From an uncultured Acidobacteriota bacterium (GTDB taxonomy: Bacteria > Acidobacteriota > Thermoanaerobaculia > Gp7-AA8), in assembly GCA_963822445.1 (NCBI GenBank), contig CAWGHO010000003.1, forward strand, positions 576,001 to 640,000: 64,000 nucleotides of DNA. Reading direction: 5' to 3'. The position numbers and the translations under genes are program-made. Shown here one piece after another: positions 1 through 64,000 of this stretch. Below the pieces are notes generated by a model, which saw nothing but the letters and a program-made list of their open reading frames with translations, made no database searches and was not told the DNA's origin. The first letter of the stretch is position 1, and the number at the start of each line of letters is the position of its first letter.

Positions 1-1
1 C

Positions 2-208
2 ATGCAGCAAGGCGTCACAGCCTTCGGCGGCGCCGGAGAGCGTCGAGGCGTCGGCGACGTTTCCCGGGAAAGGCTCGACGCCCGGCCATTGCTTCGCATC
101 TTCATCGGCGTGCCGCGACAGAAGACGGACCTCGTGACCGCGGGCGATCAGCTCAGGAATCGCTCCTTCGCCGATGACACCCGTCCCACCAGTGATCAGG
201 ATTTTCAT
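2..208 (-). CDS. NAD-dependent epimerase/dehydratase family protein (N-terminal part; runs off the window start)
   Basis: Manual translation from ATG at 208: MKILITGGTGVIGEGAIPELIARGHEVRLLSR..., a Rossmann GxxGxxG start typical of extended SDRs. Not in the ORF track. Confidence 0.85.
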   Translation of the reverse strand, partial: MKILITGGTGVIGEGAIPELIARGHEVRLLSRHADEDAKQWPGVEPFPGNVADASTLSGAAEGCDALLH

Positions 209-220
209 ACCGTGCAAAAG

Positions 221-236
221 AGCACGGCAGGTGCCA
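221..236 (-). promoter_or_regulatory. Putative sigma-54 promoter of the epimerase gene
   Basis: Minus strand reads TGGCAC-CTGCC-GTGCT (GG-N10-GC) just upstream of ATG 208. Confidence 0.5.
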
Positions 237-237
237 T

Positions 238-1500
238 TCAGTGCGGCAATCCGAAGGCGTAGTACAAAGCGCACACGAGCGCGAGCGCGAGCATCCCCGG
301 CTTCACTTCACGCCACCGTCCGGTCACGAGTTTCATGATCGGGTAGAGCACCAGCCCGGCCGTCAGTCCATTGGCGATGTTGTAAGTGAAGACCATCACC
401 ACGATCGTCACGAACGCCGGCACGAGCTCGGTCAGATCGTTGTAATCGATCTTCGCCGCGGCGGAGAGCATGAGCATGCCGACGATCAGCAATGCCGGAG
501 CGTACGCGTACTGCAGCGATTGCATCGGCTCGAACAGAGGGATGAAGAACAGAGAGAGGGCGAAGAGCGCCGCGGTGACGACCGAGGCCAGGCCCGTTCT
601 CGCGCCTTCGCGGATGCCGGTCGATGACTCGATGTACGCGCCGCTGGTCGACGTGCCCGCCAGTCCGCCGAAGATGCAGGAAAGCGCGTCGACGAGCATC
701 GGCTTCTTCAGATCGCCTTTCACGTCGAGCGCAACGAGCGTCCCCAGCGTGTCCAGCAGGGACATGACGAAGAGCGTGAGCAGGATCGGCAGAAAACTGA
801 GGCGGAGGACGGAGACGACATCGAGCTCGAACGCGATCGGGGAGATGTCGTAGGGGAGGGCCATGACCGCTTTCGGCAGTTTGGCCACGCCGAACAACGC
901 GCCGGCGACCGCGGTCACGACGATGCCGATCAGAATCGCGCCGGGAACGCGCCAGAACATCAGCGCCGCGATGAGCACGAAGCCGAAGATCGCCAGCAGG
1001 ACGGTCGTGCTGCGCACATCGCCGAGTTGCACCGGCACGGCCTGCGCGCTCTTCACGATGCCGCTCTGCACGAGACCGATGAACGTCAGGAACAGGCCGA
1101 TGCCCGCGGCGAAGCTGTGCTTCATCGAGTCGGAGAGCGATGAGGCCAGCCAGGTGCGCACGCCGATGAGGGTGATGATGAGAAAGATCACGCCGCTGAC
1201 GAAGACCGCGCCGAGGCGCTGCTGCCAGGTGATGCCGAAGGCGGCCAGGCCAAAGGCGATGAACGCGTTCTCGCCCATATACGGGGCGACGGCGATGGGG
1301 CGGTTCGCGTAAAGGCCCATCAGCAACGTGCCGAAGGCCGCGGTGAGAATCGTGGCGACCGTGCTTGGACCCTGGGGGATCCCGGCGAAGGCGAGGATGG
1401 CCGGGTTGACGACGATGATGTACGCCATCGACACGAACGTCGTGATGCCGCCTACGACCTCCGCGCGGATAGTGCTGCCGCGGTCTGCAATGCCGAACAT
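238..1500 (-). CDS. NCS2 family (AzgA-like) purine permease
   Basis: 420 aa polytopic membrane protein with GGITTFVSMAYIIVVNP, APYMGENAF and YIESSTGIREGARTGL motifs. Confidence 0.92.
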   Translation of the reverse strand: MFGIADRGSTIRAEVVGGITTFVSMAYIIVVNPAILAFAGIPQGPSTVATILTAAFGTLLMGLYANRPIAVAPYMGENAFIAFGLAAFGITWQQRLGAVFVSGVIFLIITLIGVRTWLASSLSDSMKHSFAAGIGLFLTFIGLVQSGIVKSAQAVPVQLGDVRSTTVLLAIFGFVLIAALMFWRVPGAILIGIVVTAVAGALFGVAKLPKAVMALPYDISPIAFELDVVSVLRLSFLPILLTLFVMSLLDTLGTLVALDVKGDLKKPMLVDALSCIFGGLAGTSTSGAYIESSTGIREGARTGLASVVTAALFALSLFFIPLFEPMQSLQYAYAPALLIVGMLMLSAAAKIDYNDLTELVPAFVTIVVMVFTYNIANGLTAGLVLYPIMKLVTGRWREVKPGMLALALVCALYYAFGLPH

Positions 1501-1513
1501 GGACCGCGAGATT

Positions 1514-1596
1514 GTAGGCGGTAGGCGGTTCGCGGTAGGCGGGAGATAAAGCCCGCCGCCCGTTTTCCCGCCTACCGCCTACCGCTTACCGCCTAC
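1514..1596. repeat. Inverted array of heptamer tandem repeats (GTAGGCG)n ... (CGCCTAC)n
   Basis: Read directly in the BON-NCS2 intergenic space; the two arms can pair into a hairpin. Confidence 0.8.
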
Positions 1597-1901
1597 TACG
1601 GTTTGACGTGCAGGCCGCTGGCGTCGACGCTGGTGACGCCGTTGACGTCGCGCACGCGCGCGACGATCGCATCACGCTGCGCGGCGCTGTCGGCATGGCC
1701 GGAGAGCGTCACGCGACCACCTTCGGTCACATCGACATTGACGCCGGAGCCGGGGGCGACGCTGTTGATGGCGGCCTTCACCTCCGTCACCATCGCCTCT
1801 TCATCCATCGACTCGGGCAGCTGACGATTCATCGAGCACGCCGTCGCGGCGAGCGCGACCAGGAGCAGGGAGATCACTACGAGAATTCGTTTGTTCTTCA
1901 T
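1596..1901 (-). CDS. BON-domain lipoprotein
   Basis: Lipobox LAATAC; VNVDVTEGGRVTLSG...VRDVNGVTSV is a BON-fold pattern. Confidence 0.85.
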   Translation of the reverse strand: MKNKRILVVISLLLVALAATACSMNRQLPESMDEEAMVTEVKAAINSVAPGSGVNVDVTEGGRVTLSGHADSAAQRDAIVARVRDVNGVTSVDASGLHVKP

Positions 1902-1930
1902 GACTTCAAAAGCCTCCGAATAAGTGAAAT

Positions 1931-1945
1931 AGCAACGCTTGTACC
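1931..1945 (-). promoter_or_regulatory. Putative sigma-54 promoter of the BON lipoprotein gene
   Basis: Minus strand reads GGTAC-AAGCG-TTGCT (GG-N10-GC). Confidence 0.55.
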
Positions 1946-1955
1946 CGCCTGAGAG

Positions 1956-1970
1956 GGCACGGGCATTGCT
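1956..1970 (+). promoter_or_regulatory. Putative sigma-54 promoter of the 2004..2924 gene
   Basis: GGCAC-GGGCA-TTGCT (GG-N10-GC), followed by an AGGAGG RBS before ATG 2004. Confidence 0.65.
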
Positions 1971-2003
1971 CTAAATAACCATCGGAACTCAACAGGAGGC
2001 CAT

Positions 2004-2924
2004 ATGCGCAACGCGCTGAATCAAAAGAACTTGAATGAGCGTCCGGCGGCTCGCGCGATCCTCGCGCTGACTTTGACCGCGTCGCTCGCGGCTTTTGGCT
2101 GCACGACCAACAGAACTCCCGGAAATGGCGACCCCGTCCATCTCGATCCCCAGGTCGGACCCGCATCGGCACCGACCTCGGGCGTAACGAGCGGCTCGTC
2201 GAGCGGCACCCCGGTGGAAACTCCGCCGCCACCGCCGATGATGTCCTCGTCGACTTTCATCGAACCGCTGCCGACGGTGACCACCCGCGCGAAGCGGCTG
2301 CCGCTTTCGCCCGATGAAGCAGCGGCGGTCATGACCGGACACCAGTCCCTCAACCCCGGCGTGAAGGTCCTCGGACCGGTGAATCCTGGCCCGTCGACGC
2401 AGCTGTCCGCCGTTGCGAACGGCCCGTCAACGATCGGCCCGGTGGCGACGAACACCATCAACAATTCGATCAACTCCGCCGGCCGCGTCGGGGGGGCTGT
2501 CAGCAGCGGGCCTCTCTCAGCGACCGACGTCGCGGTGATCAACAACGCGACCATCGCCGGTACGACAGGCGTCGCGTCCACTGCCGGAAACACCGTCGCC
2601 ACACCGACCAACGCCGCCGTACCGGTGAGCCCGGGCACGTTCTCGGCGGGTCCGAGCGTTGCGACCAGCGCAACCCCGGGCGTCGTGACCAACGCCAGCG
2701 CGGGTAACACCACGCCGCTCACGCCGACCACTGCGGCGTCGGCCAATCCGACGCCGACCGCGACCAGCGGAACGACCGTCATCAACCCTGGTACCGCGCC
2801 GACGGTCTCGCGCTCGACGACGACCGCAGCCACCACAACGACAACTGCAGCATCGACCGCAGCACCAGCCCGCACCGTGATCAGTAACACGAGCGGCAGG
2901 GTGACCGCGAGCAAACCGAAGTAG
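2004..2924 (+). CDS. Ser/Thr/Pro-rich low-complexity lipoprotein of unknown function
   Basis: AGGAGG RBS, signal peptide ending AAFGC, long T/S/P/A-rich tail. Confidence 0.7.
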   Translation: MRNALNQKNLNERPAARAILALTLTASLAAFGCTTNRTPGNGDPVHLDPQVGPASAPTSGVTSGSSSGTPVETPPPPPMMSSSTFIEPLPTVTTRAKRLPLSPDEAAAVMTGHQSLNPGVKVLGPVNPGPSTQLSAVANGPSTIGPVATNTINNSINSAGRVGGAVSSGPLSATDVAVINNATIAGTTGVASTAGNTVATPTNAAVPVSPGTFSAGPSVATSATPGVVTNASAGNTTPLTPTTAASANPTPTATSGTTVINPGTAPTVSRSTTTAATTTTTAASTAAPARTVISNTSGRVTASKPK

Positions 2925-2971
2925 CGTGATTCGCGCGGCGAGCTGACGCTCGCCGCGCAACCCCGAGCCCC

Positions 2972-3721
2972 ATGGCAGAGATCCGCATCGGCACCTCCGG
3001 CTATCACTACAAACACTGGGTCGGCCGTTACTACCCGGCCGATATCAAGCCGAATCAGATGCTCGCGCACTACCTGCGCGACTTCGACACCGTCGAGTTG
3101 AACAACACCTTTTACCAATTGCCCAACGAGTCCACCTTCGACAACTGGCGGGACTCGACTCCTCCCGGGTTTCTCTACGCGGTCAAAGGCAGCCGCTTCA
3201 TCACCCACATGATCAAGCTCAAGGACGCGCAGCGCGGCCTGACCAACTTCATGCCCCGCGCCGAGCGGCTGGGCGACAAGCTCGGCCCGATCCTCTGGCA
3301 ATTGCCGCCGGGATGGAAAGTCAACGTCGAGCGGCTCAAGGAGTTCCTCTCCATCCTCCCGCCGCAGCATCGCTACACCTTCGAGCTTCGCAACGAGACG
3401 TGGATGACCGATCAGGTCCTGGAAGTCCTCCGCAAGTACAACGCCGCGTTCTGCATCTACGAGCTCGCCGGCTACCACTCTCCAATCGAGATCACCGCCG
3501 ACTGGACCTACATCCGCCTGCACGGCCCGACCCGTTTCAAATATCAGGGGAGCTACAAGGACAAGCAGATGGAGGAGTGGGCGGAGCGGATCAGAGGCTG
3601 GTCGCGAAAGATGAAAGCCATCTACGTCTACTTCGACAACGACGATCGCGCCTACGCCGTCGACAATGCCCTGACGCTGAAGAAGATGCTGGGGCGGCTC
3701 GTGCAGAGGCGAGCCGCGTAA
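2972..3721 (+). CDS. DUF72 domain-containing protein
   Basis: IRIGTSGY, VELNNTFY, KGSRFITH, LWQLPP, YIRLHG and YVYFDND motifs. Confidence 0.93.
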   Translation: MAEIRIGTSGYHYKHWVGRYYPADIKPNQMLAHYLRDFDTVELNNTFYQLPNESTFDNWRDSTPPGFLYAVKGSRFITHMIKLKDAQRGLTNFMPRAERLGDKLGPILWQLPPGWKVNVERLKEFLSILPPQHRYTFELRNETWMTDQVLEVLRKYNAAFCIYELAGYHSPIEITADWTYIRLHGPTRFKYQGSYKDKQMEEWAERIRGWSRKMKAIYVYFDNDDRAYAVDNALTLKKMLGRLVQRRAA

Positions 3722-3727
3722 CGCGAT

Positions 3728-6700
3728 TCACGCCTTGAGCGCGCCGCGACTGATGGTCAGGTCGGCGCTGCCGTAGAGCGAATAGACGAGACCGAGGGGG
3801 TTGAGTTTCGCGAGAAGAGCGCGGCGCGCTCCGAGAAGCGCGGCGCCGGCGGAACTGCCAGTGAGGAAGCGCGAGAGGAACTCCTTCGCCATCTCACCAG
3901 CCAGCAACTCCCAGATCGTGACCTCCGTGCCGATGACGGCGGACGCCTTGCGGCCCGCGATGAAGCGGCGGATGAGCTCCGCCGGCACGTTCGGGTTGAA
4001 TCCTCCCGCGGTGTCACAACCGTTCATGAAGACGAGAGGCGCGCGCGACCAGTCCGCTCCGTCGAAATCGACCGAGGTCAGTCCGTCGTCGGCGGGAGGC
4101 TGGCCGAAGTCGAGCGCCGGCTCGAGATTGCGTCCCGCCGCGTCTTTGCGCCCTGGCCGTCCGTGACAGTAGAAGTAGATGACGTTCGCGTCCGTATCCC
4201 CGGTGAGGACATCGCGAATCAGGGCAGCGTCAGAATGCAGTGGATCGATCAAGGCCGCCGCTGCGTTTTTTACTGCATCCCGGAGAGCCGTCTCGTGCGG
4301 TTTGGCGAAACGAAGATGACGGTTGAACGCCGCGAACACTTGCGGCGAGCTTCCGGTCTTGATCGTCGTCGGCGACGCGGCCGCTGATTCGGGAGACTTG
4401 ACCTGCTGGCCCGGCATCTCGATCTCGTACTTGAAACCCCAGAACCGTCGCGGGCAGACAACCGACTCGGGACAATAGATCTCTTCGCCGCGGGCACGCC
4501 GCGCTGCATTTTCGTCGGGATCGAGGAGGCACCCCGGTGCCGTAGTGCAATCTCCCGGCGGCATCACGCCATCGCTGTCGGGGATCCCGGCGCGGCAGAG
4601 ACCACGCTTCACGGGGACTTCGCTCGCCGGGTCGCCTCGGATCTCGAAGTGCCGATGCTCGAGTTGGATCTCGCGGTCGTACATGAGCGACCAGGGGATC
4701 ACCTTCGTGATGTCGATGTTCGCGATCTGCACGATCGTCGACTGCTGGTCGAGCTTTTCGCGCAACGCTTCCCGCTTCGCTCGGTTGATCATGACCGAAC
4801 TGCAGATGTTCCAACCGGCGGTAGCCATGTCGAAGAGCAGATCCGCAAGCTCCTCTTCGTCGCCGCGGTTCTCGTCGAGGTAGCGGTAAACGCCTTTGAC
4901 GTTCTGCGAGGCCGCCTTCAACGCCAGGCGGGCGTTCTCCACTTTGCTGCCGAAGAGGTCATCGGCAACCGCGGTGAAGTGATCGTCGGCCTTCATCGTG
5001 ACGACCTTCTGGCCCGCACTTTCATTCGCGACGATGGACAACGTGCGGGCAGGGAGCGACGGGGCCTCGTCGATACCGCCGATGTTCGCGTACTCGAGCC
5101 GCGCCGCGTATCCGAAGTTGCCCGCGTTCTCGATCTCGTCCATGGTCAGGTCGAGTGCTTTGGACAGGAGCGGCACCGGAAAATCGGTCGCCGTTTCGAG
5201 TACCGCTGCGACGCGATACGACTGCACGACACTGTTCTTGTAGTAGATCGAGAAACGGAGCCGGGCCACGCCGGGGAGGACCGTGTCGTGCCTCGGCCGC
5301 AATGCGAACGTGACCAGTTCGGTCGGCTCACCGCCGGCCGGGAGCCAGAGCTGTTGCACGGCGTCGCCGCGATTCTCGAAGTCGAGCGGCGTCACACCGA
5401 TCTCGATCCACCCGCCAGTCGAATCGGGCCGCCAGCGAAAGACCTCCTCGACCAGAGCGGTCGAACCGAAGGTCGTGATCAGTTCGTTTTTCGGGCCGAT
5501 CTGCACGCCGAAATGAACGACCTTGCCCGGAACGAGGCGATCACTCTCCGGAAGCTGTTCGAGAACGCCTTCGGAAGTGACGTCGTAGAACGCGCTGTTC
5601 ACGTGCCGGACTTTCGCCGCCTCGGAAGCCTCCGCCCTTCGCGCCGCCGTCGCCGCCCGCGTCCGTTTCACATCCGGGCCGACCGCACGCTTGACGGCGC
5701 GAACATGCTTGGCGAGCGGCAGGACACCCTCGCTTTCGTGGTCCTCGAACACGTACTGCTTCATGTCCGTTCTGATCAGGCCGAGCTCGGGGAGCATCGC
5801 GGTGCCGAGGTTTTCCGACAGCGTGCGGACCGGCATGGTCTGCGTGCCATCACGCAGGACCACGTACGAGTGATCGCGAAGGCCTTTCGGGGCGTAGCCA
5901 TGCTTCCCGAGCACCGTCGAGAAAACGTCTGCGGCGAGCCCCGCGGCCGGTTCGTCGATCGTGCCGAGGTCGATGCTGTCCTGGGAGATGCCGATCGACC
6001 TCATGGCCGTACGAACCGCGTTTTCCACGTCGGCGGCGGGCAGCGCGGAGGCCCGACGGATCTCGGCGGCCACTTCAGGCCGCGAAAATGCTTCGCCGAT
6101 CGCCGAAAAACGAAGCGCTTCTTCGCGGCCGCCGCCGGCGAACAACGCGACGTCGTGCTGGCGATACAGACCGCGGATGTAGTCGAGCGGGCGGTCGTGG
6201 ACGAAGTAGTCGTAGAACAGCTCCAGGCCGTTCCGCCGGTCGCTCACCCACACCGCCGGGCCGCCGCGCGCGACGAGCAGGTGTGCCATACGCCGCAGAC
6301 GCGGCAGATCCTCCTGATCCGCCTGGATGATGATCAGGCGGGTCTGCCATTGCGTCGCGATCGCTTCCAGCCAGCCCGCGGTGCCGGGCGCGTCGCGCGC
6401 GGTCGTGCTGAGACAGTTCTCCCAAAGCCCGCTGCAGTTCCACTGGAGGATGTCGACCCGCGGCCATTCCGCGGAGGCCAGGAAGTCCCGGACGTGGCTT
6501 TCCGACGCGACGCCGACCTCGATCGCCCGCGACCACTCCGCACCGCGAAACGCGCGATGGATGTCGGCTGTCGCCTGAGGCCTGAATCCGACATCGAGCA
6601 CGCGCAGCGGGAACGTGAGTGGGATCTGCAGAGCGCGCGGGCGGGTCTGGGAGACGCGCACGACGAGGGGTGGAACGGTATTGCGCCGCTCCAGTGCGTT

Positions 6701-6904
6701 CGCGATCACGGCTTCCCATGGAATGCCCGCGAGATCGCCGTCGGTCATCTCCAATGTCACGCGGCGTAGGTCGAAATCATCAGAGGGCGGCTGCAGATCG
6801 TCGCGGTCGAGCGCCGCGGTGATCGTGAGAATCAGGTCCGCGACGTCCTCCCTGGTCTGATCGACCACGAGAGCGATGTCCGTTCGCTTGTAGTGTTCGG
6901 TCAT
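3728..6904 (-). CDS. CHAT (caspase-like) domain protein, 1058 aa, with an intact C-terminal CHAT and a degenerate N-terminal CHAT-like region
   Basis: C-terminal IPWSLMYD, FYCHG (catalytic His) and VFMNGC (catalytic Cys), VIGTE, GLVYSLYG. N-terminal LAGIPWE...PLRVL without HG. Confidence 0.85.
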   Translation of the reverse strand: MTEHYKRTDIALVVDQTREDVADLILTITAALDRDDLQPPSDDFDLRRVTLEMTDGDLAGIPWEAVIANALERRNTVPPLVVRVSQTRPRALQIPLTFPLRVLDVGFRPQATADIHRAFRGAEWSRAIEVGVASESHVRDFLASAEWPRVDILQWNCSGLWENCLSTTARDAPGTAGWLEAIATQWQTRLIIIQADQEDLPRLRRMAHLLVARGGPAVWVSDRRNGLELFYDYFVHDRPLDYIRGLYRQHDVALFAGGGREEALRFSAIGEAFSRPEVAAEIRRASALPAADVENAVRTAMRSIGISQDSIDLGTIDEPAAGLAADVFSTVLGKHGYAPKGLRDHSYVVLRDGTQTMPVRTLSENLGTAMLPELGLIRTDMKQYVFEDHESEGVLPLAKHVRAVKRAVGPDVKRTRAATAARRAEASEAAKVRHVNSAFYDVTSEGVLEQLPESDRLVPGKVVHFGVQIGPKNELITTFGSTALVEEVFRWRPDSTGGWIEIGVTPLDFENRGDAVQQLWLPAGGEPTELVTFALRPRHDTVLPGVARLRFSIYYKNSVVQSYRVAAVLETATDFPVPLLSKALDLTMDEIENAGNFGYAARLEYANIGGIDEAPSLPARTLSIVANESAGQKVVTMKADDHFTAVADDLFGSKVENARLALKAASQNVKGVYRYLDENRGDEEELADLLFDMATAGWNICSSVMINRAKREALREKLDQQSTIVQIANIDITKVIPWSLMYDREIQLEHRHFEIRGDPASEVPVKRGLCRAGIPDSDGVMPPGDCTTAPGCLLDPDENAARRARGEEIYCPESVVCPRRFWGFKYEIEMPGQQVKSPESAAASPTTIKTGSSPQVFAAFNRHLRFAKPHETALRDAVKNAAAALIDPLHSDAALIRDVLTGDTDANVIYFYCHGRPGRKDAAGRNLEPALDFGQPPADDGLTSVDFDGADWSRAPLVFMNGCDTAGGFNPNVPAELIRRFIAGRKASAVIGTEVTIWELLAGEMAKEFLSRFLTGSSAGAALLGARRALLAKLNPLGLVYSLYGSADLTISRGALKA

Positions 6905-6908
6905 GGCG

Positions 6909-9011
6909 TCACCATTTCTCGCGGTCGAGAAGATCGGACAGTCCGTTGAAGCTCAATTGATGGAGACCGGCGCCCCACAGGAAGGCGACGAGGTAGGCCT
7001 GCGGTCCGCCCCATGTCCAGTCGTCACTCCACAGCACCTTCAGTCCGAAAAGCACGGCCAGGGTCGCGATGATGAGCGTCGCAAGGACGTCGGCGACGCG
7101 CTGCTTCCTCTTGAACAACTCGGGCGCGTCTGGTGCCGCAATGTCGCGCCACCGCACGGCCGGCAGCCAGTCACCGAAGATGACGTCGGTCGCGTCGCCT
7201 CCCACGGCGGCGGCGGTGCTCGTTTGGGGCGAGCCTCCCAGGAGCTGAGCGAAACGGGTTTGCAACGCGTCGATGCGCCGGGTGGCGCCATCCAACTGAT
7301 GCTCCGCGGCGGCCTGCCGGAGCGCTTCCACGTCCGCCTTCAATGCCAGCAAGGCGTCGTCCTCCGGCAGTTTTTTCAGCTCGACGTCGATGGCGGAGGC
7401 GAGTGCGTCCGCCGTTCGCGGGACGAATTTCGTAATGGCCAGGCGAAGCTGGGTAAGGGCGACCGAAGCATCATCGGATGCCATCGCCGCATCCAGCGAT
7501 GCCTGAACGTCCTGAACCAGCTCCGGCCATTGCTCTTTCGGAAAGCTGTGGGGCTTGTTCGTCAATTGCCGGCGGAGGACCGCGGCGAACGCCTTGACGT
7601 AGTCGAGCTCCAGGTTGCGGGCCTGAAGCAGTGCCTCCGGCATGGTGGCCGAGTTCAGCTGGGCTTCGATGGCCGGGATCCGCTGCAGGAGCGGTTGCAG
7701 CTCCGGCTCGTTCGAGCTCGTGATCGCCTTCCGCAGCGTGTCGAGCTGCCCCTGAATCTCGGCCCGCAGCGCGGCATCGACGGTGTTACGAAGATTGCCC
7801 AATGCCGAGACTTGCAGTTGTACGGTGTCAACGGTCGCGTTCTCGTCGTGCAGCACGTTGGCGGCGTCGTCGAGCCCCTTCCGAGCGACAGTCGCAGTCT
7901 GACGCGGCAGCGACGCGCCGGACAGGTGAGCGTGGTTGTCGATCCACGCTCGCAGCAGAGGGAGCTTCGCCTCGTAGATGGCGAAGTCGTTGGTGCCGAG
8001 GATGCGTCCGCCGAGCGAGAGCGTCTCGTAGCGGTGCTCCAGCGAGCGCTCGAGCCGGTCGACGTGCTCCTCGGCCACGGGGTCGTTCAACGGCGCGCGG
8101 ATGTTGCCCAACGCGTCGACCAGCCCGGAGAGCCGGCGCTGCAGGGCCAGCCGGGGGCGAAGGACTTTCGTGAGATACCTGAGGATGAGCGAGATGGCTA
8201 CGCCGAAGAGAATCCACGCGGCGGCGAGGCCCCACGAGTGCCGCACGAACAACGTGACCGGCGTCGACATCACGGGCTCGGCGCGGCCCGTGCGGAGAAC
8301 GATCGTCGCTTCGTACTGGCCGGGCCGGTTGATGCCCGTGATCGAGACCGGCACGTGACGCCATTCGTCCGGACCGAGCTCGAGGGGCTTTCCGGCGTTG
8401 AGCTCGAGCTTCGGGTCGGGGGCCGCGAAGGAGACTTTGTCGTTCACCTTCAAAGCAAGCCGTGCTGACGCCTGAATGTCGTTGGCGGCCTGCCCGGCTG
8501 TTTCGTGGAGCAGGACGTCGAAGGACGTACCGGTGCTCCAGGAAAGCAAGGGGATGGGGACGCGCTGGCCGGGGACGTCGCCGATCGACAATGAAGTTTT
8601 CGGCGCCCCGATGCGGGTGAACCTGACCGCGATTCCTGTCGCGGACACGCCGTCCCCGGACAACCAGACCATCGTGGTTTGCTCGCCGAGCCCCGGCAGA
8701 TGCATCCGCAGGTCGATCGCTTTGCGGCCGAACGTTTCCACGCTGTCGAAGAGGAGTGCGTTGCCGGGAAGCATGTTTCCCTGCGCGTCGGCGGCCGTGA
8801 GGCCGGTTCCCCAGACGCGAACGTTGGTGATGGGACTTACCGTTGTGTTGACCAGCGTGAGCGCGAGCCGGGGATGAGCCGTGGTGAGATTCGAGAATTT
8901 CACGCCATCAGCCGTGGCCTCCGCCAGGGTCAACGAAGGTGCTTGCGCCAATGAAGAAAACGCAAGTCCAGCGGCAACAACGGCAAACGCGCATCTGTGC
9001 GCACGCGTCAT
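6909..9011 (-). CDS. Uncharacterised membrane protein: signal peptide, beta-rich ectodomain, TM helix, helical cytoplasmic region, two C-terminal TM helices
   Basis: 700 aa ORF with AGGAGG RBS; hydrophobic segments near aa 260-280 and at the C-terminus; ends 4 nt before the CHAT gene start. Confidence 0.8.
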   Translation of the reverse strand: MTRAHRCAFAVVAAGLAFSSLAQAPSLTLAEATADGVKFSNLTTAHPRLALTLVNTTVSPITNVRVWGTGLTAADAQGNMLPGNALLFDSVETFGRKAIDLRMHLPGLGEQTTMVWLSGDGVSATGIAVRFTRIGAPKTSLSIGDVPGQRVPIPLLSWSTGTSFDVLLHETAGQAANDIQASARLALKVNDKVSFAAPDPKLELNAGKPLELGPDEWRHVPVSITGINRPGQYEATIVLRTGRAEPVMSTPVTLFVRHSWGLAAAWILFGVAISLILRYLTKVLRPRLALQRRLSGLVDALGNIRAPLNDPVAEEHVDRLERSLEHRYETLSLGGRILGTNDFAIYEAKLPLLRAWIDNHAHLSGASLPRQTATVARKGLDDAANVLHDENATVDTVQLQVSALGNLRNTVDAALRAEIQGQLDTLRKAITSSNEPELQPLLQRIPAIEAQLNSATMPEALLQARNLELDYVKAFAAVLRRQLTNKPHSFPKEQWPELVQDVQASLDAAMASDDASVALTQLRLAITKFVPRTADALASAIDVELKKLPEDDALLALKADVEALRQAAAEHQLDGATRRIDALQTRFAQLLGGSPQTSTAAAVGGDATDVIFGDWLPAVRWRDIAAPDAPELFKRKQRVADVLATLIIATLAVLFGLKVLWSDDWTWGGPQAYLVAFLWGAGLHQLSFNGLSDLLDREKW

Positions 9012-9094
9012 CGTTCCTCCTACAGGTTGAGCCGGATCTGTCCATCTTAATGGAGAGACAGCGATCCGGCTTTACCTTGTGGAGGCGCTGAGAA

Positions 9095-9805
9095 CTACCG
9101 CCGATTGCCGCCGAAGAGGCGCAGCAGCATCAGGAACAGGTTGATGAAGGCGATGTAGAGCACCAGCGCGCCGAGGATCGAGTAGTGCTCGCGATGTTCC
9201 GCGGAGGTGGCCATCGTCTTGAGCTGCTGGTTGTAGTAGGCGGTGAGGCCGAGGAAGACCAGGACGCCGATCGCGGAGAGCATGAAGTCCAGCGCGCTCG
9301 ACTTGAGGAACATGTTCACCAGGAAGCCGGCGAAGAGGCCCCACGCGCCCATGACCAGGAAGGAGCCCATCGACGTCAGGCTGCGCTTGGTCACGTAGCC
9401 GTAGATGGCCATGCCCGCGAACATCACCGCGGCACTGGCGAAGGCCTGGAAGATCGCCGCGCGCGTGAAGATGAGGAAGATCACGCTCAGGGTCAGCCCG
9501 TTCAGGAGCGAGTAGACCAGGAACGCCGACGCGGCGGTCGACGGCTGCATGTGATGGATCCGGACCTGGACCCACATCGCCAGGCCGAACTCGGCGATCA
9601 GCAGGCCGTAGAAGACCACCCGGTTCTGCAGCACCACCGCCTGCATGGCCGGCGAATACAGAACCCACAGCGCGGCCGCGGTGGTGATGGCCAGGCCACC
9701 GAACATCCAGGCGTAGACGCTGCGGACGAACTCTCGGACGCGGACGTCAGTGTCGACGGCTGCGCCGATCCAGGCGGGCTGTTCGGGACGGTAGGAGTTG
9801 CTCAT
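9095..9805 (-). CDS. Bax inhibitor-1/YccA family membrane protein
   Basis: About 7 TM helices; FVRSVYAWM, YSLLNGLTLS and GALVLYIAFINLFL motifs. Start taken at MSNSYR. Confidence 0.92.
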   Translation of the reverse strand: MSNSYRPEQPAWIGAAVDTDVRVREFVRSVYAWMFGGLAITTAAALWVLYSPAMQAVVLQNRVVFYGLLIAEFGLAMWVQVRIHHMQPSTAASAFLVYSLLNGLTLSVIFLIFTRAAIFQAFASAAVMFAGMAIYGYVTKRSLTSMGSFLVMGAWGLFAGFLVNMFLKSSALDFMLSAIGVLVFLGLTAYYNQQLKTMATSAEHREHYSILGALVLYIAFINLFLMLLRLFGGNRR

Positions 9806-9899
9806 GCGCCGGATGATAGCCGCATTCGTGCCGTGCCGGAACCCTTCTTGCACGATCGGAATTTACAATGGTAGGCTCAGGTTTCGATTCGTAGCAAAA

Positions 9900-9930
9900 G
9901 TTGACAACGAGGCGCTCATATCGTCTCAAG
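9900..9930 (+). promoter_or_regulatory. dnaK upstream -35 box (TTGACA) within a degenerate HAIR-like (HspR operator) sequence
   Basis: gTTGAca-N7-gCTCAta plus tCTCAAG, compared with consensus CTTGAGT-N7-ACTCAAG. hspR follows dnaK. No convincing -10 at 17 nt. Confidence 0.35.
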
Positions 9931-9951
9931 TCTCAGAAGGAGAAACTACTT

Positions 9952-11860
<1,909 letters not shown>

Positions 11861-11919
11861 GAAAGCGGTCGAGCGGGCATCACTGGCGAAGAGCAAGCGC
11901 AGAGCAGACGGATTACGTG

Positions 11920-12268
11920 ATGATCTCGATCATCTCGGAGCGCTACAACATCCATCCGCAGACGCTGCGCCTGTACGAGCGGGAGGGGCTGATCAAGCCC
12001 TCCCGCACGTCAGGCAATACGCGTCTGTACGGTGAGGACGAGATCCGCAAGCTGGAGATGATCCTCTCGTCTCACCCGCGACCTGGGCGTGAATCTGGCC
12101 GGCGTGGAAGTGGTGCTGCAGCTCGCGCGGATGATGCGCGACGCGGACATGGAGTTCGACCGCCTCCTCGACTTCATCCGCCAGACCATGCTCGACAAAC
12201 GCCACGGCATCGAGCGGAGCAACGCGCTGGTGAAGGCTACCCCGCGCGGGTTGGCGAAAACGCGATAG
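11920..12268 (+). CDS. hspR: HspR-like MerR-family heat-shock repressor (frameshift near 12070; true start may be about 35 nt upstream)
   Basis: [37 protein letters not shown], continuing in a shifted frame as [16 protein letters not shown]. Confidence 0.85.
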
Positions 12269-12269
12269 C

Positions 12270-12372
12270 CGTACGGCGCGCGTCCCGCGCGCTTCGCACG
12301 GGCGTTTCCGCCCGGTGCTTACCCCACGGCGCGCGACGCGCCGCGGAAGGCGGGCGGGACGCCCGCCGTACG
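12270..12372. repeat. REP-like palindromic element (copy 1)
   Basis: Arms CGTACGGCGCGCGTCCCGCGCGC and GCGGGCGGGACGCCCGCCGTACG between convergent genes; a related copy lies at 20402. Confidence 0.7.
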
Positions 12373-13365
12373 TCACTTCACCGCGGTCAACTTCGCAAAC
12401 GCCCCCGTAGCCTGCCCCAGCACCGCGTTGGCCGCGGTCGAGTAGGCCGCGTTCGTCGTCTCGGCGACCTTCAGCCACTTCTTCCGCTTCGAATCCGCGC
12501 CGTGGAAGCTGATCACTTCGCCGGTCTTCGTATCGACCAGCGTCAGCTCGGCGAACTCGATGTCCGTGTCCAGCGCTTTGGTCATGGCCAGCGCGCCGTC
12601 GTCGCCTTTCGAGACCAGACCGCCGTAGCGCGTCTCCTCCGCGCGCACGACGCGGGTAGTGAACGTGGGAACGCTCATGGCCAGGGAGGCGCCGACTTCC
12701 GCACGGCGCGCGAGCAGGCCGCTCTTGTTGCCGCTCGACTGCATGTGCGCGAAGTCGACGACGATCAGCGGCGCGATCGTCACCGCGGCACCGGCGCTCT
12801 TCGACAGCTCGTTGAACGCGCGCATGTTCTTCTGGCTCAGACCCGCGTCGCCCCAGGCATCGCCGACCTGAAACCACAGCGGAACGCCGGCCGGCGTGAA
12901 CGCTTTCCCTTTCAGGTATCCGGCCTTCACCTCCATCGGCACCGCGGCGTTGGTCTTGAACGTCGCGTACGACGCGGGATCGACAACCACCACCTCGCGG
13001 CCCGCGGCCTTCAACTGCTCGAGGAGCCGCTGATAGGCCTGATCGGTGATGGCCTGCAGCGTCGCGTCATCGACCCCCTTCAGATCGACTTCCATCTTCG
13101 CGCTCGCCGAGCCGGTATCGCGGCCGGGCAGGTAACTGGCGCGGACGAACGCGCGGGCCTCGTTGTGCGTGACGAACACGACCCGGAAGCCGGCCACCGC
13201 GACGCGGTTGCTCTTCCCGAAGGCGGTGACCGTCTTCGCCCCGAACGTCCCTCCCATCTTTCCGTCGAACCATTCCGCGGGATTGAGATCGGGGAGGGAG
13301 ATCTGCGCGGAAGCACTGAGACACACCGACAGCAGGACCGTGAGGATCGCAAATTTGTATCGCAT
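12373..13365 (-). CDS. Secreted protein of unknown function (330 aa)
   Basis: C-terminal part of ORF 12373..15180. Starts [21 protein letters not shown] (signal peptide) with normal codon bias. Confidence 0.75.
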
Positions 13366-13384
13366 ACCCGTATATCGCGCGAAC

Positions 13385-13405
13385 GGTAGGGAAAGTCCCT
13401 CACCG
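13385..13405 (+). promoter_or_regulatory. Shared upstream motif GGTAGGGAAAGTCCCTCACCG, 50 nt before lodA
   Basis: Palindromic core AGGGA-AAG-TCCCT; similar boxes at the same distance upstream of two other genes. Confidence 0.5.
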
Positions 13406-13434
13406 AACCTCTCCTCTGCGGGGGTAGAGAACAA

Positions 13435-15315
13435 ATGAGCCACGGCGACATCGCCTATTGCCGCATCCATCCAGCCATCGGAATCGCCCGCGTCGGTGGC
13501 AGCAAGGAGTTCCTCATCGGACCGGAAGTGCCGGACGAAGAGCGCAAGCCGCCGTCGCCGAAATACGGCTTCAAGGACAAGGACGGGCAGATCCTCCGTC
13601 AGGCCGCGCGCTTCCGCATCTACGGCTACGACAAGGACGGGAAAGTCGTCGCCGAGCTCACTCCCGACTCCAGCGTCGACATCACCTGGAAGGTCGACGT
13701 AGCGAACACGAAGTCGGCCTGGTACGACTTCGACCTGGCCATGGACATCCCCGAGTTCAGCGGAAGCGAGGGCACGCCGCCGATGAAGAGCGCGTTGCGC
13801 AACGCGGACGAAACGAATCGCGCGTCGCTGTCCATCACCCCGAAGCCGCGCGAGATCAAAGGGAAGAACACCAGCGGCGCGAAGTACGTCTTCGACGACG
13901 GAACCTTCTACGGAAAGAAAGTCCCCCTCGGCGAGCTCCAGACCGACGCCGACGGCCATTTGCTCTTCCTCCCGGCCTTCGGCAAGTCCGCATCGAAGGA
14001 CGGCAAGCCGGCGGAGACCTTCGCCAACAATCCCGGATGGCATGACGATGTCGCCGATGGTCCGGTCACTGCGACGGTCACCATCAACAAGAAACAGGTG
14101 AACGTCGAGCATGCCTGGGTCGTGGTCGGGCCGCCCGATTACGCGCCGGGCATCATCGCCGTCACCACGATGTGGGACGTGATCCGCGACGCGGGCCTGA
14201 AACTCGATCCGTCGCTCATGCCCGCGCAGCCTTCGTATCAGCGCGACATCATGCCGATCTTCTCGCGGCTCTATCAGAACCAATGGGTGAACGGCGGCTT
14301 CGGCAAGTTGTGGGGCTGGGGCTCCTTCGAGAACACCAATCAGCTCCTGGCCAACCTCGGCAACAAATCCGAGTTCTACCGCCCGCTGCGCGAATCGTGG
14401 TTCGCGCGGTTCCGCAATCCGAACTTTGCAACGATCGACGGCGACGCCATCCCGCCGGTCTACGGCGACGGCGTCGATTTTCCGCCGACCAATCCGCGGC
14501 AGTGGTACGCGGTCACGGAGATGCAGTACGAGATGTTGCGTCGCTGGGCCAACGCGGACTTTGTCGCGGACTACAACGCCGATCCTCCGCCGCAGCACCT
14601 GTCCGACTACCCGCTGGAGGAGCAGCCGACGGTGCTCGATACCGCGGCACTCGACAACACCATCGGCGGTCCGTTTCACCCCGGCTGCGAAATGACCTGG
14701 CCGATGCGGCAGCCGATCATGTACGACGCGCCGTTCCGCGTGAAACTGCGCGCGACGCCGGAGCCAGATTACGGACCGGTCATGACCACCGACAAAGTGC
14801 TCGCGAAAGGCGGTCCGCTGGACGGCAGCCGCCCCGGCTCGATCAGTCAATGGATGGCCGTGCCCTGGCAGACCGACACGTCGAGCTGTCTGTACGCGTA
14901 CATCGGCTGGCAGGACGGCGTGTTCCTGCCGACGTTCTGGCCGGTGCGCGTTCCGAACAACGTGCTCACCCAGGAGCAGTACGCGATCGTAAAGGACGAG
15001 AAGACCGCGATGAATGCGCGGCGCGCGGCGTTCGCGTACGACAACCGGATGTACTGGCTGCGCGGGCTGCCTCCGCGCGAGACCTACAAGCTGGTCATCA
15101 ACGATTTCGTGAAGCAGTGGAACGAGGTGGGAATCGTCACGCTGCAACCGGGCGCCAAAGGCTTCCCCGACCCGATGCACGTCGAGCTGGGGATGAACGT
15201 GAAGAAGGCCAAGCCGAAGCTGATGGTGGCCGCGCTGAAGTCGACGATGGACGAGCGGGACATCGACGCCGATCGCCGTCCGGCGAATCTGCCGAACCCG
15301 CGGGATTACCGGTGA
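13435..15315 (+). CDS. lodA: LodA/GoxA family CTQ-dependent amino-acid oxidase
   Basis: IHPAIGIARVG, RQAARFRIY, GWHDDVADGPV, GGPFHPGCE, MAVPWQTDTSSC and FWPVRVPN (CTQ-forming Cys and Trp regions). Confidence 0.95.
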   Translation: MSHGDIAYCRIHPAIGIARVGGSKEFLIGPEVPDEERKPPSPKYGFKDKDGQILRQAARFRIYGYDKDGKVVAELTPDSSVDITWKVDVANTKSAWYDFDLAMDIPEFSGSEGTPPMKSALRNADETNRASLSITPKPREIKGKNTSGAKYVFDDGTFYGKKVPLGELQTDADGHLLFLPAFGKSASKDGKPAETFANNPGWHDDVADGPVTATVTINKKQVNVEHAWVVVGPPDYAPGIIAVTTMWDVIRDAGLKLDPSLMPAQPSYQRDIMPIFSRLYQNQWVNGGFGKLWGWGSFENTNQLLANLGNKSEFYRPLRESWFARFRNPNFATIDGDAIPPVYGDGVDFPPTNPRQWYAVTEMQYEMLRRWANADFVADYNADPPPQHLSDYPLEEQPTVLDTAALDNTIGGPFHPGCEMTWPMRQPIMYDAPFRVKLRATPEPDYGPVMTTDKVLAKGGPLDGSRPGSISQWMAVPWQTDTSSCLYAYIGWQDGVFLPTFWPVRVPNNVLTQEQYAIVKDEKTAMNARRAAFAYDNRMYWLRGLPPRETYKLVINDFVKQWNEVGIVTLQPGAKGFPDPMHVELGMNVKKAKPKLMVAALKSTMDERDIDADRRPANLPNPRDYR

Positions 15316-16376
15316 TGTTCGACGTCGCGATCGTGGGCGGCGGACCGGCGGCGTCGGTCACGGCGATGCTGCTCGCGCGCGCGGGCAAGTCCTGCGTGAT
15401 TCTCGAGCGGGGCGACGACACCGGCGACAAACCGGGCGAGAGCCTGCCACCGAGCGCGCGTCCGCTGCTCGAGCGACTTGAGTTGTGGGATGCCTTGGCG
15501 GCGGATGGACACCGGCGCTGTCACGGAAATCGCTCGCGCTGGGGATCGGATGTGATCGAGGAGATGCCGTTCGTCTTCTCGCCGTACGGGCACGGATGGC
15601 ATCTCGACCGGCGGCGGTTCGAGCGCCTGCTGATCTCTCGCGCGGTCGGCGTTGAAAGGCGGACCGGGACGCGCGTTGTCGAAGCGACGCGGGATGGGCA
15701 CTGGAAGCTTCGGTGCGATGACGGATCGGTCGTTGCGGCTTTGTTCGTGGTTGATGCAACAGGTCGTGCGAGCTGGTTTGCGCGGCGGGCTGGTGCGAAG
15801 CGTGTGCTGGATAACGCGCTGGTGGCGTATGTGTCGTTTGAGGCAGGAGAGGAGAGAGACTCGTTCACGTTTGTGGAGGCGCATGAAAACGGCTGGTCCT
15901 ACACCGCGCCGATTCCGGATGGACGGCGCGTGAAGATGTTCGTCACCGATCCCGGCAACACGATGGTTGAAGGTCGTCGCGTCGATGCCAGCTCCATGTG
16001 CCTCGATCGCGTAACCGGCGATGGGTGGCTCGCCGTCGGCGACGCAGCTGCGGCCCCCGATCCCCTTTCATCGCATGGCCTGGGTAACGCCATGGCTCAG
16101 GCCATCGAGGCCGCGGCGGCGATCGTCAGCGGCTCGTTCGCGCGTTACGAACGGATGGTCGACACGATGTGGGAGAGCTACGTGCGAGTGCGGCACGCGA
16201 CTTACGCGCTCGAGCAGCGCTGGCCGCACTCGCGGTTCTGGCTAACGAATCAGCACCACGTCCAGCGCGTCGACGACGCGCGTGATCACGGCCTGCTTCC
16301 CGTCCTTGCGCCAGGCGTAATCAATGATCATCCCTTCGCTGAACCAGGTCAGCTGCTTCGAGGTGTCCGCTCCTAG
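15315..16376 (+). CDS. lodB: LodB/GoxB-like FAD-dependent oxidoreductase (CTQ maturation)
   Basis: TGATG coupling with lodA; MFDVAIVGGGPA, GESLPP, GWHLDR, DATGR, AVGDAA..DPLSSHG, EQRWP..FW. Confidence 0.88.
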   Translation: MFDVAIVGGGPAASVTAMLLARAGKSCVILERGDDTGDKPGESLPPSARPLLERLELWDALAADGHRRCHGNRSRWGSDVIEEMPFVFSPYGHGWHLDRRRFERLLISRAVGVERRTGTRVVEATRDGHWKLRCDDGSVVAALFVVDATGRASWFARRAGAKRVLDNALVAYVSFEAGEERDSFTFVEAHENGWSYTAPIPDGRRVKMFVTDPGNTMVEGRRVDASSMCLDRVTGDGWLAVGDAAAAPDPLSSHGLGNAMAQAIEAAAAIVSGSFARYERMVDTMWESYVRVRHATYALEQRWPHSRFWLTNQHHVQRVDDARDHGLLPVLAPGVINDHPFAEPGQLLRGVRS

Positions 16377-19070
16377 CGGGCGAAGCCAGAGATTCATCGC
16401 CCCTTTCTCCTCGCGGACATACGACAGCGCGTCCCCTTTCGGATGCCACTGGTACATCGCCCCGTCGAGATCGATGGTCTGCATCGCGCTGCCGCCCATG
16501 ACCGGAGCGATGGCCACGGCCGAATGAATCTTGTCGGGCGTACCGGTCGCCGCGGCCACCAGCGCGCCATCGGGCGAGATCGACGATTCATGCGCGCGGC
16601 CGTCGAGCACTTCCTCGACCCTGCCGCCCGCGACCGGCACGCGATAAACGCGCAGCATGTCCTTGTCGTAGCCGGTGAAGAGCAAGGTCCTGCCGTCGGG
16701 CGTGTAGCGGATGTCGTGGAGGATCGCCGTACGCGCGGCGATGCGCCGGCGCTCGCCGCCATTCGATGGCATCACCCACAGCACCCACTCGTTCGTCTTC
16801 GTGTCCAGCGATGCGAAGGCGATCGAGCTCGAATCGGGCGAAAGCGCGAAGGCCGCGTCGCGCGGACCATTCGTCAGCTTCACGCGGTTCGTGCCGTCCG
16901 GTGCAACGCGCCACAACGTCTGCGTGCCGGCGCCGCTCGAGATGTAGGCGATGAACGAGCCGTTCACGGAAGGCAGTGGCCGCAGCTCGTACGCCGTGTC
17001 ATCGGTGAGGCGCGTGACCTCGTTGTCCTTGCGGATGAACAGGTCCATCTTCCCGTCGCCGATCGACGCGTAAATCAGTCGATCGCCGAGCCAGGCCACG
17101 CCCGACGATCCAGTCGCCGATCCGACTCCGGACGTGAGCTGTTTCACGCCGCCGGTCGCGGAGGCCTCGAACAGATTCGATTGCCGGATGACCTGAATCG
17201 CCGCAACGGCGCCGTTCTCGCTGACCGTCGGCCCCCACAATTCGGTGAGGTCGCTGGTCAAGGCCGTGGCCTTGCCGTTGGTGATGTCGATGCTGAAGAG
17301 GCGGAAGTGGCCGCCGGTCTCGTCGTCCGTCGCCGCGGTGACGAGATGTTTGTCGTCGCGCCAGCCCAGTCCGCGGAAGCCGTCGAAGGCGATGTCCGTG
17401 CTGATCGTGCGCACCGCGCCATTCTTCACTTCGACGCTCACCAGCTTCGTTTGTTGGATCGCCACGATCCGCGATCCGTCGGGCGACCAGGCCGGGTACA
17501 TGGCCCGGTCGGGCATCTTGAATTGCGCCAGCTCGTGCACGTTCGTGCCGTCCGCGTTGGCGACGAGGATCGTGCTGGTCCCCTTGTTGAAGTCATCGCG
17601 CACGAACGCGAGCTCTTTGTTGTCGGGCGAAAGCGTGGCGCGGCTGTCCACGTCCTTCACCAGCGGTTCGGCCGTGCCGCCGAGAATCGGCACGCGGTAG
17701 AGCGTGCCCAGCGGGCCGCCGTCGTAGCGCGTGAAGTAGATGTACTCGCCGTCGCGTGAGAAAGAGATCCCCGCGTACATCGCGCTCTGCGCGGGAATGA
17801 TGGTCAGCGTGCGGCCCGTGGCGATCTGCTCGAGCCACATCGTCCGGCCGTTCGCATCGGAGGTGATGTACGCGACGTAGCGTCCGTCCGGCGAGATCAC
17901 CGCTTGCGTCGCGTGACCATCGTTGGTGACGCGGCGAACGCTCGCTTCCGGCGTCTCGCCCGTGGCAGCGCTCTCGGGAGCGCGGCCGAGGAAGATGAAG
18001 GCCAGGATCGGAACGGCGACGATGAGGGCGAGGAGCAGCGCCAGACGCGTGTTGATGTGCGGATACAGCGGGCCGGCAGCCAGGATCGGCGCCGACCGCG
18101 CGCCGCTCTCGCCATGCCACTGGCGGAGGTCGGCGGCGACGTCGCGGATCGACTGGTACCGCGCCTCGCGGTCCTTGGCCAGGCAGCGCTCCACGATCAT
18201 CTGCAGCTCGAGCGGTGTGTTCGGCGCGATCTGGCCGAGGGGTGGCGGATCTTCGTGAATGATCTTGTAGAGCGTGTCGACGAACGACTCCGCTTCGAAG
18301 GGGCGCGCGTGGCTGATGGCCTCGTAGAGGATGCAGCCGAACGCGAAGATGTCCGCGCGGCCGTCGAGCGGCTTGCCGACGATCTGCTCCGGCGCCATGT
18401 ACGCCGGCGTTCCGAGGAGCTCGCCGTGCGCGGTGAGGGCGCGGAGAGTGGGGGAATCGGCGCCGATCGGATTCCAGGACGTGTCCGTGAGCTTGGCCAG
18501 ACCGAAGTCGACGATCTTCGCGTAACCGTCGCGCGAGACGAGGATGTTGTCCGGCTTGAGATCGCGGTGAATGATCCCCGCGGAGTGCGCCTTGCCCAAA
18601 CCGTCCGCGACCTGCGCAAGGAGCTCCACGCTGCGCCGCAGCGGCATGTTGCCCTGATGCAGAGCTTCGCGAAGTGTTTCCCCTTCGACGAGCTCCATGG
18701 AGATGTAGTGCACTTCCGGACGCCGCACCGGTTTCTGATCGATGGGATGGACGCCGATGACCGGCTTGGCGTGACCGACTTCGTGAATGCCGACGATGTG
18801 CGGATGGCTGAGCGCCGACGCGGCCCGCGCTTCATGCGCGAAGCGGCGTACTCGTTCGCGATCGCCGGTGAGGTCGGGAGGAAGGACCTTCAGGGCGATG
18901 TCGCGATTGAGGGCGCGGTCATGAGCGCGGTAGACGTCGCCCATCGCGCCGGAACCGATCAGCGAGACGATCTTGTACCGGGCGATGCTCGTGCCCTCGG
19001 GAAAGGGCTCGCTCCGCGTTTCGTTCGCGGCAACCTGATCGGACTGGCGCTGTCTCTCCATGGATCCCAT
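16242..19070 (-). CDS. Membrane Ser/Thr protein kinase with a C-terminal TolB/PD40-like beta-propeller
   Basis: IGSGAMG, IALKVL, HRDLKPDN, DFGLAK, GTPAYMAPE; one TM helix; repeated SPDG/SRDG blades. AGGAGG RBS before ATG 19070. Confidence 0.93.
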   Translation of the reverse strand: MGSMERQRQSDQVAANETRSEPFPEGTSIARYKIVSLIGSGAMGDVYRAHDRALNRDIALKVLPPDLTGDRERVRRFAHEARAASALSHPHIVGIHEVGHAKPVIGVHPIDQKPVRRPEVHYISMELVEGETLREALHQGNMPLRRSVELLAQVADGLGKAHSAGIIHRDLKPDNILVSRDGYAKIVDFGLAKLTDTSWNPIGADSPTLRALTAHGELLGTPAYMAPEQIVGKPLDGRADIFAFGCILYEAISHARPFEAESFVDTLYKIIHEDPPPLGQIAPNTPLELQMIVERCLAKDREARYQSIRDVAADLRQWHGESGARSAPILAAGPLYPHINTRLALLLALIVAVPILAFIFLGRAPESAATGETPEASVRRVTNDGHATQAVISPDGRYVAYITSDANGRTMWLEQIATGRTLTIIPAQSAMYAGISFSRDGEYIYFTRYDGGPLGTLYRVPILGGTAEPLVKDVDSRATLSPDNKELAFVRDDFNKGTSTILVANADGTNVHELAQFKMPDRAMYPAWSPDGSRIVAIQQTKLVSVEVKNGAVRTISTDIAFDGFRGLGWRDDKHLVTAATDDETGGHFRLFSIDITNGKATALTSDLTELWGPTVSENGAVAAIQVIRQSNLFEASATGGVKQLTSGVGSATGSSGVAWLGDRLIYASIGDGKMDLFIRKDNEVTRLTDDTAYELRPLPSVNGSFIAYISSGAGTQTLWRVAPDGTNRVKLTNGPRDAAFALSPDSSSIAFASLDTKTNEWVLWVMPSNGGERRRIAARTAILHDIRYTPDGRTLLFTGYDKDMLRVYRVPVAGGRVEEVLDGRAHESSISPDGALVAAATGTPDKIHSAVAIAPVMGGSAMQTIDLDGAMYQWHPKGDALSYVREEKGAMNLWLRPLGADTSKQLTWFSEGMIIDYAWRKDGKQAVITRVVDALDVVLIR

Positions 19071-19219
19071 GGAACCTCCTCCGCGCGTGGTGCCTTGAGC
19101 TTTTCGAGAACCCTCGCAACGGTATACGCGTAAAAACACGGGCCAGGGTCGCGTCGTAGTGCCGGGGCGGTGAAGGTTCTGTGACGCGCATAAAATCGCC
19201 GCGTAAACCAGGAGGCGAC

Positions 19220-19981
19220 ATGACTGCAGTGACATCACATCAACCGGGAACGTTTTGCTGGATCGAGCTCGGAACGAGCGACGCCGTGGGAGCGAAGAAG
19301 TTCTACACGGACCTCTTGGCGTGGAGCACGAACGAGCACGACATGGGGGAGATGGGGATCTACTACATCTTTCAGAAGGACGGGAAAGACGTCGCGGCGA
19401 TGTATCAGCTCGGCGGAGAGATGGCCGGCATCCCGCCGCACTGGCTCTCATACGTGTCGGTTGCAAACGCCGACGACACCGCCGCGAAAGTGAAGACCCT
19501 CGGCGGAACCGTGGCCAAAGATCCCTTCGACGTGTACGACATGGGCCGCATGGCCGTGCTGATCGATCCGCAGGGCGGACACTTTGCCGTGTGGCAGCCG
19601 ATGTCGCACATCGGCGTGCAGGCGCGCGATGAAGAGAACGCCCTTTGCTGGAACGAGCTGCAGGCGCGCGATCTCGATGCGGCAAAGAAGTTCTACACCG
19701 CGCTCTTCGGATGGACCAGCAAGGACTCTCCCGAATACACGGAATGGCACCTCGGCGACAAAGGCATTGGCGGAATGATCGCCTCCCAGGCGCCGCCGGA
19801 AGTGCCGTCGTACTGGCTGCCGTACTTTGCGGTCGCGAATTGTGATGACGCGACGGAGAAAGCGCAGGCGGGTGGTGGACATGTGGTCGTGCCGCCGATG
19901 GACATCGAGAAAGTGGGACGGTTTTCGGTCATCGCCGATCCGCAGGGAGCAATGTTCGCGGTGATCAAAGTCGCGATGTAA
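19220..19981 (+). CDS. Tandem VOC/glyoxalase family protein
   Basis: PGTFCWIEL...FYT..L.W and CWNEL...FYTALFGW halves, with DPQG twice. Confidence 0.92.
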   Translation: MTAVTSHQPGTFCWIELGTSDAVGAKKFYTDLLAWSTNEHDMGEMGIYYIFQKDGKDVAAMYQLGGEMAGIPPHWLSYVSVANADDTAAKVKTLGGTVAKDPFDVYDMGRMAVLIDPQGGHFAVWQPMSHIGVQARDEENALCWNELQARDLDAAKKFYTALFGWTSKDSPEYTEWHLGDKGIGGMIASQAPPEVPSYWLPYFAVANCDDATEKAQAGGGHVVVPPMDIEKVGRFSVIADPQGAMFAVIKVAM

Positions 19982-20139
19982 TGCGGTGGCGGCCTCTTCC
20001 GCTTTGCGTCGCACGCAATGTTTTCCATGGACGGAATGCAATACAGGTATCCTGCGTTGACCCATCACGCTCCTGAAGAGATTTGCAACACCAAGTTGGA
20101 TCTCCTGGGCAGCAAGATTCGAGAAAGGAGATCCACCCC

Positions 20140-20343
20140 ATGCGTCAGACCGGAACCGTCAAATGGTTCAACGATGCGAAGGGCTTCGGTTTCATCACGA
20201 CCGAGCGTGGCGAGGACGTGTTCGTTCACTTCTCGGCCATCAATTCCAAGGGCTTCCGCAGCCTGCAGGAAGGCGCTCAGGTCGAGTTCGACGTGACCGA
20301 AGGTCCGAAGGGCCTTCAGGCCGCGAACGTCACCGTCGGCTAA
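20140..20343 (+). CDS. csp: Cold-shock protein (CspA family)
   Basis: [34 protein letters not shown]. Confidence 0.97.
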
Positions 20344-20362
20344 TACCAAACGCCGTAAACTG

Positions 20363-20390
20363 AAAAGGCCGGGCGAAAGCCCGGCCTTTT
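20363..20390 (+). terminator. Intrinsic, probably bidirectional, terminator after csp
   Basis: AAAA-GGCCGGGC-GAAA-GCCCGGCC-TTTT. Confidence 0.9.
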
Positions 20391-20401
20391 CGCGTTTGTA
20401 G

Positions 20402-20505
20402 CGTACCGCGGGCGTCTCGCCCGCCCTCGTCCGGGCATCCTGCCCGGACGTCACGAGCCGCGGGCGCAACGCCCGCGGCAATGCGGGCTGGACGCCCGCC
20501 GTACG
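20402..20505. repeat. REP-like palindromic element (copy 2)
   Basis: CGTACCGCGGGCGTCTCGCCCGC ... GCGGGCTGGACGCCCGCCGTACG with internal hairpins; arms resemble those at 12270. Confidence 0.7.
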
Positions 20506-20509
20506 CGCC

Positions 20510-21079
20510 TCACTTCTTCCGCGTGTAAACCATCTCCATGCTCTTGTACATCGTGCCGTCCGGCGCCATCCCGTACATCTCGAAGGTGTGCTGGTCGGCG
20601 CTGTTGATGGTGATGCGCTCTTCGACCCGCGTGTCCTTGCCGGTCAACGGATCGGGGTAGGACCCTGAAAACATCCAGGTCTTCGCATCAGGCATCCAGC
20701 CGGTGGACGTCATCATGGCCGTGGACATGCTGTCCATCCACGTGCCCCAGTACTGCTTCTTCACGTTGTCGTAGCCGGTGTAGCCGATCCCTTCGAACGG
20801 CGTCCCCATGAAATCGCTTTTGAAACGCTGCTCGAGATAACGGCCGCCCATGGCCCAGCGGTTTTCGGACGTGCCGGTGGTGGTCATCGGCGGAGCCCCC
20901 GGTGCCATCCACATCGACATCTTCGTGTTCCAGGTGCCGACGAAGACATCGAGTTTCTTATGTGGCTCACCCGGTGTTCCGGCCTTGGCCATCGCTTCCA
21001 TGGCCGCCTGATCCTGGGCCAACGCGGACATCGAGAAGACAACGAGCAGAGCTCCCGCGAGAATGATCCTGAGCTTCAT
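20510..21079 (-). CDS. DUF1579 domain secreted protein
   Basis: Signal peptide; PGEPHKKL..FVGTW, GGRYL, FEGIGYTGYDN, WMDSMST. Confidence 0.88.
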   Translation of the reverse strand: MKLRIILAGALLVVFSMSALAQDQAAMEAMAKAGTPGEPHKKLDVFVGTWNTKMSMWMAPGAPPMTTTGTSENRWAMGGRYLEQRFKSDFMGTPFEGIGYTGYDNVKKQYWGTWMDSMSTAMMTSTGWMPDAKTWMFSGSYPDPLTGKDTRVEERITINSADQHTFEMYGMAPDGTMYKSMEMVYTRKK

Positions 21080-21106
21080 ACGCTCCTCCTTTTTGAGAAG
21101 GCGATA

Positions 21107-22672
21107 CTACTCCCAGGGGCGGGAGATGACGCAGGAGTTGATGCCGCCGACGCCCATGCTCAGTTTGCCGCTGTAGCCGCGCGGCGCTTCGCATCCATCC
21201 TGCTGCACGAACTTCGCGGTGTGCACTTTCACGTCCGCGTGCAGCTCGCCTTCGGTCAGCGGCATCGGGAAGAGCTTCCCTTTCGCGACGCCGAGGTGCT
21301 GGGCGGTGAGCTCCCAGCCGCCGCCGACGGACATCCCGTGGCCGAACGTGCCTTTGCGTGCCGTGAAAATCACGTCGGGGTGGAGCATCTCCAGCGAGTT
21401 CTCGATTTCCGTCGCGTCGCCGGGCGTCGCCGTGGCGTGCATGTCCCAGGTGGTGATTTCGCTAGCCTGCACATCTTCGAGCGCGGCCTTGATCGCGAGC
21501 TGCGGCCCGCCTTTCGACGGCGTGATGATGTGATGGGCATCCGATGACGCGCCGACTCCGACGATCTCCATGCCTACCGGCGTGAATCCCTGCGCGCGGA
21601 GGACATCGGCATCGCCGACGATCCAGATGCAAGAGCCACCGGCGACGTGCGTTCCTTTGAGTCCGGTCAGCGGCCGCGAGACGTCCGCGTCGGCGGAAAG
21701 GACGTTCGCGTTGTAGAACGCGGAGATGACCATCTCGTGCGGCGGAGGATCGGTCATGCCGATGACCACCGCCGTGGCATCGCCACGATGAATCGCGTCG
21801 ACGGCCATCTTCGTCGCCACGCCGAACGACGCGCAGGCCGCAACGGGCGCATACGCGGGGCCGACGATCTTGCCGAGCATGGAAATCTGCGCGGCGGGAA
21901 TGTTGACGATGTTCCAGAGCAGATTCGCCGACACCGCCGACCAGGGCTCTTCGGGGCAGCCGTACTTGCGATTGAGCGCGCGGATCTTGTTGAGCTTCGT
22001 GCGGATGTTGTTGAGCTTCGCCGATCCGGAGGACGGCGGCACCGGCTCGCCATGAATCTCCCGAGCCTCAGCCAGATACGCGCCGAGGGCATCGCTCTTC
22101 GCCGCCCAGAACGCTTCCCACTCGTACTTCGCCTCGATCCACTCTTCCGTGCCGATGCTGAGCTCCGACGGATCGCGCGGCGCTTCCGCGCTTGCGTTTC
22201 TATCGCGATGCGCGCGCAGCGGTGCACATCGATCGGCCGCGGCCCAGAACTCGTTCCAGCGTCGAAGGGCGCGCTCGTAGCGGATCGCTTCGTGCTGGGT
22301 GACGGTGATGTCGCCGATGCCCGTGCCGACGTAGACGTGGCACTTCGTGCCGAGGGATTGAAGGTACTGCTCGAGTCCCGGGTTCTGGCCGAGGGATTGG
22401 ATGAACGCGCCGATGGCGTATTGCACCATCGGTCCCATCTTGTCCTTCAGTTGCGCGTACTTGGCCGGCGGGAAGCGCTCGTCGAACCAGGGGCGGTACG
22501 CATCGAAGTCGAAGTCGGGGTAGCCGACGAGGAAATTGGACTGGCCGTAACCGGTGTAGGGTGAGAGCCAGGTATCGGTGCTTTCGAGGTTGCGCTCGAA
22601 CGCGTCGATGTTCGGCGACTTCGGCGCGACCAGACCCCAACCGAAAACGCCGATTCGCGGCCGCTGCGACAT
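21107..22672 (-). CDS. Stand-alone beta-ketoacyl synthase (FabF-like) with a large internal insertion
   Basis: Cys-His-His triad motifs VAACAS, DMHATAT and KGTFGHG; SSDAHHIITPS; C-terminal MGVGGINS. Confidence 0.85.
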   Translation of the reverse strand: MSQRPRIGVFGWGLVAPKSPNIDAFERNLESTDTWLSPYTGYGQSNFLVGYPDFDFDAYRPWFDERFPPAKYAQLKDKMGPMVQYAIGAFIQSLGQNPGLEQYLQSLGTKCHVYVGTGIGDITVTQHEAIRYERALRRWNEFWAAADRCAPLRAHRDRNASAEAPRDPSELSIGTEEWIEAKYEWEAFWAAKSDALGAYLAEAREIHGEPVPPSSGSAKLNNIRTKLNKIRALNRKYGCPEEPWSAVSANLLWNIVNIPAAQISMLGKIVGPAYAPVAACASFGVATKMAVDAIHRGDATAVVIGMTDPPPHEMVISAFYNANVLSADADVSRPLTGLKGTHVAGGSCIWIVGDADVLRAQGFTPVGMEIVGVGASSDAHHIITPSKGGPQLAIKAALEDVQASEITTWDMHATATPGDATEIENSLEMLHPDVIFTARKGTFGHGMSVGGGWELTAQHLGVAKGKLFPMPLTEGELHADVKVHTAKFVQQDGCEAPRGYSGKLSMGVGGINSCVISRPWE

Positions 22673-22762
22673 AGGGGGCGCATTGTACCGAAATTGCATC
22701 AGTGGACTTCCGCACGTGCCAACATCCACGAACAGAGAGGTTTACCGTTGAAGAGCACACTC

Positions 22763-23044
22763 ATGATCCGGGTCACCGCCGTCCTTCTGATTGCCGTAGC
22801 CGCGCTCGCCTGCAAGAAGGAGAAGGCCGTCACCGGCACCGCGGCGACGGAGACCATCGCGCCCGCGCAGCCTCAACCGGAAGCGACCGGCACCGGCGAT
22901 CTCACCCAGACCGTGGACATCGAAGACAGCCGCTCCGAAGCGGAGGGCGGCGTGCTGACCAAGCCGGGCGCGACGACGGAAACGACGGCTACTACCGCAA
23001 CCACGACCACGTCGACCGTCACGACTGCCACCACCACCCGATGA
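22763..23044 (+). CDS. Small Thr-rich lipoprotein
   Basis: MIRVTAVLLIAVAALAC-KKE lipobox and poly-Thr tail. Confidence 0.65.
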   Translation: MIRVTAVLLIAVAALACKKEKAVTGTAATETIAPAQPQPEATGTGDLTQTVDIEDSRSEAEGGVLTKPGATTETTATTATTTTSTVTTATTTR

Positions 23045-23051
23045 CGTTGCA

Positions 23052-23783
23052 GTGAAGTTGTATGAGCCACTCATCGAGCGCGACCTGAGCGCCATTCCTG
23101 CCGCGGTGCGGGAGTTTCTCGATGAGCATGAGGTCCACGATCTCTACCTCGCCGTGGCGCGCTTCGGCGTGCTCGCGTACGCACCGTCGCAACATTCGAA
23201 ACGGGCGGTGATGGCCTGCCGCGCCGCGTGGGACCTTCGCGAAGAATTCGGCGATCGCTGGCCGGCTCTGATCGTCGAGTGCGCGCGCTACGCTGCCGAA
23301 GCCCGTCAGCCGTGGAGCGAGCCGCCGATCTTTGACTCGCTGGAAGTGCCGGATGAAGACGAGCTGCGCGCAAACGCTAAAGGCGACGCGCTCCTGATGC
23401 TCGACACCGCCCTCGCCCTCATCCCCATCCTCGGCGAAAAAGGCAAAGCGGCCTTGCTGCGAATGCCGCTCATGGAGATGGAAGCGGAACCAAATCCTCC
23501 AAACGACAACGACGCACCGATCGAAGAGCTCGTGCAACGCGTCGTCGATTCAAACGGCGCTGTGGATGCCGTTCGCGACGTCTTCATCTGGTCCGCGAAA
23601 CACCCGACAACCCGACAACCCGACAACCCGACAACCCCGATCTATCCACTGGCGCGCGACTACGCCCAGACCCTGATCGCCCACGCCACGCCACTCCCGG
23701 CTCCACTTCGCGAGACATTTCTCGCCGCCGTGCACCACAATCTCGCGCACGGCGAGAGCTTCGCCGAGTGGAGCTTCGCGTGA
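23052..23783 (+). CDS. Hypothetical alpha-helical protein
   Basis: 243 aa ORF in a co-directional run; its stop overlaps the dacB start (GTGA). Confidence 0.65.
   Translation: MKLYEPLIERDLSAIPAAVREFLDEHEVHDLYLAVARFGVLAYAPSQHSKRAVMACRAAWDLREEFGDRWPALIVECARYAAEARQPWSEPPIFDSLEVPDEDELRANAKGDALLMLDTALALIPILGEKGKAALLRMPLMEMEAEPNPPNDNDAPIEELVQRVVDSNGAVDAVRDVFIWSAKHPTTRQPDNPTTPIYPLARDYAQTLIAHATPLPAPLRETFLAAVHHNLAHGESFAEWSFA
23603..23634 (+). repeat. (CCCGACAA)4 perfect octamer tandem repeat inside a CDS
   Basis: Read directly; encodes PTTRQPDNPTTP. Confidence 0.9.
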
Positions 23784-24934
23784 GATTCCTCGTCATTTGC
23801 CTGATCGCCGCCGGATGTGCGACCGCGCCGGCGCGCGTCGAGCTTCCCGAGCTCGACACGCCGCCGTTTCACCGCGCGTATTGGGCGGTGCATGTCGAGG
23901 ACGACGATGGCGGCGTTCTGTATTCGCAGAACGCCGACAAGCTGATGATGCCTGCCTCCAATCGCAAGCTCTCCGCCGCCGCGACCGTCGCCAATTGCCT
24001 CGGCTTCGACACGCGGTTATCCACGGAAATCTGGCGCGACGGCGAGGACCTGGTGGTCGTCGGCGACGGCGACCCGACCCTCGGATCCTGGCGTTACGAG
24101 CGCGACGACGACTTCATGCACGCCGCGGCCGCGTTGCGCGCTCGCGGACTTGCGCAGGTGCGCGACGTGGTCATCGACGTCTCCCGCTTCGATCGCATCA
24201 CCGTTCCGTGGAGCTGGAAGCACGGCTTTCTCGACGAGCCGTACGGCGCGCCGGTCGATGCAATCGCCTGGAATGAGAACGGAGAGTTGGGAAGGTCGAT
24301 CCGCGATCCCGCGGGTCGCGCGGCGCGGGCGATGATCGACGCGCTGGTGATCAACGACGTCGCCGTGACCGGCACGACGCGCGTGCAGACCGAGCCGCGC
24401 GCGTGGCAGGAGAAGCTGCTCGACATCCCGTCGCCCACCGTCGCGCAGATGCTGACCACGGTCCTGAAAAACAGCCACAACCTCTACACGGAGATGCTGC
24501 TCAAGCGCGCGGCCGGCGGGACGTATGCGAATGCGTTCGCGATCGATCGCCTGTTTCTCACGACCGAGGCGAAGCTCGATGGGGATTCGTTCCGCTTCGC
24601 TGATGCGTCGGGACTCTCCGCCGACAACCTCACTACAGCCAGGGCCACGATCCGCGTGCTGCGGTGGATGAACGATCCCGCGCGGCGGGGGATGTGGTGG
24701 GCGCTGTTATCCCAGCCGGCCAATGAAGGGACGCTGAGGACGCGGCTGGTGGCGCTCGAGCATCGCCTGCGCGGAAAAACGGGAACGATCAACGGCGTGA
24801 ACTCGCTCAGCGGAATCATCGCCATGCCCGATGGCCGGTATCGCTATTTCTCGGTGATGGTCAATCACCACGCCGGCAGTGGCGACGCGGCGGTGAAGAT
24901 CATCGATCAGGTCGTGGAGCGTTTCGCGAACTAG
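23780..24934 (+). CDS. dacB: D-alanyl-D-alanine carboxypeptidase/endopeptidase (peptidase S13, PBP4), lipoprotein
   Basis: PASNRK (SxxK), GDGDPTL, SHN (SxN), DASGLS and GKTG motifs; lipobox AAGC. Confidence 0.93.
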   Translation: MRFLVICLIAAGCATAPARVELPELDTPPFHRAYWAVHVEDDDGGVLYSQNADKLMMPASNRKLSAAATVANCLGFDTRLSTEIWRDGEDLVVVGDGDPTLGSWRYERDDDFMHAAAALRARGLAQVRDVVIDVSRFDRITVPWSWKHGFLDEPYGAPVDAIAWNENGELGRSIRDPAGRAARAMIDALVINDVAVTGTTRVQTEPRAWQEKLLDIPSPTVAQMLTTVLKNSHNLYTEMLLKRAAGGTYANAFAIDRLFLTTEAKLDGDSFRFADASGLSADNLTTARATIRVLRWMNDPARRGMWWALLSQPANEGTLRTRLVALEHRLRGKTGTINGVNSLSGIIAMPDGRYRYFSVMVNHHAGSGDAAVKIIDQVVERFAN

Positions 24935-26412
24935 CGGCGCTCGAAGCGTTCCCCGAAAACCGTCAACGTCTCGATCGTGCCTTCCTGGCCGTGAGCGAAG
25001 ACCACGTTCTCGTCGACGCCGTCCCATTCCGAGTAGGCGGTGAAGACGTCGTGGTGGAGATGCTCGAGGGGGATGGTCATCCGGTTCCACTGGAAGACCG
25101 GCGCGCCGTTGACGATGGTGATCTTCGCCGTGCCGTACACGTCGTTCGTGTACTCGCCGGCGAAGCTCTCCAGCGGCTTCGAGGGCTGCGTGCCCTTCGG
25201 CGCCTTCGCTCTCCGCTCCTGCCGCTCGTACGCTTCCTTCTCGTCGGCCTTGCGGTCGACCATCAGGTAGTAGGCGTTCCAGTCGCGGCCCGGCTTGCCG
25301 GAGAGCATGTCCGCCAGGGCGTTGCGCATCGAGACGAGGGCGATGCCGCGATCGACGTTGATCATCACTACGAATCCGGAGTTGCGCTTCGGCAGCAGCT
25401 CCACGCGCGTGCGGAATCCGTTGAGCGAACCGGAATGCGAGACCAGCAGCTCGCCGCGGTAATCCTGGATGGTCCAGCCCATGCCGTAGGACATCACGTT
25501 CGATTCGGGGTTCAGCTCACGGTTGAGGTTCTCCAGCCGCACGGCCGTCTGCGGGGTACGGGTCTCATTGAGCGCCTTCGGATCGACGAGCTGCCTCTGG
25601 TCGAACGATCCGTCGGCGAGTTGAAAGCGCAGCCAGTTGGCCATGTCTCGCGCCGAGGACTTGATCGCGCCGGCGCTGCCGAGGTTCGTGGTGGCGATCG
25701 GTTTCTGGATGGTGATGGTCTCGGTTCGCCAGTCGTAGTGATGGCCGGTGGCGTGATCGAGCTTTTCCCAGTCGGCGTCGGAGATTGCGGTGGTGGTCAT
25801 GCCCAGCGGCGCGAAGATGCGCTTCTGCATGAACTCTTCGTAGGGCATGCCGCTGGCCGCGGCCACGGCTTCGCCGGCGGCGATGAACATGATGTTGTTG
25901 TAGCCGTACGCGCTGCGGAACGGGCGGGCCGGCTCGAGGAAGGCGAGCTTGCGGATGACTTCCTCGCGGCTCCAGGGGCTGTTATCCCAGAGCTCATCCC
26001 GTCCGCCCAGGCCCGTGCGATGGGAGACGATGTCGCGCAGGGTGACGTTCGCGTCCGCGCACATGTCCGAGAGGCGAAAGTAGGGGACGTGCTTCCGGAC
26101 CGGATCGTCCCAGCTCATCTTCCCGTCGGCGACGAGCATGGCCATGGCCGTGGTGGTGAAGGCTTTGGAGGTCGAGGCGATCTGGAAGAGGGTGTCCTTC
26201 GTTACCGGCGTCCCGGCCAGGTCTTTCGCCCCGTACGCCGCGACATGAATGACCCGGTCGTTCTTGACCACCGCGATCGCCGCCCCGGGGATCCTCCACG
26301 CCTTCATGGTGTTGACCATGACCTTGTCGATCGCCTTCGGATCGATGACGGTGGGCTGGGCGAAGAGGGAGAGGGTGAGGAGAAATGGCAAGAAAAGGGA
26401 AAGCGGGCGCAT
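24931..26412 (-). CDS. Serine hydrolase, beta-lactamase/class C-like family, with a C-terminal DUF3471-like domain
   Basis: FQIASTSKAF (SxxK), YNN (YxN), HSG; C-terminal FAGEY...YG motif; signal peptide. Confidence 0.9.
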   Translation of the reverse strand: MRPLSLFLPFLLTLSLFAQPTVIDPKAIDKVMVNTMKAWRIPGAAIAVVKNDRVIHVAAYGAKDLAGTPVTKDTLFQIASTSKAFTTTAMAMLVADGKMSWDDPVRKHVPYFRLSDMCADANVTLRDIVSHRTGLGGRDELWDNSPWSREEVIRKLAFLEPARPFRSAYGYNNIMFIAAGEAVAAASGMPYEEFMQKRIFAPLGMTTTAISDADWEKLDHATGHHYDWRTETITIQKPIATTNLGSAGAIKSSARDMANWLRFQLADGSFDQRQLVDPKALNETRTPQTAVRLENLNRELNPESNVMSYGMGWTIQDYRGELLVSHSGSLNGFRTRVELLPKRNSGFVVMINVDRGIALVSMRNALADMLSGKPGRDWNAYYLMVDRKADEKEAYERQERRAKAPKGTQPSKPLESFAGEYTNDVYGTAKITIVNGAPVFQWNRMTIPLEHLHHDVFTAYSEWDGVDENVVFAHGQEGTIETLTVFGERFERR

Positions 26413-26429
26413 CGGTTTGCGATTGTACC

Positions 26430-26546
26430 GGTTGCGAGGTTTCGGGGTTTCAGGGTTACGAGGTGGAGGAGTTTCTGCGAGACGGACAACCTGACAACCC
26501 GACAACGTGACAACCCCGCAACCCCGTAACCCCGAAACCCCGAAAC
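26430..26546. repeat. Inverted array of degenerate octamer tandem repeats (GGGGTTWC-like / GACAACCC and GWAACCCC-like)
   Basis: Read directly in intergenic space; same family as the repeats at 23603 and 34975. Confidence 0.8.
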
Positions 26547-26929
26547 TACTCAAAAGCCAACACCACCTCGAACAACTTGAGCAAATCCTCAAACCTCCCA
26601 TGCGGCTTGGCGATCACCGGTTCCACGTCGTCCGGCGCTTCGAAATCGCTCAGATAGATGATGGGGACCCGCGGCAGGAGTGCGTGGATTTCGTGGGCGA
26701 TGTCCAACGCGCGTAGATCGGGGAGGTCGAGGTCGAGGATCAGAACGTCGGGGTGCAGTCTACGAAGCGTGGGAACTGCCTCCGATCCGTGACTTACCAG
26801 AGAGCATTCCAGCTCCATCAGGCGGAAGAACATGTGCAGCATTTCCGCAGCCGCGCGGTCGCCTTCAACCACCGCCACGCGCCGAGTTGTGAACATCTCG
26901 AGCTCGGGGCTAAGCTTCGTCGGCTGCAA
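26546..26929 (-). CDS. Single-domain response regulator (REC)
   Basis: VAVVEGD, PDVLILDLDLPD, PIIYLS, IAKP. Start uncertain (TTG 26929 or ATG 26896). Confidence 0.8.
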   Translation of the reverse strand: MQPTKLSPELEMFTTRRVAVVEGDRAAAEMLHMFFRLMELECSLVSHGSEAVPTLRRLHPDVLILDLDLPDLRALDIAHEIHALLPRVPIIYLSDFEAPDDVEPVIAKPHGRFEDLLKLFEVVLAFE

Positions 26930-26935
26930 TGGATG

Positions 26936-27157
26936 CTACCCGTCCTCCCCTTCGAGATCGAACAGATCGGAGGCCCGGACCGGCTCACCGGAAAGCCGCC
27001 GGCACGCCGCGGAGATCGCCGCGATACACCGCCGGGTCGGTTCCATCCGCCCCATCCGGATCCGGAGCAGGTGCTGCCGGCTGTATCCCGATTCCCGCGC
27101 GAGGTGCGCCGGCTTGACCCGTCTGCTCTTCAGGAACTTTTCGAGTCGTGTGACCAT
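26936..27157 (-). CDS. Small Cro/XRE-like helix-turn-helix protein
   Basis: MVTRLEKFLKSRRVKPAHLARESGYSRQHLLRIRMGRMEPT...SDLFDL; strong sigma-70 promoter directly upstream. Confidence 0.8.
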   Translation of the reverse strand: MVTRLEKFLKSRRVKPAHLARESGYSRQHLLRIRMGRMEPTRRCIAAISAACRRLSGEPVRASDLFDLEGEDG

Positions 27158-27171
27158 GTGCAATATCCTGC

Positions 27172-27200
27172 ATCTTAGGCAGGAGCAGTATGGATGTCAA
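27172..27200 (-). promoter_or_regulatory. Sigma-70 promoter of the Cro-like gene
   Basis: TTGACA-N17-TAAGAT on the minus strand. Confidence 0.75.
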
Positions 27201-27348
27201 TCCGCACGTGCGTCCAATCGCTGTTCCGGAGCAAAATAGTGCGCAACTCATACGTACGCCACGACTTGTAGTCTCAGCCGCCTTTAAGTAACTCCCCAAA
27301 CTTTCTTGCCTCGCATGCGCGTCTACAGGGGGTGGAAAGACGCTCTGG

Positions 27349-27457
27349 CGTCACTCCGTGTGCGAAAGTGACACTCGCTTTGGTGGGTGTCTGTGAGGTG
27401 AGCCGCTGAGACGTTCCGGCCCTGACCTTCCGAAAGGCTCCCGCCTCCGGAGTGACG
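27349..27457. ncRNA. Candidate structured RNA element (unclassified)
   Basis: Perfect 10-bp closing helix CGTCACTCCG/CGGAGTGACG enclosing hairpins GACACTCGC-TTTG-GTGGGTGTC and CCTT-CCGA-AAGG. Confidence 0.3.
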
Positions 27458-27461
27458 TGTG

Positions 27462-27490
27462 TTGCCTAGATCTCAGCCGGTTAGTAACCT
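27462..27490 (+). promoter_or_regulatory. Sigma-70 promoter of the LexA-like gene (near-leaderless transcript)
   Basis: TTGCCT-N17-TAACCT ending 11 nt before ATG 27502; no Shine-Dalgarno sequence. Confidence 0.55.
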
Positions 27491-27501
27491 ATAAGTTCCT
27501 C

Positions 27502-28296
27502 ATGCTCGGCGAAACCATTCGCGAAGCCCGCATCCGCAAAGGCCTGACCCAGGCCCGCCTCGCCAAAATGGCAGGCGTCAGCCGGCGTCACCTTGCCGCG
27601 CTGGAGAAGGGGGCCAACGTCTCGGTGAGCATCCTCCAGCGCGTTGCGGCCGTCCTCGAGCTCGAGGAGATTCAGCTCGGCCCGCTGTCTTTGCGCGCCG
27701 GCGAGAAACCGGAACTGAACGTACCACTTCTCACCGACACCATCCGCGAGATCCGCGCGGACGCCGAGCGAGCCAACGCCAAGCTCGCCCGCGTCGAAGG
27801 CATCCTCGGCGGCGTCGCCAGCGCCCCGCGCGAGGTCGGCTCCAGCTTCCCCACACTGCCGGTCCGCCATCTCGATGCACCGCGAGCACCGGTGGCCGAC
27901 CTTCTTCGCGAGCGCCCCGACTGGCTCGAAGTCGAAACGGCAGGGGAGATCCGCCAGGGCCATCCCGTCGACGAAGCGCTACGCGAGAAGATCGCTCTTC
28001 CGAAGAATCTGGTCGATGACGGCGAGATCGTCTTCCGCTTCCGCGGCAACGGCCTCGGCGATCAGGGCATCGAAGACGGCGATCTGCTGGTCGTCGAGAA
28101 TCGCCCCCGCGGCCGCGCCGCAAACGGCGAGCTCGTGGTGGGCCGCATCGGCAAGCAGGTCTGGATCGGCCGCTGGTGGCAGAAGCACGGACAGAAAGGC
28201 CTGATGTCGAACGGGTTGTCCGAGGTGACGACGGGGCGGTCGACGCGGTCGCTGAAGGTGGTGGCGGCGGTGAATCAGATCGTGCGCGGGTTGTGA
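27502..28296 (+). CDS. XRE-HTH regulator with a degenerate LexA/S24-like C-terminal domain
   Basis: LGETIREARIRKGLTQARLA..AGVSR..LAALEKG; C-terminal FRFRGNGLGDQGIEDGDLLVV...ANGELVV. Confidence 0.85.
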   Translation: MLGETIREARIRKGLTQARLAKMAGVSRRHLAALEKGANVSVSILQRVAAVLELEEIQLGPLSLRAGEKPELNVPLLTDTIREIRADAERANAKLARVEGILGGVASAPREVGSSFPTLPVRHLDAPRAPVADLLRERPDWLEVETAGEIRQGHPVDEALREKIALPKNLVDDGEIVFRFRGNGLGDQGIEDGDLLVVENRPRGRAANGELVVGRIGKQVWIGRWWQKHGQKGLMSNGLSEVTTGRSTRSLKVVAAVNQIVRGL

Positions 28297-28313
28297 AGTA
28301 GCATTCGGCCCGC

Positions 28314-30377
28314 ATGAAACGCGCCGCGATTCTCGTTCTCTCTCTCTTCGCCGCCGCCTGCGCATCCGTCCCCCGGGACATCCCGCCCGATCCGCCGCGT
28401 CCGCGCCCGCTCCTGGGCATGAACGGCTTCGACCTGGCGAGCATCGACCGGACCACCGCCGCCTGCGACGACTTCTATCAATACGCGGTCGGCGGCTGGC
28501 GCCAGACCCACCCGCTGCCGGCGATCTACTCGCGCTACGGCCGCTTCGAAGAAGTGGCGGAGCGCAATCGGAAGACGCTCAGGGCGATTCTCGAGGCTTC
28601 CGCGAAAGCAACCGACGCGCAGCCGGGATCGAACGCGCAGAAGATCGGCGACTTCTGGTCGGCCTGCATGAACGAGCCGGCCATCGAAACCGCGGGCGCT
28701 GCCCCGATCCGCGCCGATCTCGATCGCATCGACGCCATCTCCACGCGCGCGGACGTCGCCGCCGAGATTCAGCGCCTGCACGCGAAAGGCGTCGGGCCGC
28801 TGTTCCGCTTCTCCGCGCAGAACGATTTCAAGAACAGCAAGATGATCATCGGCGTCGTCGCGCAGTCCGGTCTCGGCCTGCCGGATCGCGACTACTACCT
28901 GATGGACAGCGAGCACTTCAAGACGACGCGCACGCAGTACGTGGAGCACATGGCCAGGATGTTCGAGCTCGCCGGCATCGACGCGGCGAAAGCGAAGGCC
29001 GATGCGACGCGCGTCCTCGAGCTCGAGACCGCGCTGGCCCGCGCGGCGATGCCGCGCACCGAGACGCGCAACCCCGAAAACATCTACCACATCACTCCGG
29101 TCTCGGAGCTGCAGTCCATCGCGCCGACGATCGGCTGGCCGCGCTACTTCGAAGCGATGGGGCTCACCGACCTGCGCTCGGTCAACGTCGCCCAGCCGGA
29201 GTTCATCCGCGAAGTGAATCGCGTGGTCAGCGAGATGCCGCTCGAATCGCTGAAGGCGTATCTGCGCTGGAACGTGATCGATGCCGCGGCGCCGTACCTG
29301 TCAGCGGCATTCGTCAACGAAAGCTTCACCTTCCGCGGGCAGCAGCTTTCCGGACAGAAAGAGAACGAGCCGCGCTGGCAACGCTGCATCCGCGCCGCCG
29401 ACCAGAACGTCGGCGAGATCCTCGGCCAGGAGTACGTGAAGCGGAACTTCACGCCCGAAGCCAAGGAGAAGATGAATGAGCTGATCGACAACCTCGTGGC
29501 CGCGCTGCGCGAAGGCATTCCCAGGCTGAACTGGATGGGGCCCGAGACGCAGAAGGCCGCGCTGGCGAAGCTCGATGCGTTCAAGCGCCGCATCGGCTAC
29601 CCCGACAAGTGGATCGATTACGCGACGCTGAACATCGGCCGCGATTCGCTCGTGCAGAACGTGCTGGCCGCGAACCAGTTCCGCGTCCGGCGCGCCGTCA
29701 ATCGCATCGGCAAACCCGACGATCCGAACGAGTGGGGCTTCTTCACGCCGTCGACGGTCAACGCCAGCTACAGCCCGCCGACGAACAACATCACCTTCCC
29801 GGCGGGCATCCTCCAGCCGCCGTTCTACGACCCGAATGCCGACGACGCCTACAACTACGGCGGGATCGGATCGGTGATCGGCCACGAGATGACGCACGGG
29901 TTCGACGATTCGGGCGCGCGGTTCGACGCGGAGGGAAATCTGCGGAACTGGTGGAGTGCTGAGGATCTGAAGAAGTTTCAGGATCGCGCGGCCTGCATTC
30001 GCGATCAGTACGGCGCGTGGAACGTCGAGGAGGGGTTGAACCTGCAGGGCAAGCTGGTGACCGGCGAAGCCATCGCCGACCTGGGCGGCGTCACGCTCGC
30101 GCTGCGCGCGTATCAGAAGTCGCTCGTCGGAAAGGATCGGAGCGTTCTCGACGGATTCACTCCCGAACAACGTTTCTTCCTCGGCTTCGCGCAGGTCTGG
30201 GGACAGCAGATGTCGCCCGAAGAGGGGAGGCGGCGGGCGCTGACCGATCCGCACGCGCCGGGTCCCGCGCGCGTGAATCTGACCGTGCAGAACATGCCGG
30301 AATTCGAGGACGCGTGGAACTGCCCGAAAGGGATGAAGATGATGCGGCCCGACAACGAGCGGTGCAAGATCTGGTAG
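28314..30377 (+). CDS. M13 family metalloendopeptidase (neprilysin/PepO-like), lipoprotein
   Basis: CDDFYQYA.GGW, VNASY, FPAGILQPPF, GHEMTHGFD, GEAIADLGG. Confidence 0.96.
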   Translation: MKRAAILVLSLFAAACASVPRDIPPDPPRPRPLLGMNGFDLASIDRTTAACDDFYQYAVGGWRQTHPLPAIYSRYGRFEEVAERNRKTLRAILEASAKATDAQPGSNAQKIGDFWSACMNEPAIETAGAAPIRADLDRIDAISTRADVAAEIQRLHAKGVGPLFRFSAQNDFKNSKMIIGVVAQSGLGLPDRDYYLMDSEHFKTTRTQYVEHMARMFELAGIDAAKAKADATRVLELETALARAAMPRTETRNPENIYHITPVSELQSIAPTIGWPRYFEAMGLTDLRSVNVAQPEFIREVNRVVSEMPLESLKAYLRWNVIDAAAPYLSAAFVNESFTFRGQQLSGQKENEPRWQRCIRAADQNVGEILGQEYVKRNFTPEAKEKMNELIDNLVAALREGIPRLNWMGPETQKAALAKLDAFKRRIGYPDKWIDYATLNIGRDSLVQNVLAANQFRVRRAVNRIGKPDDPNEWGFFTPSTVNASYSPPTNNITFPAGILQPPFYDPNADDAYNYGGIGSVIGHEMTHGFDDSGARFDAEGNLRNWWSAEDLKKFQDRAACIRDQYGAWNVEEGLNLQGKLVTGEAIADLGGVTLALRAYQKSLVGKDRSVLDGFTPEQRFFLGFAQVWGQQMSPEEGRRRALTDPHAPGPARVNLTVQNMPEFEDAWNCPKGMKMMRPDNERCKIW

Positions 30378-31803
30378 CGCGGCCGCTCGAGCCGGATGCG
30401 GATGAGATGCGCCGCCTCGTCGACGAGGCGATGCGGCACATCGTGGCGCACATCGAATCGCTGCCGCAGCAGCCGGCGATGAACGTCGAAGGCGCGACGG
30501 AGTACGCGCGGACGCTGATCGAATCGTTGCCGCGCGAAGGGCAGTCGTACGAATCAGCTGCTCGAGTTCCTGTTCAAGGAAGCGATTCCGCGGTCGTTCA
30601 CGTCGGCCGGTCCGGGGTACCTCGCGTACGTTCCGGGCGGCGGTCTCTTTCACTCCGCGGTCGCCGATCTGATCGCGAACGCGGTGAATCGCTACACCGG
30701 CGTGTGCGCCGCGGCGCCTGCGCTCGTGCAGCTCGAGGCGAACGTCATCCGCTGGTTCAACGAGATCGTCGGCTATCCGCGAGGGGCGGGCGGGGTGCTG
30801 CTCAGCGGCGCGTCGCTGGCGAATTTCACGGCCATCGTCGCCGCACGCAAGGCCATGCTGCCGGACGACTTTCTGCGCGGCACGCTCTACTGCTCGAACC
30901 AGATTCATCACTCCTTTCAGAAGGCAGCGAATCTCGCGGGGTTTCCGTACGCGAACATTCGCGAGCTGCCCGTCGACGCCGAGTTCCGCATCCGCGTCGA
31001 TGCGCTCGAGGAAGCGATCGCTCGTGATCGAGTCGAGGGTTGGACGCCGTTTCTGATCGCCGGCAGCGCGGGCACGACCGGCACCGGTGCGGTCGATGAT
31101 CTCGAAGCGCTGGCGCGCATCTCCCGCGAGCAGAAGATGTGGTTCCACGTCGACGGCGCGTACGGCGCGCTGTTCATGCTCACCGAACGCGGACGGGCAG
31201 CGCTGAAAGGGATCGAGCAATCGGACTCGCTGATTCTCGATCCGCACAAGACGCTCTTTCTGCCATTCGGCACGGGTGCCGTGCTGGTGCGTGACGCGAA
31301 CGCGCTCCGCCGCGCGCACTCGCTGCACGCGGACTACCTACCCGGCGATGCAGCAGGAGGACGAGCTCGTCGATTTCTGCGAGATCTCCCCGGAGCTCTC
31401 CCGCGATTACCGCGGCCTCCGCGTCTGGCTGCCGCTGAAGATGTTCGGCATCGAGCCGTTTCGCGAGCAGCTCGATGAGAAGCTCGATCTGATTCAGTTC
31501 GCCGTCGACGAGCTTCGAAAGATCGAAGGCATCGAGATCGTGGCCGAGCCGCAGCTGACGATTACCGCGTTCCGCTACCGGGATGATGAGCAAACCCGCG
31601 AGTTACTGGCCCGCATCAACGAACGCAAGCGAGTGATGCTCACGCCGACGACGCTGCCGGACGGGCGGTTCGTGATCCGTATCGCGATCGTTTCCCACCG
31701 CACGCATCGCGATCGCATCGAGATGCTGCTGGCTGACGTAAAGGGAACGACGGGAGGCCTCCGGCGGCCGGGCCACGGGCCCGGACCCGTTGGGTTGGCC
31801 TAG
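30362..31803 (+). CDS. Group II PLP-dependent (aromatic amino-acid-type) decarboxylase; apparent +1 frameshifts near 30554 and 31344
   Basis: AGTTGTGAVDDL, WFHVDGAYG, LDPHK (PLP lysine), ELSR..RGLRVWL; pieces spread over three ORFs. Confidence 0.88.
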
Positions 31804-31910
31804 CCTCCGCGACATTTATCTATCTTGGCGAACTGTGTCGCGGAGGCTAGGCCAACCCAACGGGTCCGGGGCCCGTGGCCCCGGCCGCCGGAGGCCTCCC
31901 GTCGTCCCTT
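31741..31910. repeat. Long near-perfect inverted repeat (about 75-bp arms, about 21-nt AT-richer loop)
   Basis: AAGGGAACGACGGGAGGCCTCCGG...GCCTCCGCGACA and TGTCGCGGAGGC...GGCCTCCCGTCGTCCCTT, between convergent genes. Confidence 0.9.
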
Positions 31911-33107
31911 CAAGCCAGGCCCGAAGGCAGACGCGGCGACGACAGCAACTCCGCGAACACATCCCACCGCTTCTGCGCGTCCCCGCCGCATTTGCGTTCG
32001 ACGTAATCGCGCACGAGGTCCTTGCCGAGGTTGTAGTTGATGACGTAGCTGCGGTACTGCTCGATGAACTTCACCCGCTGCCGCGCTCGGGCCGGGGCCA
32101 TCAGCGCGTAATTCGTCAGCCATTCCGCGGCCTGCTCCGCGTCGATGGCGCCATCGAGATAACGGCGCGCGGCCTCGTTGCCCGCGTATCCCGTCCGGGA
32201 AACGAGCTCGTAGACGCGGTAGTAATGCTCGGCGCGCGACGGATCGAGTCCGGCGATCGGAAAGAGCGTCCGCGCCTCCATCTCCACGCGCTCGTTCGCC
32301 GGGAACGCGACCTCGATCCCGTAATTCGCACTTCCCTCGGCGATTAGCGACTGCGCGGAAAACAGCGCGTACACCGAGAACTCCACCCAGCCGCGATCGC
32401 GGACCAGTGATTTTCTCGAGGAGCGAGTTGTAGACGTGATGGCCGGGATAGCCCTCGTGGCAGGCCAGGTCGATCGCGCGGTCGATGAAGATCGGCAAAT
32501 CGGTGTTCACCTGAATCAGGCTGTTGAAATTGCCCTGATACCAGTTGTAGCCGCTCCAGGACTTGTTGTTCACGTACTCGACGGTGAACCTCTCGCCCGG
32601 CGGGAGCGCCATCTGCTGCATCGTCTTCTCGCGGCAGACGTCGATGGCCGCGCTGAACACGGCGTCGAGCTTCTCGCGCGGAATGGCGAACTGCATGCGG
32701 AACGCTTCCACGCGATCGATCAGCGCGCCGTCGCCCGGCAGCTCCCGCGCAATCTGCTCGTTCAACTCGCGGAAGTAATCCTCGGAAAGCGTCGGCGCGA
32801 CCGCGTCGTACAAGCGCCTGCGATTCTTCGTCGAACGTGAAGCGGCGGCCCTGCAGCATTTCCGCTCGGGCGATCAGCGCGTCGGTCTGGCGGCGGAGAT
32901 AGTCGAGCCGCAGCGACGGCATCGGCGATGCGATCGAGCTCGCGAGCGGAGCTCGACCGCATCAGCGTGAATCTGCGGGAGTGTGGGCTTCGCGGCGCGA
33001 ACCTCCTCGCGCCATTGCGGCGGGCCGTAGTAGGAGTCGACGTAATCGGCGTCGTGCTCGCCCATGGCCAGCACGAGTTTCACGTAGCGTTCAGCGGCGG
33101 CGTTCAT
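31910..33107 (-). CDS. Zincin-like (DUF885-related) protein with several apparent frameshifts
   Basis: Fragments MNAAAERYVKLVLAMGEHD.., WSGYNWYQG, ACHEGYPGHH, SLIAEGSANYG and YRSYVINYN in successive frames. Confidence 0.75.
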
Positions 33108-33121
33108 CGCGCCGCATCGTA

Positions 33122-34555
33122 TTACTTCGTGACTTTGATCGTCTTGCCCTCGATGGTGATCTTCGTGCCGGTCATCTCCGCGACCTTCATCAGGGCTTCA
33201 TCCCAGGGCATCTGCGTGACATGGATCGAGACCTTTGCGTCGATGCCAGGTGCGACCTCGATCTCGAGGCCGGTGATCTCGCCGAAGGTCTGCATCAGTT
33301 CGCGGAAATCGGCTTCCTTGAGGTTCAGATCGATCTTGTCGCCGGAGAAGGGGATGTTCTGCGGCTCACGCTTGTAAACGTCCTTCTGCACGACCTGCCC
33401 GTTGCGGGTGACGGTGAGAATCGCCTCCACGGGAGCGTTCTCCTTCTTTCGGATCTGAATCTCGACAACGTCGCCGTTCTCTTCGACGTTGCTGATCGTG
33501 GCCCACATGCCGTTCATGACGGTGAGGCGCGAGTGACGCGTCTTCCGCGTGGCGAGCTCGATGACGTCAATCTCGAACCGCACCTGATTGGAAAACGGCT
33601 GATACGTGTATTCGAGCTTGTACAGCTCCTCATTCTTCGGCGGCGTGGCCGCGATAGCCGTTGCGGAGATGATGACGATCGCCGCCATGGCCACCACGGC
33701 GCGGTGCGACCAGGCCCGCTTCCTCAGTGATTCGTAGCGCATGAGATGCTCCATCCTTTCCTTCACGTTTGCTCCGGCCATGCACGACACGCCTGCGGTG
33801 CGCGGCGCGATCAGGGCCCGGCAGACTTTGGTCAATGCCTCGAGGTAGGACTCCACGTGCCCCATCGACTCGGAGACGCGCTCGTCGCAGGCCTGTTCGC
33901 GGGCACCGTCAATCTGGCGGAGGGCCAGCCAGACCAGCGGATGAAACCAGAGCAGTGCCGCGGCGAGCGCCATGAAGCTCGCGGTAAGGTTGTCGCGTCG
34001 CACGACGTGCGCGACTTCGTGCAGCAGCAGCGCGCGCAGCTCGTCGTCGGTCAGATCGTCGCAGCCACGCGCGGGAAGGAGCACGACGGGGCGCACGATG
34101 CGCAGGACCGCCGGCGCTTCGCAGATTGGCGAGCGGAGGATGTCGATCGCGCTGGTCACGCCGAGGCGCCGCTTTGCGTCGCCGAGGGCGTCGAGCTCGC
34201 GTTGCGAGGGTGGGGCGGGGGAGCGCAGCGCGGCCGCGACAGTTCGTGAACGAAGGAGCAGCCAGCGCGCGAAGACGATCGTGGCGATAGCCGCCCAGCC
34301 GATCAGCAACCAGTTCGTTGCCGGCGCCGCGGGAGGAGGGGCAACGTTCGCGGTGCCGTCGAAAACGCGCAGCGGCATCGGCGCCATCCGGATCACCTTC
34401 AGCCCGAACGTGTCGAGAAGCGCCGTCGGAATCGCGAACTTGGCCACGCAGCAGACCAGGACCGCGTGCCGCGTGCGTGCGGTGATCGGCAGAAGCCAGG
34501 CGGCGAGCATTCCCAGGCCGAGGATGGCTGTCGAGACGATGAGGTGCTCGATCAT
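33122..34555 (-). CDS. BlaR1/MecR1-type M56 peptidase with a C-terminal STN-like (secretin N-terminal) domain
   Basis: HEVAHVVRRD, WFHPLVW, REQACDE; C-terminal FSGDKIDLNLKEADFR...VSIHVTQMPWDEAL. Confidence 0.9.
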   Translation of the reverse strand: MIEHLIVSTAILGLGMLAAWLLPITARTRHAVLVCCVAKFAIPTALLDTFGLKVIRMAPMPLRVFDGTANVAPPPAAPATNWLLIGWAAIATIVFARWLLLRSRTVAAALRSPAPPSQRELDALGDAKRRLGVTSAIDILRSPICEAPAVLRIVRPVVLLPARGCDDLTDDELRALLLHEVAHVVRRDNLTASFMALAAALLWFHPLVWLALRQIDGAREQACDERVSESMGHVESYLEALTKVCRALIAPRTAGVSCMAGANVKERMEHLMRYESLRKRAWSHRAVVAMAAIVIISATAIAATPPKNEELYKLEYTYQPFSNQVRFEIDVIELATRKTRHSRLTVMNGMWATISNVEENGDVVEIQIRKKENAPVEAILTVTRNGQVVQKDVYKREPQNIPFSGDKIDLNLKEADFRELMQTFGEITGLEIEVAPGIDAKVSIHVTQMPWDEALMKVAEMTGTKITIEGKTIKVTK

Positions 34556-34929
34556 TTGCGTGCTCCTTTTTTCTTGCGGGCGCGCTCGTTCTCCTCGAGC
34601 GCCTTCAGATCCTCGAGCGTGAGCTTGCCGCTCTCCAGAAGGTGAGCGACGACGGGCTGCGCGGTACCGCCGAACAACGCCAGGAAATCCTCCACCACCC
34701 GGCGGTACGCGGACTTTTTGGTGACCGCCGGCGCGAACATGAGCGCGTTGCCGATCTTCCGCGTCCGCTTCACGGCCCCCTTCTGCTCGAGCCGCTGCAC
34801 GATGGTCTGGACGGTGGTGTAGGCCGGACGTTTTTTCTCGGAGAGCGCCTCGCGAAGCTCGCGGACCGAAGCTTCTTCGAGGCGCCAGAGGACGTCCATG
34901 ATCTCCAGTTCGAAGCGTGTCAGATTCAT
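34552..34929 (-). CDS. BlaI/MecI/CopY family repressor
   Basis: LTRFELEIMDVLW, AYTTVQTIVQRLEQKG, LFGG; ATGA overlap with the M56 gene. Confidence 0.93.
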   Translation of the reverse strand: MNLTRFELEIMDVLWRLEEASVRELREALSEKKRPAYTTVQTIVQRLEQKGAVKRTRKIGNALMFAPAVTKKSAYRRVVEDFLALFGGTAQPVVAHLLESGKLTLEDLKALEENERARKKKGARK

Positions 34930-34945
34930 ACTATGTGTGTGGTTG

Positions 34946-34974
34946 ATGCTACGACACGCGTAGTAGGTTGTCAA
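34946..34974 (-). promoter_or_regulatory. Sigma-70 promoter of blaI-blaR1 with a palindromic operator in the spacer
   Basis: TTGACA-N17-TAGCAT on the minus strand; imperfect palindrome CTACGACACGCGTAGTAG at 34949-34966. Confidence 0.75.
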
Positions 34975-35056
34975 GGGGGTGTGGCGGGGTTCCGGGGTTA
35001 CGGGGTTCAACCAGAGAGACCCCGAAACCACGTAACCCCGTAACCCCGGAACCGAA
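34975..35056. repeat. Inverted array of octamer repeats (GGGGTTAC-like / GTAACCCC-like)
   Basis: Read directly between the divergent blaI and dinB genes. Confidence 0.8.
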
Positions 35057-35087
35057 CGCGCCTCCCCAGAGCCGTGTTCTACCTGCC

Positions 35088-35561
35088 ATGAGCGATGTCC
35101 TGAAAGTCCTCCTTGCAGCGATGGATGAGGCCTACGAGAAGAACGGCTGGCACGGCACGACGCTGCGCAACGCCGTCCGCGGTCTGGATGACGAGGTCGT
35201 GTACTGGCGTCCCGCGCCGGGCCGGCACAACGTCTGGGAGCTGACCGTGCACGCCGCCTACTGGAAATATGTAGCCCGCCGCCGCCTCCTCGGCGGCATC
35301 AAGCGAGGCTCCTTTCCGCTGAAGGGCAGCAACTGGATCGGCTCGCCGGACGACGCGGATCTGCCGACGTGGCAGGAGGCGGTGGCGCTGCTCGAGGAGC
35401 AGCATCGCGCCTTGCGCGAAGTCGTGGCGTCACTCGATGCGAAGGCGCTCGCCGATCGCAAGAAAGTGCGGCTCGTTTACGGAGTCACCGCGCACGACCT
35501 CTATCACACGGGCCAGATTCAGCTGGTGAAGAAGCTGTTCGATGGTCAAAGCGGTTCGTAG
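35088..35561 (+). CDS. DinB family protein
   Basis: GWHG, WELTVHAAYW, HDLYHTGQI metal-binding His pattern. Confidence 0.9.
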   Translation: MSDVLKVLLAAMDEAYEKNGWHGTTLRNAVRGLDDEVVYWRPAPGRHNVWELTVHAAYWKYVARRRLLGGIKRGSFPLKGSNWIGSPDDADLPTWQEAVALLEEQHRALREVVASLDAKALADRKKVRLVYGVTAHDLYHTGQIQLVKKLFDGQSGS

Positions 35562-36355
35562 CCGAGCCGCGCGAGCAATTCCCAATCGATGGAGTCGGTG
35601 ATGATCTGCCGATGCCTTTCGGGCAGCCGCGCCAGATACCGGCGCTCGGTGTAATAGCTGACGTCGAACGTCCTCAGCTCCACGTCGACCGGCGAGTAGT
35701 CCCAGTGCGCGGGCATCACACACCCGCGCGGCACGACCTGCACGTCCGTGGGCGGCAAGGCGAAGCGAGACTCGAGCTCGCGCAGGATGCGCAGCGGATT
35801 CACGACCAGGTCCTCGTGGCGCACGACCGCCCGCGGCGTCAACGCCAGCCAGGCCGCGTAGCGCTCATTGAACGAGTGACACGCGTCCGCGATGTCGTCG
35901 ATGCAGTGCGGGAGCAGCGTTCCGTCGCGATCGGACCAGCGGCGGTGAATGCGGGTCATGCTGACGATCCAGGCATACGGGTCCTTGATCGAGATCAGGA
36001 ATCCCAGCGATCCCCACGCATACGCATCCGCCACGGTGCGGGCGATGTGTCCGATGTACGGCAACTGCCGGTCATCGAGCTGCGTGGTCGTCGCCGAAGG
36101 CGCGGCGAAGGTTGCCTCTTTCACGAACTCGATCGCCGACTGGGACCGGTTCCAGATCAAGGCCAGGTCGAGTGGAAGGGAATGCTTGTCGCCGAGGATG
36201 TGCATCAGCACGCGGGTGGCGGGATGGTTCGTCATCAGCAGCGCGCGCAGCAGGTTCGTCCCGGTGCGCATCTGCCCGTACTGCTTGAAGACGACCGGCG
36301 GAGAGAACGGCGGGACCGCGGTGCTGTCCGCGGTCCCTTCCACGAGCTCCGTCAT
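35546..36355 (-). CDS. Sulfotransferase-like (P-loop) protein
   Basis: GQMRTGTN (5'-PSB-like), GDKH, IKDPYAWIVS (3'-PB-like), VRHEDL; ATGA coupling with the upstream gene. Confidence 0.72.
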   Translation of the reverse strand: MTELVEGTADSTAVPPFSPPVVFKQYGQMRTGTNLLRALLMTNHPATRVLMHILGDKHSLPLDLALIWNRSQSAIEFVKEATFAAPSATTTQLDDRQLPYIGHIARTVADAYAWGSLGFLISIKDPYAWIVSMTRIHRRWSDRDGTLLPHCIDDIADACHSFNERYAAWLALTPRAVVRHEDLVVNPLRILRELESRFALPPTDVQVVPRGCVMPAHWDYSPVDVELRTFDVSYYTERRYLARLPERHRQIITDSIDWELLARLGYEPL

Positions 36356-37899
36356 TGTTTCTTCTTCACGGGTCCGGTCAGCGTCGTCGTCGGCGGACTC
36401 TGTGCGCGCGAGAAGAGAAACGAGTAATCCGACGCGTACGTCCCGGTCGACCCCGTGGCGGCGGTGCGCCGGACGCGGATCGCATTCGATGTGCCGACCG
36501 TCGCGATCGGCGCGCCGGAATGGCAATCGAGACAGGTCGCGGTCGACTGGAAGTACGTCTCCAGGGTCGTGTTCGCGACTTTTTCCTGCGACGGCGACGG
36601 CTGGGGATCGCCCTGGGTCAGCGGCGTTTGCGCGCCCGGAGGAATCATGGTGTTGTTGTTCGGCCAGAGCACGTTGACGAGCTGGTAGTTGAGGTAGACC
36701 GAATTCGGGTTCGACTTCGCGATCTGCCCCCAGACGTAGTAGTTCAGACCGGCGATGTTGTTGACCGCCGCGTTCGTGTCGATCGGGTTCTCGCGCACCA
36801 CCTGCACCGGTGCGTTGTACGGATCGCAAGTTCCCGAGCCGGTGCAGGGGGTTGGCTGGGCGTTCGCCACGCACTTGTAATGATCGGTGCTCGGGTTGCA
36901 GCCGGCGTTGTAGTACGTGTACCAGTCGAGAAGCGTGTTGTTGGCGATGTCGGCGGTGCTCGGCGCGTTGTTCACGTGCTCGAAGGTCGCCCAGATGAAC
37001 TGCTGGCCGTTCGGCGTCTTGTGGATGATGTGCAGGCCGACCAGTCCGACCGTGACGTACTGCGGCGAGTTCGGCGCCCACGGATACGTGACGTAAGCCT
37101 TCGAGGTCTTGTAGTACGGCCAGAGGGTCGAGTCATCGAGCTCGATCCAGGCCGCCTTGACCTCGATCGCTCCGACCGAACCGTACGACGTTTTGCCGCT
37201 CGGCAGACTGATGCCCGGGTTCTGCACGAAGGTCTGCTGGGTTTTGGCGTTGTACAGGCCGTTGATGTTGATGTAGTTGTATTCGTCCTGATTCAGCCGG
37301 ATCTCGTACATCGTGATGAAGCCGTTCTGCGCGGTCAGCCACGAATCGGTGAAAGCCTCGGTGAACTCGGAAAGATCGAGCTGCGCCGCGCCGCTGTCGA
37401 ACTTCGTCATCATCCCCAGCGACTTGGTGCGTGTGCTCTTCGTCTGCCCGGTGCCCTGACCCCACGCAATCGGTTTCAACGCATTCGCGCGAAAGACGTC
37501 GGATGGATCCATGTACGTCTCCCAGACCTTCGGCGTGGTGTCGTTCGGAGTGCCGAACTGCGACGCTGGGGTCGACGTATTCGGCTGCCCCGCGGTCGTG
37601 GTCGAGGCGGTCCAGTTCAGGGCGATGAACTCCTGCCAGGCGAAGCAGTTCATGTCCGCCTGATCGTTGCTCGCCGCGTCGAAAGGCAGTGTGTAGTTGA
37701 CCTTCGGAGGACTGAGACAACTGCTCGTGTCCGCGGGGACGACCGGCGGCGGATTCTGCGCCGGCGCCGCGAAGACCGTGCCGGTGCTCTTCTTCGTGGC
37801 CTTTTTCGCGGCGGGCTTGTCTCCGCCCGCCGGCCCTGCCGCGATCACGAATGCCGCGGCGATCATCAACAGCGGCGCGAGGAACGCCCGCGGTCTCAT
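36352..37899 (-). CDS. Secreted uncharacterised c-type cytochrome (single C-terminal CxxCH)
   Basis: Signal peptide; WQEFIALNW, YEIRLN, IEVKAAW, GLHIIHK, WATFEH, ANTTLETY, CLDCH, DYSFL. Confidence 0.75.
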   Translation of the reverse strand: MRPRAFLAPLLMIAAAFVIAAGPAGGDKPAAKKATKKSTGTVFAAPAQNPPPVVPADTSSCLSPPKVNYTLPFDAASNDQADMNCFAWQEFIALNWTASTTTAGQPNTSTPASQFGTPNDTTPKVWETYMDPSDVFRANALKPIAWGQGTGQTKSTRTKSLGMMTKFDSGAAQLDLSEFTEAFTDSWLTAQNGFITMYEIRLNQDEYNYININGLYNAKTQQTFVQNPGISLPSGKTSYGSVGAIEVKAAWIELDDSTLWPYYKTSKAYVTYPWAPNSPQYVTVGLVGLHIIHKTPNGQQFIWATFEHVNNAPSTADIANNTLLDWYTYYNAGCNPSTDHYKCVANAQPTPCTGSGTCDPYNAPVQVVRENPIDTNAAVNNIAGLNYYVWGQIAKSNPNSVYLNYQLVNVLWPNNNTMIPPGAQTPLTQGDPQPSPSQEKVANTTLETYFQSTATCLDCHSGAPIATVGTSNAIRVRRTAATGSTGTYASDYSFLFSRAQSPPTTTLTGPVKKKQ

Positions 37900-39791
37900 T
37901 CGGAAGCTCCGGTGAGTCCGGTGATTCCGCTGGCGCCGACGATATTGAGGAAGGCCGGTGCGGGCTGAATGGCTGAGGGGTTGTCACCGCGCTGCACGAT
38001 GATCACGCTCTGCAGTCCGGTCGGAGCGGTCGCTCCGACGTTCACGAAGAGATTCAGCAGTGTCGACGCGCTCGGGTACGAATTGCCGGGGACGGCGTAG
38101 AAGATGCCGGTCATGCCCAGGACGGTGGCGTTGACGCCGTTGGCCTGGAAGTAGACGTCGGGAAGACCGGTCGCGCCTTCGTTGCCGAGGGCCGCGGTCA
38201 GGGCCATGTGGCCGGACGCGCCCTGGGCGATGATCGGCGGAATGATGCTGGAGTTACTGGCCAGGTTCATCGTGAAGCCGGCCGGATTCGGTACGTTCGT
38301 GTCGTAGTACGCGTTCCACAGATCCTGATAGACGATCTGCAGCGGCTGCGAGACCGGTCCGGTTGCGCCGGTGACGCACGGATAAACCGGTGCGGTCGCG
38401 CCGGTGACGCCGGACGGCCCGTAGAACGTCGCGCCCTGATATCCGGGAGGGAACGCCCGCGCGAACAGACCGATGTTGAACTGCTCGGCGATCTGCGAGG
38501 CCCACTGAATCGGATAGAAGTTGCCGTCCGGTCCCTGCACCTGGATGTCGCCGACGGTGAACGAGACACCGGCCGCGATCCACGCCGCGGGAATCTGAAA
38601 TGCGACATGGAGAATGAAGTTGCCGGGATAGGGTTTCCCGGTCATCTCGTCGATGAGCGTTTCCTTGCCGCGGATGATCTGCCAGCAATCTTTCGCGGAC
38701 GCGCCGGCCGGCAGGTTCGGGTCTTTCGGCAAGCGGAAGTTCGCCTGGAACACCGAGTCGGTCGGCTGCTGGATGTAGAGGCCGGGAGGATCGGCGAGCG
38801 AGACCACGAGGTTGCCGGTCGCGAGTCCGACCACCTGGTTGACCGACTGCCCGATGTGCGGATCGCTGTGGCGGAAGTTCTGGCCGTACTGGCTGCAGCA
38901 GATGAGCGCCTGCGGATCGGAGTTCCCCATCTGCCGCTGCACCGTTGCCGCGCCGGCCAGACCGAGCTCGGTCTGCAACGTGTTCGGCGTGCTGGTCAGA
39001 TGCATGGCGCCGCCGGTGTCGCTCCCCGCGCCGGCCCACACGCGTTCCGACACCGGTCCGCTGTTCCAGCGGTTCAGCGGGTTGTACGCCGGTTTGCCTG
39101 TCGATGGATCGATGACCGGCTTACCGGTGGTGGGGTCGTAAAGCGTCAGATCGTCGACCGTCACGAGGATCGCCGGCGCGCTCGGCGGCAGTCCGGCGTT
39201 CAGCGTGTCGGTGTAGACCTGCGCCGCGGTTTCCGGATTGACGCGCCACAGCGTCTGCCAGTACTCGGGGTTCTCGCAGCAGAAGTCGACGCGGACGATC
39301 TTGTTGTCGCTCGACCGGCGCGTGACCGACCACTCGCAGTACTCGTCCAGCCAGCCGCGGGGACCGTATGGACCATAAGGCTGCAACGTTCCCTTCCAGT
39401 TCGGCTCGGGACAGCGCGTGGCCGGGATCTGCGGAAACGTTCCGTTGTTGTACGCCCCGGTGTCGGCCATCTGCCAGAGGGTCTGGAAGCCGAAGTTGTA
39501 CGGGTTCGGCGGCTGCTGCCCGGGGCCGTAGTAGACGTTGAGGCGGTTTGGGAACGCGTTCCAGGTGACCGCCTTGACGATGGCGTCGGTGGGCATGTTC
39601 GTGTCGAGCGGGTTGTAGTACCAGAGCTGGTTGGACTCGAACTGCATGTTCCATGGATCGCCGGTGATGCACTGCCGCGTGAACGCGTCGACGTTCGTGC
39701 TCCACAGGCTCTGCATCAGCTGCCAGAGCGTTGGATTGTTGGGGAAGTCGTTCTGCCGCGCCGGGGTCGAAAACTGCTTCAACATGGGCAT
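37896..39791 (-). CDS. Conserved-looking hypothetical protein with a DEYCEW motif and G-x-T-G motifs
   Basis: 631 aa; GGAGG RBS; DEYCEWSV, FCCENPEYW, MHLTSTPNTL, ICCSQYG, RHSDPHIG; coupled to the cytochrome gene. Confidence 0.8.
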   Translation of the reverse strand: MPMLKQFSTPARQNDFPNNPTLWQLMQSLWSTNVDAFTRQCITGDPWNMQFESNQLWYYNPLDTNMPTDAIVKAVTWNAFPNRLNVYYGPGQQPPNPYNFGFQTLWQMADTGAYNNGTFPQIPATRCPEPNWKGTLQPYGPYGPRGWLDEYCEWSVTRRSSDNKIVRVDFCCENPEYWQTLWRVNPETAAQVYTDTLNAGLPPSAPAILVTVDDLTLYDPTTGKPVIDPSTGKPAYNPLNRWNSGPVSERVWAGAGSDTGGAMHLTSTPNTLQTELGLAGAATVQRQMGNSDPQALICCSQYGQNFRHSDPHIGQSVNQVVGLATGNLVVSLADPPGLYIQQPTDSVFQANFRLPKDPNLPAGASAKDCWQIIRGKETLIDEMTGKPYPGNFILHVAFQIPAAWIAAGVSFTVGDIQVQGPDGNFYPIQWASQIAEQFNIGLFARAFPPGYQGATFYGPSGVTGATAPVYPCVTGATGPVSQPLQIVYQDLWNAYYDTNVPNPAGFTMNLASNSSIIPPIIAQGASGHMALTAALGNEGATGLPDVYFQANGVNATVLGMTGIFYAVPGNSYPSASTLLNLFVNVGATAPTGLQSVIIVQRGDNPSAIQPAPAFLNIVGASGITGLTGASE

Positions 39792-39825
39792 GAAGTGTCC
39801 TCCTGCTCTCAATCTCAGGAGTGTT

Positions 39826-39846
39826 GCGGTGAGAAATATCCCTACC
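39826..39846 (-). promoter_or_regulatory. Shared upstream motif GGTAGGGATATTTCTCACCGC, 55 nt before the start codon
   Basis: Similar to the boxes upstream of lodA and the GT4 gene. Confidence 0.5.
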
Positions 39847-39948
39847 TATCCGTCATGAAATAGAGACGTAGGTACTACCTGACCGCCAGAAAAGGTCGAG
39901 CACCGAGGGCTGGAGCGTGGCGTCGTATTCGGTGTGGCCGGGTCATGA

Positions 39949-42414
39949 TCAGCCGATGTAGAAGCTCGGACCATCAGGCCCGGCAACGACGGCCGGACGC
40001 GCGATCTCGTAGTAGTCGAGCGCATCGCGGATCTGCGCGGCACGCTCTTCGAGAAACGCGCGCGGCGCGCCGCACTGGGCCATGCGGTAATGATGTTCTT
40101 TCGGGAAGGTGTTCCCGCCATGCCATTGATAGAGGTAGAGGTGGCCCATCCCGCTGAGCTCCGCGATGGGGATGCGCGCCGCGAGTTGCTCGAGCAGCAC
40201 GGAGTCCTCGCCGCGCTTCGCGTAGTCGCCCTCTTCCGGGTAGCGGAACTGCGGATCGCGGAACATCATCAGCGTCCCTGGCGCGAGGCGTTGCGTGCCC
40301 TGCATCTTTCCGCCGAGGGTCCAGTCGATCCAGAGGACGCAACGCTGATCGGTGAGGTGCTGGAGATGATCGGTCATGAAGCAGGCCCGCGCGCCGCTGC
40401 GCAGCATGAGACCCGCCTGCGTCGCCAGCCGCTGCGGGTGGCTGACGTCGTCGTCGTCGTACTGGCAGATGATCTCGCCGCGCGCGGAGTCGATGGAGAG
40501 ATTGCGCAGCGCGCCCAGGGGGAGATCGTCGCGGCCGGGGATGACGAAGCGGACACCGTCGATGCGCGACTCGCGCACCAGCGATTCGACCGCGGCGCGG
40601 AATCGCGGCGTGCCGTCGGTGACGATCACCAGTTCGCGATTGGTCCAGGTCTGGTCGGCGTACGAGTGAATGGCCCGTTTCACCAGTGAGAGGCGATCGC
40701 GGGTCACCAGCAGACAACTGATCATCGGATCGGGCTCGGTGACCTCGACGCGTGCGGCCCGCTCGCGCGCCGGTCGCTCGGAGGCGATGGTAAGCACGGC
40801 GTCGGTGAAGCGCGTGTTCGCGAATCCGGCCGCGGACCAGATACTCTCGCGCGTCGCCGATTCGCGTGCAAGACGCGCGCGGTAGGCCAGCAGGGATCGG
40901 CCCGTCGCCGCGAATCCGCTGTTGAACGCCTCCGCGGTCGCGTGAGGCCAGGCATTGCCGAGACGTCCGGTGGCCAGACGGAATTGTCCGTACAGCAAGG
41001 CGCAGGCTGGATCTTCGAAGGCCGCGCGGATCGTCGCGAGCGTGCTCGCGTCGGCGAAGCGATCGGACGGCGTGAGGCTGACGATCACATCCTCGGCGTC
41101 CCAGTCCGATGGGACGTCGTGACGGACGCTGAATCGCGGGTCATCGAGCGGCAGCCGCGAGCTCTGATCGCTGTGCGAGCCTTCGTCGATGAAGATGGCC
41201 TCGAAGTCACGCATCTCCTGCCGCAGCAGCGAGTCCACCAGATCGTCGAGCTCGTGGCCTGGATCGCGGAACGACACGACGATCTTCATCGTCACCGGCG
41301 CGGCGACGTTCGGCGTTCGCGGCGTCAGCGCCTCGAGACTGAAGCGCCGGTTGCGGGTCACGTGATCGATGAGCTGCGGGGGCAGCGCCGGCGACGCCAG
41401 CAACCGGTTGTTGACCGCGATCGCTTCGGCATGCCGCCCCGTGTAGAAGCAGGACACCCCGTACTCGACGGGAAGATGGATGTCGTACACGGCGCGCTCG
41501 ACGAAGAGCCGGTCGTGCGCCGGAAGAGGAATGCGCATGGCCGCGTCGAAGAAAAGGTACGAGGTCGCGAACTCTTTCTTGCGCTGGTAGTACGAGCCGA
41601 TGCGGAAAAGAGGACCGGCGCGGTCCGGCCGGAACTGATGCGCGGCGAGGTAGTGCTGCATCACTTCCGGCCAGGGCGTGCCGCGCCGCTCTTCGAGCTG
41701 GGCGATCTGGTACAGCGAGTACCAGACTTCCTCCGGCCACCCGCCCATGGCCGCGCGGCGCTTGTAATGGCGGATGGCCAGCTCGTCATCGCCGCAGTCG
41801 CGATAACTCTGGGCGAGATAGAAGACGTAACGGGCATTGTCGGGATTTTCGAGAAGCGCACGCTCGAGGACCAGGGCGTCGCGGCGATACGTCTGCGGAT
41901 CACGCGCACGAGCGCCATCCCGATGAGGGACGGTCACCAACCCATCGAGATACTCCTCGGTCTTCGCGTCGTCGCAGCGCAGGTACTCGTGCAGCACCCC
42001 TTCGTACCGCCACGGCAGCGCGTTGCGGACGAGCATCTTCCGCTGATACGAACATCCGCCGTAGAGCACGCGGCCGTTGTAGGAATCGGCGGTGAGCTCG
42101 GGCAGCACGAACCCGGGGTCGAGCTGCAGGATCTCGTCGGCGTCGATGATGACCACGTAATCTGCGCGGCCGCGCGCGAACTGCAGCGACTCGCTGCGGT
42201 TGTGGGCGAAGTCGACCCACGGCCGCTCGATCACTTCTCCCGGCAACGCGGCGAGATGTTCGCGGATGACCGCCTGCGTGCCGTCGATGGAGCCGGTGTC
42301 GACGATGACCCAGGTGTCGATGAGCGGACGGACGGAGTCGAGGCAGCGGCGGATGACCGGCGCCTCGTTCTTGACGATCATCGCCAGGCAGATCGTTTGT
42401 CCGTGGCGGTTCAT
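39949..42414 (-). CDS. Multidomain glycosyltransferase: GT2, TPR, degenerate GT2, GT2
   Basis: ICLAMIVKNE, DTGSIDGT, DFAHNR, DADE, GVLHEY; TPR-like FYLAQSYRD; C-terminal ISCLLVTRDR...YDDDD..HPQRL...GEDS. Confidence 0.9.
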   Translation of the reverse strand: MNRHGQTICLAMIVKNEAPVIRRCLDSVRPLIDTWVIVDTGSIDGTQAVIREHLAALPGEVIERPWVDFAHNRSESLQFARGRADYVVIIDADEILQLDPGFVLPELTADSYNGRVLYGGCSYQRKMLVRNALPWRYEGVLHEYLRCDDAKTEEYLDGLVTVPHRDGARARDPQTYRRDALVLERALLENPDNARYVFYLAQSYRDCGDDELAIRHYKRRAAMGGWPEEVWYSLYQIAQLEERRGTPWPEVMQHYLAAHQFRPDRAGPLFRIGSYYQRKKEFATSYLFFDAAMRIPLPAHDRLFVERAVYDIHLPVEYGVSCFYTGRHAEAIAVNNRLLASPALPPQLIDHVTRNRRFSLEALTPRTPNVAAPVTMKIVVSFRDPGHELDDLVDSLLRQEMRDFEAIFIDEGSHSDQSSRLPLDDPRFSVRHDVPSDWDAEDVIVSLTPSDRFADASTLATIRAAFEDPACALLYGQFRLATGRLGNAWPHATAEAFNSGFAATGRSLLAYRARLARESATRESIWSAAGFANTRFTDAVLTIASERPARERAARVEVTEPDPMISCLLVTRDRLSLVKRAIHSYADQTWTNRELVIVTDGTPRFRAAVESLVRESRIDGVRFVIPGRDDLPLGALRNLSIDSARGEIICQYDDDDVSHPQRLATQAGLMLRSGARACFMTDHLQHLTDQRCVLWIDWTLGGKMQGTQRLAPGTLMMFRDPQFRYPEEGDYAKRGEDSVLLEQLAARIPIAELSGMGHLYLYQWHGGNTFPKEHHYRMAQCGAPRAFLEERAAQIRDALDYYEIARPAVVAGPDGPSFYIG

Positions 42415-43535
42415 ACGTCGCCCATGACCTCGAGAAGTTGCCGGGCGACACGCGGCCATGCGTACTCGCTCGCGAGGCGTGCGCCGGGCGCGTGTCCGGT
42501 CACGGTGTCATCGCCGTCGACGATGCGGCGGATCACATCCGCGGCCGCGTCTTCATCGGGATTCCACCAGGAAAGGCCGTCGAAGAAGACGCGGTCTTCG
42601 ATGCCGAGCTCTCCTTCGAACGTCGCCGGTGCGAGCGGCGCGGGGATGAACGCGGCCTCGTCCTCGCAAAGGTATTCGACATACGCGGTGTGCCGCGGCG
42701 CGACGAGCTTCAGTCCGGAGACGGCGGCTTCCATCATCACGAGATCCCAACCTTCGCCGTGGGACATGGAGATGTAGTGCGTGGCGGTGCGGTAGATGGA
42801 GCGGATCTGCTCGTCGGTGCACATGCCGCTCAGGAACAGCACCGGCGCGGCCTCGGCGAGACTCCGTCCTTCGCGCTGCTGCATGGTCAGGAGGTCGGCG
42901 TGGAATTGCTGCAGGACCCGCGGCTGAAACGCGGAGCCTTTGATGATCAGGATGGCGTCGTCATCGCGGCGCGTCGCGCGCATCCAGGCGCGAAGGAGGC
43001 CGAGGTGGTTTTTTCGGGGGCGGAGCTCGGCCATGTTCAGGAAGCGCGTGCGGAAGGACGTGACCGCGCGGCCGTCGGGCAGCGCTAACGACAGCGGCTC
43101 GGCGGGCTCGAGGAAGTAATCGCTCTTCACGCCGAGAGGGGAGATGCGCACCGCGGCCTCCGGGACGCCACTCGCGACCCACGCGTCGCGCGCGGCGCTC
43201 GTCGGAACGATGGTGCAGTCCTGGGTGCGCGCGACGGGAACCCAGGCGGGCGGAATGCGATCGGCTTCGAACATCGTGTAGTTGATGTTGCGCACGCCGG
43301 GGCGCGGCTGCGGGCACATCGTGAAGTGCAGCACGGTGTCGGCTTCGATGGGTGCGGTGAGGCTCTCGAACCAGCTCTCCCGCTGTTCCGCGGGGAGCTC
43401 GATCGACCAGCCGGTGAGGGGGATGAGTTGCACGGCGACGCCGGCGTTCGCGAATCCGCGCACGAACTCCCGCGTATGCCGGTCATACCCGCTCGTTCCT
43501 CGGAACGGCCCGACAACCTGCAGTCGCTCGAGCAT
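42411..43535 (-). CDS. GT4 (GT-B) glycosyltransferase
   Basis: SGY..HTR, YTMFEADRIP, PRKN, SHGEGWDLVMMEA (EX7E); ATGA coupling to the GT2 gene. Confidence 0.9.
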   Translation of the reverse strand: MLERLQVVGPFRGTSGYDRHTREFVRGFANAGVAVQLIPLTGWSIELPAEQRESWFESLTAPIEADTVLHFTMCPQPRPGVRNINYTMFEADRIPPAWVPVARTQDCTIVPTSAARDAWVASGVPEAAVRISPLGVKSDYFLEPAEPLSLALPDGRAVTSFRTRFLNMAELRPRKNHLGLLRAWMRATRRDDDAILIIKGSAFQPRVLQQFHADLLTMQQREGRSLAEAAPVLFLSGMCTDEQIRSIYRTATHYISMSHGEGWDLVMMEAAVSGLKLVAPRHTAYVEYLCEDEAAFIPAPLAPATFEGELGIEDRVFFDGLSWWNPDEDAAADVIRRIVDGDDTVTGHAPGARLASEYAWPRVARQLLEVMGDV

Positions 43536-43566
43536 GGATCTGGATGGTCCCCGGTGAGGAGTGTAT

Positions 43567-43587
43567 GGAAGGGGATATTTCCCTACC
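43567..43587 (-). promoter_or_regulatory. Shared upstream motif GGTAGGGAAATATCCCCTTCC, 52 nt before the GT4 start
   Basis: Imperfect palindrome similar to the lodA box. Confidence 0.5.
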
Positions 43588-43628
43588 CGAAGCTGTACCG
43601 CGGCACGTTTTTCGCGATTCAGAAAGGG

Positions 43629-44234
43629 ATGAATCACTGCGCGTACTGCGCTGCACCACTGCCGGCGGGCGCGGAGTTCTGCCCGCGATGCGGGAAGAAC
43701 CTCACCGTGCCGGTTGCGACCGCTCCTCCTCCCGTTCCACCCGCCCGGCGTGCGCCCTGGTGGATCGTGCCGCTGGTGATCGTGGGCCTCGTCCTCATCG
43801 CCTTTCTCGTCCTGATGGGACTGCCATTCGGCGGCCGCGAGCCCGAACGTCGCGCCAGCGCGCCCGTGGAGACGGAGACGATCGCCGAAGCGGAGCCGGT
43901 TCCTGCGGCTGCGCGGGTGCAGACCGGAACACTTGTGGAGGTAGGGGAGGAGCGAGCCACGGAGCCCACGCCGGCCCCCGTTCAACCTCCGCCGGCCGAG
44001 GAGATCGGCGTCTCCGAAGCCATCTCGACTCTGCGCGGCTTCGTCACCTCGCGCGATTACTACGGAGTGGGTGCGGACTGCATCGGCGTCTCGAGTCTCG
44101 GCTACCAGAACGCCGGTTACACGCTCGAGGTCCGCGACTCCTGCGGCTCCCGAACGCTGGGTCGATGGCGCGTGGATTCGAAGACGCGGGAGCTCTTCCG
44201 GCAGCTGGAAGACGGCCGGTATCTGCGACCGTGA
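43629..44234 (+). CDS. Zinc-ribbon membrane protein
   Basis: MNHCAYC...FCPRCG, one TM helix, small C-terminal domain. Confidence 0.8.
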   Translation: MNHCAYCAAPLPAGAEFCPRCGKNLTVPVATAPPPVPPARRAPWWIVPLVIVGLVLIAFLVLMGLPFGGREPERRASAPVETETIAEAEPVPAAARVQTGTLVEVGEERATEPTPAPVQPPPAEEIGVSEAISTLRGFVTSRDYYGVGADCIGVSSLGYQNAGYTLEVRDSCGSRTLGRWRVDSKTRELFRQLEDGRYLRP

Positions 44235-44267
44235 ATCGGGCAATAAGTGGCGGGGGAGGAGCGTTGG

Positions 44268-44296
44268 TTGACAGGCTGGTGCCCCATCCGTATGGT
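44268..44296 (+). promoter_or_regulatory. Sigma-70 promoter of the tRNA pair
   Basis: TTGACA-N17-TATGGT followed by a GC-rich discriminator. Confidence 0.8.
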
Positions 44297-44343
44297 GCAC
44301 CCTCGCGCCGGGCCGCCAGCCCGCCGCAGTTCGTTGAAGTAGC

Positions 44344-44418
44344 GGGCCCGTAGCTCAGTGGTAGAGCACCTGGCTTTTAACCAGAGGGTCGTAGGTTCGA
44401 TCCCTACCGGGCTCACCA
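44344..44418 (+). tRNA. tRNA-Lys(TTT)
   Basis: GGGCCCG acceptor stem, TAGCTCAGTGGTAGAGC D-arm, CTTTTAA anticodon loop, GGTTCGATCC T-arm, encoded CCA. Confidence 0.96.
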
Positions 44419-44443
44419 GGTTTGCCGCCGCTGACCGCGGCGG

Positions 44444-44528
44444 AATCGAAAATTGAAAATGCAGAATTGAAAACGGCGGGGTCTGGCCCGGCTCATTTTC
44501 AATTTTCAATTTCCCAATTTTCAATTTC
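44444..44528. repeat. Inverted array of AT-rich heptamer repeats (AAATTGA-like / TCAATTT-like) in the tRNA spacer
   Basis: Read directly; the arms flank a GC-rich core. Confidence 0.8.
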
Positions 44529-44542
44529 GGCAACGCCGATCA

Positions 44543-44618
44543 GTCCCCATCGTCTAGAGGCCTAGGACATCGCCCTTTCACGGCGACAACACGGGTTCGA
44601 ATCCCGTTGGGGACGCCA
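44543..44618 (+). tRNA. tRNA-Glu(TTC)
   Basis: GTCCCCA acceptor stem, TCGCC-CTTTCAC-GGCGA anticodon arm, GGTTCGAATCC T-arm, encoded CCA. Confidence 0.97.
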
Positions 44619-44623
44619 ATTCG

Positions 44624-47600
44624 CTACCTCGCGATCTCCACCTCCTTGGCAGCGGGGGTCGATCTCAGCACGACGAACCGCTGCGCCGCATCTTCCACGG
44701 CGTTGAGTGAACCGCCGCTCTCTTCCACGGCATAAGTTTCGGCGAGGATCCCTTCCTCCGCGCGGACGAACAGTCGCGTGCGTGACGCCGGCGTGCCGGT
44801 GAATCGTTGAAGAGAGTTGAGGATCGCCGCGCGCTGGGAGGCGTTCAGGGCGAGCTCCGGACCGTGCGAGTAGAACGTCGAAACGTGAATCGACAGCGTA
44901 TTCGTGGCCGGAACGAAAAAGTGGAATCGGTACCAGACGACATTCCTCGCGTCATTGTTGTCACGTCCCCACGGCGAGGCGATGGACAGGACGCCGGCAT
45001 CGGCCGACCAGCGTAGATCGTCGGGGTAGAACTGCAGCCAGTCCGTCTCCGCCGGTTCACTCGCCGCGGTATGGGCGAGCGCAGGGAATCGCTTGTCGTC
45101 ATATCCGTGCAGGTGAAGCTTGAAGAAAGGATTGCCCAGCTCCCCGGATGCCGCTTTGATCAACGGTCCCTGCGGCACGCGGCTGCTGGCGATGAAGACG
45201 CGGCCGCGGCGGTTTTCAGGTGCGGGCGTGCAGTCGCTTGGCGGTGCAACGATTCCGTCTCGACCAGCGCGTTGCGCCTGCAGTTGGTTCCAGTCCCTCA
45301 CCGGCGTGACGGCGACACGCACCGCCGGGAAGAGCTCGCCCCACTGCGCGGGCTCGTATGGCGCGCGCGAGCCGGCAACAATGACGTTCGGCTCGATGGC
45401 CAGCATCGGATCGTCGGCCGCTCGAGCGAAAAACAGCGTGACGTGATCGGTGTCGCGGCGTACGTTCTCATCCGAGAAGTAAATCGCCACGCTTCGATTC
45501 GTCTCCGCTGACTCCTGTTTCGCGAGCATCGGCAGGAAGTGCGCACTCTCAGGACGTGCGGCGATCCGCGAGTCCGGCACGCTCACCTTGAACGTCCACC
45601 AGGTCTGCTCGCGGAACGTCTGGCAGTCTTCGGGCACGGCGACGATCGTGTATTCGAATTCGTGGCGGTCGCGGTCGGTAATCGCGTCGACCCACGTGAA
45701 CTCCACGTGATCGAGATCGATGGTTTCGAGCACATCGTGTCCCGGGCGAGTGATCACAGCCAGCGGACGATTGCTTCCGGTACCGTCGACGCCCGGCCGG
45801 GTGTCGCGCCGGAAGAGCTTGAATTCGCGAACGGCCGAAAGCTCCAGCGGCCGGTCGATTCCGCTTCCTTCGAGAGGCACACGCCATCCGAGGCGTATCG
45901 TCCAGACGATGTCGGCATCGACCCATGGAAGCTTTCGCCGGACGGTCTCACCGATTGCGGTCACGGTGGCCGTCGCGGCGCTGCCACCGTTTGCGGGCGG
46001 CGCGATCGTGATGGCCGGCGCTTCTTCGTAGTCCCGGCCTCCATCCTCGATGGTGATGGCTGTAATCGCGCCGTTTTCGATCACAGCGTTCGCACGCGCG
46101 CCGGACCCTGGACGATTGTTGCCGGCGGTCAACGTGATCCCCGGTTCCTCGTCATTCGCGTAGCCGCTGCCGCCGCTCTCGACGCGAATTGCCGTGACGC
46201 CCGCCGCGCCGAACTCGCCGAATCTCACGACAGTCGACAACGCATCTCCCGCGGAGGGCAGCGGAATGGCCGTGTCGTAGGTCGCTGTGACCGGGAACGT
46301 GAAGACAGGCAGAACGAGCGAGTGCGCGCCGCGCTCGACGAGCTGCGGCTCGAGACAGAACGCCAGCTGGTTCGGATGCCGGTTGGAGTCATCGACCGAC
46401 GCGCCGAGCTGCTGTCCTACGAACCGGCGATAGATGTCGCGGTTCGTCCGGCAGGCGGCGGTTGCGGGCTGGGCAGCGCAGTCGCGATCGAAGAAGATCT
46501 TCCGCCACCGCACCGCCTCGGCATGCGCAGGAGTCACGCCCTTCACCGTGCAATCGTTCTGTGGAGGGGGAGGCGGCAGGGGCATCACCAGGTCGCGTTC
46601 TTTCTCCAGATCGAAGATCGCCGAATACGCCGCGTCGATGAACACCGACTGCGTGAGGAGAGCGTTGCCCGTACCCGCTTCGAACGTCAGTCCGCCGCTT
46701 CGAATGGTTCCGCCGATCGGGCGGCGTTCGCCATTGCCGGCGAAGACGTGGCGCGTCCACTTCAGGCGTCCTTCATCACCCGGATAGTGCCGCGGTGTAT
46801 CGTCCGCCCACGTGGCCGCGACCTCCGCATTGCAGTGAAATCCCGCGAGCACGCGCGGCTTCGCCAGCTCGGTCGCCTGTGAAGGAAGGGTGTTGTCGTC
46901 CAGCGAAACGACGAACCGGTCGTCGAAGCGGCCCGTTTCGATCAGGTCTTCACCCATGGTCACCAGCCTGGAGAATGACGCCCGGCTCACGTCATCGCGC
47001 CGGCGGGTCTCGCGACCGATCACGATGAAGCGGTCCTGGTCGCGCGTGAGCGAGAAGGGGAGCCATGCCCGGGTCGTCACTTGAACCGCGCCGCAGTGCG
47101 GGTCGGCCGCGCTGAGGTGTGCGGCGGGCTTCAGTGTTTCGGCATCCGGCATGCGGGCCTGACGGCGCCGCCAGTTTTCGCGCGACCGCGCGACGAACCG
47201 CGCGCACGCGCCTTCAAGGTCGGCGCAGTCGACCGTTTGCTCGTCGCGCGTGAGACCGCGGGCGTGCAGCGCAACCCGCCAGTGCGCGAGGGGGAGAGCG
47301 GTCTCGATCTCGATTCGGGCGTTGCGCGAAGTCGCCAGCAGCGCCGTGTCCGGAGTGACCTCGCCGTCCTGCGGTTTCACGGGGCGGCACTGGTCGTCCA
47401 TCGGCTGGAGATCGATGTAGTGCGGCCAGGCGGCGGGAGCATCCATCGGAACGCCGCGCTTGAACTCGACGGAAGCGCACGCGCCCTCACCCTCGTCTAT
47501 GAGCGCGCCGGGACCGGTCCCGGTGATGCCCACGCCGCGCACGCGAAACTCGTACGCCCGCCCGTAACGCGGATAGATCGACGTCGTTCCGATCTCGCGA

Positions 47601-49309
47601 AGGGAGATCAGCGAACCGTTGAAGCTCGGCGGTGCGAGTGCTTCGCCGAGCCGGTCGAAGGCCGCGGCCACGACGGTGCTGCCGCCTGCCCATTCGACGA
47701 AATCGGCCGGCATCGTCAGCACCGTTGGCTTTTCTTTCTTGTCCGCGGAGTGATTCTGGATGGGCTGCACGACGTAGCTTTCGCGAGGACGACGGGTGCG
47801 GAGCACGGCCTCTCCGCGCTCGTCGAAAAGTTCCCGCTCGACCGTGCAGAGCGATTTCCACTCCTCGCTCCCGGCCTCGCGGGCATCGATGCGGTATCCC
47901 TTGAATCCCGTGAAGTAGGGCGTTTCCGCCTGCGTTCCATTGACGATGGCTGAAGTGAGGGCCCGTTCCCAGGTGATGCCGACGGTGTCGTGGGGCGGGG
48001 CGTTGCGGCGCACGCTCTCCGCGGCGTCGGCGAGCTCGCGCTCCTTGTCCTTGATGAAGATGTACTCGCTCGCCTTGCCGGCCGGTTCGTGCGCCTGCGT
48101 ATGCACCGCGAACGCAAGGTCCGTGTCGGCGGTCGCGAGATGGTGGATCGGCGGGAGCGTTTGGCCGGTGGCTGCCATCCGGCGCAGTCTGCTCACCGCT
48201 TCGGCGGGGTTCCCACCAGTGTCCTGTGGATCATCGAGAAGCAAGGCCGGGGCGATCTGGCGAACGGTGACGTGTTCTGCGAAGTAGGTCGGAAGCTCGT
48301 CGCGCCGCAGCACGGTCACCACGCGCGGGCCGGTGTTCTTTGCGCGAGTCGGAACCGGCTCGAAGCCGGGCATCGCCGTGTCGCCGATGAACGGCCGTAC
48401 CCAGATGTCCAGATCGTCCCATGCGTCGGCGCCGTTCGGCAGCGAGAACCAGCGCAGGACGTGAAACATCGCGCCGACCACGGGTTCGTCGCGTGAGACG
48501 CGGCGGATGTCGGCACGCTGGTTTCGCTTCACCGACGTAGGATCGGTAGCGGTCATCGCGGCGATGAGATTCGGTTGCTGCTCGGTGCGAACACGCGAAT
48601 AAATCTGATCGCGCCGCAGCGCTTCGGCGTAGATGAGCTGTTCGGTGAGAGCGCGGTTGCGGATTGCTCCTTCGAGCGACAGAAGGGCCCGAGTGCCACC
48701 GGCGCCCGCCGCCGCTTCGACGGCTGACTGGAACGTTTCCGGACTGCGGACGACCGAATCCACACTGAAGGATTCCCGATCCTCATTGGATTTATCGGGA
48801 GGGGCCTGGTTCGCAGCCTCGACGACTGACGTCAGCGCCGAGAGCAGCTCGTTCGATGACTGGCTGAACATCCCCACGTTCGTTCCCGGAACGGGCTCGC
48901 GGGTCCAGCGGTCGAGATCGGCCAGGAAATTCGCCGAGCCGGCAAAGAGCGGCTTCCGGTCGGTGAATTCCGTCATGCTCAGCGCGCTCATCGCACCTGC
49001 GACAGCGAGGGAACCGCTGATCGTCTGAACCGTGCGCGACACGTAGTCCGGTGCGAGGCGAGCGGTTTCATTCACGCCGATCGCCACGAGCTGTTCGCTC
49101 ACTTCGTCGATGACGAGCGGGGCGAGAACAATCGGATACTCGGCAGGTGGAGCGGGCGTATTCGTCGCCGGGGTGTGCGCCAGTCTCCAGGTCGCGCCCT
49201 TGAACGGATCGTCAGCATGCCAGTCGTCGGTCCAATCGATCAGCACTTCCATTCGCCCGGGCTTGAAGAACTGGTTGATGAACGCGATGACCTTCACGTT
49301 CTCGCTCAT
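44624..49309 (-). CDS. Giant uncharacterised protein B (1561 aa), beta-rich, no signal peptide
   Basis: GGAGG RBS and ATGA overlap with protein A; motifs GYRID, WKSLC, PRYGRAYEFRVRGV; FN3-like segments; a GSGY-type repeat insert. Confidence 0.85.
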   Translation of the reverse strand: MSENVKVIAFINQFFKPGRMEVLIDWTDDWHADDPFKGATWRLAHTPATNTPAPPAEYPIVLAPLVIDEVSEQLVAIGVNETARLAPDYVSRTVQTISGSLAVAGAMSALSMTEFTDRKPLFAGSANFLADLDRWTREPVPGTNVGMFSQSSNELLSALTSVVEAANQAPPDKSNEDRESFSVDSVVRSPETFQSAVEAAAGAGGTRALLSLEGAIRNRALTEQLIYAEALRRDQIYSRVRTEQQPNLIAAMTATDPTSVKRNQRADIRRVSRDEPVVGAMFHVLRWFSLPNGADAWDDLDIWVRPFIGDTAMPGFEPVPTRAKNTGPRVVTVLRRDELPTYFAEHVTVRQIAPALLLDDPQDTGGNPAEAVSRLRRMAATGQTLPPIHHLATADTDLAFAVHTQAHEPAGKASEYIFIKDKERELADAAESVRRNAPPHDTVGITWERALTSAIVNGTQAETPYFTGFKGYRIDAREAGSEEWKSLCTVERELFDERGEAVLRTRRPRESYVVQPIQNHSADKKEKPTVLTMPADFVEWAGGSTVVAAAFDRLGEALAPPSFNGSLISLREIGTTSIYPRYGRAYEFRVRGVGITGTGPGALIDEGEGACASVEFKRGVPMDAPAAWPHYIDLQPMDDQCRPVKPQDGEVTPDTALLATSRNARIEIETALPLAHWRVALHARGLTRDEQTVDCADLEGACARFVARSRENWRRRQARMPDAETLKPAAHLSAADPHCGAVQVTTRAWLPFSLTRDQDRFIVIGRETRRRDDVSRASFSRLVTMGEDLIETGRFDDRFVVSLDDNTLPSQATELAKPRVLAGFHCNAEVAATWADDTPRHYPGDEGRLKWTRHVFAGNGERRPIGGTIRSGGLTFEAGTGNALLTQSVFIDAAYSAIFDLEKERDLVMPLPPPPPQNDCTVKGVTPAHAEAVRWRKIFFDRDCAAQPATAACRTNRDIYRRFVGQQLGASVDDSNRHPNQLAFCLEPQLVERGAHSLVLPVFTFPVTATYDTAIPLPSAGDALSTVVRFGEFGAAGVTAIRVESGGSGYANDEEPGITLTAGNNRPGSGARANAVIENGAITAITIEDGGRDYEEAPAITIAPPANGGSAATATVTAIGETVRRKLPWVDADIVWTIRLGWRVPLEGSGIDRPLELSAVREFKLFRRDTRPGVDGTGSNRPLAVITRPGHDVLETIDLDHVEFTWVDAITDRDRHEFEYTIVAVPEDCQTFREQTWWTFKVSVPDSRIAARPESAHFLPMLAKQESAETNRSVAIYFSDENVRRDTDHVTLFFARAADDPMLAIEPNVIVAGSRAPYEPAQWGELFPAVRVAVTPVRDWNQLQAQRAGRDGIVAPPSDCTPAPENRRGRVFIASSRVPQGPLIKAASGELGNPFFKLHLHGYDDKRFPALAHTAASEPAETDWLQFYPDDLRWSADAGVLSIASPWGRDNNDARNVVWYRFHFFVPATNTLSIHVSTFYSHGPELALNASQRAAILNSLQRFTGTPASRTRLFVRAEEGILAETYAVEESGGSLNAVEDAAQRFVVLRSTPAAKEVEIAR

Positions 49310-52300
49310 GCCGCCACCTCCGTGTGAGTGAAGAAGTCCGCCAGGGCGACGTGCGCGAGCTCGTCCGGTGCAGGGAGGGCGCAGATCCTCTCCGGTCCGG
49401 TCTTCTCGCGCTTGCATGCATTCGGATCGATGCCGAGAAGCGGATCGAGATCGACGGTGAAGGAGACGTCAACGGTCACGAGGAACATCTCGATCGAGGC
49501 CGTGCCGCTGACTTCGAGGTGGGTGAGGATGCTCTCCTCGCAGGCGAGCTTGAGCTGTGCCATCGCCTGCACGCGCACGAAGATGTTGACGATGCCGAGA
49601 ACGGAGGCTTTGAGCTCGAGGCGCGCCACCAGCGCGATCTCATCGAATGAGAATGACTCGTCTCCGCGCACGCCGTCGGGACTGAAGTCGAAGAGGTACG
49701 TCGCGTGCGGGCACCAGACGATGCCCAGCGTGATCGACACCGTTCCGTTCGCAACGCCGATGTCGAACGCGATGGCCAATCCACCCTCGCCGCTGATGCA
49801 GGCCACCGCCTGGAAGCAGACGCGCCGGAATGGGTTGGGGATGTCCAGACCCCCGGTCCTCGGCGGCTTCACCCGCACGGCGATCACGGTCGAAAAACGA
49901 ACCGTGAACGGCGTGACCGTGAGAGTCGGCGGACGCAGGTCCTTGAAGATGGCCCGGCCGATGTCCGGCAAGTCGAGGTCGAGCCACTTCAATCCTCCGA
50001 AGCCCTTCTTCGGCCAGTCGCCGAGGATGAACGTGAACATCGAGCCGGTATTGATGCCGGAGCGGGAGATGTCGATCGAGAGTCCGAGCCGAAAATCGAA
50101 CGTGAGATTTTCCAGCGAGCCGATTCCGAAGGGGATGCGCGGCACCGGCAGGCGCAGGCTGATCATGAAACCCTTCAGACCATCGAGGAGATCGAATCGG
50201 AAAGGCGATTTGCTGCTCCCGCTGTTGCTGCCGCCGCCGTTTCCGCCTCCGAACCCGAGGAGGCCCTTCAGTTTTTCGAGGAGCAATTCGAAGACGATCT
50301 TGAGGAGCTCGCCGCATGGCTCGAGATCGCCCGGCTTGAACGACACTGACTCGCCGGGCTTCGATTGAATGCGGCAGTTCTTCAACACGAGCAGACCGGG
50401 TACGCCGACGTCGGCCATGAGCGTCACGTCGTAATCAGCGGGGTCCTCGAAGCTCTTTTTGAACGTCGCGTTGAACGAACGCGGCGCGATCTTGATGCGG
50501 AAGGCGAGCGTCCCCTCGCACACATCACTGACGCCCTTGGTGAGCTCCGGAAATTCCACGCTCGCATCGACTTCGACCTCGGTCTTCTGATCGCGTTTGA
50601 GGTCGGGCGAGTCAGGGGTGTGGACCTGCTTGTCGTGTATGCGGATCCGCTCGTGGATGGTGAGCGTTCCCTCGTTGTCGAGGAACTCGTCGCTCTCGCC
50701 TCCGAGGACGAGTTGCAGAAGGCCGACGTCGCGAAGCTTGATCTTCCTGCGGAACGTGTGCTCCGCCTTCGCGTTGAGCTCGAACGTGTCGTTGCGCCGC
50801 AAAGGCCGGTCGACGCGCACGACTCCGTCGCCGAGGGTGAGGGCGGTCGCGGCATACTCGGGGACCTCGTCACCGGTGGTCGCGCACCATTTCCCGTCGT
50901 TGGGATTCATCGTGTTGTCGTAGGTGACTGCGACCGCGCGCGAGTCGAGGGTCATGCCGGAGACATCCTCGAGCTCGCCGCGCGCAGTGACCTCGATCTT
51001 GGGCACGTTGGCGGTGCAGCCGGGGATCGGATCGCAAGGCTTCTCGGCGTTGCCCTTCGCCGTCGCGTGCCAGATGACCTGGTGCAGCCGCATCGGCGTG
51101 TCATGAAAGAGCGTGAGCGCCTGAGGCTCACGCAGCGGTACGGTCTGCGTGAGGAATCGCGCGAGCGAAGGGTCGGCGATCACCGTGATCAGACCGATGC
51201 CCTGCAGCGTCCGGTCGCGATCGACCCAGCGCTGATCTCCATTCTTGTAGTCGATGTCGGCCTTGAAGAGCAGCGGCTCGTTCGGGTTGAAATTGACGGA
51301 ATTGATCGGCCGCAGGTTGGCGACTGTGATGTTGCCTTTGTCGCCGTACGTCTTCGATGGCTCGTTGAACCACCATTTCGTGCAGTACCGAAGCTTCCCG
51401 TTTTCCTGACGCGAGGTGAGGGTTAGGACGTTGTAGACGATCCCGTACGGCAGCAGCAGGTCGGCGAAGATGGCGTAGTTCTTCTGGTAGCGGCCGAGAA
51501 AACCGTGCAGCACGAGCTCCTGCATTCCGATCTCACGAACCTCGTTTTGCCAGTCGAATCCGATCGTCCCGCCGATGGGCGAGAGCGCGATCTCGGTTCC
51601 CGGTCTGCGCAGGGCGCGTTGGATCGACGGATTCTTCGACGGAACGACCTGCTCGTCGAAGGCAGTCCTCACGCACGACCGCAACGCTTGTGGATCGAGA
51701 TCCACGACATCGAACGCGTCGTTCACGGGCCGCATCCTGTCGGCGGCGATGGCGCGATACGGCGCGAGCGTACCGGCGAGGCAGCGTTCGTCGGGAGCCC
51801 AGTCGCGGTCCCGCAGAGGCACCAGCGTGCCATCGATGCCGAAACCGGCGTAGATGGCGCGAGTCGTCGCCCCACCTTCCGCGCCCGCCAGGGCGCTGAA
51901 GAGCTCCGCGGGAGAATGGGCGTCGCCGGCCGCCTCGCCGCTCGTTCGCGGCTCCCACATGGTGAGCTCCTGAAAGGCCGGATTGGCATTGTCCTGCCAC
52001 CTTCCGAAATCGAAGTCGCGATGTTCACGGAGCGAGAACGGTGGCAGAGCGATCGTTTTCTGTACGCGTGGCAGTGTCGCCGGCACGGCGGCGCGGAATG
52101 CCTCCTGGGCCAGCGCTACGATCTCGTCGTTCGACGCCGTGACATCGTCGACGGGATCGAGAATGCGGTAACGATCGCGATCGATCTCCCACCGAATCGT
52201 GGCCGGTCTCGCGAGCGCGATCAGGTCGCCCCGGTAGTCGTCCGTCGCCGGTGGCGTGTTCGTTTTGGTCGCTTTGAGATGCACCCAGTCGCCCGCGGCC

Positions 52301-53850
52301 GAGGGCATGCTGCTCCGCCCGGCCCATGCGGCTTCGGCGGTCTCGAAAACCAGCGTGCTGGTGTCCGCGACGTACTTGGGGCCATCCACATGAAACAGGA
52401 TGTCGAGCTCGCGCGCCGCGCGGATCCGCGCGAAAAGATCGGCGACGAGCACGAGGTCGGACGTCGCCGCCGATTCTCCTGCTGTCAGGCGCCCGCGGCC
52501 ATCGAAAACGGCGTGCTGGATGACGTTTCCGCCGTTCGGAGTGATCGCGAGCCGCGGGGCGAGCTGTCCAGTGACCGAACGAAAGACGAGCGTCGCACTC
52601 GTGAATTCGTGCTCGGTCGAGCGCGAAATCACTGTGCCTTTCTCGCGCACACTCGTGGCGACTCGTGCACGGACGACATCGTTGGACCGGACCTCGAGCT
52701 CGATGCGTGATCCGCTGCGAGGCAGCGCGATTCCGTCGAGAAGCGGCCAGATCTCGCCACCGGTTGCCTCGAAACAAAACGCCGCCGATAGTTCGGCAGG
52801 CAGCGTGGTCGTTTCGGCGGGCATGTCTGAAACCCACGCGAACGCGAAGACGTTCGCGGTATGGAAGTGCGACTCGGCGAGTACGACGCTCCCGATGACC
52901 GCGCCGCCACGCCGCCGTTCCAGCGTCGCGCCGGCGGGAATGAGCAAATCGACGAAACCCGGCCGGACCCGGACGGTGACGGTCTGCTGCGCGACGCGCA
53001 CCACGCTCACGTCGCCGTCGGGATGGGCCATTACATCGACCTCGATGGCATGGGGCAGCGGGTACTCGACGAGCGTCCAGCGAAGCTCGCGAGCTGGTCC
53101 ACCGCAATCGCTCAGGTCTCCGCGCCCGGAGCGCAGCGCCGGCTCGCGGTGAAAGCGATAGGCCTGGGCGGTCGTCGCACCCGTCGGGCGGACGAGCAGA
53201 TCGAGCTGCGGCCATCGAGCGGCAACGGTGGGCAGGGTCGAGCGTTCGGGCGTCTGACAGACCTCTGGACGCACGCAGAAATCGAACTTCAGGAGCTGAT
53301 CGCGATCCGCTTCCCGCTCGATGCGCTTTTTCGGACGGGGTGCTCCTGACACGTCGACCGTCATCGGCACGGCTTCGCCGAGCGTCGGGAAGAGAAGCTG
53401 CGGTGTCACTTCCAGAGTGAAGTCGCCGCTCGGTGCCGCGCGCAGGACGTCACTGCGCGCGATGTCGTGTTCCCGGAAGATGCGGGTGCCGGCCTTTGCG
53501 TCGATGACGACCCATACGTCGTGCATCTCCACCTGATCCGAGTCGATTTCGTCCGGGCCGGTCCCATCGACCATCGTCGCCGCGACCGCCGGGAACTGAA
53601 TGCGATTTGCCCAGATCGGAATCGGGAAGCGGGTGATCTTGCTCGCGTCGTGTGTCGTATGCACGACGAAGTCGCCTGCGGTCGAGGGGAACACCCATCG
53701 GACGGGCTTTCGAAAGCCGCTCAGCAACGAGCGGCATGCGCCGAGGATCGCGGCGGAGAACCCTTGCACTAGCCCTCGCGCGATCGTTTGCGTCTGTGTT
53801 CCCGCGGTGAAGCCGAATTGAAGGAACCGCCGCCGCGTGACGCCTTTCAT
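49306..53850 (-). CDS. Giant uncharacterised protein A (1514 aa) with a twin-arginine signal and possible lipobox
   Basis: MKGVTRRRFLQFG...SAAILGAC; C-terminal third is a run of amphipathic beta-strands (AFDIGVANGTVSITLGIVW, LKASVLGIVNIFV). Confidence 0.85.
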   Translation of the reverse strand: MKGVTRRRFLQFGFTAGTQTQTIARGLVQGFSAAILGACRSLLSGFRKPVRWVFPSTAGDFVVHTTHDASKITRFPIPIWANRIQFPAVAATMVDGTGPDEIDSDQVEMHDVWVVIDAKAGTRIFREHDIARSDVLRAAPSGDFTLEVTPQLLFPTLGEAVPMTVDVSGAPRPKKRIEREADRDQLLKFDFCVRPEVCQTPERSTLPTVAARWPQLDLLVRPTGATTAQAYRFHREPALRSGRGDLSDCGGPARELRWTLVEYPLPHAIEVDVMAHPDGDVSVVRVAQQTVTVRVRPGFVDLLIPAGATLERRRGGAVIGSVVLAESHFHTANVFAFAWVSDMPAETTTLPAELSAAFCFEATGGEIWPLLDGIALPRSGSRIELEVRSNDVVRARVATSVREKGTVISRSTEHEFTSATLVFRSVTGQLAPRLAITPNGGNVIQHAVFDGRGRLTAGESAATSDLVLVADLFARIRAARELDILFHVDGPKYVADTSTLVFETAEAAWAGRSSMPSAAGDWVHLKATKTNTPPATDDYRGDLIALARPATIRWEIDRDRYRILDPVDDVTASNDEIVALAQEAFRAAVPATLPRVQKTIALPPFSLREHRDFDFGRWQDNANPAFQELTMWEPRTSGEAAGDAHSPAELFSALAGAEGGATTRAIYAGFGIDGTLVPLRDRDWAPDERCLAGTLAPYRAIAADRMRPVNDAFDVVDLDPQALRSCVRTAFDEQVVPSKNPSIQRALRRPGTEIALSPIGGTIGFDWQNEVREIGMQELVLHGFLGRYQKNYAIFADLLLPYGIVYNVLTLTSRQENGKLRYCTKWWFNEPSKTYGDKGNITVANLRPINSVNFNPNEPLLFKADIDYKNGDQRWVDRDRTLQGIGLITVIADPSLARFLTQTVPLREPQALTLFHDTPMRLHQVIWHATAKGNAEKPCDPIPGCTANVPKIEVTARGELEDVSGMTLDSRAVAVTYDNTMNPNDGKWCATTGDEVPEYAATALTLGDGVVRVDRPLRRNDTFELNAKAEHTFRRKIKLRDVGLLQLVLGGESDEFLDNEGTLTIHERIRIHDKQVHTPDSPDLKRDQKTEVEVDASVEFPELTKGVSDVCEGTLAFRIKIAPRSFNATFKKSFEDPADYDVTLMADVGVPGLLVLKNCRIQSKPGESVSFKPGDLEPCGELLKIVFELLLEKLKGLLGFGGGNGGGSNSGSSKSPFRFDLLDGLKGFMISLRLPVPRIPFGIGSLENLTFDFRLGLSIDISRSGINTGSMFTFILGDWPKKGFGGLKWLDLDLPDIGRAIFKDLRPPTLTVTPFTVRFSTVIAVRVKPPRTGGLDIPNPFRRVCFQAVACISGEGGLAIAFDIGVANGTVSITLGIVWCPHATYLFDFSPDGVRGDESFSFDEIALVARLELKASVLGIVNIFVRVQAMAQLKLACEESILTHLEVSGTASIEMFLVTVDVSFTVDLDPLLGIDPNACKREKTGPERICALPAPDELAHVALADFFTHTEVAA

Positions 53851-54005
53851 GGACGATCGTCCTTCGCGTGCGAACCAATTCCTTCCCGGAAGTCCGCGAT
53901 CGTCTGGCCTAGCGCCCGCCCGAGCTTCGGCAGGCGCGCCGCGCCGAAAAGGAGGATAAGAATGAATACGACGAGGACGAGCTCCGGTGCTCCGAGACCG
54001 AACAT
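53847..54005 (-). CDS. tatA: Twin-arginine translocase TatA/TatE family subunit (52 aa; not in the ORF track)
   Basis: Manual translation MFGLGAPELVLVVFILILLFGAARLPKLGRALGQTIADFREGIGSHAKDDRP*: TM helix, FG hinge, amphipathic helix. Its TGA overlaps the ATG of protein A. Confidence 0.93.
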   Translation of the reverse strand: MFGLGAPELVLVVFILILLFGAARLPKLGRALGQTIADFREGIGSHAKDDRP

Positions 54006-54092
54006 TTCATCACCCCGGAGGTGAGAAGGACGCGTTCGCGAGATTTCCCCTGCGGGCTGGGACCTCCAGCGTGTTTCTGGAGTTACCGCACC

Positions 54093-54410
54093 ATGCTCTC
54101 GGAGTCCCTTCGCCTCGCGCTGATGATCTCCGGCTGTGCTTTTCTCGGCTCGCTCGAATCGATCGTCCCGCTCTATCGGGCCGGGGAAGGGCGCGTTCGC
54201 CGCGCGCTGCCCAACGTCGGCCTGACCGTCTTGCTGCTCGTGACGAATCTCGCGCTGTACTTTGCTGCGGCTTGGGCCGGGTCACAGTGCGAGACGCAGA
54301 CACCGGCGTGGTAGCACTTCGTGATCGCTTTCGCCGCGTCCACCACCCACTCCGATGAAGCGGTCGATGTCACCACCGCGTCCGGCAGCATCCCGGCGAG
54401 ACCGTCTGGC
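54093..54410 (+). pseudogene. Decayed sterol desaturase/fatty-acid hydroxylase gene
   Basis: N-terminus LESIVPL...LPNVGL, stop at 54314, then broken remnants of the His box (RVHH, HSDEAVDVTTA, RQHPGE) in different frames; the rest is missing. Confidence 0.65.
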
Positions 54411-54740
54411 GCCGATCCCCCGGCCGGAAGCATTTCGCGATCGTGAGGCATTCGCGTTGTCTCTACCGCCGTGCCCGCTGTCGGTTCTCCGGGTGGGTAC
54501 ATCGGCCACCGCCGCTGCTGCTGTTCTCGCCATTCGGCGATTCCTACTCCGTACGCGAGAAAGAGGTCTTGGCGACGCTCAGGGACGCAGAGCTCCGCCG
54601 CCCGGAAAGAGTGAAATGCCCGGCGAATCCCGCGAAGTAGCTCCACCTGCCGCAGGAAGGCGACCAGTGCCATTGCTCGCGCGCTCGGTACGCCACCGGC
54701 GACGCGCCGCTGCGCTGGTTCCCATCCGAGGAAGTCATCG

Positions 54741-57700
54741 TCACGCGGCATCTTCGTCCTTCGTGCTCGTCACGATTTCGAGCAGCCTGACCACGTGGCT
54801 TTCGAATTCGGCGAGACTGCCCCGGCTCTTCGTCAGGAACTCAGTGGGGCCGAGCTGCAGGCGCGCCTGATCGGCATGTCCGACATCGATCGCCGAGTAA
54901 ACGAGCAGGGGGACGCGTCCGAGGCTCGCAGACTCCCGCAGGTCGTTGACGACCGCGAAGCCGTCCATGTCCGGGAGGGTGAGATCGAGAACGATCAAGC
55001 TCGGCTGGTGTTGCCGGCAGACCCGGATGGCCTCGCCGCCCGTGCCGGCATGAAGAGTCCGGAAACCGCGGCTCTGAAGTGCCGTGGCCATGACGCCCGC
55101 CAGGTCGAGATCATCTTCGACGACGAGAATCGGAGGGGCGCTGGAGTGGTCCTGGTCCTGATTCGCGGTTGCCGGCTGCGCCACGATCGGCGAATTCGCC
55201 AGAGGAATCGTGAACTCAAACCGGCTGCCCGCGGGCTCGTTCTTTTCCGCCCAGATCCGGCCGCCGTGCGCATTGACGATGCTCTGGCAGATGGCAAGAC
55301 CGAGTCCCGAGCCGCCTTTGTCCCGCGAGTCCGAAGCATCCACCTGGCTGAAGCGGTCGAAGATCGTCGCCAGCTTCTGGTCGGGGACGCCTCGACCCTG
55401 ATCGGCGACGCAGAACGCGAAGTCCGCCTCTCCCGCTGTCCCGGACAACGTGACGGTCGTATTCCGTGGCGAAAACTTGATGGCGTTGCCGAGCAGGTTG
55501 GTGAGCGTCTGGATGATCCTGTCGCTGTCGCCCCGGATCGTTTCGGTCGACGTGGTCATGACGAGGCTTACCCCCGCCTCGTCGGCCATGGACTGGACTC
55601 CTTCGATGGCCTGCACCATGACCGCGCCTGCATCGACGGGCGCGAGTGTCAGCTCGACCCTGCCGGACTCGATCCGTTCCAGATCGAGAATGTCATTGAT
55701 CAGCCGGACCAGGCGATCGGTATTGCTCAGGGCGATCTGCAGCATCCGCTGCCCCTTGTCGGCGACCGGGCCGAGCATCCCGCTGCTCAGGAGGCCGAGC
55801 GCGCCGCGGATCGACGTCAGCGGCGTGCGTAATTCGTGACTGACAGTCGAGACGAACTCGCCCTTGATACGCTCGATGGCTTTCTGTTCGGTGACGTCAC
55901 GGAAAGTGACAGCGACGCCCGTCACGCGTTCCCTGCTGTCCAGGATCGGAGCGGCGAGGTAGTCGACCGGAAACGACGTGCCGTCCTTTCGCCAGAACAC
56001 CTCATGGCTGACCTGTCGCACGGCGCCATCGGCGAGGGTACTGAGGATCGGACAGTCGCTTTCGGGATAGGGGCCGCGCAGCGTCGCGTGATGCATCGTC
56101 GCGTGAGCCGGCCGGCCTACCAGTTCCGTCGCCTCCCAGCCGAGCATTCTGGCTGCCGCCGGATTCGCCATCGTGATGGCTCCCGACGGATCGACTACAC
56201 AGACGCCGTCGGCGATCGAGTTGAGGATCAATTCGTTCTTCAGGCGGAGCAGCGTGTTGACCTCCGCCACAGCTTCCGCGGCGTCTTTGCCGGCGCTCAG
56301 CTCCGCGGTCTGTTCGGCGACACGGCTCACCAGACGCCGCTCGCTCTCCCGGAGCAGGCTGAGTCGCACCCTGAAGGCGGCCAGCACCGCGCCGAACAGA
56401 CAAACGCCGCATGCGATCCGGAACCACAACGTCTGATAGAACGCCGCCCGAAACTGAAACCGCACAGGATTGCCGGCGCCGGCCCAGACCCCGTCGTTGT
56501 TGCTGCCCATCACCTCGAACCTGTAGTTCCCGGGAGGCAGGTGGGTATAGAAGGCGGTGCGACGCGTGCCCGCTTCGACCCAGGCGTCGGAAAAGCCCCG
56601 CAGCCGGTAGCGGAACCGCACTTTGGCCGGCGAGAGGAAGCTCAGCGCCGTGTAGTGAATCTCGAGACTGTGCCGGCCGGGGCCCACGGCGAGCTGATTG
56701 CCGGAGACGTTCACCGCTTTTCCGTCGAGCAGGACTTCCTCGGTCCAGACCTGGGGAGCCATCGTATTGAACGCGATGTTGTTCGGATCGATGATGGCCA
56801 CGCCCTTCACCGTGGCGAAGTAGAGACGTCCATTCCTTCCCGCCCACGCTCCCGGAGACCCGCCGTTGCATTCTGCGGACTTCATCCCGTCAGTGGCATT
56901 GAAGGTGGTGGAGTGCACACGTTTGATCCGGCCATCGGCAAAATCATTCAGCTCGCGAAGACTGACCCGGAAGATCCCGCGATTGCAGGTCATCCAAAGG
57001 TAGCCGCTGCGGTCTTCCACGATGGCGAAGACGAGCTCATTGAACAGGCCGTCTTTGACCGTGATCGATGTAACGCGGCCGTCTTTGATTCGATTGAGGC
57101 CACCTCCGTAGGTGCCGATCCAGTGGCCGCCCTGCCGATCGTGATGAAGGGAGCGAACGAAATTGCTGGACAACCCGTGCTGCACGCCGTAATTCGTGAA
57201 GACGCCGTCCTTCAGGACACTCAGTCCGCCGTCGGTCCCGATCCAGAGGCTGCCGTCAGGTGCTTCGGCCAGGGACGAAATGACGTTCCCCGGAAGGCCA
57301 TTCTTCCTGTTGAATACCTTGAAGACTCCATCGCGGTAACGGGCCAGCCCACCTCCCCGCGTTCCTATCCAGATGTTTCCCTGACGGTCCTCGACCGTAA
57401 TGCGTGCCGTATTGTCAGGAAGCCCTTCGGAGGTCTGATAGACAGTCACCTTTCCGTGCTTGTAGAGATTGACCCCCGAATTCGTTCCCAGCCAGATCCC
57501 TCCGGTGCGGTCCTCCATCACCGACCGGACGGCGTCTGAAGACATTCCGTCGCGAACGGTCACGGTTGTCATCACGCCGTCTTTCCATCGTGAGAAACCG
57601 CCGCTCGTTCCGATGAGCAGCGAGCCATCCCGCGCCTCGCGAACGCTCCACACCTGGTCGGAGTTCAGTCCTTCCAGACGGCCGATGGTCGTGAACTTGG

Positions 57701-58742
57701 AGGGGCGGAGCTGACTGACTCCTTCTCCGGATGTTCCCACCCACAAACTACCCTCCCGGTCCTCCATCAACGACATGACCGTGGCCCGAGAGAGCCTGTG
57801 TTGCGTTCCGAAGGAGGTGAACCTTCCCCTGGAGTAGCGATTGAGACCGCCTTCCGTTCCGATCCAGAGATTCCCGTCGCGATCCTCTCGAATGGATCTC
57901 ACGTAACGGCCGGAGAACCCATCCGCCCCTGAAAAGGTCGTGATCTTCCCGTCACGGATCCTGTTCAATCCCACGGCCGTCCCGATCCAGAGATCGCCCC
58001 GGCGATCCTGATGGATGGCCACGACGACGTTGTCTGACAGGCCGTCGCTCGACGTAAAGGTCGTCACAGCTCCCCGATGGAGACGCTTCAATCCTCCGCC
58101 GTTCGTCCCCCACCACAACGCGCCGTCGCGTGTGACGTGAGTCGCGTTGATCCAGCTCGCCGCTGAGCCGTCGGTGACGTTGTATGTGCTGAATCGTCCA
58201 TGCCGATGGCGATTGAGTCCCGATCGCGTTCCCACCCAGATGGTGCCGTCAGGCGTCTCGGACATGGAGTACACGGCCCCCTCGCGCAAGCCGTCTCGCG
58301 TCGAGTAATGAGTCATCCGGTGGTTCTTGTATCGCGCCACGCCGCCGCCGACAGCGATCCACAGCGAGCCGTCACGGGACACGAGCAGGGCATGAATGTT
58401 CTGGCGATCGAGGAACGTCGTGTAGCGCACGCCGTCGAACCGGGCCAGGCCCTCCTCGGTCGCGAACCAGAGATATCCGTCCCTGGTCTGCGCGATCGCG
58501 GAGACCGTGTTCTGGGGCAATCCGTCATCGGACATCCAGAAGCTCAGACCGTACTGAGTGTTCAGCGTGGACGGATCGAGAGCCAGCAACTCTGTCGCGG
58601 AAAAAAGCAATGCGCCTGAGATGAAGACAGTGAGAAAAATGCCGCGCGCCGTCTTCGGACGCCGGATCTTCGGAGACTCACGCGGCATGGACATGAGTGC
58701 ACCTGGGTGCCCGGGAAAATACAGACGGACTTCCGGGGTCAT
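54741..58742 (-). CDS. Hybrid sensor histidine kinase: beta-propeller (Reg_prop)/Y_Y_Y ectodomain, TM, PAS, HisKA, HATPase, REC
   Basis: Many D..G.LWIGT repeats, YRLRG..W, LPPGNYRFEV, SHELRTPL, NAIKFS, GSGLGL, C-terminal REC. Start uncertain. Confidence 0.93.
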   Translation of the reverse strand: MTPEVRLYFPGHPGALMSMPRESPKIRRPKTARGIFLTVFISGALLFSATELLALDPSTLNTQYGLSFWMSDDGLPQNTVSAIAQTRDGYLWFATEEGLARFDGVRYTTFLDRQNIHALLVSRDGSLWIAVGGGVARYKNHRMTHYSTRDGLREGAVYSMSETPDGTIWVGTRSGLNRHRHGRFSTYNVTDGSAASWINATHVTRDGALWWGTNGGGLKRLHRGAVTTFTSSDGLSDNVVVAIHQDRRGDLWIGTAVGLNRIRDGKITTFSGADGFSGRYVRSIREDRDGNLWIGTEGGLNRYSRGRFTSFGTQHRLSRATVMSLMEDREGSLWVGTSGEGVSQLRPSKFTTIGRLEGLNSDQVWSVREARDGSLLIGTSGGFSRWKDGVMTTVTVRDGMSSDAVRSVMEDRTGGIWLGTNSGVNLYKHGKVTVYQTSEGLPDNTARITVEDRQGNIWIGTRGGGLARYRDGVFKVFNRKNGLPGNVISSLAEAPDGSLWIGTDGGLSVLKDGVFTNYGVQHGLSSNFVRSLHHDRQGGHWIGTYGGGLNRIKDGRVTSITVKDGLFNELVFAIVEDRSGYLWMTCNRGIFRVSLRELNDFADGRIKRVHSTTFNATDGMKSAECNGGSPGAWAGRNGRLYFATVKGVAIIDPNNIAFNTMAPQVWTEEVLLDGKAVNVSGNQLAVGPGRHSLEIHYTALSFLSPAKVRFRYRLRGFSDAWVEAGTRRTAFYTHLPPGNYRFEVMGSNNDGVWAGAGNPVRFQFRAAFYQTLWFRIACGVCLFGAVLAAFRVRLSLLRESERRLVSRVAEQTAELSAGKDAAEAVAEVNTLLRLKNELILNSIADGVCVVDPSGAITMANPAAARMLGWEATELVGRPAHATMHHATLRGPYPESDCPILSTLADGAVRQVSHEVFWRKDGTSFPVDYLAAPILDSRERVTGVAVTFRDVTEQKAIERIKGEFVSTVSHELRTPLTSIRGALGLLSSGMLGPVADKGQRMLQIALSNTDRLVRLINDILDLERIESGRVELTLAPVDAGAVMVQAIEGVQSMADEAGVSLVMTTSTETIRGDSDRIIQTLTNLLGNAIKFSPRNTTVTLSGTAGEADFAFCVADQGRGVPDQKLATIFDRFSQVDASDSRDKGGSGLGLAICQSIVNAHGGRIWAEKNEPAGSRFEFTIPLANSPIVAQPATANQDQDHSSAPPILVVEDDLDLAGVMATALQSRGFRTLHAGTGGEAIRVCRQHQPSLIVLDLTLPDMDGFAVVNDLRESASLGRVPLLVYSAIDVGHADQARLQLGPTEFLTKSRGSLAEFESHVVRLLEIVTSTKDEDAA

Positions 58743-58761
58743 CGTTTCATCGGCCGCTGTC

Positions 58762-61092
58762 TCACGCGGCGGCGTGCTTGGCCGGCCCGGTCTCGAGCAG
58801 ACGCACGACGTGTTCTTCGAAGTCGCCAAGACTCGATCTGCTCTTGGTCAGGAACTCCGTAGGCCCGAGACGAAGGCGGGTCCGATCGGTGGTTACGACA
58901 TCGAGTGACGAGTAGACGAGCAGGGGCGTTCCGGCGAGGTCCGCACTCTCTCGAAGCGCGGCGACGACAGCGAACCCGTCCATGTCCGGAAGCACGAGAT
59001 CCAGGACGATCAGGCTCGGCTGGTCGTGCCTGCAGCGCTGAACCGCATCACGTCCGCTGACGGCGTGAGTCGTCACGATGCCGCGGTTCTGCAGCGCCGC
59101 GCCCATGACCTTCGCCAGATCGACATCGTCTTCCACCAGCAGAACAGATGGCAAAGTGCGGCGGCCGGGAGCCGGCAACTCGCTCGTCACGCTGGGGACC
59201 GCGAGCGGGATCGTGAACTGAAAACAGCTGCCGGTCGGCTCGTTCGGTTCCACCCAGATCCGGCCCCCGTGGGCGTCCACGATGCTCTTGCAGATGGCCA
59301 GACCGAGTCCGGAACCGCCTTTGTCGCGCGAGTCCGAGCCGTCCACCTGGCTGAAACGCTCGAAGATCGTCTCGAGCTTCTCCTGCGGCACTCCCCGCCC
59401 GTGATCGGCGACGCGGAACACGAAATCGTCCTCGCGAACGACACCGCTCAGCGTCACGGTCGTCTCCGCCGCTGAGAACTTGATCGCGTTGCCCAGGAGG
59501 TTGGTCAACGTCTGAATGATCCGGTCGCTGTCGCCCCACAGCGTCGCGGCAGCCGGGACAACCGCCAGGCGCACGCCGGCCTCGTCGGCCACCGCCTGCA
59601 CACCATCCATTGCCTGATTCATCAGGGCGTTTGCATCGACGGGCCCACGTTGCAGTTCGACCATTCCGGACTCGATCCGTTCCAGATCGAGAATGTCGTT
59701 GATCAGACGAACCAGACGATCGGTGTTGCTGACTGCGATTTCCAGCATCCGTCGCCCTTTGTCTCCGACAGTGCCGAGCATGCCGCTGCCGAGCAGCCCC
59801 AGCGCTCCGCGGATTGAAGTGAGGGGAGTTCGCAATTCGTGACTGACAGTCGAAACGAACTCGCCCTTCAAGCGCTCGATGGCCCGGCGCTCGGTGACGT
59901 CGCGGAAAGTCACCACGGCTCCGAGGTGATTTCCGTCCTCGTCGAACATGGGGGTGGACGCGTACTCGACAGGAAAGCTCGAACCGTCCGGGCGCCAGAA
60001 GACGTCGTCGTAGTTCCCGACCGGCTCGCCCCTCCGCATGGCCACTGTCTTCGCACAATCCACCTCGGGCCACGGGGTGCCATCGGGGTACGAATGATGA
60101 ACAGCCTCGTGGACGGTCCGGCCACCGAAATCATCCAGCGTCATTCCCAGGATGCGTGCACCGGCCGGGTTGAGAAACGTCGGCCGGTTGTCGAGACCGA
60201 TCCCCATGATCCCGTCCCTGGCGGTGTTCAGGATCAGTGCGCTCTCCCGGGCCAGCCGCGCGTTGACCTCGGCGACTCTCTCGGCGGCGTTTTTTGCGGC
60301 CCGCAACTCGTCGGTGCGCAGGGAGACTGTCTCTTCGAGAAGCGTCTGCTGCATCAGCAGTTGACGGTCGCGCTGCTCGATCTCGGCGAGCATGCAGTTG
60401 AACCCTGTCACCAGCTCGCTGATCTCATCGCTCTGATTCGTGCTGTGATGATTGGCCCGCATGGTGTAGTCCTCACCCTGCCTGACCAGACCCACCACAC
60501 GCACGAGCTCGCGAATCGGCTCCGAAATGCTGCCCTGCAACCACCCGGAGAGAACGAACGCGATCAGCAGCGAAAGGAAACTGACACCCGCGGCGAACTT
60601 CGCGAATTGCTTCAGCCGTTCATTGCGCTCGCGACGGTCGGCGAGCATGTAAACAGTGCCGGCGCGCTGGCCATCGACGGTGATGGCGTAAAACAGCTCG
60701 AGGCCGTTGTCCTGGTCATGGAAGCCGTCCGGCAGCAGCGTCCGCGGGATGGAGATCGAGGCATTCGGTTCGTAGCGCTCGAAAGGCTCTCCCCGGGAGT
60801 CATAGATGCCGGCCGCGATGATCGACCGCTTTTGCCGAAGCGAGGTCAGGACCTCGTGGGCGACTCTTCGATCTCCGCGCTTCAACGCCTCAACGCTGTT
60901 GGAAGCGATCATCTTCGCGTTCGCCGAGAGGTCGGCGGTGATCCGCTTGCGATAGTTGTTGAGACCGGAGACGAAGTACGCGGAGCAGGTCAGCAGCACC
61001 GCGGTCGTGCTGGTCAGCATGATGATGCGAGTCAGGTTCCCGCGAATGGACTGCTTTCGTTTCGAGATCATCGTCGAAGGCGCTAGCTCCAT
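58762..61092 (-). CDS. Hybrid sensor histidine kinase: two TM with periplasmic domain, HAMP, PAS, HisKA, HATPase, REC
   Basis: ISEPIREL...DEISEL..GFN (HAMP), FWRPDGSSFPVEY (PAS), SHELRTPL. Start at 61092 or 61071. Confidence 0.93.
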   Translation of the reverse strand: MELAPSTMISKRKQSIRGNLTRIIMLTSTTAVLLTCSAYFVSGLNNYRKRITADLSANAKMIASNSVEALKRGDRRVAHEVLTSLRQKRSIIAAGIYDSRGEPFERYEPNASISIPRTLLPDGFHDQDNGLELFYAITVDGQRAGTVYMLADRRERNERLKQFAKFAAGVSFLSLLIAFVLSGWLQGSISEPIRELVRVVGLVRQGEDYTMRANHHSTNQSDEISELVTGFNCMLAEIEQRDRQLLMQQTLLEETVSLRTDELRAAKNAAERVAEVNARLARESALILNTARDGIMGIGLDNRPTFLNPAGARILGMTLDDFGGRTVHEAVHHSYPDGTPWPEVDCAKTVAMRRGEPVGNYDDVFWRPDGSSFPVEYASTPMFDEDGNHLGAVVTFRDVTERRAIERLKGEFVSTVSHELRTPLTSIRGALGLLGSGMLGTVGDKGRRMLEIAVSNTDRLVRLINDILDLERIESGMVELQRGPVDANALMNQAMDGVQAVADEAGVRLAVVPAAATLWGDSDRIIQTLTNLLGNAIKFSAAETTVTLSGVVREDDFVFRVADHGRGVPQEKLETIFERFSQVDGSDSRDKGGSGLGLAICKSIVDAHGGRIWVEPNEPTGSCFQFTIPLAVPSVTSELPAPGRRTLPSVLLVEDDVDLAKVMGAALQNRGIVTTHAVSGRDAVQRCRHDQPSLIVLDLVLPDMDGFAVVAALRESADLAGTPLLVYSSLDVVTTDRTRLRLGPTEFLTKSRSSLGDFEEHVVRLLETGPAKHAAA

Positions 61093-61469
61093 CCGAGCAG
61101 AGCGTTGATCTCCTCTCCGAGCGTGACCGGGTCGAAGGGCTTGGCGATGATTCCGCGGACGCCGAGCTGCATGAAACTCTCGCGATCCGCAGCCTGAACC
61201 TTGGCTGTCAGAAAGATGACCGGAATCGCTCTGGTGGCTTCGTGTGACTGCAGGATGCGGAGTGTTCCGGGTCCGTCCATATCGGGCATCATCACGTCGA
61301 GCAGGATTGCATCGGGCGCACACGCCCCGGCCACGGCGATGCCCGCCGCGCCGCCGTTTGCGGTGGTGATCGTCCAACCCTGGGTCATTTCCAGGCTCAG
61401 GCCGGCCACCTCACGGATATCGTCTTCGTCGTCGATCAGGAGCAGGTGTCTGGGCTGCACGTAATCCAT
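61083..61469 (-). CDS. Single-domain response regulator (REC)
   Basis: LLIDDEDD, PDAILLDVMMPDMDG, VIFLTA, IAKPFD. Confidence 0.93.
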   Translation of the reverse strand: MDYVQPRHLLLIDDEDDIREVAGLSLEMTQGWTITTANGGAAGIAVAGACAPDAILLDVMMPDMDGPGTLRILQSHEATRAIPVIFLTAKVQAADRESFMQLGVRGIIAKPFDPVTLGEEINALLGWS

Positions 61470-61639
61470 TCCCCTCTTACCCGGTAGTGCTTCCAGACGG
61501 CCCGTTTGATACGAGCCAGCTTCAGAAATCGAAGGCGAATCAATCCGTCCGAACCGATCCCGTATTTAAAACGGACCGTCGGTGCACTTCTGCAATGGAG
61601 GCCGACAGATGCGGCCCCCGCCGATGAGGAAAGGAGCCC

Positions 61640-63316
61640 GTGAGAAGCGCCGCCATACCGATGTTCGAAAAGCCACCCGGAGAGACCTCGACCCGTTTGC
61701 ACGAAGCCCAGCCTCATCGTCTGGAGGCGATCGAAGAGTCACCTGCCGCGGTCGCTGCCAGGGCCGCCGACCTGATCTGCACACACGACCTCGAAGAGGC
61801 GTTCCGGGCCGTACGCAACAGCGAAGAGCACTTCCGTTCCATCATCGAGAACGCCTCCGACGTCATCGCCATCGTCGAGCTGGACGGGCGCATCCGTTAC
61901 GAGAGCCCCTCGGTCGAACGGGTTCTGGGGTATCCGCCTGATGTCCTGGTCGGCACGCGGTTTCTCGATCTCGTCCACCCGGACGATGCAAAGGCGGCAG
62001 AGCACTTCCTGAGCCGCCAGATTGCCGATCCCGCCGCGACGTCGCGTATCGAATTGCGGGCCCGCCACTTTCGAGGCTCGTGGCGATCGTTCGAGATCGT
62101 GGCCAACACACTGGTCAAACGAGGAAACCCCTCGGCCGTCGTCGTCAACGCGCGCGACATCACCGAACGAAAGCTTCTCGAGGCGCAACTCTTACAGGCC
62201 AACCGTCTGGCCGGACTCGGACGTCTGGCGGCCACGGTCGCCCATGAGTTCAACAACGTGCTCATGGGCATGCAACCGTTCGCAGAGCTGATGCAGCGCC
62301 CGGATGCGACGCCCTTGATGATCTCCAAAGGCGCGGGGCACATCGCCACCTCGATCCAACGCGGCAAGCGCATCGTGATGGACATCCTCCGCTTCACCCA
62401 GCCCCACGTCCCTTCGACGGCCTCCGTCGATCTCGCCGAATGGTGGGAGACGTTTGGTCCGGAAGCCACGGTCGTCCTCGGAAACATGATCTCCGTGATT
62501 GCCTCGATCCCCCCCGGCTTGTGCATCACTGCCGATCGGGGGCAACTCTCCCAGGTACTTGCAAACCTGGTCGCCAATTCGCGCGACGCCATGCCCGCGG
62601 GCGGAACGCTCATCGTCGAAGCCAACGAGCTCGCCGCAGACGCGACCTTCACGTTCGGCGTCGTGCCTCAGCCCGATCGCTTCGTGCAGATCTCAATCAC
62701 GGACACGGGGTGCGGAATGACCCCCGACGTCATGGAGCGCGTGTTCGAGCCGCTCTACACGACCAGAGAGAGCGGGGGAACCGGTCTGGGCCTTGCCGTT
62801 GCGCATCAGGTAGTCACCCAGCATGGAGGCTACATCTTCCTGGAGAGCGAGCCCGGCGTGGGAACGACCTTCCATCTCTTCCTCCCGAAGGCGGCGACGC
62901 GGTGTGGCCTCGACGCGGAGTCGGAGAAGCCCGGTCCTGCACCGGCGGCGCGAAAACTGTTGATGATCGAGGACGAACGAACGATCGTCGACGGCCTGTC
63001 GATCCTGCTGGAAGGCGACGGAATCGAGGTCGAAGGCATCGAAAGCGGGCTGGAGGCGGCCGAGGCCATCGCTCGATTTCATCCCGATGTCGTGCTCCTC
63101 GACTACGGGCTGCCCGGGATGGACGGAAGCGAGGTTTACGCGCTCATCCGCACGCTGGACCCATCGCTCCCGATCATCTTTGCTACCGGGCACGGCGACC
63201 GGCGGACCCTCCACGACAGCCTCGACGATCCCCGGACGAGATTTCTTCAGAAGCCGTTCGAAGTCTCCGAGCTCCTCGCCCTGATCGTGGAGCTCGAGAC
63301 CGGAGATGCACCGTGA
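61640..63316 (+). CDS. Cytoplasmic hybrid histidine kinase PAS-HisKA-HATPase-REC (CckA-like architecture)
   Basis: FRSIIENASD, AHEFNNVL, NSRDAMP, DTGCGM, GTGLGL, REC; AAGGAG RBS before GTG. Confidence 0.93.
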   Translation: MRSAAIPMFEKPPGETSTRLHEAQPHRLEAIEESPAAVAARAADLICTHDLEEAFRAVRNSEEHFRSIIENASDVIAIVELDGRIRYESPSVERVLGYPPDVLVGTRFLDLVHPDDAKAAEHFLSRQIADPAATSRIELRARHFRGSWRSFEIVANTLVKRGNPSAVVVNARDITERKLLEAQLLQANRLAGLGRLAATVAHEFNNVLMGMQPFAELMQRPDATPLMISKGAGHIATSIQRGKRIVMDILRFTQPHVPSTASVDLAEWWETFGPEATVVLGNMISVIASIPPGLCITADRGQLSQVLANLVANSRDAMPAGGTLIVEANELAADATFTFGVVPQPDRFVQISITDTGCGMTPDVMERVFEPLYTTRESGGTGLGLAVAHQVVTQHGGYIFLESEPGVGTTFHLFLPKAATRCGLDAESEKPGPAPAARKLLMIEDERTIVDGLSILLEGDGIEVEGIESGLEAAEAIARFHPDVVLLDYGLPGMDGSEVYALIRTLDPSLPIIFATGHGDRRTLHDSLDDPRTRFLQKPFEVSELLALIVELETGDAP

Positions 63317-63690
63317 CTGCGGCCGCCGTCATCAAACGCGCGCTGGTCATCGACGACGACGCTCACGTCCGGGAGTTGCTGCAGATTCTCCTCGAAACGG
63401 CGGGGTTCGAGGTGGACACGCTCAAGGACGGGATCGACGCAGTCGAACTGAAGCACGACTACCACGTCATCGTCCTCGACATGCTCATGCCGATCTTCAG
63501 CGGGGCTCAACTGGCCGATTACTGGAAGATGACCACTCCGGAGGTTCTGCGCCGGGTCATTTTCCTGACCGGCTACTCGCGTCTGTCGGCGGACCGGGTT
63601 CATGGGACGTTCGCCACACTCGCCAAGCCGTTCGATTACCGCGAGATGCTCAGGATCGTGGAGGACTGCTTACAGCAAACGCCGGCGTGA
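63313..63690 (+). CDS. Single-domain response regulator (REC)
   Basis: GTGA coupling; ALVIDDD, IVLDMLMP, VIFLTG, LAKPFD. Confidence 0.88.
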   Translation: MTAAAVIKRALVIDDDAHVRELLQILLETAGFEVDTLKDGIDAVELKHDYHVIVLDMLMPIFSGAQLADYWKMTTPEVLRRVIFLTGYSRLSADRVHGTFATLAKPFDYREMLRIVEDCLQQTPA

Positions 63691-63841
63691 CCAAGTGTCC
63701 AGTTTCGCAACACCCGTCTGCGTAACGAACGCAGTGGGAGTGGCGTGCTCATGAGGTAAACACCTACGAATACACGGCTTATCGTCGTTCGCCTCCTGGC
63801 TTTGGTCCTGCTCTATCGGCCCATCGAGGGGTCATAGAGAG

Positions 63842-64000
63842 ATGAACGAACGGGTGTTGGTAGTCGATGACGAACAAGCAATCGTGGCCGGACTGCTCTG
63901 CTTGCTTGAATCGGAACGGATCGAAAGCGCGGGCGCCTTCGACCGTCAAACCGCGGAGACGCTCATGACGGAGACGTTTTTCCCGGTGATCGTCGCCGAC
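63842..64000 (+). CDS. Response regulator N-terminus (runs off the window end)
   Basis: Manual translation MNERVLVVDDEQAIVAGLLCLLESE...FPVIVAD. Confidence 0.8.
   Translation, partial: MNERVLVVDDEQAIVAGLLCLLESERIESAGAFDRQTAETLMTETFFPVIVAD

Follow-up and report, generated by a model that had tools for sequence, protein, structure and literature searches.

Do two glycosyltransferases and a sulfotransferase-like protein modify the putative redox proteins encoded beside them? The question arose in a 64,000-nucleotide stretch of DNA from an uncultured Acidobacteriota bacterium (the window), for which an earlier note had proposed a dedicated modification cassette: the glycosyltransferases would act on Thr/Ser in G-x-T-G motifs dispersed through a redox protein pair, and the sulfotransferase would decorate the glycan. 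We find that the locus joins a conserved uncharacterised module, P3-P4, to lineage-specific soluble modifying enzymes, and that targeted glycosylation of P3 by its neighbours is plausible, if tentatively held, on the evidence of one clade.

Organization of the locus

The five genes claimed to be co-directional are indeed present, all on the minus strand, in the order GT4, multi-GT, P3, P4 and P5. The features of the region, in window positions, are as follows.

44344..44618, plus strand: tRNA-Lys(TTT) and tRNA-Glu(TTC), the upstream boundary of the cluster (ARAGORN; Rfam 71.3 and 61.1 bits)
42411..43535, minus strand: GT4 glycosyltransferase, soluble, 374 aa (PF00534 and PF13692 matches, no hydrophobic 19-mer)
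39949..42414, minus strand: multi-GT, with GT2, TPR, weak GT2-like and GT2 regions, 821 aa (PF00535, piecewise scan, PDB sequence matches)
39792..39948, minus strand: intergenic gap between multi-GT and P3, 157 nt (GGAGG ribosome-binding site ahead of the P3 start)
37896..39791, minus strand: P3 (the 'DEYCEW' protein), entire gene, 631 aa (GGAGG upstream)
38457..39791, minus strand: P3 core, residues 1-445 (invariant residues in the alignment, confident AF2 model)
38382..38444, minus strand: P3 clade-specific G-x-T-rich insertion, residues ~450-470, GYQGATFYGPSGVTGAT... (a gap in all other aligned homologues)
37932..38360, minus strand: P3 C-terminal IPT/TIG-like Ig domain, residues 478-620 (structural match, VIA-align)
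37899..37940, minus strand: P3 C-terminal tail, residues 618-631, VGASGITGLTGASE (four G-x-[ST] triplets)
36352..37899, minus strand: P4, secreted mono-haem-motif protein, 515 aa (CxxCH, hydrophobic N-terminus)
36520..36534, minus strand: P4 haem-c binding motif CLDCH, residues 456-460 (conserved CxxCH)
35546..36355, minus strand: P5, putative sulfotransferase-fold protein, soluble, 269 aa (family profile)

Stop and start codons overlap at the GT4/multi-GT, P3/P4 and P4/P5 junctions. A promoter and terminator scan of the gap upstream of P3 returned nothing above chance level. A soil relative keeps all five genes in the same order, with ~1.1 kb of extra DNA in the multi-GT/P3 gap; given this gap and its greater length in the relative, GT4 and multi-GT may be a separate transcription unit.

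An Rfam scan found the two tRNAs and no other RNA, and the flanking genes further encode a zinc-ribbon protein, DinB, BlaI/BlaR and an M13 peptidase. The cluster contains no transporter or additional biosynthetic gene, and no tyrosinase gene lies near it, the genome's two copies being outside the window, one of them on another contig. By sequence, GT4, multi-GT, P3 and P5 each lack a hydrophobic (transmembrane) segment, and genes for polysaccharide export or assembly are absent from the flanks. A polysaccharide locus was one reading of the cluster that we rejected.

P3 and P4 are a conserved pair

Of 57 genome loci, 52 have the P4 gene immediately after P3, and 53 of 69 metagenome loci have the two side by side. 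In the loci without P4 (5 and 16), match coordinates place the end of the sequence at most ~360 nt, and mostly at most 35 nt, past the P3 match. P4 follows P3 wherever a foreign locus has enough downstream DNA, and the two form a conserved pair. Homologues that are 50-67% identical come from Acidobacteriota, Burkholderiaceae and Myxococcota, and those that are 31-49% identical from Pseudomonas, Vibrio, Caulobacter and Cyanobacteria. Searches of the genus and the phylum gave no closer genome: within the genus, three of the 34 further genomes have P3, each time without glycosyltransferases beside it, and a search of 400 further genomes from the phylum found it in none at E<=1e-100.

Among 1.84 billion representatives, P3 has homologues in 613 clusters at E<=1e-3. 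The invariant residues of its core are D149-E150-Y151-C152-E153, H264, C298 and R307-S309-D310-P311, and the AF2 model of the core is confident (pLDDT 88.7, pTM 0.90). When this core was compared with solved structures, the best Foldseek E-value was 0.99, and VIA-align returned none of 48161 chains at Z>=2 and, in a second look, none of 147. Single-domain matches can be missed with a model of more than 400 residues, and the absent structural match does not prove a new fold. The C-terminal domain (residues 478-620) did match, best with the IPT/TIG domain of EBF3 (3n50; Z 8.6, rmsd 2.5, 85 aligned) and next with the IPT domains of plexin A1 and Met (Z 8.4 and 8.4), scores near 8 being only moderately above background in this comparison. 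By sequence, P3 has no Pfam family in the local Pfam copy, which lacks PF26676, and nothing relevant in the PDB (a single DsbG match at E 0.83); the literature gave no text match to PF26676 or DEYCEW. A protein-language search placed whole P3 nearest to TIG and collagen-repeat proteins of Acidobacteriota (0.75-0.77, a weak lead) and returned nothing for the core. P3 lacks the LodA_N and LodA_C Pfam domains of LodA-like quinoprotein oxidases. Its assignment as a collagen-like repeat protein (PF01391) was rejected, with no Pfam match at E<=0.1 and longest runs of 3-4 triplets.

Every one of 120 P4 homologues contains a single CxxCH, with C456, C459 and H460 invariant, and the hydrophobic N-terminus of P4 (KD>1.6 windows) resembles a Sec-type signal. 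The conserved motif and the putative export bear out the description of P4 as a secreted cytochrome c. P4 has no Pfam or NCBIfam family, hence no Pfam cytochrome family, and no single-sequence match in the PDB, so its class membership is by motif only. Another invariant region, A-S-D-Y-S-F, contains a Tyr with acidic flanks.

Among 29 non-redundant foreign loci, the commonest neighbour of the pair is a tyrosinase, present in 16; LodA-type oxidases are neighbours in three, and where LodA domains occur in homologous loci they belong to separate genes and not to P3. Because of these tyrosinase and sometimes LodA/LodB-type neighbours, we think it most likely that P3-P4 is an enzyme of oxidative or redox function served by a cytochrome of its own. 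A conserved, unnamed pair with no detectable solved fold and with oxidase neighbourhoods is a clear target for enzyme discovery.

The multi-domain enzyme resembles protein glycosyltransferases

GT4 scores 32.1 bits against PF00534 (cut-off 26.4, E 1e-7, residues 165-298) and 31.3 bits against PF13692, in keeping with its family. The architecture GT2-TPR-GT2-GT2 given earlier for multi-GT stands in its outer parts. PF00535 gives 100.7 bits over three stretches of the full-length protein, and a piecewise Pfam scan gives 49.2 bits for the N-terminal GT2 (residues 11-97) and 42.8 bits for the C-terminal GT2 (residues ~567-675); TPR_14 at residues ~198-234 scores 26.1 bits against a cut-off of 23.5, within a TPR region of ~180-300. 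The middle GT2-like stretch (residues ~379-418) is doubtful at 17 bits, under the cut-off of 23.3, so multi-GT has two solid GT2 domains and not three.

The likeness to protein and peptide glycosyltransferases also held up. The top three PDB sequence matches of the N-terminal GT2 are GmaR (8.3e-10, residues 9-99), a ThuS-like chain (6.6e-5) and SunS (6.9e-5, residues 7-218 on SunS 55-275), and a TPR region, matched by designed TPR proteins at residues 175-295, follows this first GT2 as it does in the GmaR/SunS-like enzymes. Residues 551-680 match heparosan synthase and PglI. Multi-GT is not a SunS equivalog (TIGR04195), scoring 31 bits against an NCBIfam cut-off of 350 (E 1.2e-7).

G-x-T-G motifs are concentrated in P3

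All of the strings previously quoted from P3 (GPSGVTGAT, VTGATGP, EGATG, VGATAPTG and the terminal GASGITGLTGASE) and from P4 (ATGSTG and LTGP) are found in the translations. P3 has six G-x-T-G motifs, at residues 461, 475, 539, 559, 622 and 625. Composition shuffles of the whole protein gave a mean of 0.42 and reached six in 0 of 2000 trials; those of residues 431-631 gave a mean of 0.24 and reached six in 0 of 5000. The density in P3 is 9.4 per 1000 aa vs. 0.43 genome-wide (7955 GC3-filtered ORFs), ranking fourth among the genome's ORFs of 200-1500 aa. Two of the six motifs stem from a local duplication, two near-identical 25-nt stretches that each code for VTGAT (DNA read by eye). EGATG, GMTG and VGATAPTG sit within the IPT/TIG-like domain, where GMTG (559) falls in a confidently modelled strand. 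Within a full model of pLDDT 90.4, values drop to 54 (residues 451-460) and 70 (residues 461-470) in the insertion, and to 67 and then 34 in the tail.

The situation in P4 is different. Its single G-x-T-G is not beyond chance (shuffle mean 0.22, P 0.20), and its motifs occupy unconserved alignment columns. Together with the Sec-type export this makes P4 an unlikely acceptor, and the part of the earlier proposal that included the cytochrome as a substrate falls away.

Motif richness is confined to one clade. In the 120 best P3 homologues, only the window's protein (6), P0002 (7) and P0003 (5) are G-x-T-G-rich, and 100 of 120 have none. A 14-aa insertion is common to the clade and a gap in all other aligned homologues; 'TGAT' and 'GAT[GST]LP' are retained within the clade across ~35% protein divergence. 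The tail varies within the clade and is retained in the soil relative, whose P3 is 93% identical and has 6 of 6 motifs, with 151 nucleotide differences in 1936 nt and 43 amino-acid changes. P0004 has the insertion, yet a G-x-T-G count of one.

Do the motifs persist where glycosyltransferases are missing from the neighbourhood? In the 29 non-redundant foreign loci, P3 has no G-x-T-G in 21, one in seven and two in one, and none of 114 flanking ORFs there has a glycosyltransferase or sulfotransferase Pfam domain; tblastn with GT4, multi-GT and P5 matched no foreign genome or metagenome locus. P3 homologues lacking glycosyltransferase neighbours thus also lack motif richness, in a comparison that left out the motif-bearing P0002, P0003/P0285 and P0004 and the 65-67% identical relatives, and the correlation is that of a single clade (effective n = 1). 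The metagenome scan found no P3 locus above 56% identity (full-length at most 54%), and P0002-P0004 were not among its matches. Partial multi-GT homologues in two other genomes (G039 and G014) have no Gx[ST]G-rich neighbour in their contexts.

P5 has a sulfotransferase-like family profile

The label 'sulfotransferase-like' is upheld by the family and not by P5 itself. P5 scores 18.4 bits against PF13469, below the cut-off of 27, with only residues 27-56 aligned, and has no single-sequence match in the PDB. PF13469 is in the precomputed annotation of 19 of 44 P5 homologues, and the family profile matches the CurM sulfotransferase at E 3e-4 and the OLS ST at E 0.17, at profile positions 103-196 only. 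The invariant residues are G27, T31-G32-T33-N34, K57-H58, S122 and P126, and we take the invariant loop G-x-x-R-T-G-T-N, by eye, to resemble a 5'-PSB loop. The profile showed no similarity to solved Tyr sulfotransferases at E<=1. With a CurM-like P5 profile and an APS kinase gene in the genome, sulfation appears feasible in this organism; that P5 decorates a glycan is something we purely infer. Elsewhere, a P5 homologue (P0243, 48%) and a P4 homologue (P0122, 68%) come from contigs of identical length (16582) and are probably on one contig. In an unpublished genome of the same genus (G025), a GT4 and, 10 nt from it, a flavin amine oxidase with zero Gx[ST]G motifs lie near a P5 homologue.

A model for P3 glycosylation and its alternatives

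Motif enrichment in P3, clade restriction, a protein-type GT2 with TPR, the lack of export genes and the conserved relative together make glycosylation of P3 plausible. Of the modification cassette as first proposed, the protein-type glycosyltransferase, the P3 enrichment and the homologues without glycosyltransferases speak for it, and the cytochrome as acceptor has been lost. In such a model, the TPR region would hold the GmaR/SunS-like GT2 head of multi-GT on P3 in the cytoplasm, and the head would add the first sugar to Thr/Ser of the insertion (residues ~450-480), exposed TIG loops and the C-terminal tail. The glycan could then be extended by the C-terminal GT2 of multi-GT and GT4, and P5 may move sulfate from PAPS onto the glycan or directly onto a hydroxyl. 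P4, exported unfolded by its Sec-type signal, would probably be no substrate.

One alternative, which we consider rather unlikely, takes the adjacency for a mosaic whose parts are not functionally coupled. GT4 and multi-GT would be one unit, serving some other protein or glycoconjugate, and P3-P4(-P5) a second one, joined near tRNAs, with the G-x-T segments as neutral duplicated low-complexity DNA in a high-GC genome. The 157-nt gap with its extra ~1.1 kb in the relative, the two tRNAs at the cluster edge and the duplicated VTGAT segment are consistent with this, as are the true collagen-like (G-P-T)n genes elsewhere in the same genome and the patchy occurrence of P3 in the genus and phylum, which suggests horizontal arrival. 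Neutral sequence is harder to reconcile with the retention of 'TGAT' and 'GAT[GST]LP' over ~35% divergence, or with a relative that keeps every G-x-T-G while differing at 151 of 1936 nt with only 43 amino-acid changes. The intact five-gene order in that relative and the overlap of the P5 start with the P4 stop codon also argue against it.

We also think it unlikely that the glycosyltransferases and P5 conjugate a phenolic or quinone-type small molecule in a P3-P4 pathway, for export or self-protection, and leave protein alone. This would fit the tyrosinase and LodA-type neighbours; excerpts of PMC4417212 present LodA-type operons that include tyrosinases and multicopper oxidases as sets of oxidases linked in function. 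It would fit as well the G025 locus, with its flavin amine oxidase free of Gx[ST]G, and P5, whose only solved relative is the CurM ST. The acceptor of that enzyme is a small-molecule intermediate. A first GT2 closest to protein and peptide glycosyltransferases, with its TPR region, points the other way; the reading further leaves the clade-only insertion and tail unexplained and would have to do without a transporter or further biosynthetic gene in the cluster.

Direct, glycan-independent sulfation of Tyr, Ser or Thr in P3 or pre-export P4 by P5, in the manner of RaxST and TPST (which we place in PF13469, the Pfam family of P5), is very unlikely: the ATGA overlap coupling P5 translationally to P4, their homologues' probable common contig and the acidic-flanked Tyr of ASDYSF would favour it, but that motif is invariant also where sampled neighbourhoods hold no sulfotransferase, P5 shows no similarity to solved Tyr sulfotransferases at E<=1, and P4 leaves through a Sec-type signal.

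If P3 is glycosylated as proposed, its G-x-T segments would be a portable sequon that travels with its writer enzymes. A more ambitious version is quite improbable in our estimation: a new redox enzyme class, with a new-fold catalytic P3 core bearing the invariant DEYCE, His and Cys residues, perhaps a protein-derived cofactor and its own c-type cytochrome, acting alongside tyrosinase/LodA oxidases, that in this lineage has recruited a GmaR-like multi-GT, a GT4 and a sulfotransferase to place a sulfated O-glycan on flexible 'mini-collagen' G-x-T sequons. The locus would then be a dedicated bacterial cassette for enzyme glycosylation and sulfation.

Relation to known systems

Flagellins, adhesins and glycocins are well-known targets of dedicated glycosylation in the cytoplasm. 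To our knowledge there is hardly a bacterial enzyme among such targets, and bacteria rarely carry sulfated glycans on their proteins. A literature search combining sulfotransferase, glycosyltransferase, TPR and O-glycosylation with Acidobacteria returned nothing relevant.

The best solved match of multi-GT, GmaR of Listeria monocytogenes, likewise has an N-terminal glycosyltransferase followed by TPR. In excerpts of PMC9638930 it is a soluble cytoplasmic enzyme that adds GlcNAc to flagellin, a dedicated protein modified ahead of export. Behind the TPR, GmaR has an anti-repressor domain, whereas multi-GT has the weak GT2-like stretch and a solid GT2, and the presumed target of multi-GT is a protein other than flagellin. 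SunS and ThuS, which act in glycocin maturation, align over the region given above and are encoded beside their own substrates; their acceptors are Cys residues of small peptides, and a gene for a peptide of this kind is lacking here. The FlmG/Maf flagellin systems also O-glycosylate a specific protein in the cytoplasm with a modular TPR and glycosyltransferase enzyme (PMC7591256 and others). They differ in glycosyltransferase fold or family and in their nonulosonic-acid donors.

On the redox side, Caulobacter-type P3-P4 sits between a tyrosinase and genes for LodA and a FAD protein, as in LodA/LodB and tyrosinase operons, and most P3s lack a signal peptide. LodA lacks one too. Unlike LodA, P3 has no LodA domain or detectable structural relative, and the window has no tyrosinase near the cluster. 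The match of P5 to CurM-type sulfotransferases (Sulfotransfer_3) is around the 3'-phosphate-binding region; the CurM ST is part of a PKS, whereas P5 stands alone.

Collagen-like G-x-T glycoproteins with adjacent glycosyltransferases are familiar from Bacillus BclA and the C. difficile BclA3/SgtA type. P3 shares with them presumed O-glycan acceptor G-x-T triplets next to glycosyltransferase genes, and differs in having at most 3-4 consecutive triplets, scattered in loops and the tail of an enzyme-like globular protein.

The genome has one more GT2-TPR copy (G000 C3:334257-335030), interrupted by TGA; it lies ~13 kb from the collagen-like genes and does not adjoin them.

Gene arrangement

The five genes under study, which the earlier note had described as co-directional, follow one another in tandem on the minus strand:

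43535..42411, minus strand: GT4, a glycosyltransferase (374 aa)
42414..39949, minus strand: multi-GT, a multi-domain glycosyltransferase (821 aa)
39791..37896, minus strand: P3, the 'DEYCEW' protein (631 aa; GGAGG upstream)
37899..36352, minus strand: P4, a cytochrome-like protein (515 aa)
36355..35546, minus strand: P5, a sulfotransferase-like protein (269 aa)

At three junctions, GT4/multi-GT, P3/P4 and P4/P5, the stop codon of one gene overlaps the start codon of the next; a 157-nt gap sets multi-GT and P3 apart.

P3 and P4 form a widespread pair

P3 and P4 belong to large, well-conserved families, for which we found no entry in the Pfam and NCBIfam copies searched; a precomputed label for P3, PF26676, was absent from that Pfam copy. 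Of 57 genome loci with P3, 52 have P4 directly after it; in metagenomes the two genes are neighbours at 53 of 69 loci, with a different arrangement in two of the 53. In all 21 loci without P4 the sequence stops just past the P3 match, as read from match coordinates. Every one of 120 P4 homologues has exactly one CxxCH, and those N-termini that were inspected are signal-peptide-like in appearance. A further segment near the P4 C-terminus, A-S-D-Y-S-F-L-F (residues 489–499, window region 36400–36450), lies 30–40 residues past CxxCH and is nearly invariant in all aligned homologues.

The nearest flanking ORFs (114 from 29 non-redundant foreign loci) placed a tyrosinase beside the pair in 16 loci (L006, L008, L015, L026–L028, L032, L034, L039, L042, L053, L055, L056, L068, L081 and L125), an AsnC-type regulator in 8/29 and a LodA-type oxidase in 3/29. 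The tyrosinase (PF00264, ~600 aa in most loci) is upstream on the same strand in 15 of the 16 and downstream of P3 in L015 only, and is often preceded by a divergent AsnC-type regulator. In Caulobacter-type loci, P4 is followed by genes for a ferritin-like protein, LodA and an FAD protein. Operons that combine LodA-type and tyrosinase genes are described as co-regulated sets of oxidases (PMC4417212).

The AlphaFold model of P3 (pLDDT 90.4, pTM 0.92) contains a predicted IPT/TIG-like domain at residues 478–620 (Z 8.6). The core alone (residues 1–445; window 38457–39791, minus strand) was modelled at pLDDT 88.7 and had no match among solved structures with Foldseek (best E 0.99). VIA-align likewise returned none of 48161 chains at Z≥2, an unusually blank result that is not proof of a new fold. 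Of 1.84 billion cluster representatives (50% identity), 613 belong to the core family at E≤1e-3, and identities range from 31% to 67% across several phyla. Shorter same-genus paralogues of 393–489 aa (L131, L132, L133 and L134) keep QDEYCEWH, HLTHPANTL and NRSSDPLIG and have a shorter C-terminal region in place of the ~190-residue TIG-bearing part, which argues that the core is an independent module. Within the genus, 3 of 34 other genomes carry P3; across the phylum, 0 of 400 others do at E≤1e-100. This patchy spread points to a horizontal arrival in the lineage.

Clear twin-arginine leaders occur in 2 of 120 P3 homologues (P0108 and P0110, with DRRTFLK and NRRVFLK; also L014), indicating that at least some P3s are exported folded. 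Most lack a signal peptide, a difficulty for any contact of these with a periplasmic P4.

G-x-T-G motifs are concentrated at the P3 C-terminus

P3 has six G-x-T-G motifs, all beyond residue 458, against ~0.3 expected (0 of 5000 shuffles reached six), in agreement with the claimed C-terminal enrichment. The same claim for the cytochrome did not hold: P4 has a single G-x-T-G, at chance level and in unconserved columns. Across the genome the motif averages 0.43 per 1000 aa; among ordinary-sized ORFs P3 comes fourth, after two that are collagen-like and a short one of 327 aa. Elsewhere in the same genome (contig 3, 316465–321103, outside the window), two large ORFs that contain genuine collagen-like repeats of the (G-P-T)n kind, GVTGATGP among them, apparently lie inside a phage-tail-like (contractile injection) cluster, judging from neighbour N-termini only.

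Among the 120 best P3 homologues, 100 lack the motif and only the window protein (6), P0002 (7) and P0003 (5) are rich in it. These three, with P0285 and P0004, form a clade that has a common 14-residue insertion and conserves 'TGAT' and 'GAT[GST]LP' elements, with a tail that varies within the clade. Within the C-terminal part, model confidence is lowest for the insertion (pLDDT 54–70) and the tail (67, 34); the GMTG at residue 559 falls in a confidently modelled strand. The two VTGAT segments are duplicates of each other at the DNA level.

That such motifs occur only where glycosyltransferases are adjacent was not refuted, as foreign loci without such neighbours carry none (21 loci), one (7) or two (1). 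No glycosyltransferase or sulfotransferase was present among the 114 flanking ORFs, no foreign locus gave a tblastn match to GT4, multi-GT or P5, and none of three same-genus P3 homologues (~60% identical; one in the unpublished genome G002) has a glycosyltransferase beside it. The positive side of the correlation is one clade only. A soil relative (P3 homologue P0289, 93% identical) keeps all six motifs; it belongs to the same lineage as the window and is thus not independent support. Its P3 gene differs at 151 of 1936 nt with only 43 amino-acid changes, so P3 is under purifying selection.

Putative modifying enzymes

GT4 scores above the Pfam cut-off. For multi-GT, the proposed GT2-TPR-GT2-GT2 order held for the first GT2 (residues 11–97), the TPR region and the last GT2 (~567–675); the middle GT2-like stretch is sub-threshold. 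In PDB sequence searches the first domain was closest to GmaR (E 8.3e-10), then to a ThuS-like chain and SunS (~7e-5), residues 175–295 matched designed TPR proteins, and the last domain matched GT2s that extend glycans, heparosan synthase and PglI among them. GmaR is described as a glycosyltransferase-TPR enzyme that puts GlcNAc on flagellin, and its authors propose that the TPR aids substrate recognition (PMC9638930). Membership of the SunS equivalog was ruled out (31 bits, cut-off 350). A second, degenerate GT2-TPR head lies on contig 3 (334257–335030, outside the window), in pieces 67% and 51% identical with one in-frame TGA; an adjoining ORF is possibly transposase-like by its sequence.

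P5 is under the Pfam sulfotransferase cut-off, PF13469 is carried by 19 of 44 homologues, and the family profile matches the CurM sulfotransferase (E 3e-4). With its APS kinase gene, the genome provides for PAPS synthesis. P0243, a P5 homologue, and P0122, a P4 homologue at 68% identity, are each on a 16582-nt contig, a hint of P5-P4 pairing elsewhere.

Readings of the cluster

We tentatively favour a reading in which this lineage attached a protein-type glycosylation set, perhaps with sulfation, to P3, the flexible G-x-T segments being candidate sites. P4 alone of the five proteins has a hydrophobic segment, which is N-terminal; none was found in GT4, multi-GT, P3 or P5. Glycosylation of the P3 segments, and perhaps sulfation, would take place in the cytoplasm.

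One flank holds tRNA-Lys, tRNA-Glu and a zinc-ribbon protein, the other DinB, BlaI/BlaR1 and an M13 peptidase; neither contains genes for assembling or exporting polysaccharides. That the genes are a chance mosaic beside the tRNA genes seems to us unlikely. Contigs of the soil relative from metagenome run X1 (~90–95% DNA identity) tile all five in window order, and one 5008-nt contig joins multi-GT and P3 with ~1.1 kb more DNA between them. This unaligned DNA (run X1, record 4) replaces 84 nt of the gap (window 39806–39889), and may be an extra gene or insertion element. Directly past the tRNA genes, a 1597-aa ORF (44624–49417, minus strand) matched no Pfam family at E≤0.001.

Conjugation of a small molecule of an oxidase pathway by the glycosyltransferases and P5 is similarly doubtful. 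It fits L144, a locus of the unpublished genome G025 (3142–11084), where a 633-aa flavin amine oxidase is followed after 10 nt by a 561-aa GT4 and a P5-like gene is close by; downstream is an ORF of the HBL family (pore-forming enterotoxin-like). Direct sulfation of protein by P5 is quite improbable. In L145 (genome G001, 3081–5648), a P5-like domain is found at the C-terminal end of a TPR-rich fusion protein of 856 aa (TPR plus Sulfotransfer_3/1).

Follow-up and report, generated by a model that had tools for sequence, protein, structure and literature searches.

Gene Content and Organization of the Locus

Three genes lie on the minus strand of the window (the whole 64,000 nt stretch of DNA that was analysed, C3:576001-640000) in the order tatA-A-B, and both junctions between them are ATGA overlaps. 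The first gene (53847..54005) specifies a 52 aa TatA paralogue that matches PF02416 and is the third TatA-family gene of this genome. Gene A (49306..53850, minus strand) codes for an orphan protein of 1514 aa (165.8 kDa), mostly beta and Cys-rich, with a predicted N-terminal export signal. Gene B (44624..49309, minus strand) codes for a second orphan of 1561 aa (171.2 kDa) that is without a signal peptide and is translationally coupled to A; its start was placed at an ATG inside a 1597 aa ORF, and the same start is found in nine homologues. The initial annotation had described a three-gene operon with ATGA overlaps, and every coordinate and length was borne out. Since A and B have full-length homologues, at protein identities of 44–76% and 39–65%, respectively, they are real genes rather than ORFs that arose by chance in a GC-rich genome.

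The left edge of the cassette is set by a tRNA-Glu(UUC) gene (44543..44618, plus strand; ARAGORN and sequence), whose 3' end is at a distance of 5 nt from the B stop codon. The partner of this tRNA gene, tRNA-Lys(UUU) (44344..44418, plus strand; ARAGORN), is close by, and the two are also found together in congeners, where different DNA follows them. The cassette lies directly beside the tRNA-Glu gene, within a variable region. A search of the window for a repeated tRNA-Glu 3' end was negative, and the ORFs scanned there include no integrase or other phage gene. As had been noted earlier, tatB and tatC are absent from the window; the sole TatC match of the genome is at C3:1845455-1846087.

The Cassette TatA

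The 52 aa protein matches PF02416 (mttA/Hcf106) over residues 4-49 (E=1.3e-14; 53.6 bits, cut-off 21) and falls slightly below the cut-off of TIGR01411 (TatA/E; 50.5 bits vs. 53.9). TatA models outrank TatB models, with TIGR01410 (tatB) reaching 26 bits. Glu8, a Phe20-Gly21 hinge and Phe39 in the amphipathic helix can be recognized. The residue at position 8 is Glu instead of Gln, as it also is in the genome's other TatA; Gln8 and Phe39 are described as important in TatA in the available text of PMC4148689. With PF02416 matched well above its cut-off, and the FG hinge and Phe39 kept, the earlier assignment of this small gene to TatA stands.

A profile search of the host genome retrieved three TatA-family genes and one tatC, the latter 1.2 Mb from the cassette and adjoined by a gene for a 114 aa TatA/B-family protein. 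These numbers, and the identity of only 50% to the host's stand-alone TatA, indicate that the cassette carries an extra copy. Its identity to the tatA genes found upstream of A homologues is 51–62%, and the values fall in the same order for TatA (62/60, 57 and 51%) as for the A proteins (59, 54 and 44%), which fits co-inheritance. Only length distinguishes the cassette TatA from the housekeeping copy (50–53 aa vs. 64 aa), and it is otherwise without special features.

The Predicted N-Terminal Signal of Protein A

Judged by its sequence, protein A carries a predicted N-terminal twin-arginine signal that terminates in a lipobox cysteine. It begins MKGVTRRRFLQ, the twin-arginine motif T-R-R-R-F-L-Q occupying residues 5-11 (53818..53838, minus strand), and the sequence I-L-G-A-C places a cysteine at residue 39. 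The putative signal comprises 38 residues and is followed by Cys39 (53734..53850, minus strand). The motif, in the form [ST]RRxF[LIVF], is present in all 11 distinct close homologues that have an intact N-terminus and, when P0049 is taken as the full-length form of P0027, in six of seven distant homologues (25–28% identity), the exception being P0032. Around the conserved RR, the remainder of the N-terminal 60 residues is variable. Lack of conservation of this motif had been named in the initial annotation as grounds for dropping a Tat-dependent reading, which therefore survives on this point.

The cysteine is similarly conserved. All 11 close homologues have it at residue 38 or 39, preceded at positions -3 to -1 by L/A/I/V, G/A/V/S and A/G, and it occurs in six of the seven distant relatives, some of them with weaker -3 residues, but is absent from P0033. 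The distance from RR to Cys is about 33 residues in both clades. A possible lipobox at Cys39 had been suggested for A, and the conservation of RR and Cys across two deeply diverged clades bears this out. The layout of the predicted signal is bipartite, which is atypical of a Tat signal, and the RR-to-Cys spacing of 33 is long: RRRFLQ is followed by 16 uncharged yet polar (Q/T/G-rich) residues, a conserved basic residue, a moderately hydrophobic stretch of 14 residues and then the Cys. In the close homologues, the 14-residue segment that precedes the Cys has a mean Kyte-Doolittle hydropathy of 0.9-1.4. Genes for lipoprotein processing are present in the host genome, namely Lgt (PF01790, E=1.3e-55) and signal peptidase II, LspA (PF01252, E=5.8e-40), as are Omp85-family genes. 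The substrates of Tat are recognised to include a class of lipoproteins, according to the accessible text of PMC13673990.

Families and Predicted Folds of Proteins A and B

No match to A was detected in Pfam (E<=0.1), NCBIfam, PHROG, PADLOC or PDB, and a Pfam scan of all 15 A-family members at E<=1 showed no family in common. The likeness to AsmA/TamB or DUF6603 that had been considered for A is not supported, there being no corresponding profile match in either of these scans. For B, there was likewise no match in Pfam, NCBIfam, PADLOC or PDB, and no family was shared when every member of its alignment was scanned against Pfam at E<=1. Sequence and profile searches of PDB with both proteins gave either no match or matches attributable to chance (E>0.3), and their ESM Atlas matches are unnamed clusters only. 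The two proteins are not paralogues, as indicated by an hhalign probability of 0.1 between them. Six Cys are invariant over all 15 aligned A sequences and five over 10 B sequences; conserved Cys are typical of extracytoplasmic proteins.

The N-terminus of B has neither an RR motif nor a hydrophobic stretch, and this is conserved in 10 sequences, so that the absence of a signal peptide, stated in the initial annotation, is confirmed both from B itself and by comparison. Residues 1036-1135 of B form a GGSGY-type repeat domain (45905..46204, minus strand) that matches PHROGs of phage tail-fibre, baseplate and virion proteins (best match phrog_5342, E=1.9e-10). A profile search for distant relatives of B added only short, domain-level matches (P0044-P0047).

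AlphaFold2 models were of low confidence for both proteins. For A residues 365-1514 (12-row alignment), the mean pLDDT was 48.6 and only residues 365-510, a beta-sandwich, were confident; a Foldseek comparison of the model with PDB gave meaningless matches only (TM-scores 0.04-0.08). Readings of the proteins as AsmA-like or as Tc/RHS-type toxins were rejected, their sole pointers being Foldseek rows at TM 0.03-0.08, with no RHS or AsmA profile matches. As to the C-terminus of A, described initially as long amphipathic beta-strand, long strands are seen there solely in the low-confidence model. For B residues 362-1561 (11 rows; mean pLDDT 47.7), Foldseek gave weak local hits to FN3/chitin-binding beta-sandwiches (1va9, prob 0.97; 3uam, 1.00; 6x3a, 0.84), all at E>1e-3. 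FN3/Ig-like segments, which had also been proposed for B, are thus suggested by local hits on a low-confidence model and by the PHROG match of the repeat domain, but find no support in Pfam.

Linkage and Distribution

A short tatA gene is found immediately upstream of A in five of six loci, joined to it by an ATGA or TGATG overlap, and the ATGA overlap between A and B is present in all six. The flanking genes are unrelated between the loci carrying A-B; in locus L010, for example, they are AAA_25/DUF3854 and CHAT genes. Homologues without an adjacent tatA had been named beforehand as evidence against a functional coupling, and the linkage proved to be maintained in five of the six loci despite the differing flanks. 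The sixth, L006, carries A and B with no tatA within 14.7 kb and no tatA remnant, which means that the private TatA is not obligatory. TatC was absent among the large ORFs scanned in the related loci.

In an exhaustive profile search of 1.84 billion representatives there were 22 hits, and the family was not found in 24 congeners or in 400 genomes of the phylum. The idea, offered in the initial annotation, of a widespread but unannotated giant gene pair is not supported, since the family is very rare. Searches of viral contigs gave 22 pattern matches, none of which proved to be a relative. The best reading of tatA-A-B is that of a compact, horizontally moving cassette.

Proposed Export Pathway and Alternatives

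We incline, with some reserve, to the view that the cassette moves horizontally and encodes a giant lipoprotein, A, that depends on Tat for export and is provided with a TatA of its own, B being a probable hitch-hiker. Protein A would fold in the cytoplasm and be recognised by the host's single TatC together with the adjacent TatA/B-family protein. It would then be translocated through a site made largely of cassette TatA, produced in step with its 166-kDa cargo. Lgt would lipidate Cys39, LspA would then cleave off the signal, and A would end up with a lipid anchor outside the cytoplasmic membrane of its diderm host. Protein B, signal-less and coupled to A, would most likely attach to A while both are still in the cytoplasm and cross as a hitch-hiker, although this step, taken alone, is something we would hold a little less likely to be right than wrong. 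The exported product may be a beta-rich, Cys-rich envelope or surface structure, and the phage-fibre-like repeat domain and Ig/FN3-like pieces of B hint, with low confidence, at binding over catalysis. The first interpretation of tatA-A-B as a whole is partly supported; we infer only, as it did, that A and B may form a heterodimer, that B may be co-exported, that the TatA may be specific for its substrate, and that the product may function in adhesion, as a lipid bridge or in toxin delivery.

Size is a point against the proposed pathway. Natural Tat cargo has a quoted upper size of "over 140 kDa" in the available text of PMC13673990, and mature A alone, at 162 kDa, would lie above this figure. 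A bolder version is that Tat exports A and B as a ready-made complex of about 333 kDa, over twice the size of the largest natural cargo so quoted, and can do so because the cargo-encoded TatA builds an outsized site on host TatBC, the bipartite signal being an adaptation to recruit that TatA or to hold the cargo until B binds. This we offer tentatively, as an unlikely possibility.

Alternatively, Tat might export A only, with B remaining in the cytoplasm as an assembly factor, as an enzyme acting on A before export or in an unrelated role, or leaving by another route. The lack of a signal in B would agree with this, as would the combined size of the two proteins (333 kDa), which is more than double the maximum for Tat cargo quoted in the same available text. 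On the other hand, B is as big as A, strictly co-inherited with it and ATGA-coupled to it in 6/6 loci, and it holds conserved Cys and a domain otherwise belonging to exposed phage fibre and virion proteins; the local fold hits of its weak model are to extracellular FN3/Ig domains. We know of no precedent for a dedicated chaperone of 171 kDa, and consider export of A by itself to be rather unlikely. It would be more unlikely still that A starts with a Tat signal-anchor that stays uncleaved ("class III" substrate) in place of a lipoprotein signal, with another role for the Cys. Its hydrophobic stretch is only moderate, the Cys is missing from the distant relative P0033, and conservation of C-R-S, beyond the lipobox, in the close clade suggests additional constraints; yet residues -3 to -1 obey lipobox rules in 11/11 close homologues, and typical Asp/Gly/Ser/Pro-rich linkers follow the Cys in the distant P0032 and P0034.

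We also give little credence to the cassette tatA being a generic, tatE-like spare copy that travels along and affects A through TatA dosage only. Its ordinary TatA motifs, with no distinguishing residues, and the ability of L006 to do without it could be read in this way, but the gene overlaps the start codon of A tightly in 5/6 loci, with A identity down to 44% and unrelated flanks, and we estimate that one of about three tatA genes would very rarely come to adjoin a given gene by chance. Finally, the cassette could be unrelated to export: A and B might belong to a mobile element, as cytoplasmic proteins or as proteins that form particles, and another purpose might be served by the RR motif and the TatA-like gene. 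Its position beside tRNA genes in a variable region, the B domain common to phage structural proteins, and the AAA_25/DUF3854 and CHAT genes that flank it in L010 are compatible with such an origin. However, no relative turned up in viral contigs, A has no PHROG match and B only that of the short repeat domain (1036-1135), and no integrase or phage gene was seen among the scanned ORFs of the window. Nor would such a reading readily account for a canonical S/T-R-R-x-F-L at residues 5-11 that is kept at 25% identity and has a genuine TatA beside it, and we regard a cassette without a role in export as highly improbable.

If exported as predicted, the product of this preferred reading, a TatA-served lipoprotein with its probable hitch-hiker, would far exceed in size any other cargo proposed for folded-protein (Tat) export. 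How folded proteins of widely varying size get through Tat while the membrane stays tight is an open question, as is whether a size limit follows from the number of TatA protomers. Here, a natural cassette has a TatA gene welded to a predicted cargo above any natural substrate size quoted in the accessible text of PMC13673990, with a signal conserved down to 25% identity. The cassette thus offers a testable system for cargo-size scaling, for the specificity of TatA paralogues and for extreme hitch-hiking. With A and B, two orphan protein families of about 1500 residues each are defined as well, neither of which has a Pfam, NCBIfam or PDB relative. A full-text literature search found no description of a giant lipoprotein pair whose genes are coupled to one for TatA.

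Comparison with Known Tat Systems

In Bacillus subtilis, the phoD-tatAd-tatCd operon combines a cargo gene with Tat components, and PhoD is an enzyme of ordinary size. The cassette resembles this arrangement (and TatAy/TatCy) in that a TatA paralogue shares an operon with a putative Tat cargo gene. The B. subtilis system also includes a dedicated TatC, whereas the cassette has TatA only and the single host tatC is 1.2 Mb away; in place of PhoD are two orphan proteins of about 1500 aa each. TatA paralogues with a substrate preference are described in the available text of PMC13673990 and PMC4148689, and those of B. subtilis differ in substrate compatibility (available text of PMC13673990).

Escherichia coli TatE and Campylobacter jejuni TatA2 are similar in being additional TatA-type genes located away from tatBC, with paralogue-dependent substrates (PMC4148689 and PMC13673990, in the text available). 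They serve several ordinary redox enzymes, while the cassette TatA gene sits before a gene for a giant candidate cargo. C. jejuni TatA2 is without Gln8 and Phe39, as given in the accessible part of PMC4148689; the cassette TatA has Glu8 and keeps Phe39. The cassette tatA overlaps the start codon of A; no such overlap with a giant cargo gene is described for TatE or TatA2 in the accessible portions of PMC4148689 and PMC13673990.

The pairing of an RR-bearing A with an adjoining signal-less B recalls the hitch-hiker complexes, such as the hydrogenase small/large subunits, DmsAB and formate dehydrogenase alpha/beta. In Tat hitch-hiking, one subunit has the RR signal and the signal-less product of the adjacent gene is co-exported with it. 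The known examples are redox enzymes that carry cofactors. A and B show neither cofactor motifs nor matches to a family, and their predicted total is 333 kDa. The quoted size record, over 140 kDa, is held by formate dehydrogenase alpha/beta (available text of PMC13673990).

With its RR motif and lipobox Cys, protein A also resembles the Tat-dependent lipoproteins of Streptomyces and haloarchaea. Known Tat lipoproteins are ordinary-sized, and A differs from them in its predicted mature size of 162 kDa, in the distance of about 33 residues from RR to Cys with a conserved basic residue mid-way, and in having a TatA gene attached. In the terms used in the accessible text of PMC13673990, where class II Tat substrates are those with an RR motif and, after it, a lipobox Cys at which signal peptidase II cleaves, A would be a giant member of that class.

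A TatA-family gene in an overlapping cassette with two giant orphan genes

The cassette consists of three genes on the minus strand, tatA (52 aa, 53847-54005), the gene for protein A (1514 aa, 49306-53850) and that for protein B (1561 aa, 44624-49309). An ATGA motif forms the overlap between the tatA stop and the A start, and likewise between the A stop and the B start, so that the three-gene arrangement described in the initial annotation is confirmed in coordinates, lengths and overlaps. The B start is an internal ATG within a 1597-aa ORF, and is common to nine homologues. The masses are 165.8 kDa for A (161.6 kDa past residue 39) and 171.2 kDa for B.

The 52-aa protein scored 53.6 bits against the TatA/B/E profile PF02416 (cut-off 21), and TatA models outranked TatB among the NCBIfam families, with TIGR01411 at 50.5 bits, slightly under its cut-off of 53.9. 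Glu at position 8, the Phe-Gly hinge and Phe39 are all kept. The window's genome (6.0 Mb in three contigs, 94.7% complete) carries three TatA-family genes and one tatC. Directly before tatC is a 114-aa TatA/B-family gene (at 1.845 Mb of contig C3, which also carries the window), and a stand-alone 64-aa TatA is encoded on contig 2. The cassette TatA shares 50% identity with the stand-alone protein and 46% with the tatC-linked copy, and is therefore no recent duplicate.

Conserved bipartite signal predicted for protein A

Protein A begins with MKGVTRRRFLQ and has the residues I-L-G-A-C ending at Cys39. The N-terminus is intact in thirteen close homologues, 11 of them distinct (two loci duplicate database entries). 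The RR motif, on whose conservation the Tat reading of the initial annotation depended, is present in 11/11 of these as [ST]RRxF[LIV] at residues 5-6, and in 6/7 members of a distant clade. In all 11, residue 38 or 39 is also a Cys, and the residues before it conform to a lipobox. The database entries of two relatives, P0005 and P0009, are truncated; in its complete form (locus L009), the gene of the latter encodes T-R-R-S-F-L-K. In the distant clade, the motif is seen directly in five proteins; the sixth, P0027, is a short gene call, and P0049 from the same cluster, which starts 27 residues further upstream, has T-R-R-W-F-L and Cys40. No RR occurs in P0032, whose start is 17 residues before its Cys. 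A Cys follows a hydrophobic stretch in 6/7 distant relatives, and is missing from P0033.

About 33 residues separate RR and Cys in both clades, with little variation even at 25% identity, and a conserved basic residue lies some 17-19 residues past the RR. The order of elements in the family is RR, 12-16 polar uncharged residues, the basic residue, 14-18 moderately hydrophobic residues (mean hydropathy 0.9-1.4), and Cys. The signal predicted for A (residues 1-39; 53734-53850, minus strand) and its homologues is bipartite, and this layout is atypical. By sequence inspection, the N-terminus of B has neither an RR motif nor a hydrophobic stretch.

Linkage of the three genes in related loci

Five related loci were recovered, one from a Thermoanaerobaculia MAG (L006; one true relative among 88 pattern matches) and four from metagenomes (L007-L010; four among 423). 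In four of the five, a gene for a TatA of 50-53 aa comes right before A, with the tatA stop and A start overlapping as ATGA in L007 and L008, and as TGATG in L009 and L010. L006 has neither tatA nor a remnant of it within 14.7 kb. B follows A in 5/5 loci, always via ATGA, and is incomplete where the contig ends. With the window counted, A and B are coupled in 6/6 loci and tatA is linked in 5/6; the linkage put forward initially is borne out, with L006 as the exception. Measured against the window copies, the TatA proteins (62, 60, 57 and 51% identity) rank in the same order as the A proteins (59, 59, 54 and 44%).

In the window, the neighbours of the cassette are genes for hybrid histidine kinases and glycosyltransferases; in L009 its neighbour encodes an MFS transporter, and in L006 a UDP-glycosyltransferase. 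The L010 flanks (1626-9535 and 19727-20443) carry AAA_25/DUF3854 (plasmid/primase-like) and CHAT/caspase-like genes and a 1539-aa ORF that matches no Pfam family, surroundings that resemble a mobile or defence-island setting. Since the flanks are unrelated between loci, the inherited unit is tatA-A-B. Judged by sequence, the cassette gene is a bona fide TatA-family member overlapping a giant gene with a conserved RR and lipobox-like Cys, and the unit is conserved across loci, including an apparently signal-less giant partner translationally coupled to A.

Distribution and domain features of A and B

Across 5.8 billion protein clusters, word-indexed searching retrieved nine homologues of A (44-74% identity) and ten of B (38-64%, one a fragment), plus one further weak, short match to B (E=8.5e-5 over 5% of its length). 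An exhaustive HMMER search with a profile of the C-terminal 1150 residues of A (six rows: the window and five loci) picked out no more than 22 proteins from 1.84 billion representatives at E<=0.001. These form two groups, the close clade and the distant clade of seven full-length proteins (P0027, P0028 and P0030-P0034; 1437-1514 aa, 25-28% identity). A was not found in 24 same-genus genomes (including the unpublished G002) and 16 further relatives (0/40), nor in 400 other genomes sampled across the phylum. Because A is so scarce in both profile and genome searches, the suggestion that the gene pair is widespread is unsupported.

No Pfam family was detected in A, B, or any of the 15 A-family and 10 B-family members, and the proposed likeness of A to AsmA or DUF6603 failed on this count. 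NCBIfam, PADLOC and PDB held no relatives of either protein, and direct comparison ruled out A and B as paralogues. Six Cys are invariant across all 15 aligned A sequences, and five across 10 B sequences.

The AlphaFold2 models of A (residues 365-1514, mean pLDDT 48.6) and B (residues 362-1561, mean pLDDT 47.7) are poor because the alignments are too shallow. At that mean pLDDT, the A model is mostly beta-strand with one confident beta-sandwich (residues 365-510); the part of A kept between the two clades is the C-terminal two thirds. The low-confidence B model gave local matches to FN3 and chitin-binding-like beta-sandwiches, with E above 1e-3. At residues 1036-1135, B has a match (best E=1.9e-10) to a GGSGY-type repeat domain that occurs in proteins of phage tail fibres, baseplates and virions. 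Residues 450-600 (47510-47962, minus strand) weakly resemble P0045, an uncharacterised 1299-aa protein named for Roseateles saccharophilus (29% over 164 residues, pairwise E=2e-6), and two metagenome proteins similar to P0045 also match weakly. The shared motifs lie around G-Y-R-I-D and R-Y-G-R, and none of these three proteins has a Pfam match.

Genomic setting

Two plus-strand tRNA genes, tRNA-Lys(UUU) (44344-44418) and tRNA-Glu(UUC) (44543-44618), adjoin the cassette, the 3' end of the latter being 5 nt from the B stop codon; the initial annotation does not list them. Both had matches in 30/30 congeners searched (G002 and G430 among them, two genomes that, apart from the search for A, underlie none of the other claims). 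In the congeners G024 and G018, the tRNA pair directly follows homologues of window 32.1-35.5 kb, and nothing in the window corresponds to the DNA that lies beyond their tRNA-Glu. On the opposite side of the cassette, G435 has a homologue (72% identity) of the kinase encoded at 54741-58829; similarity stops at the kinase stop codon, and in G435 a small receiver protein takes the place of the cassette. As congener DNA differs beyond both tRNA-Glu and the kinase stop, this is a variable region at a tRNA hotspot. Another congener, G432 (locus L019), has an att-like scar, a 53-nt repeat of the 3' half of tRNA-Glu lying 650 nt downstream. A search of the 64-kb window gave no such repeat, and no integrase was found among its scanned ORFs. 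The location of the cassette fits its presumed acquisition by horizontal transfer.

A minus-strand block at 35531-44320 carries GT1 (42411-44300) and GT2 (39949-42459) genes and two ORFs without Pfam matches (37896-39812 and 36352-37899). In G024 and G018 the tRNA pair comes straight after the conserved genes, with this block missing from the interval, so within the genus the sequence varies to either side of the tRNAs. Between the tRNA genes is an A/T-rich palindromic repeat (44437-44530) that looks like a REP- or MITE-like element; genus genomes hold many copies on both strands at about 80% identity, one lying just past the right end of the window (G000, the window's own genome, C3:640712-640836). 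The stretch 54097-54412, between tatA and the kinase, recurs at 68-82% nucleotide identity in several of the congeners, where the contigs that carry it are unrelated to the tRNA locus. Lying at the right edge of the cassette, it may represent a gene remnant, and an overlapping 97-aa ORF (54021-54314, plus strand) has no Pfam match. Upstream of the cassette are tandem paralogous hybrid sensor kinases (54741-58829 and 58762-61377, minus strand) with Reg_prop/Y_Y_Y or CHASE8, then PAS, HisKA, HATPase and receiver domains; their 300-nt stretches are 71-78% identical at a spacing of 4.0 kb. Genes at 23768-34555 for an S13 D-Ala-D-Ala carboxypeptidase-like protein, a serine beta-lactamase-family protein with DUF3471, an M13 peptidase and a BlaR1-type M56 peptidase are unrelated to the cassette finding.

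Proposed export route and comparison with known Tat systems

The host genome encodes TatC, Lgt, LspA and Omp85-family proteins. In the route we propose, A would be a class II Tat substrate, a class comprising lipoproteins (as described in PMC13673990), and the cassette TatA would supply protomers that suit so large a cargo in quantity and perhaps in properties. B would bind A before export and then hitch-hike, and the product would be anchored by lipid, forming an envelope or surface structure that serves in binding. We somewhat favour the core of this scheme, that A is Tat-targeted and functionally tied to the cassette TatA; hitch-hiking by B is put forward tentatively, and any specific function for the product is considerably more doubtful. 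Of the initial interpretation, the export signal and TatA linkage stand, while the wide distribution and the AsmA/DUF6603 likeness do not. What is new is a candidate substrate-linked TatA paralogue with a candidate Tat lipoprotein, a cargo size that would be unprecedented, and two orphan families.

In Pseudomonas stutzeri, a tatE gene lies within the nos cluster. Known TatA paralogues that prefer particular substrates include E. coli TatE and B. subtilis TatAd, TatAy and TatAc, covered in a 2026 review (PMC13673990), and C. jejuni TatA1 and TatA2 (PMC4148689). The same review gives natural Tat cargo sizes 'from <10 kDa ... to over 140 kDa' (PMC13673990). Compared with these known TatA paralogue systems, the present one differs in that TatA alone is cassette-borne and TatC is not, in that tatA overlaps the start codon of its putative cargo, in that this cargo would be an orphan 166-kDa putative lipoprotein with a 171-kDa partner, and in that the predicted signal is bipartite.
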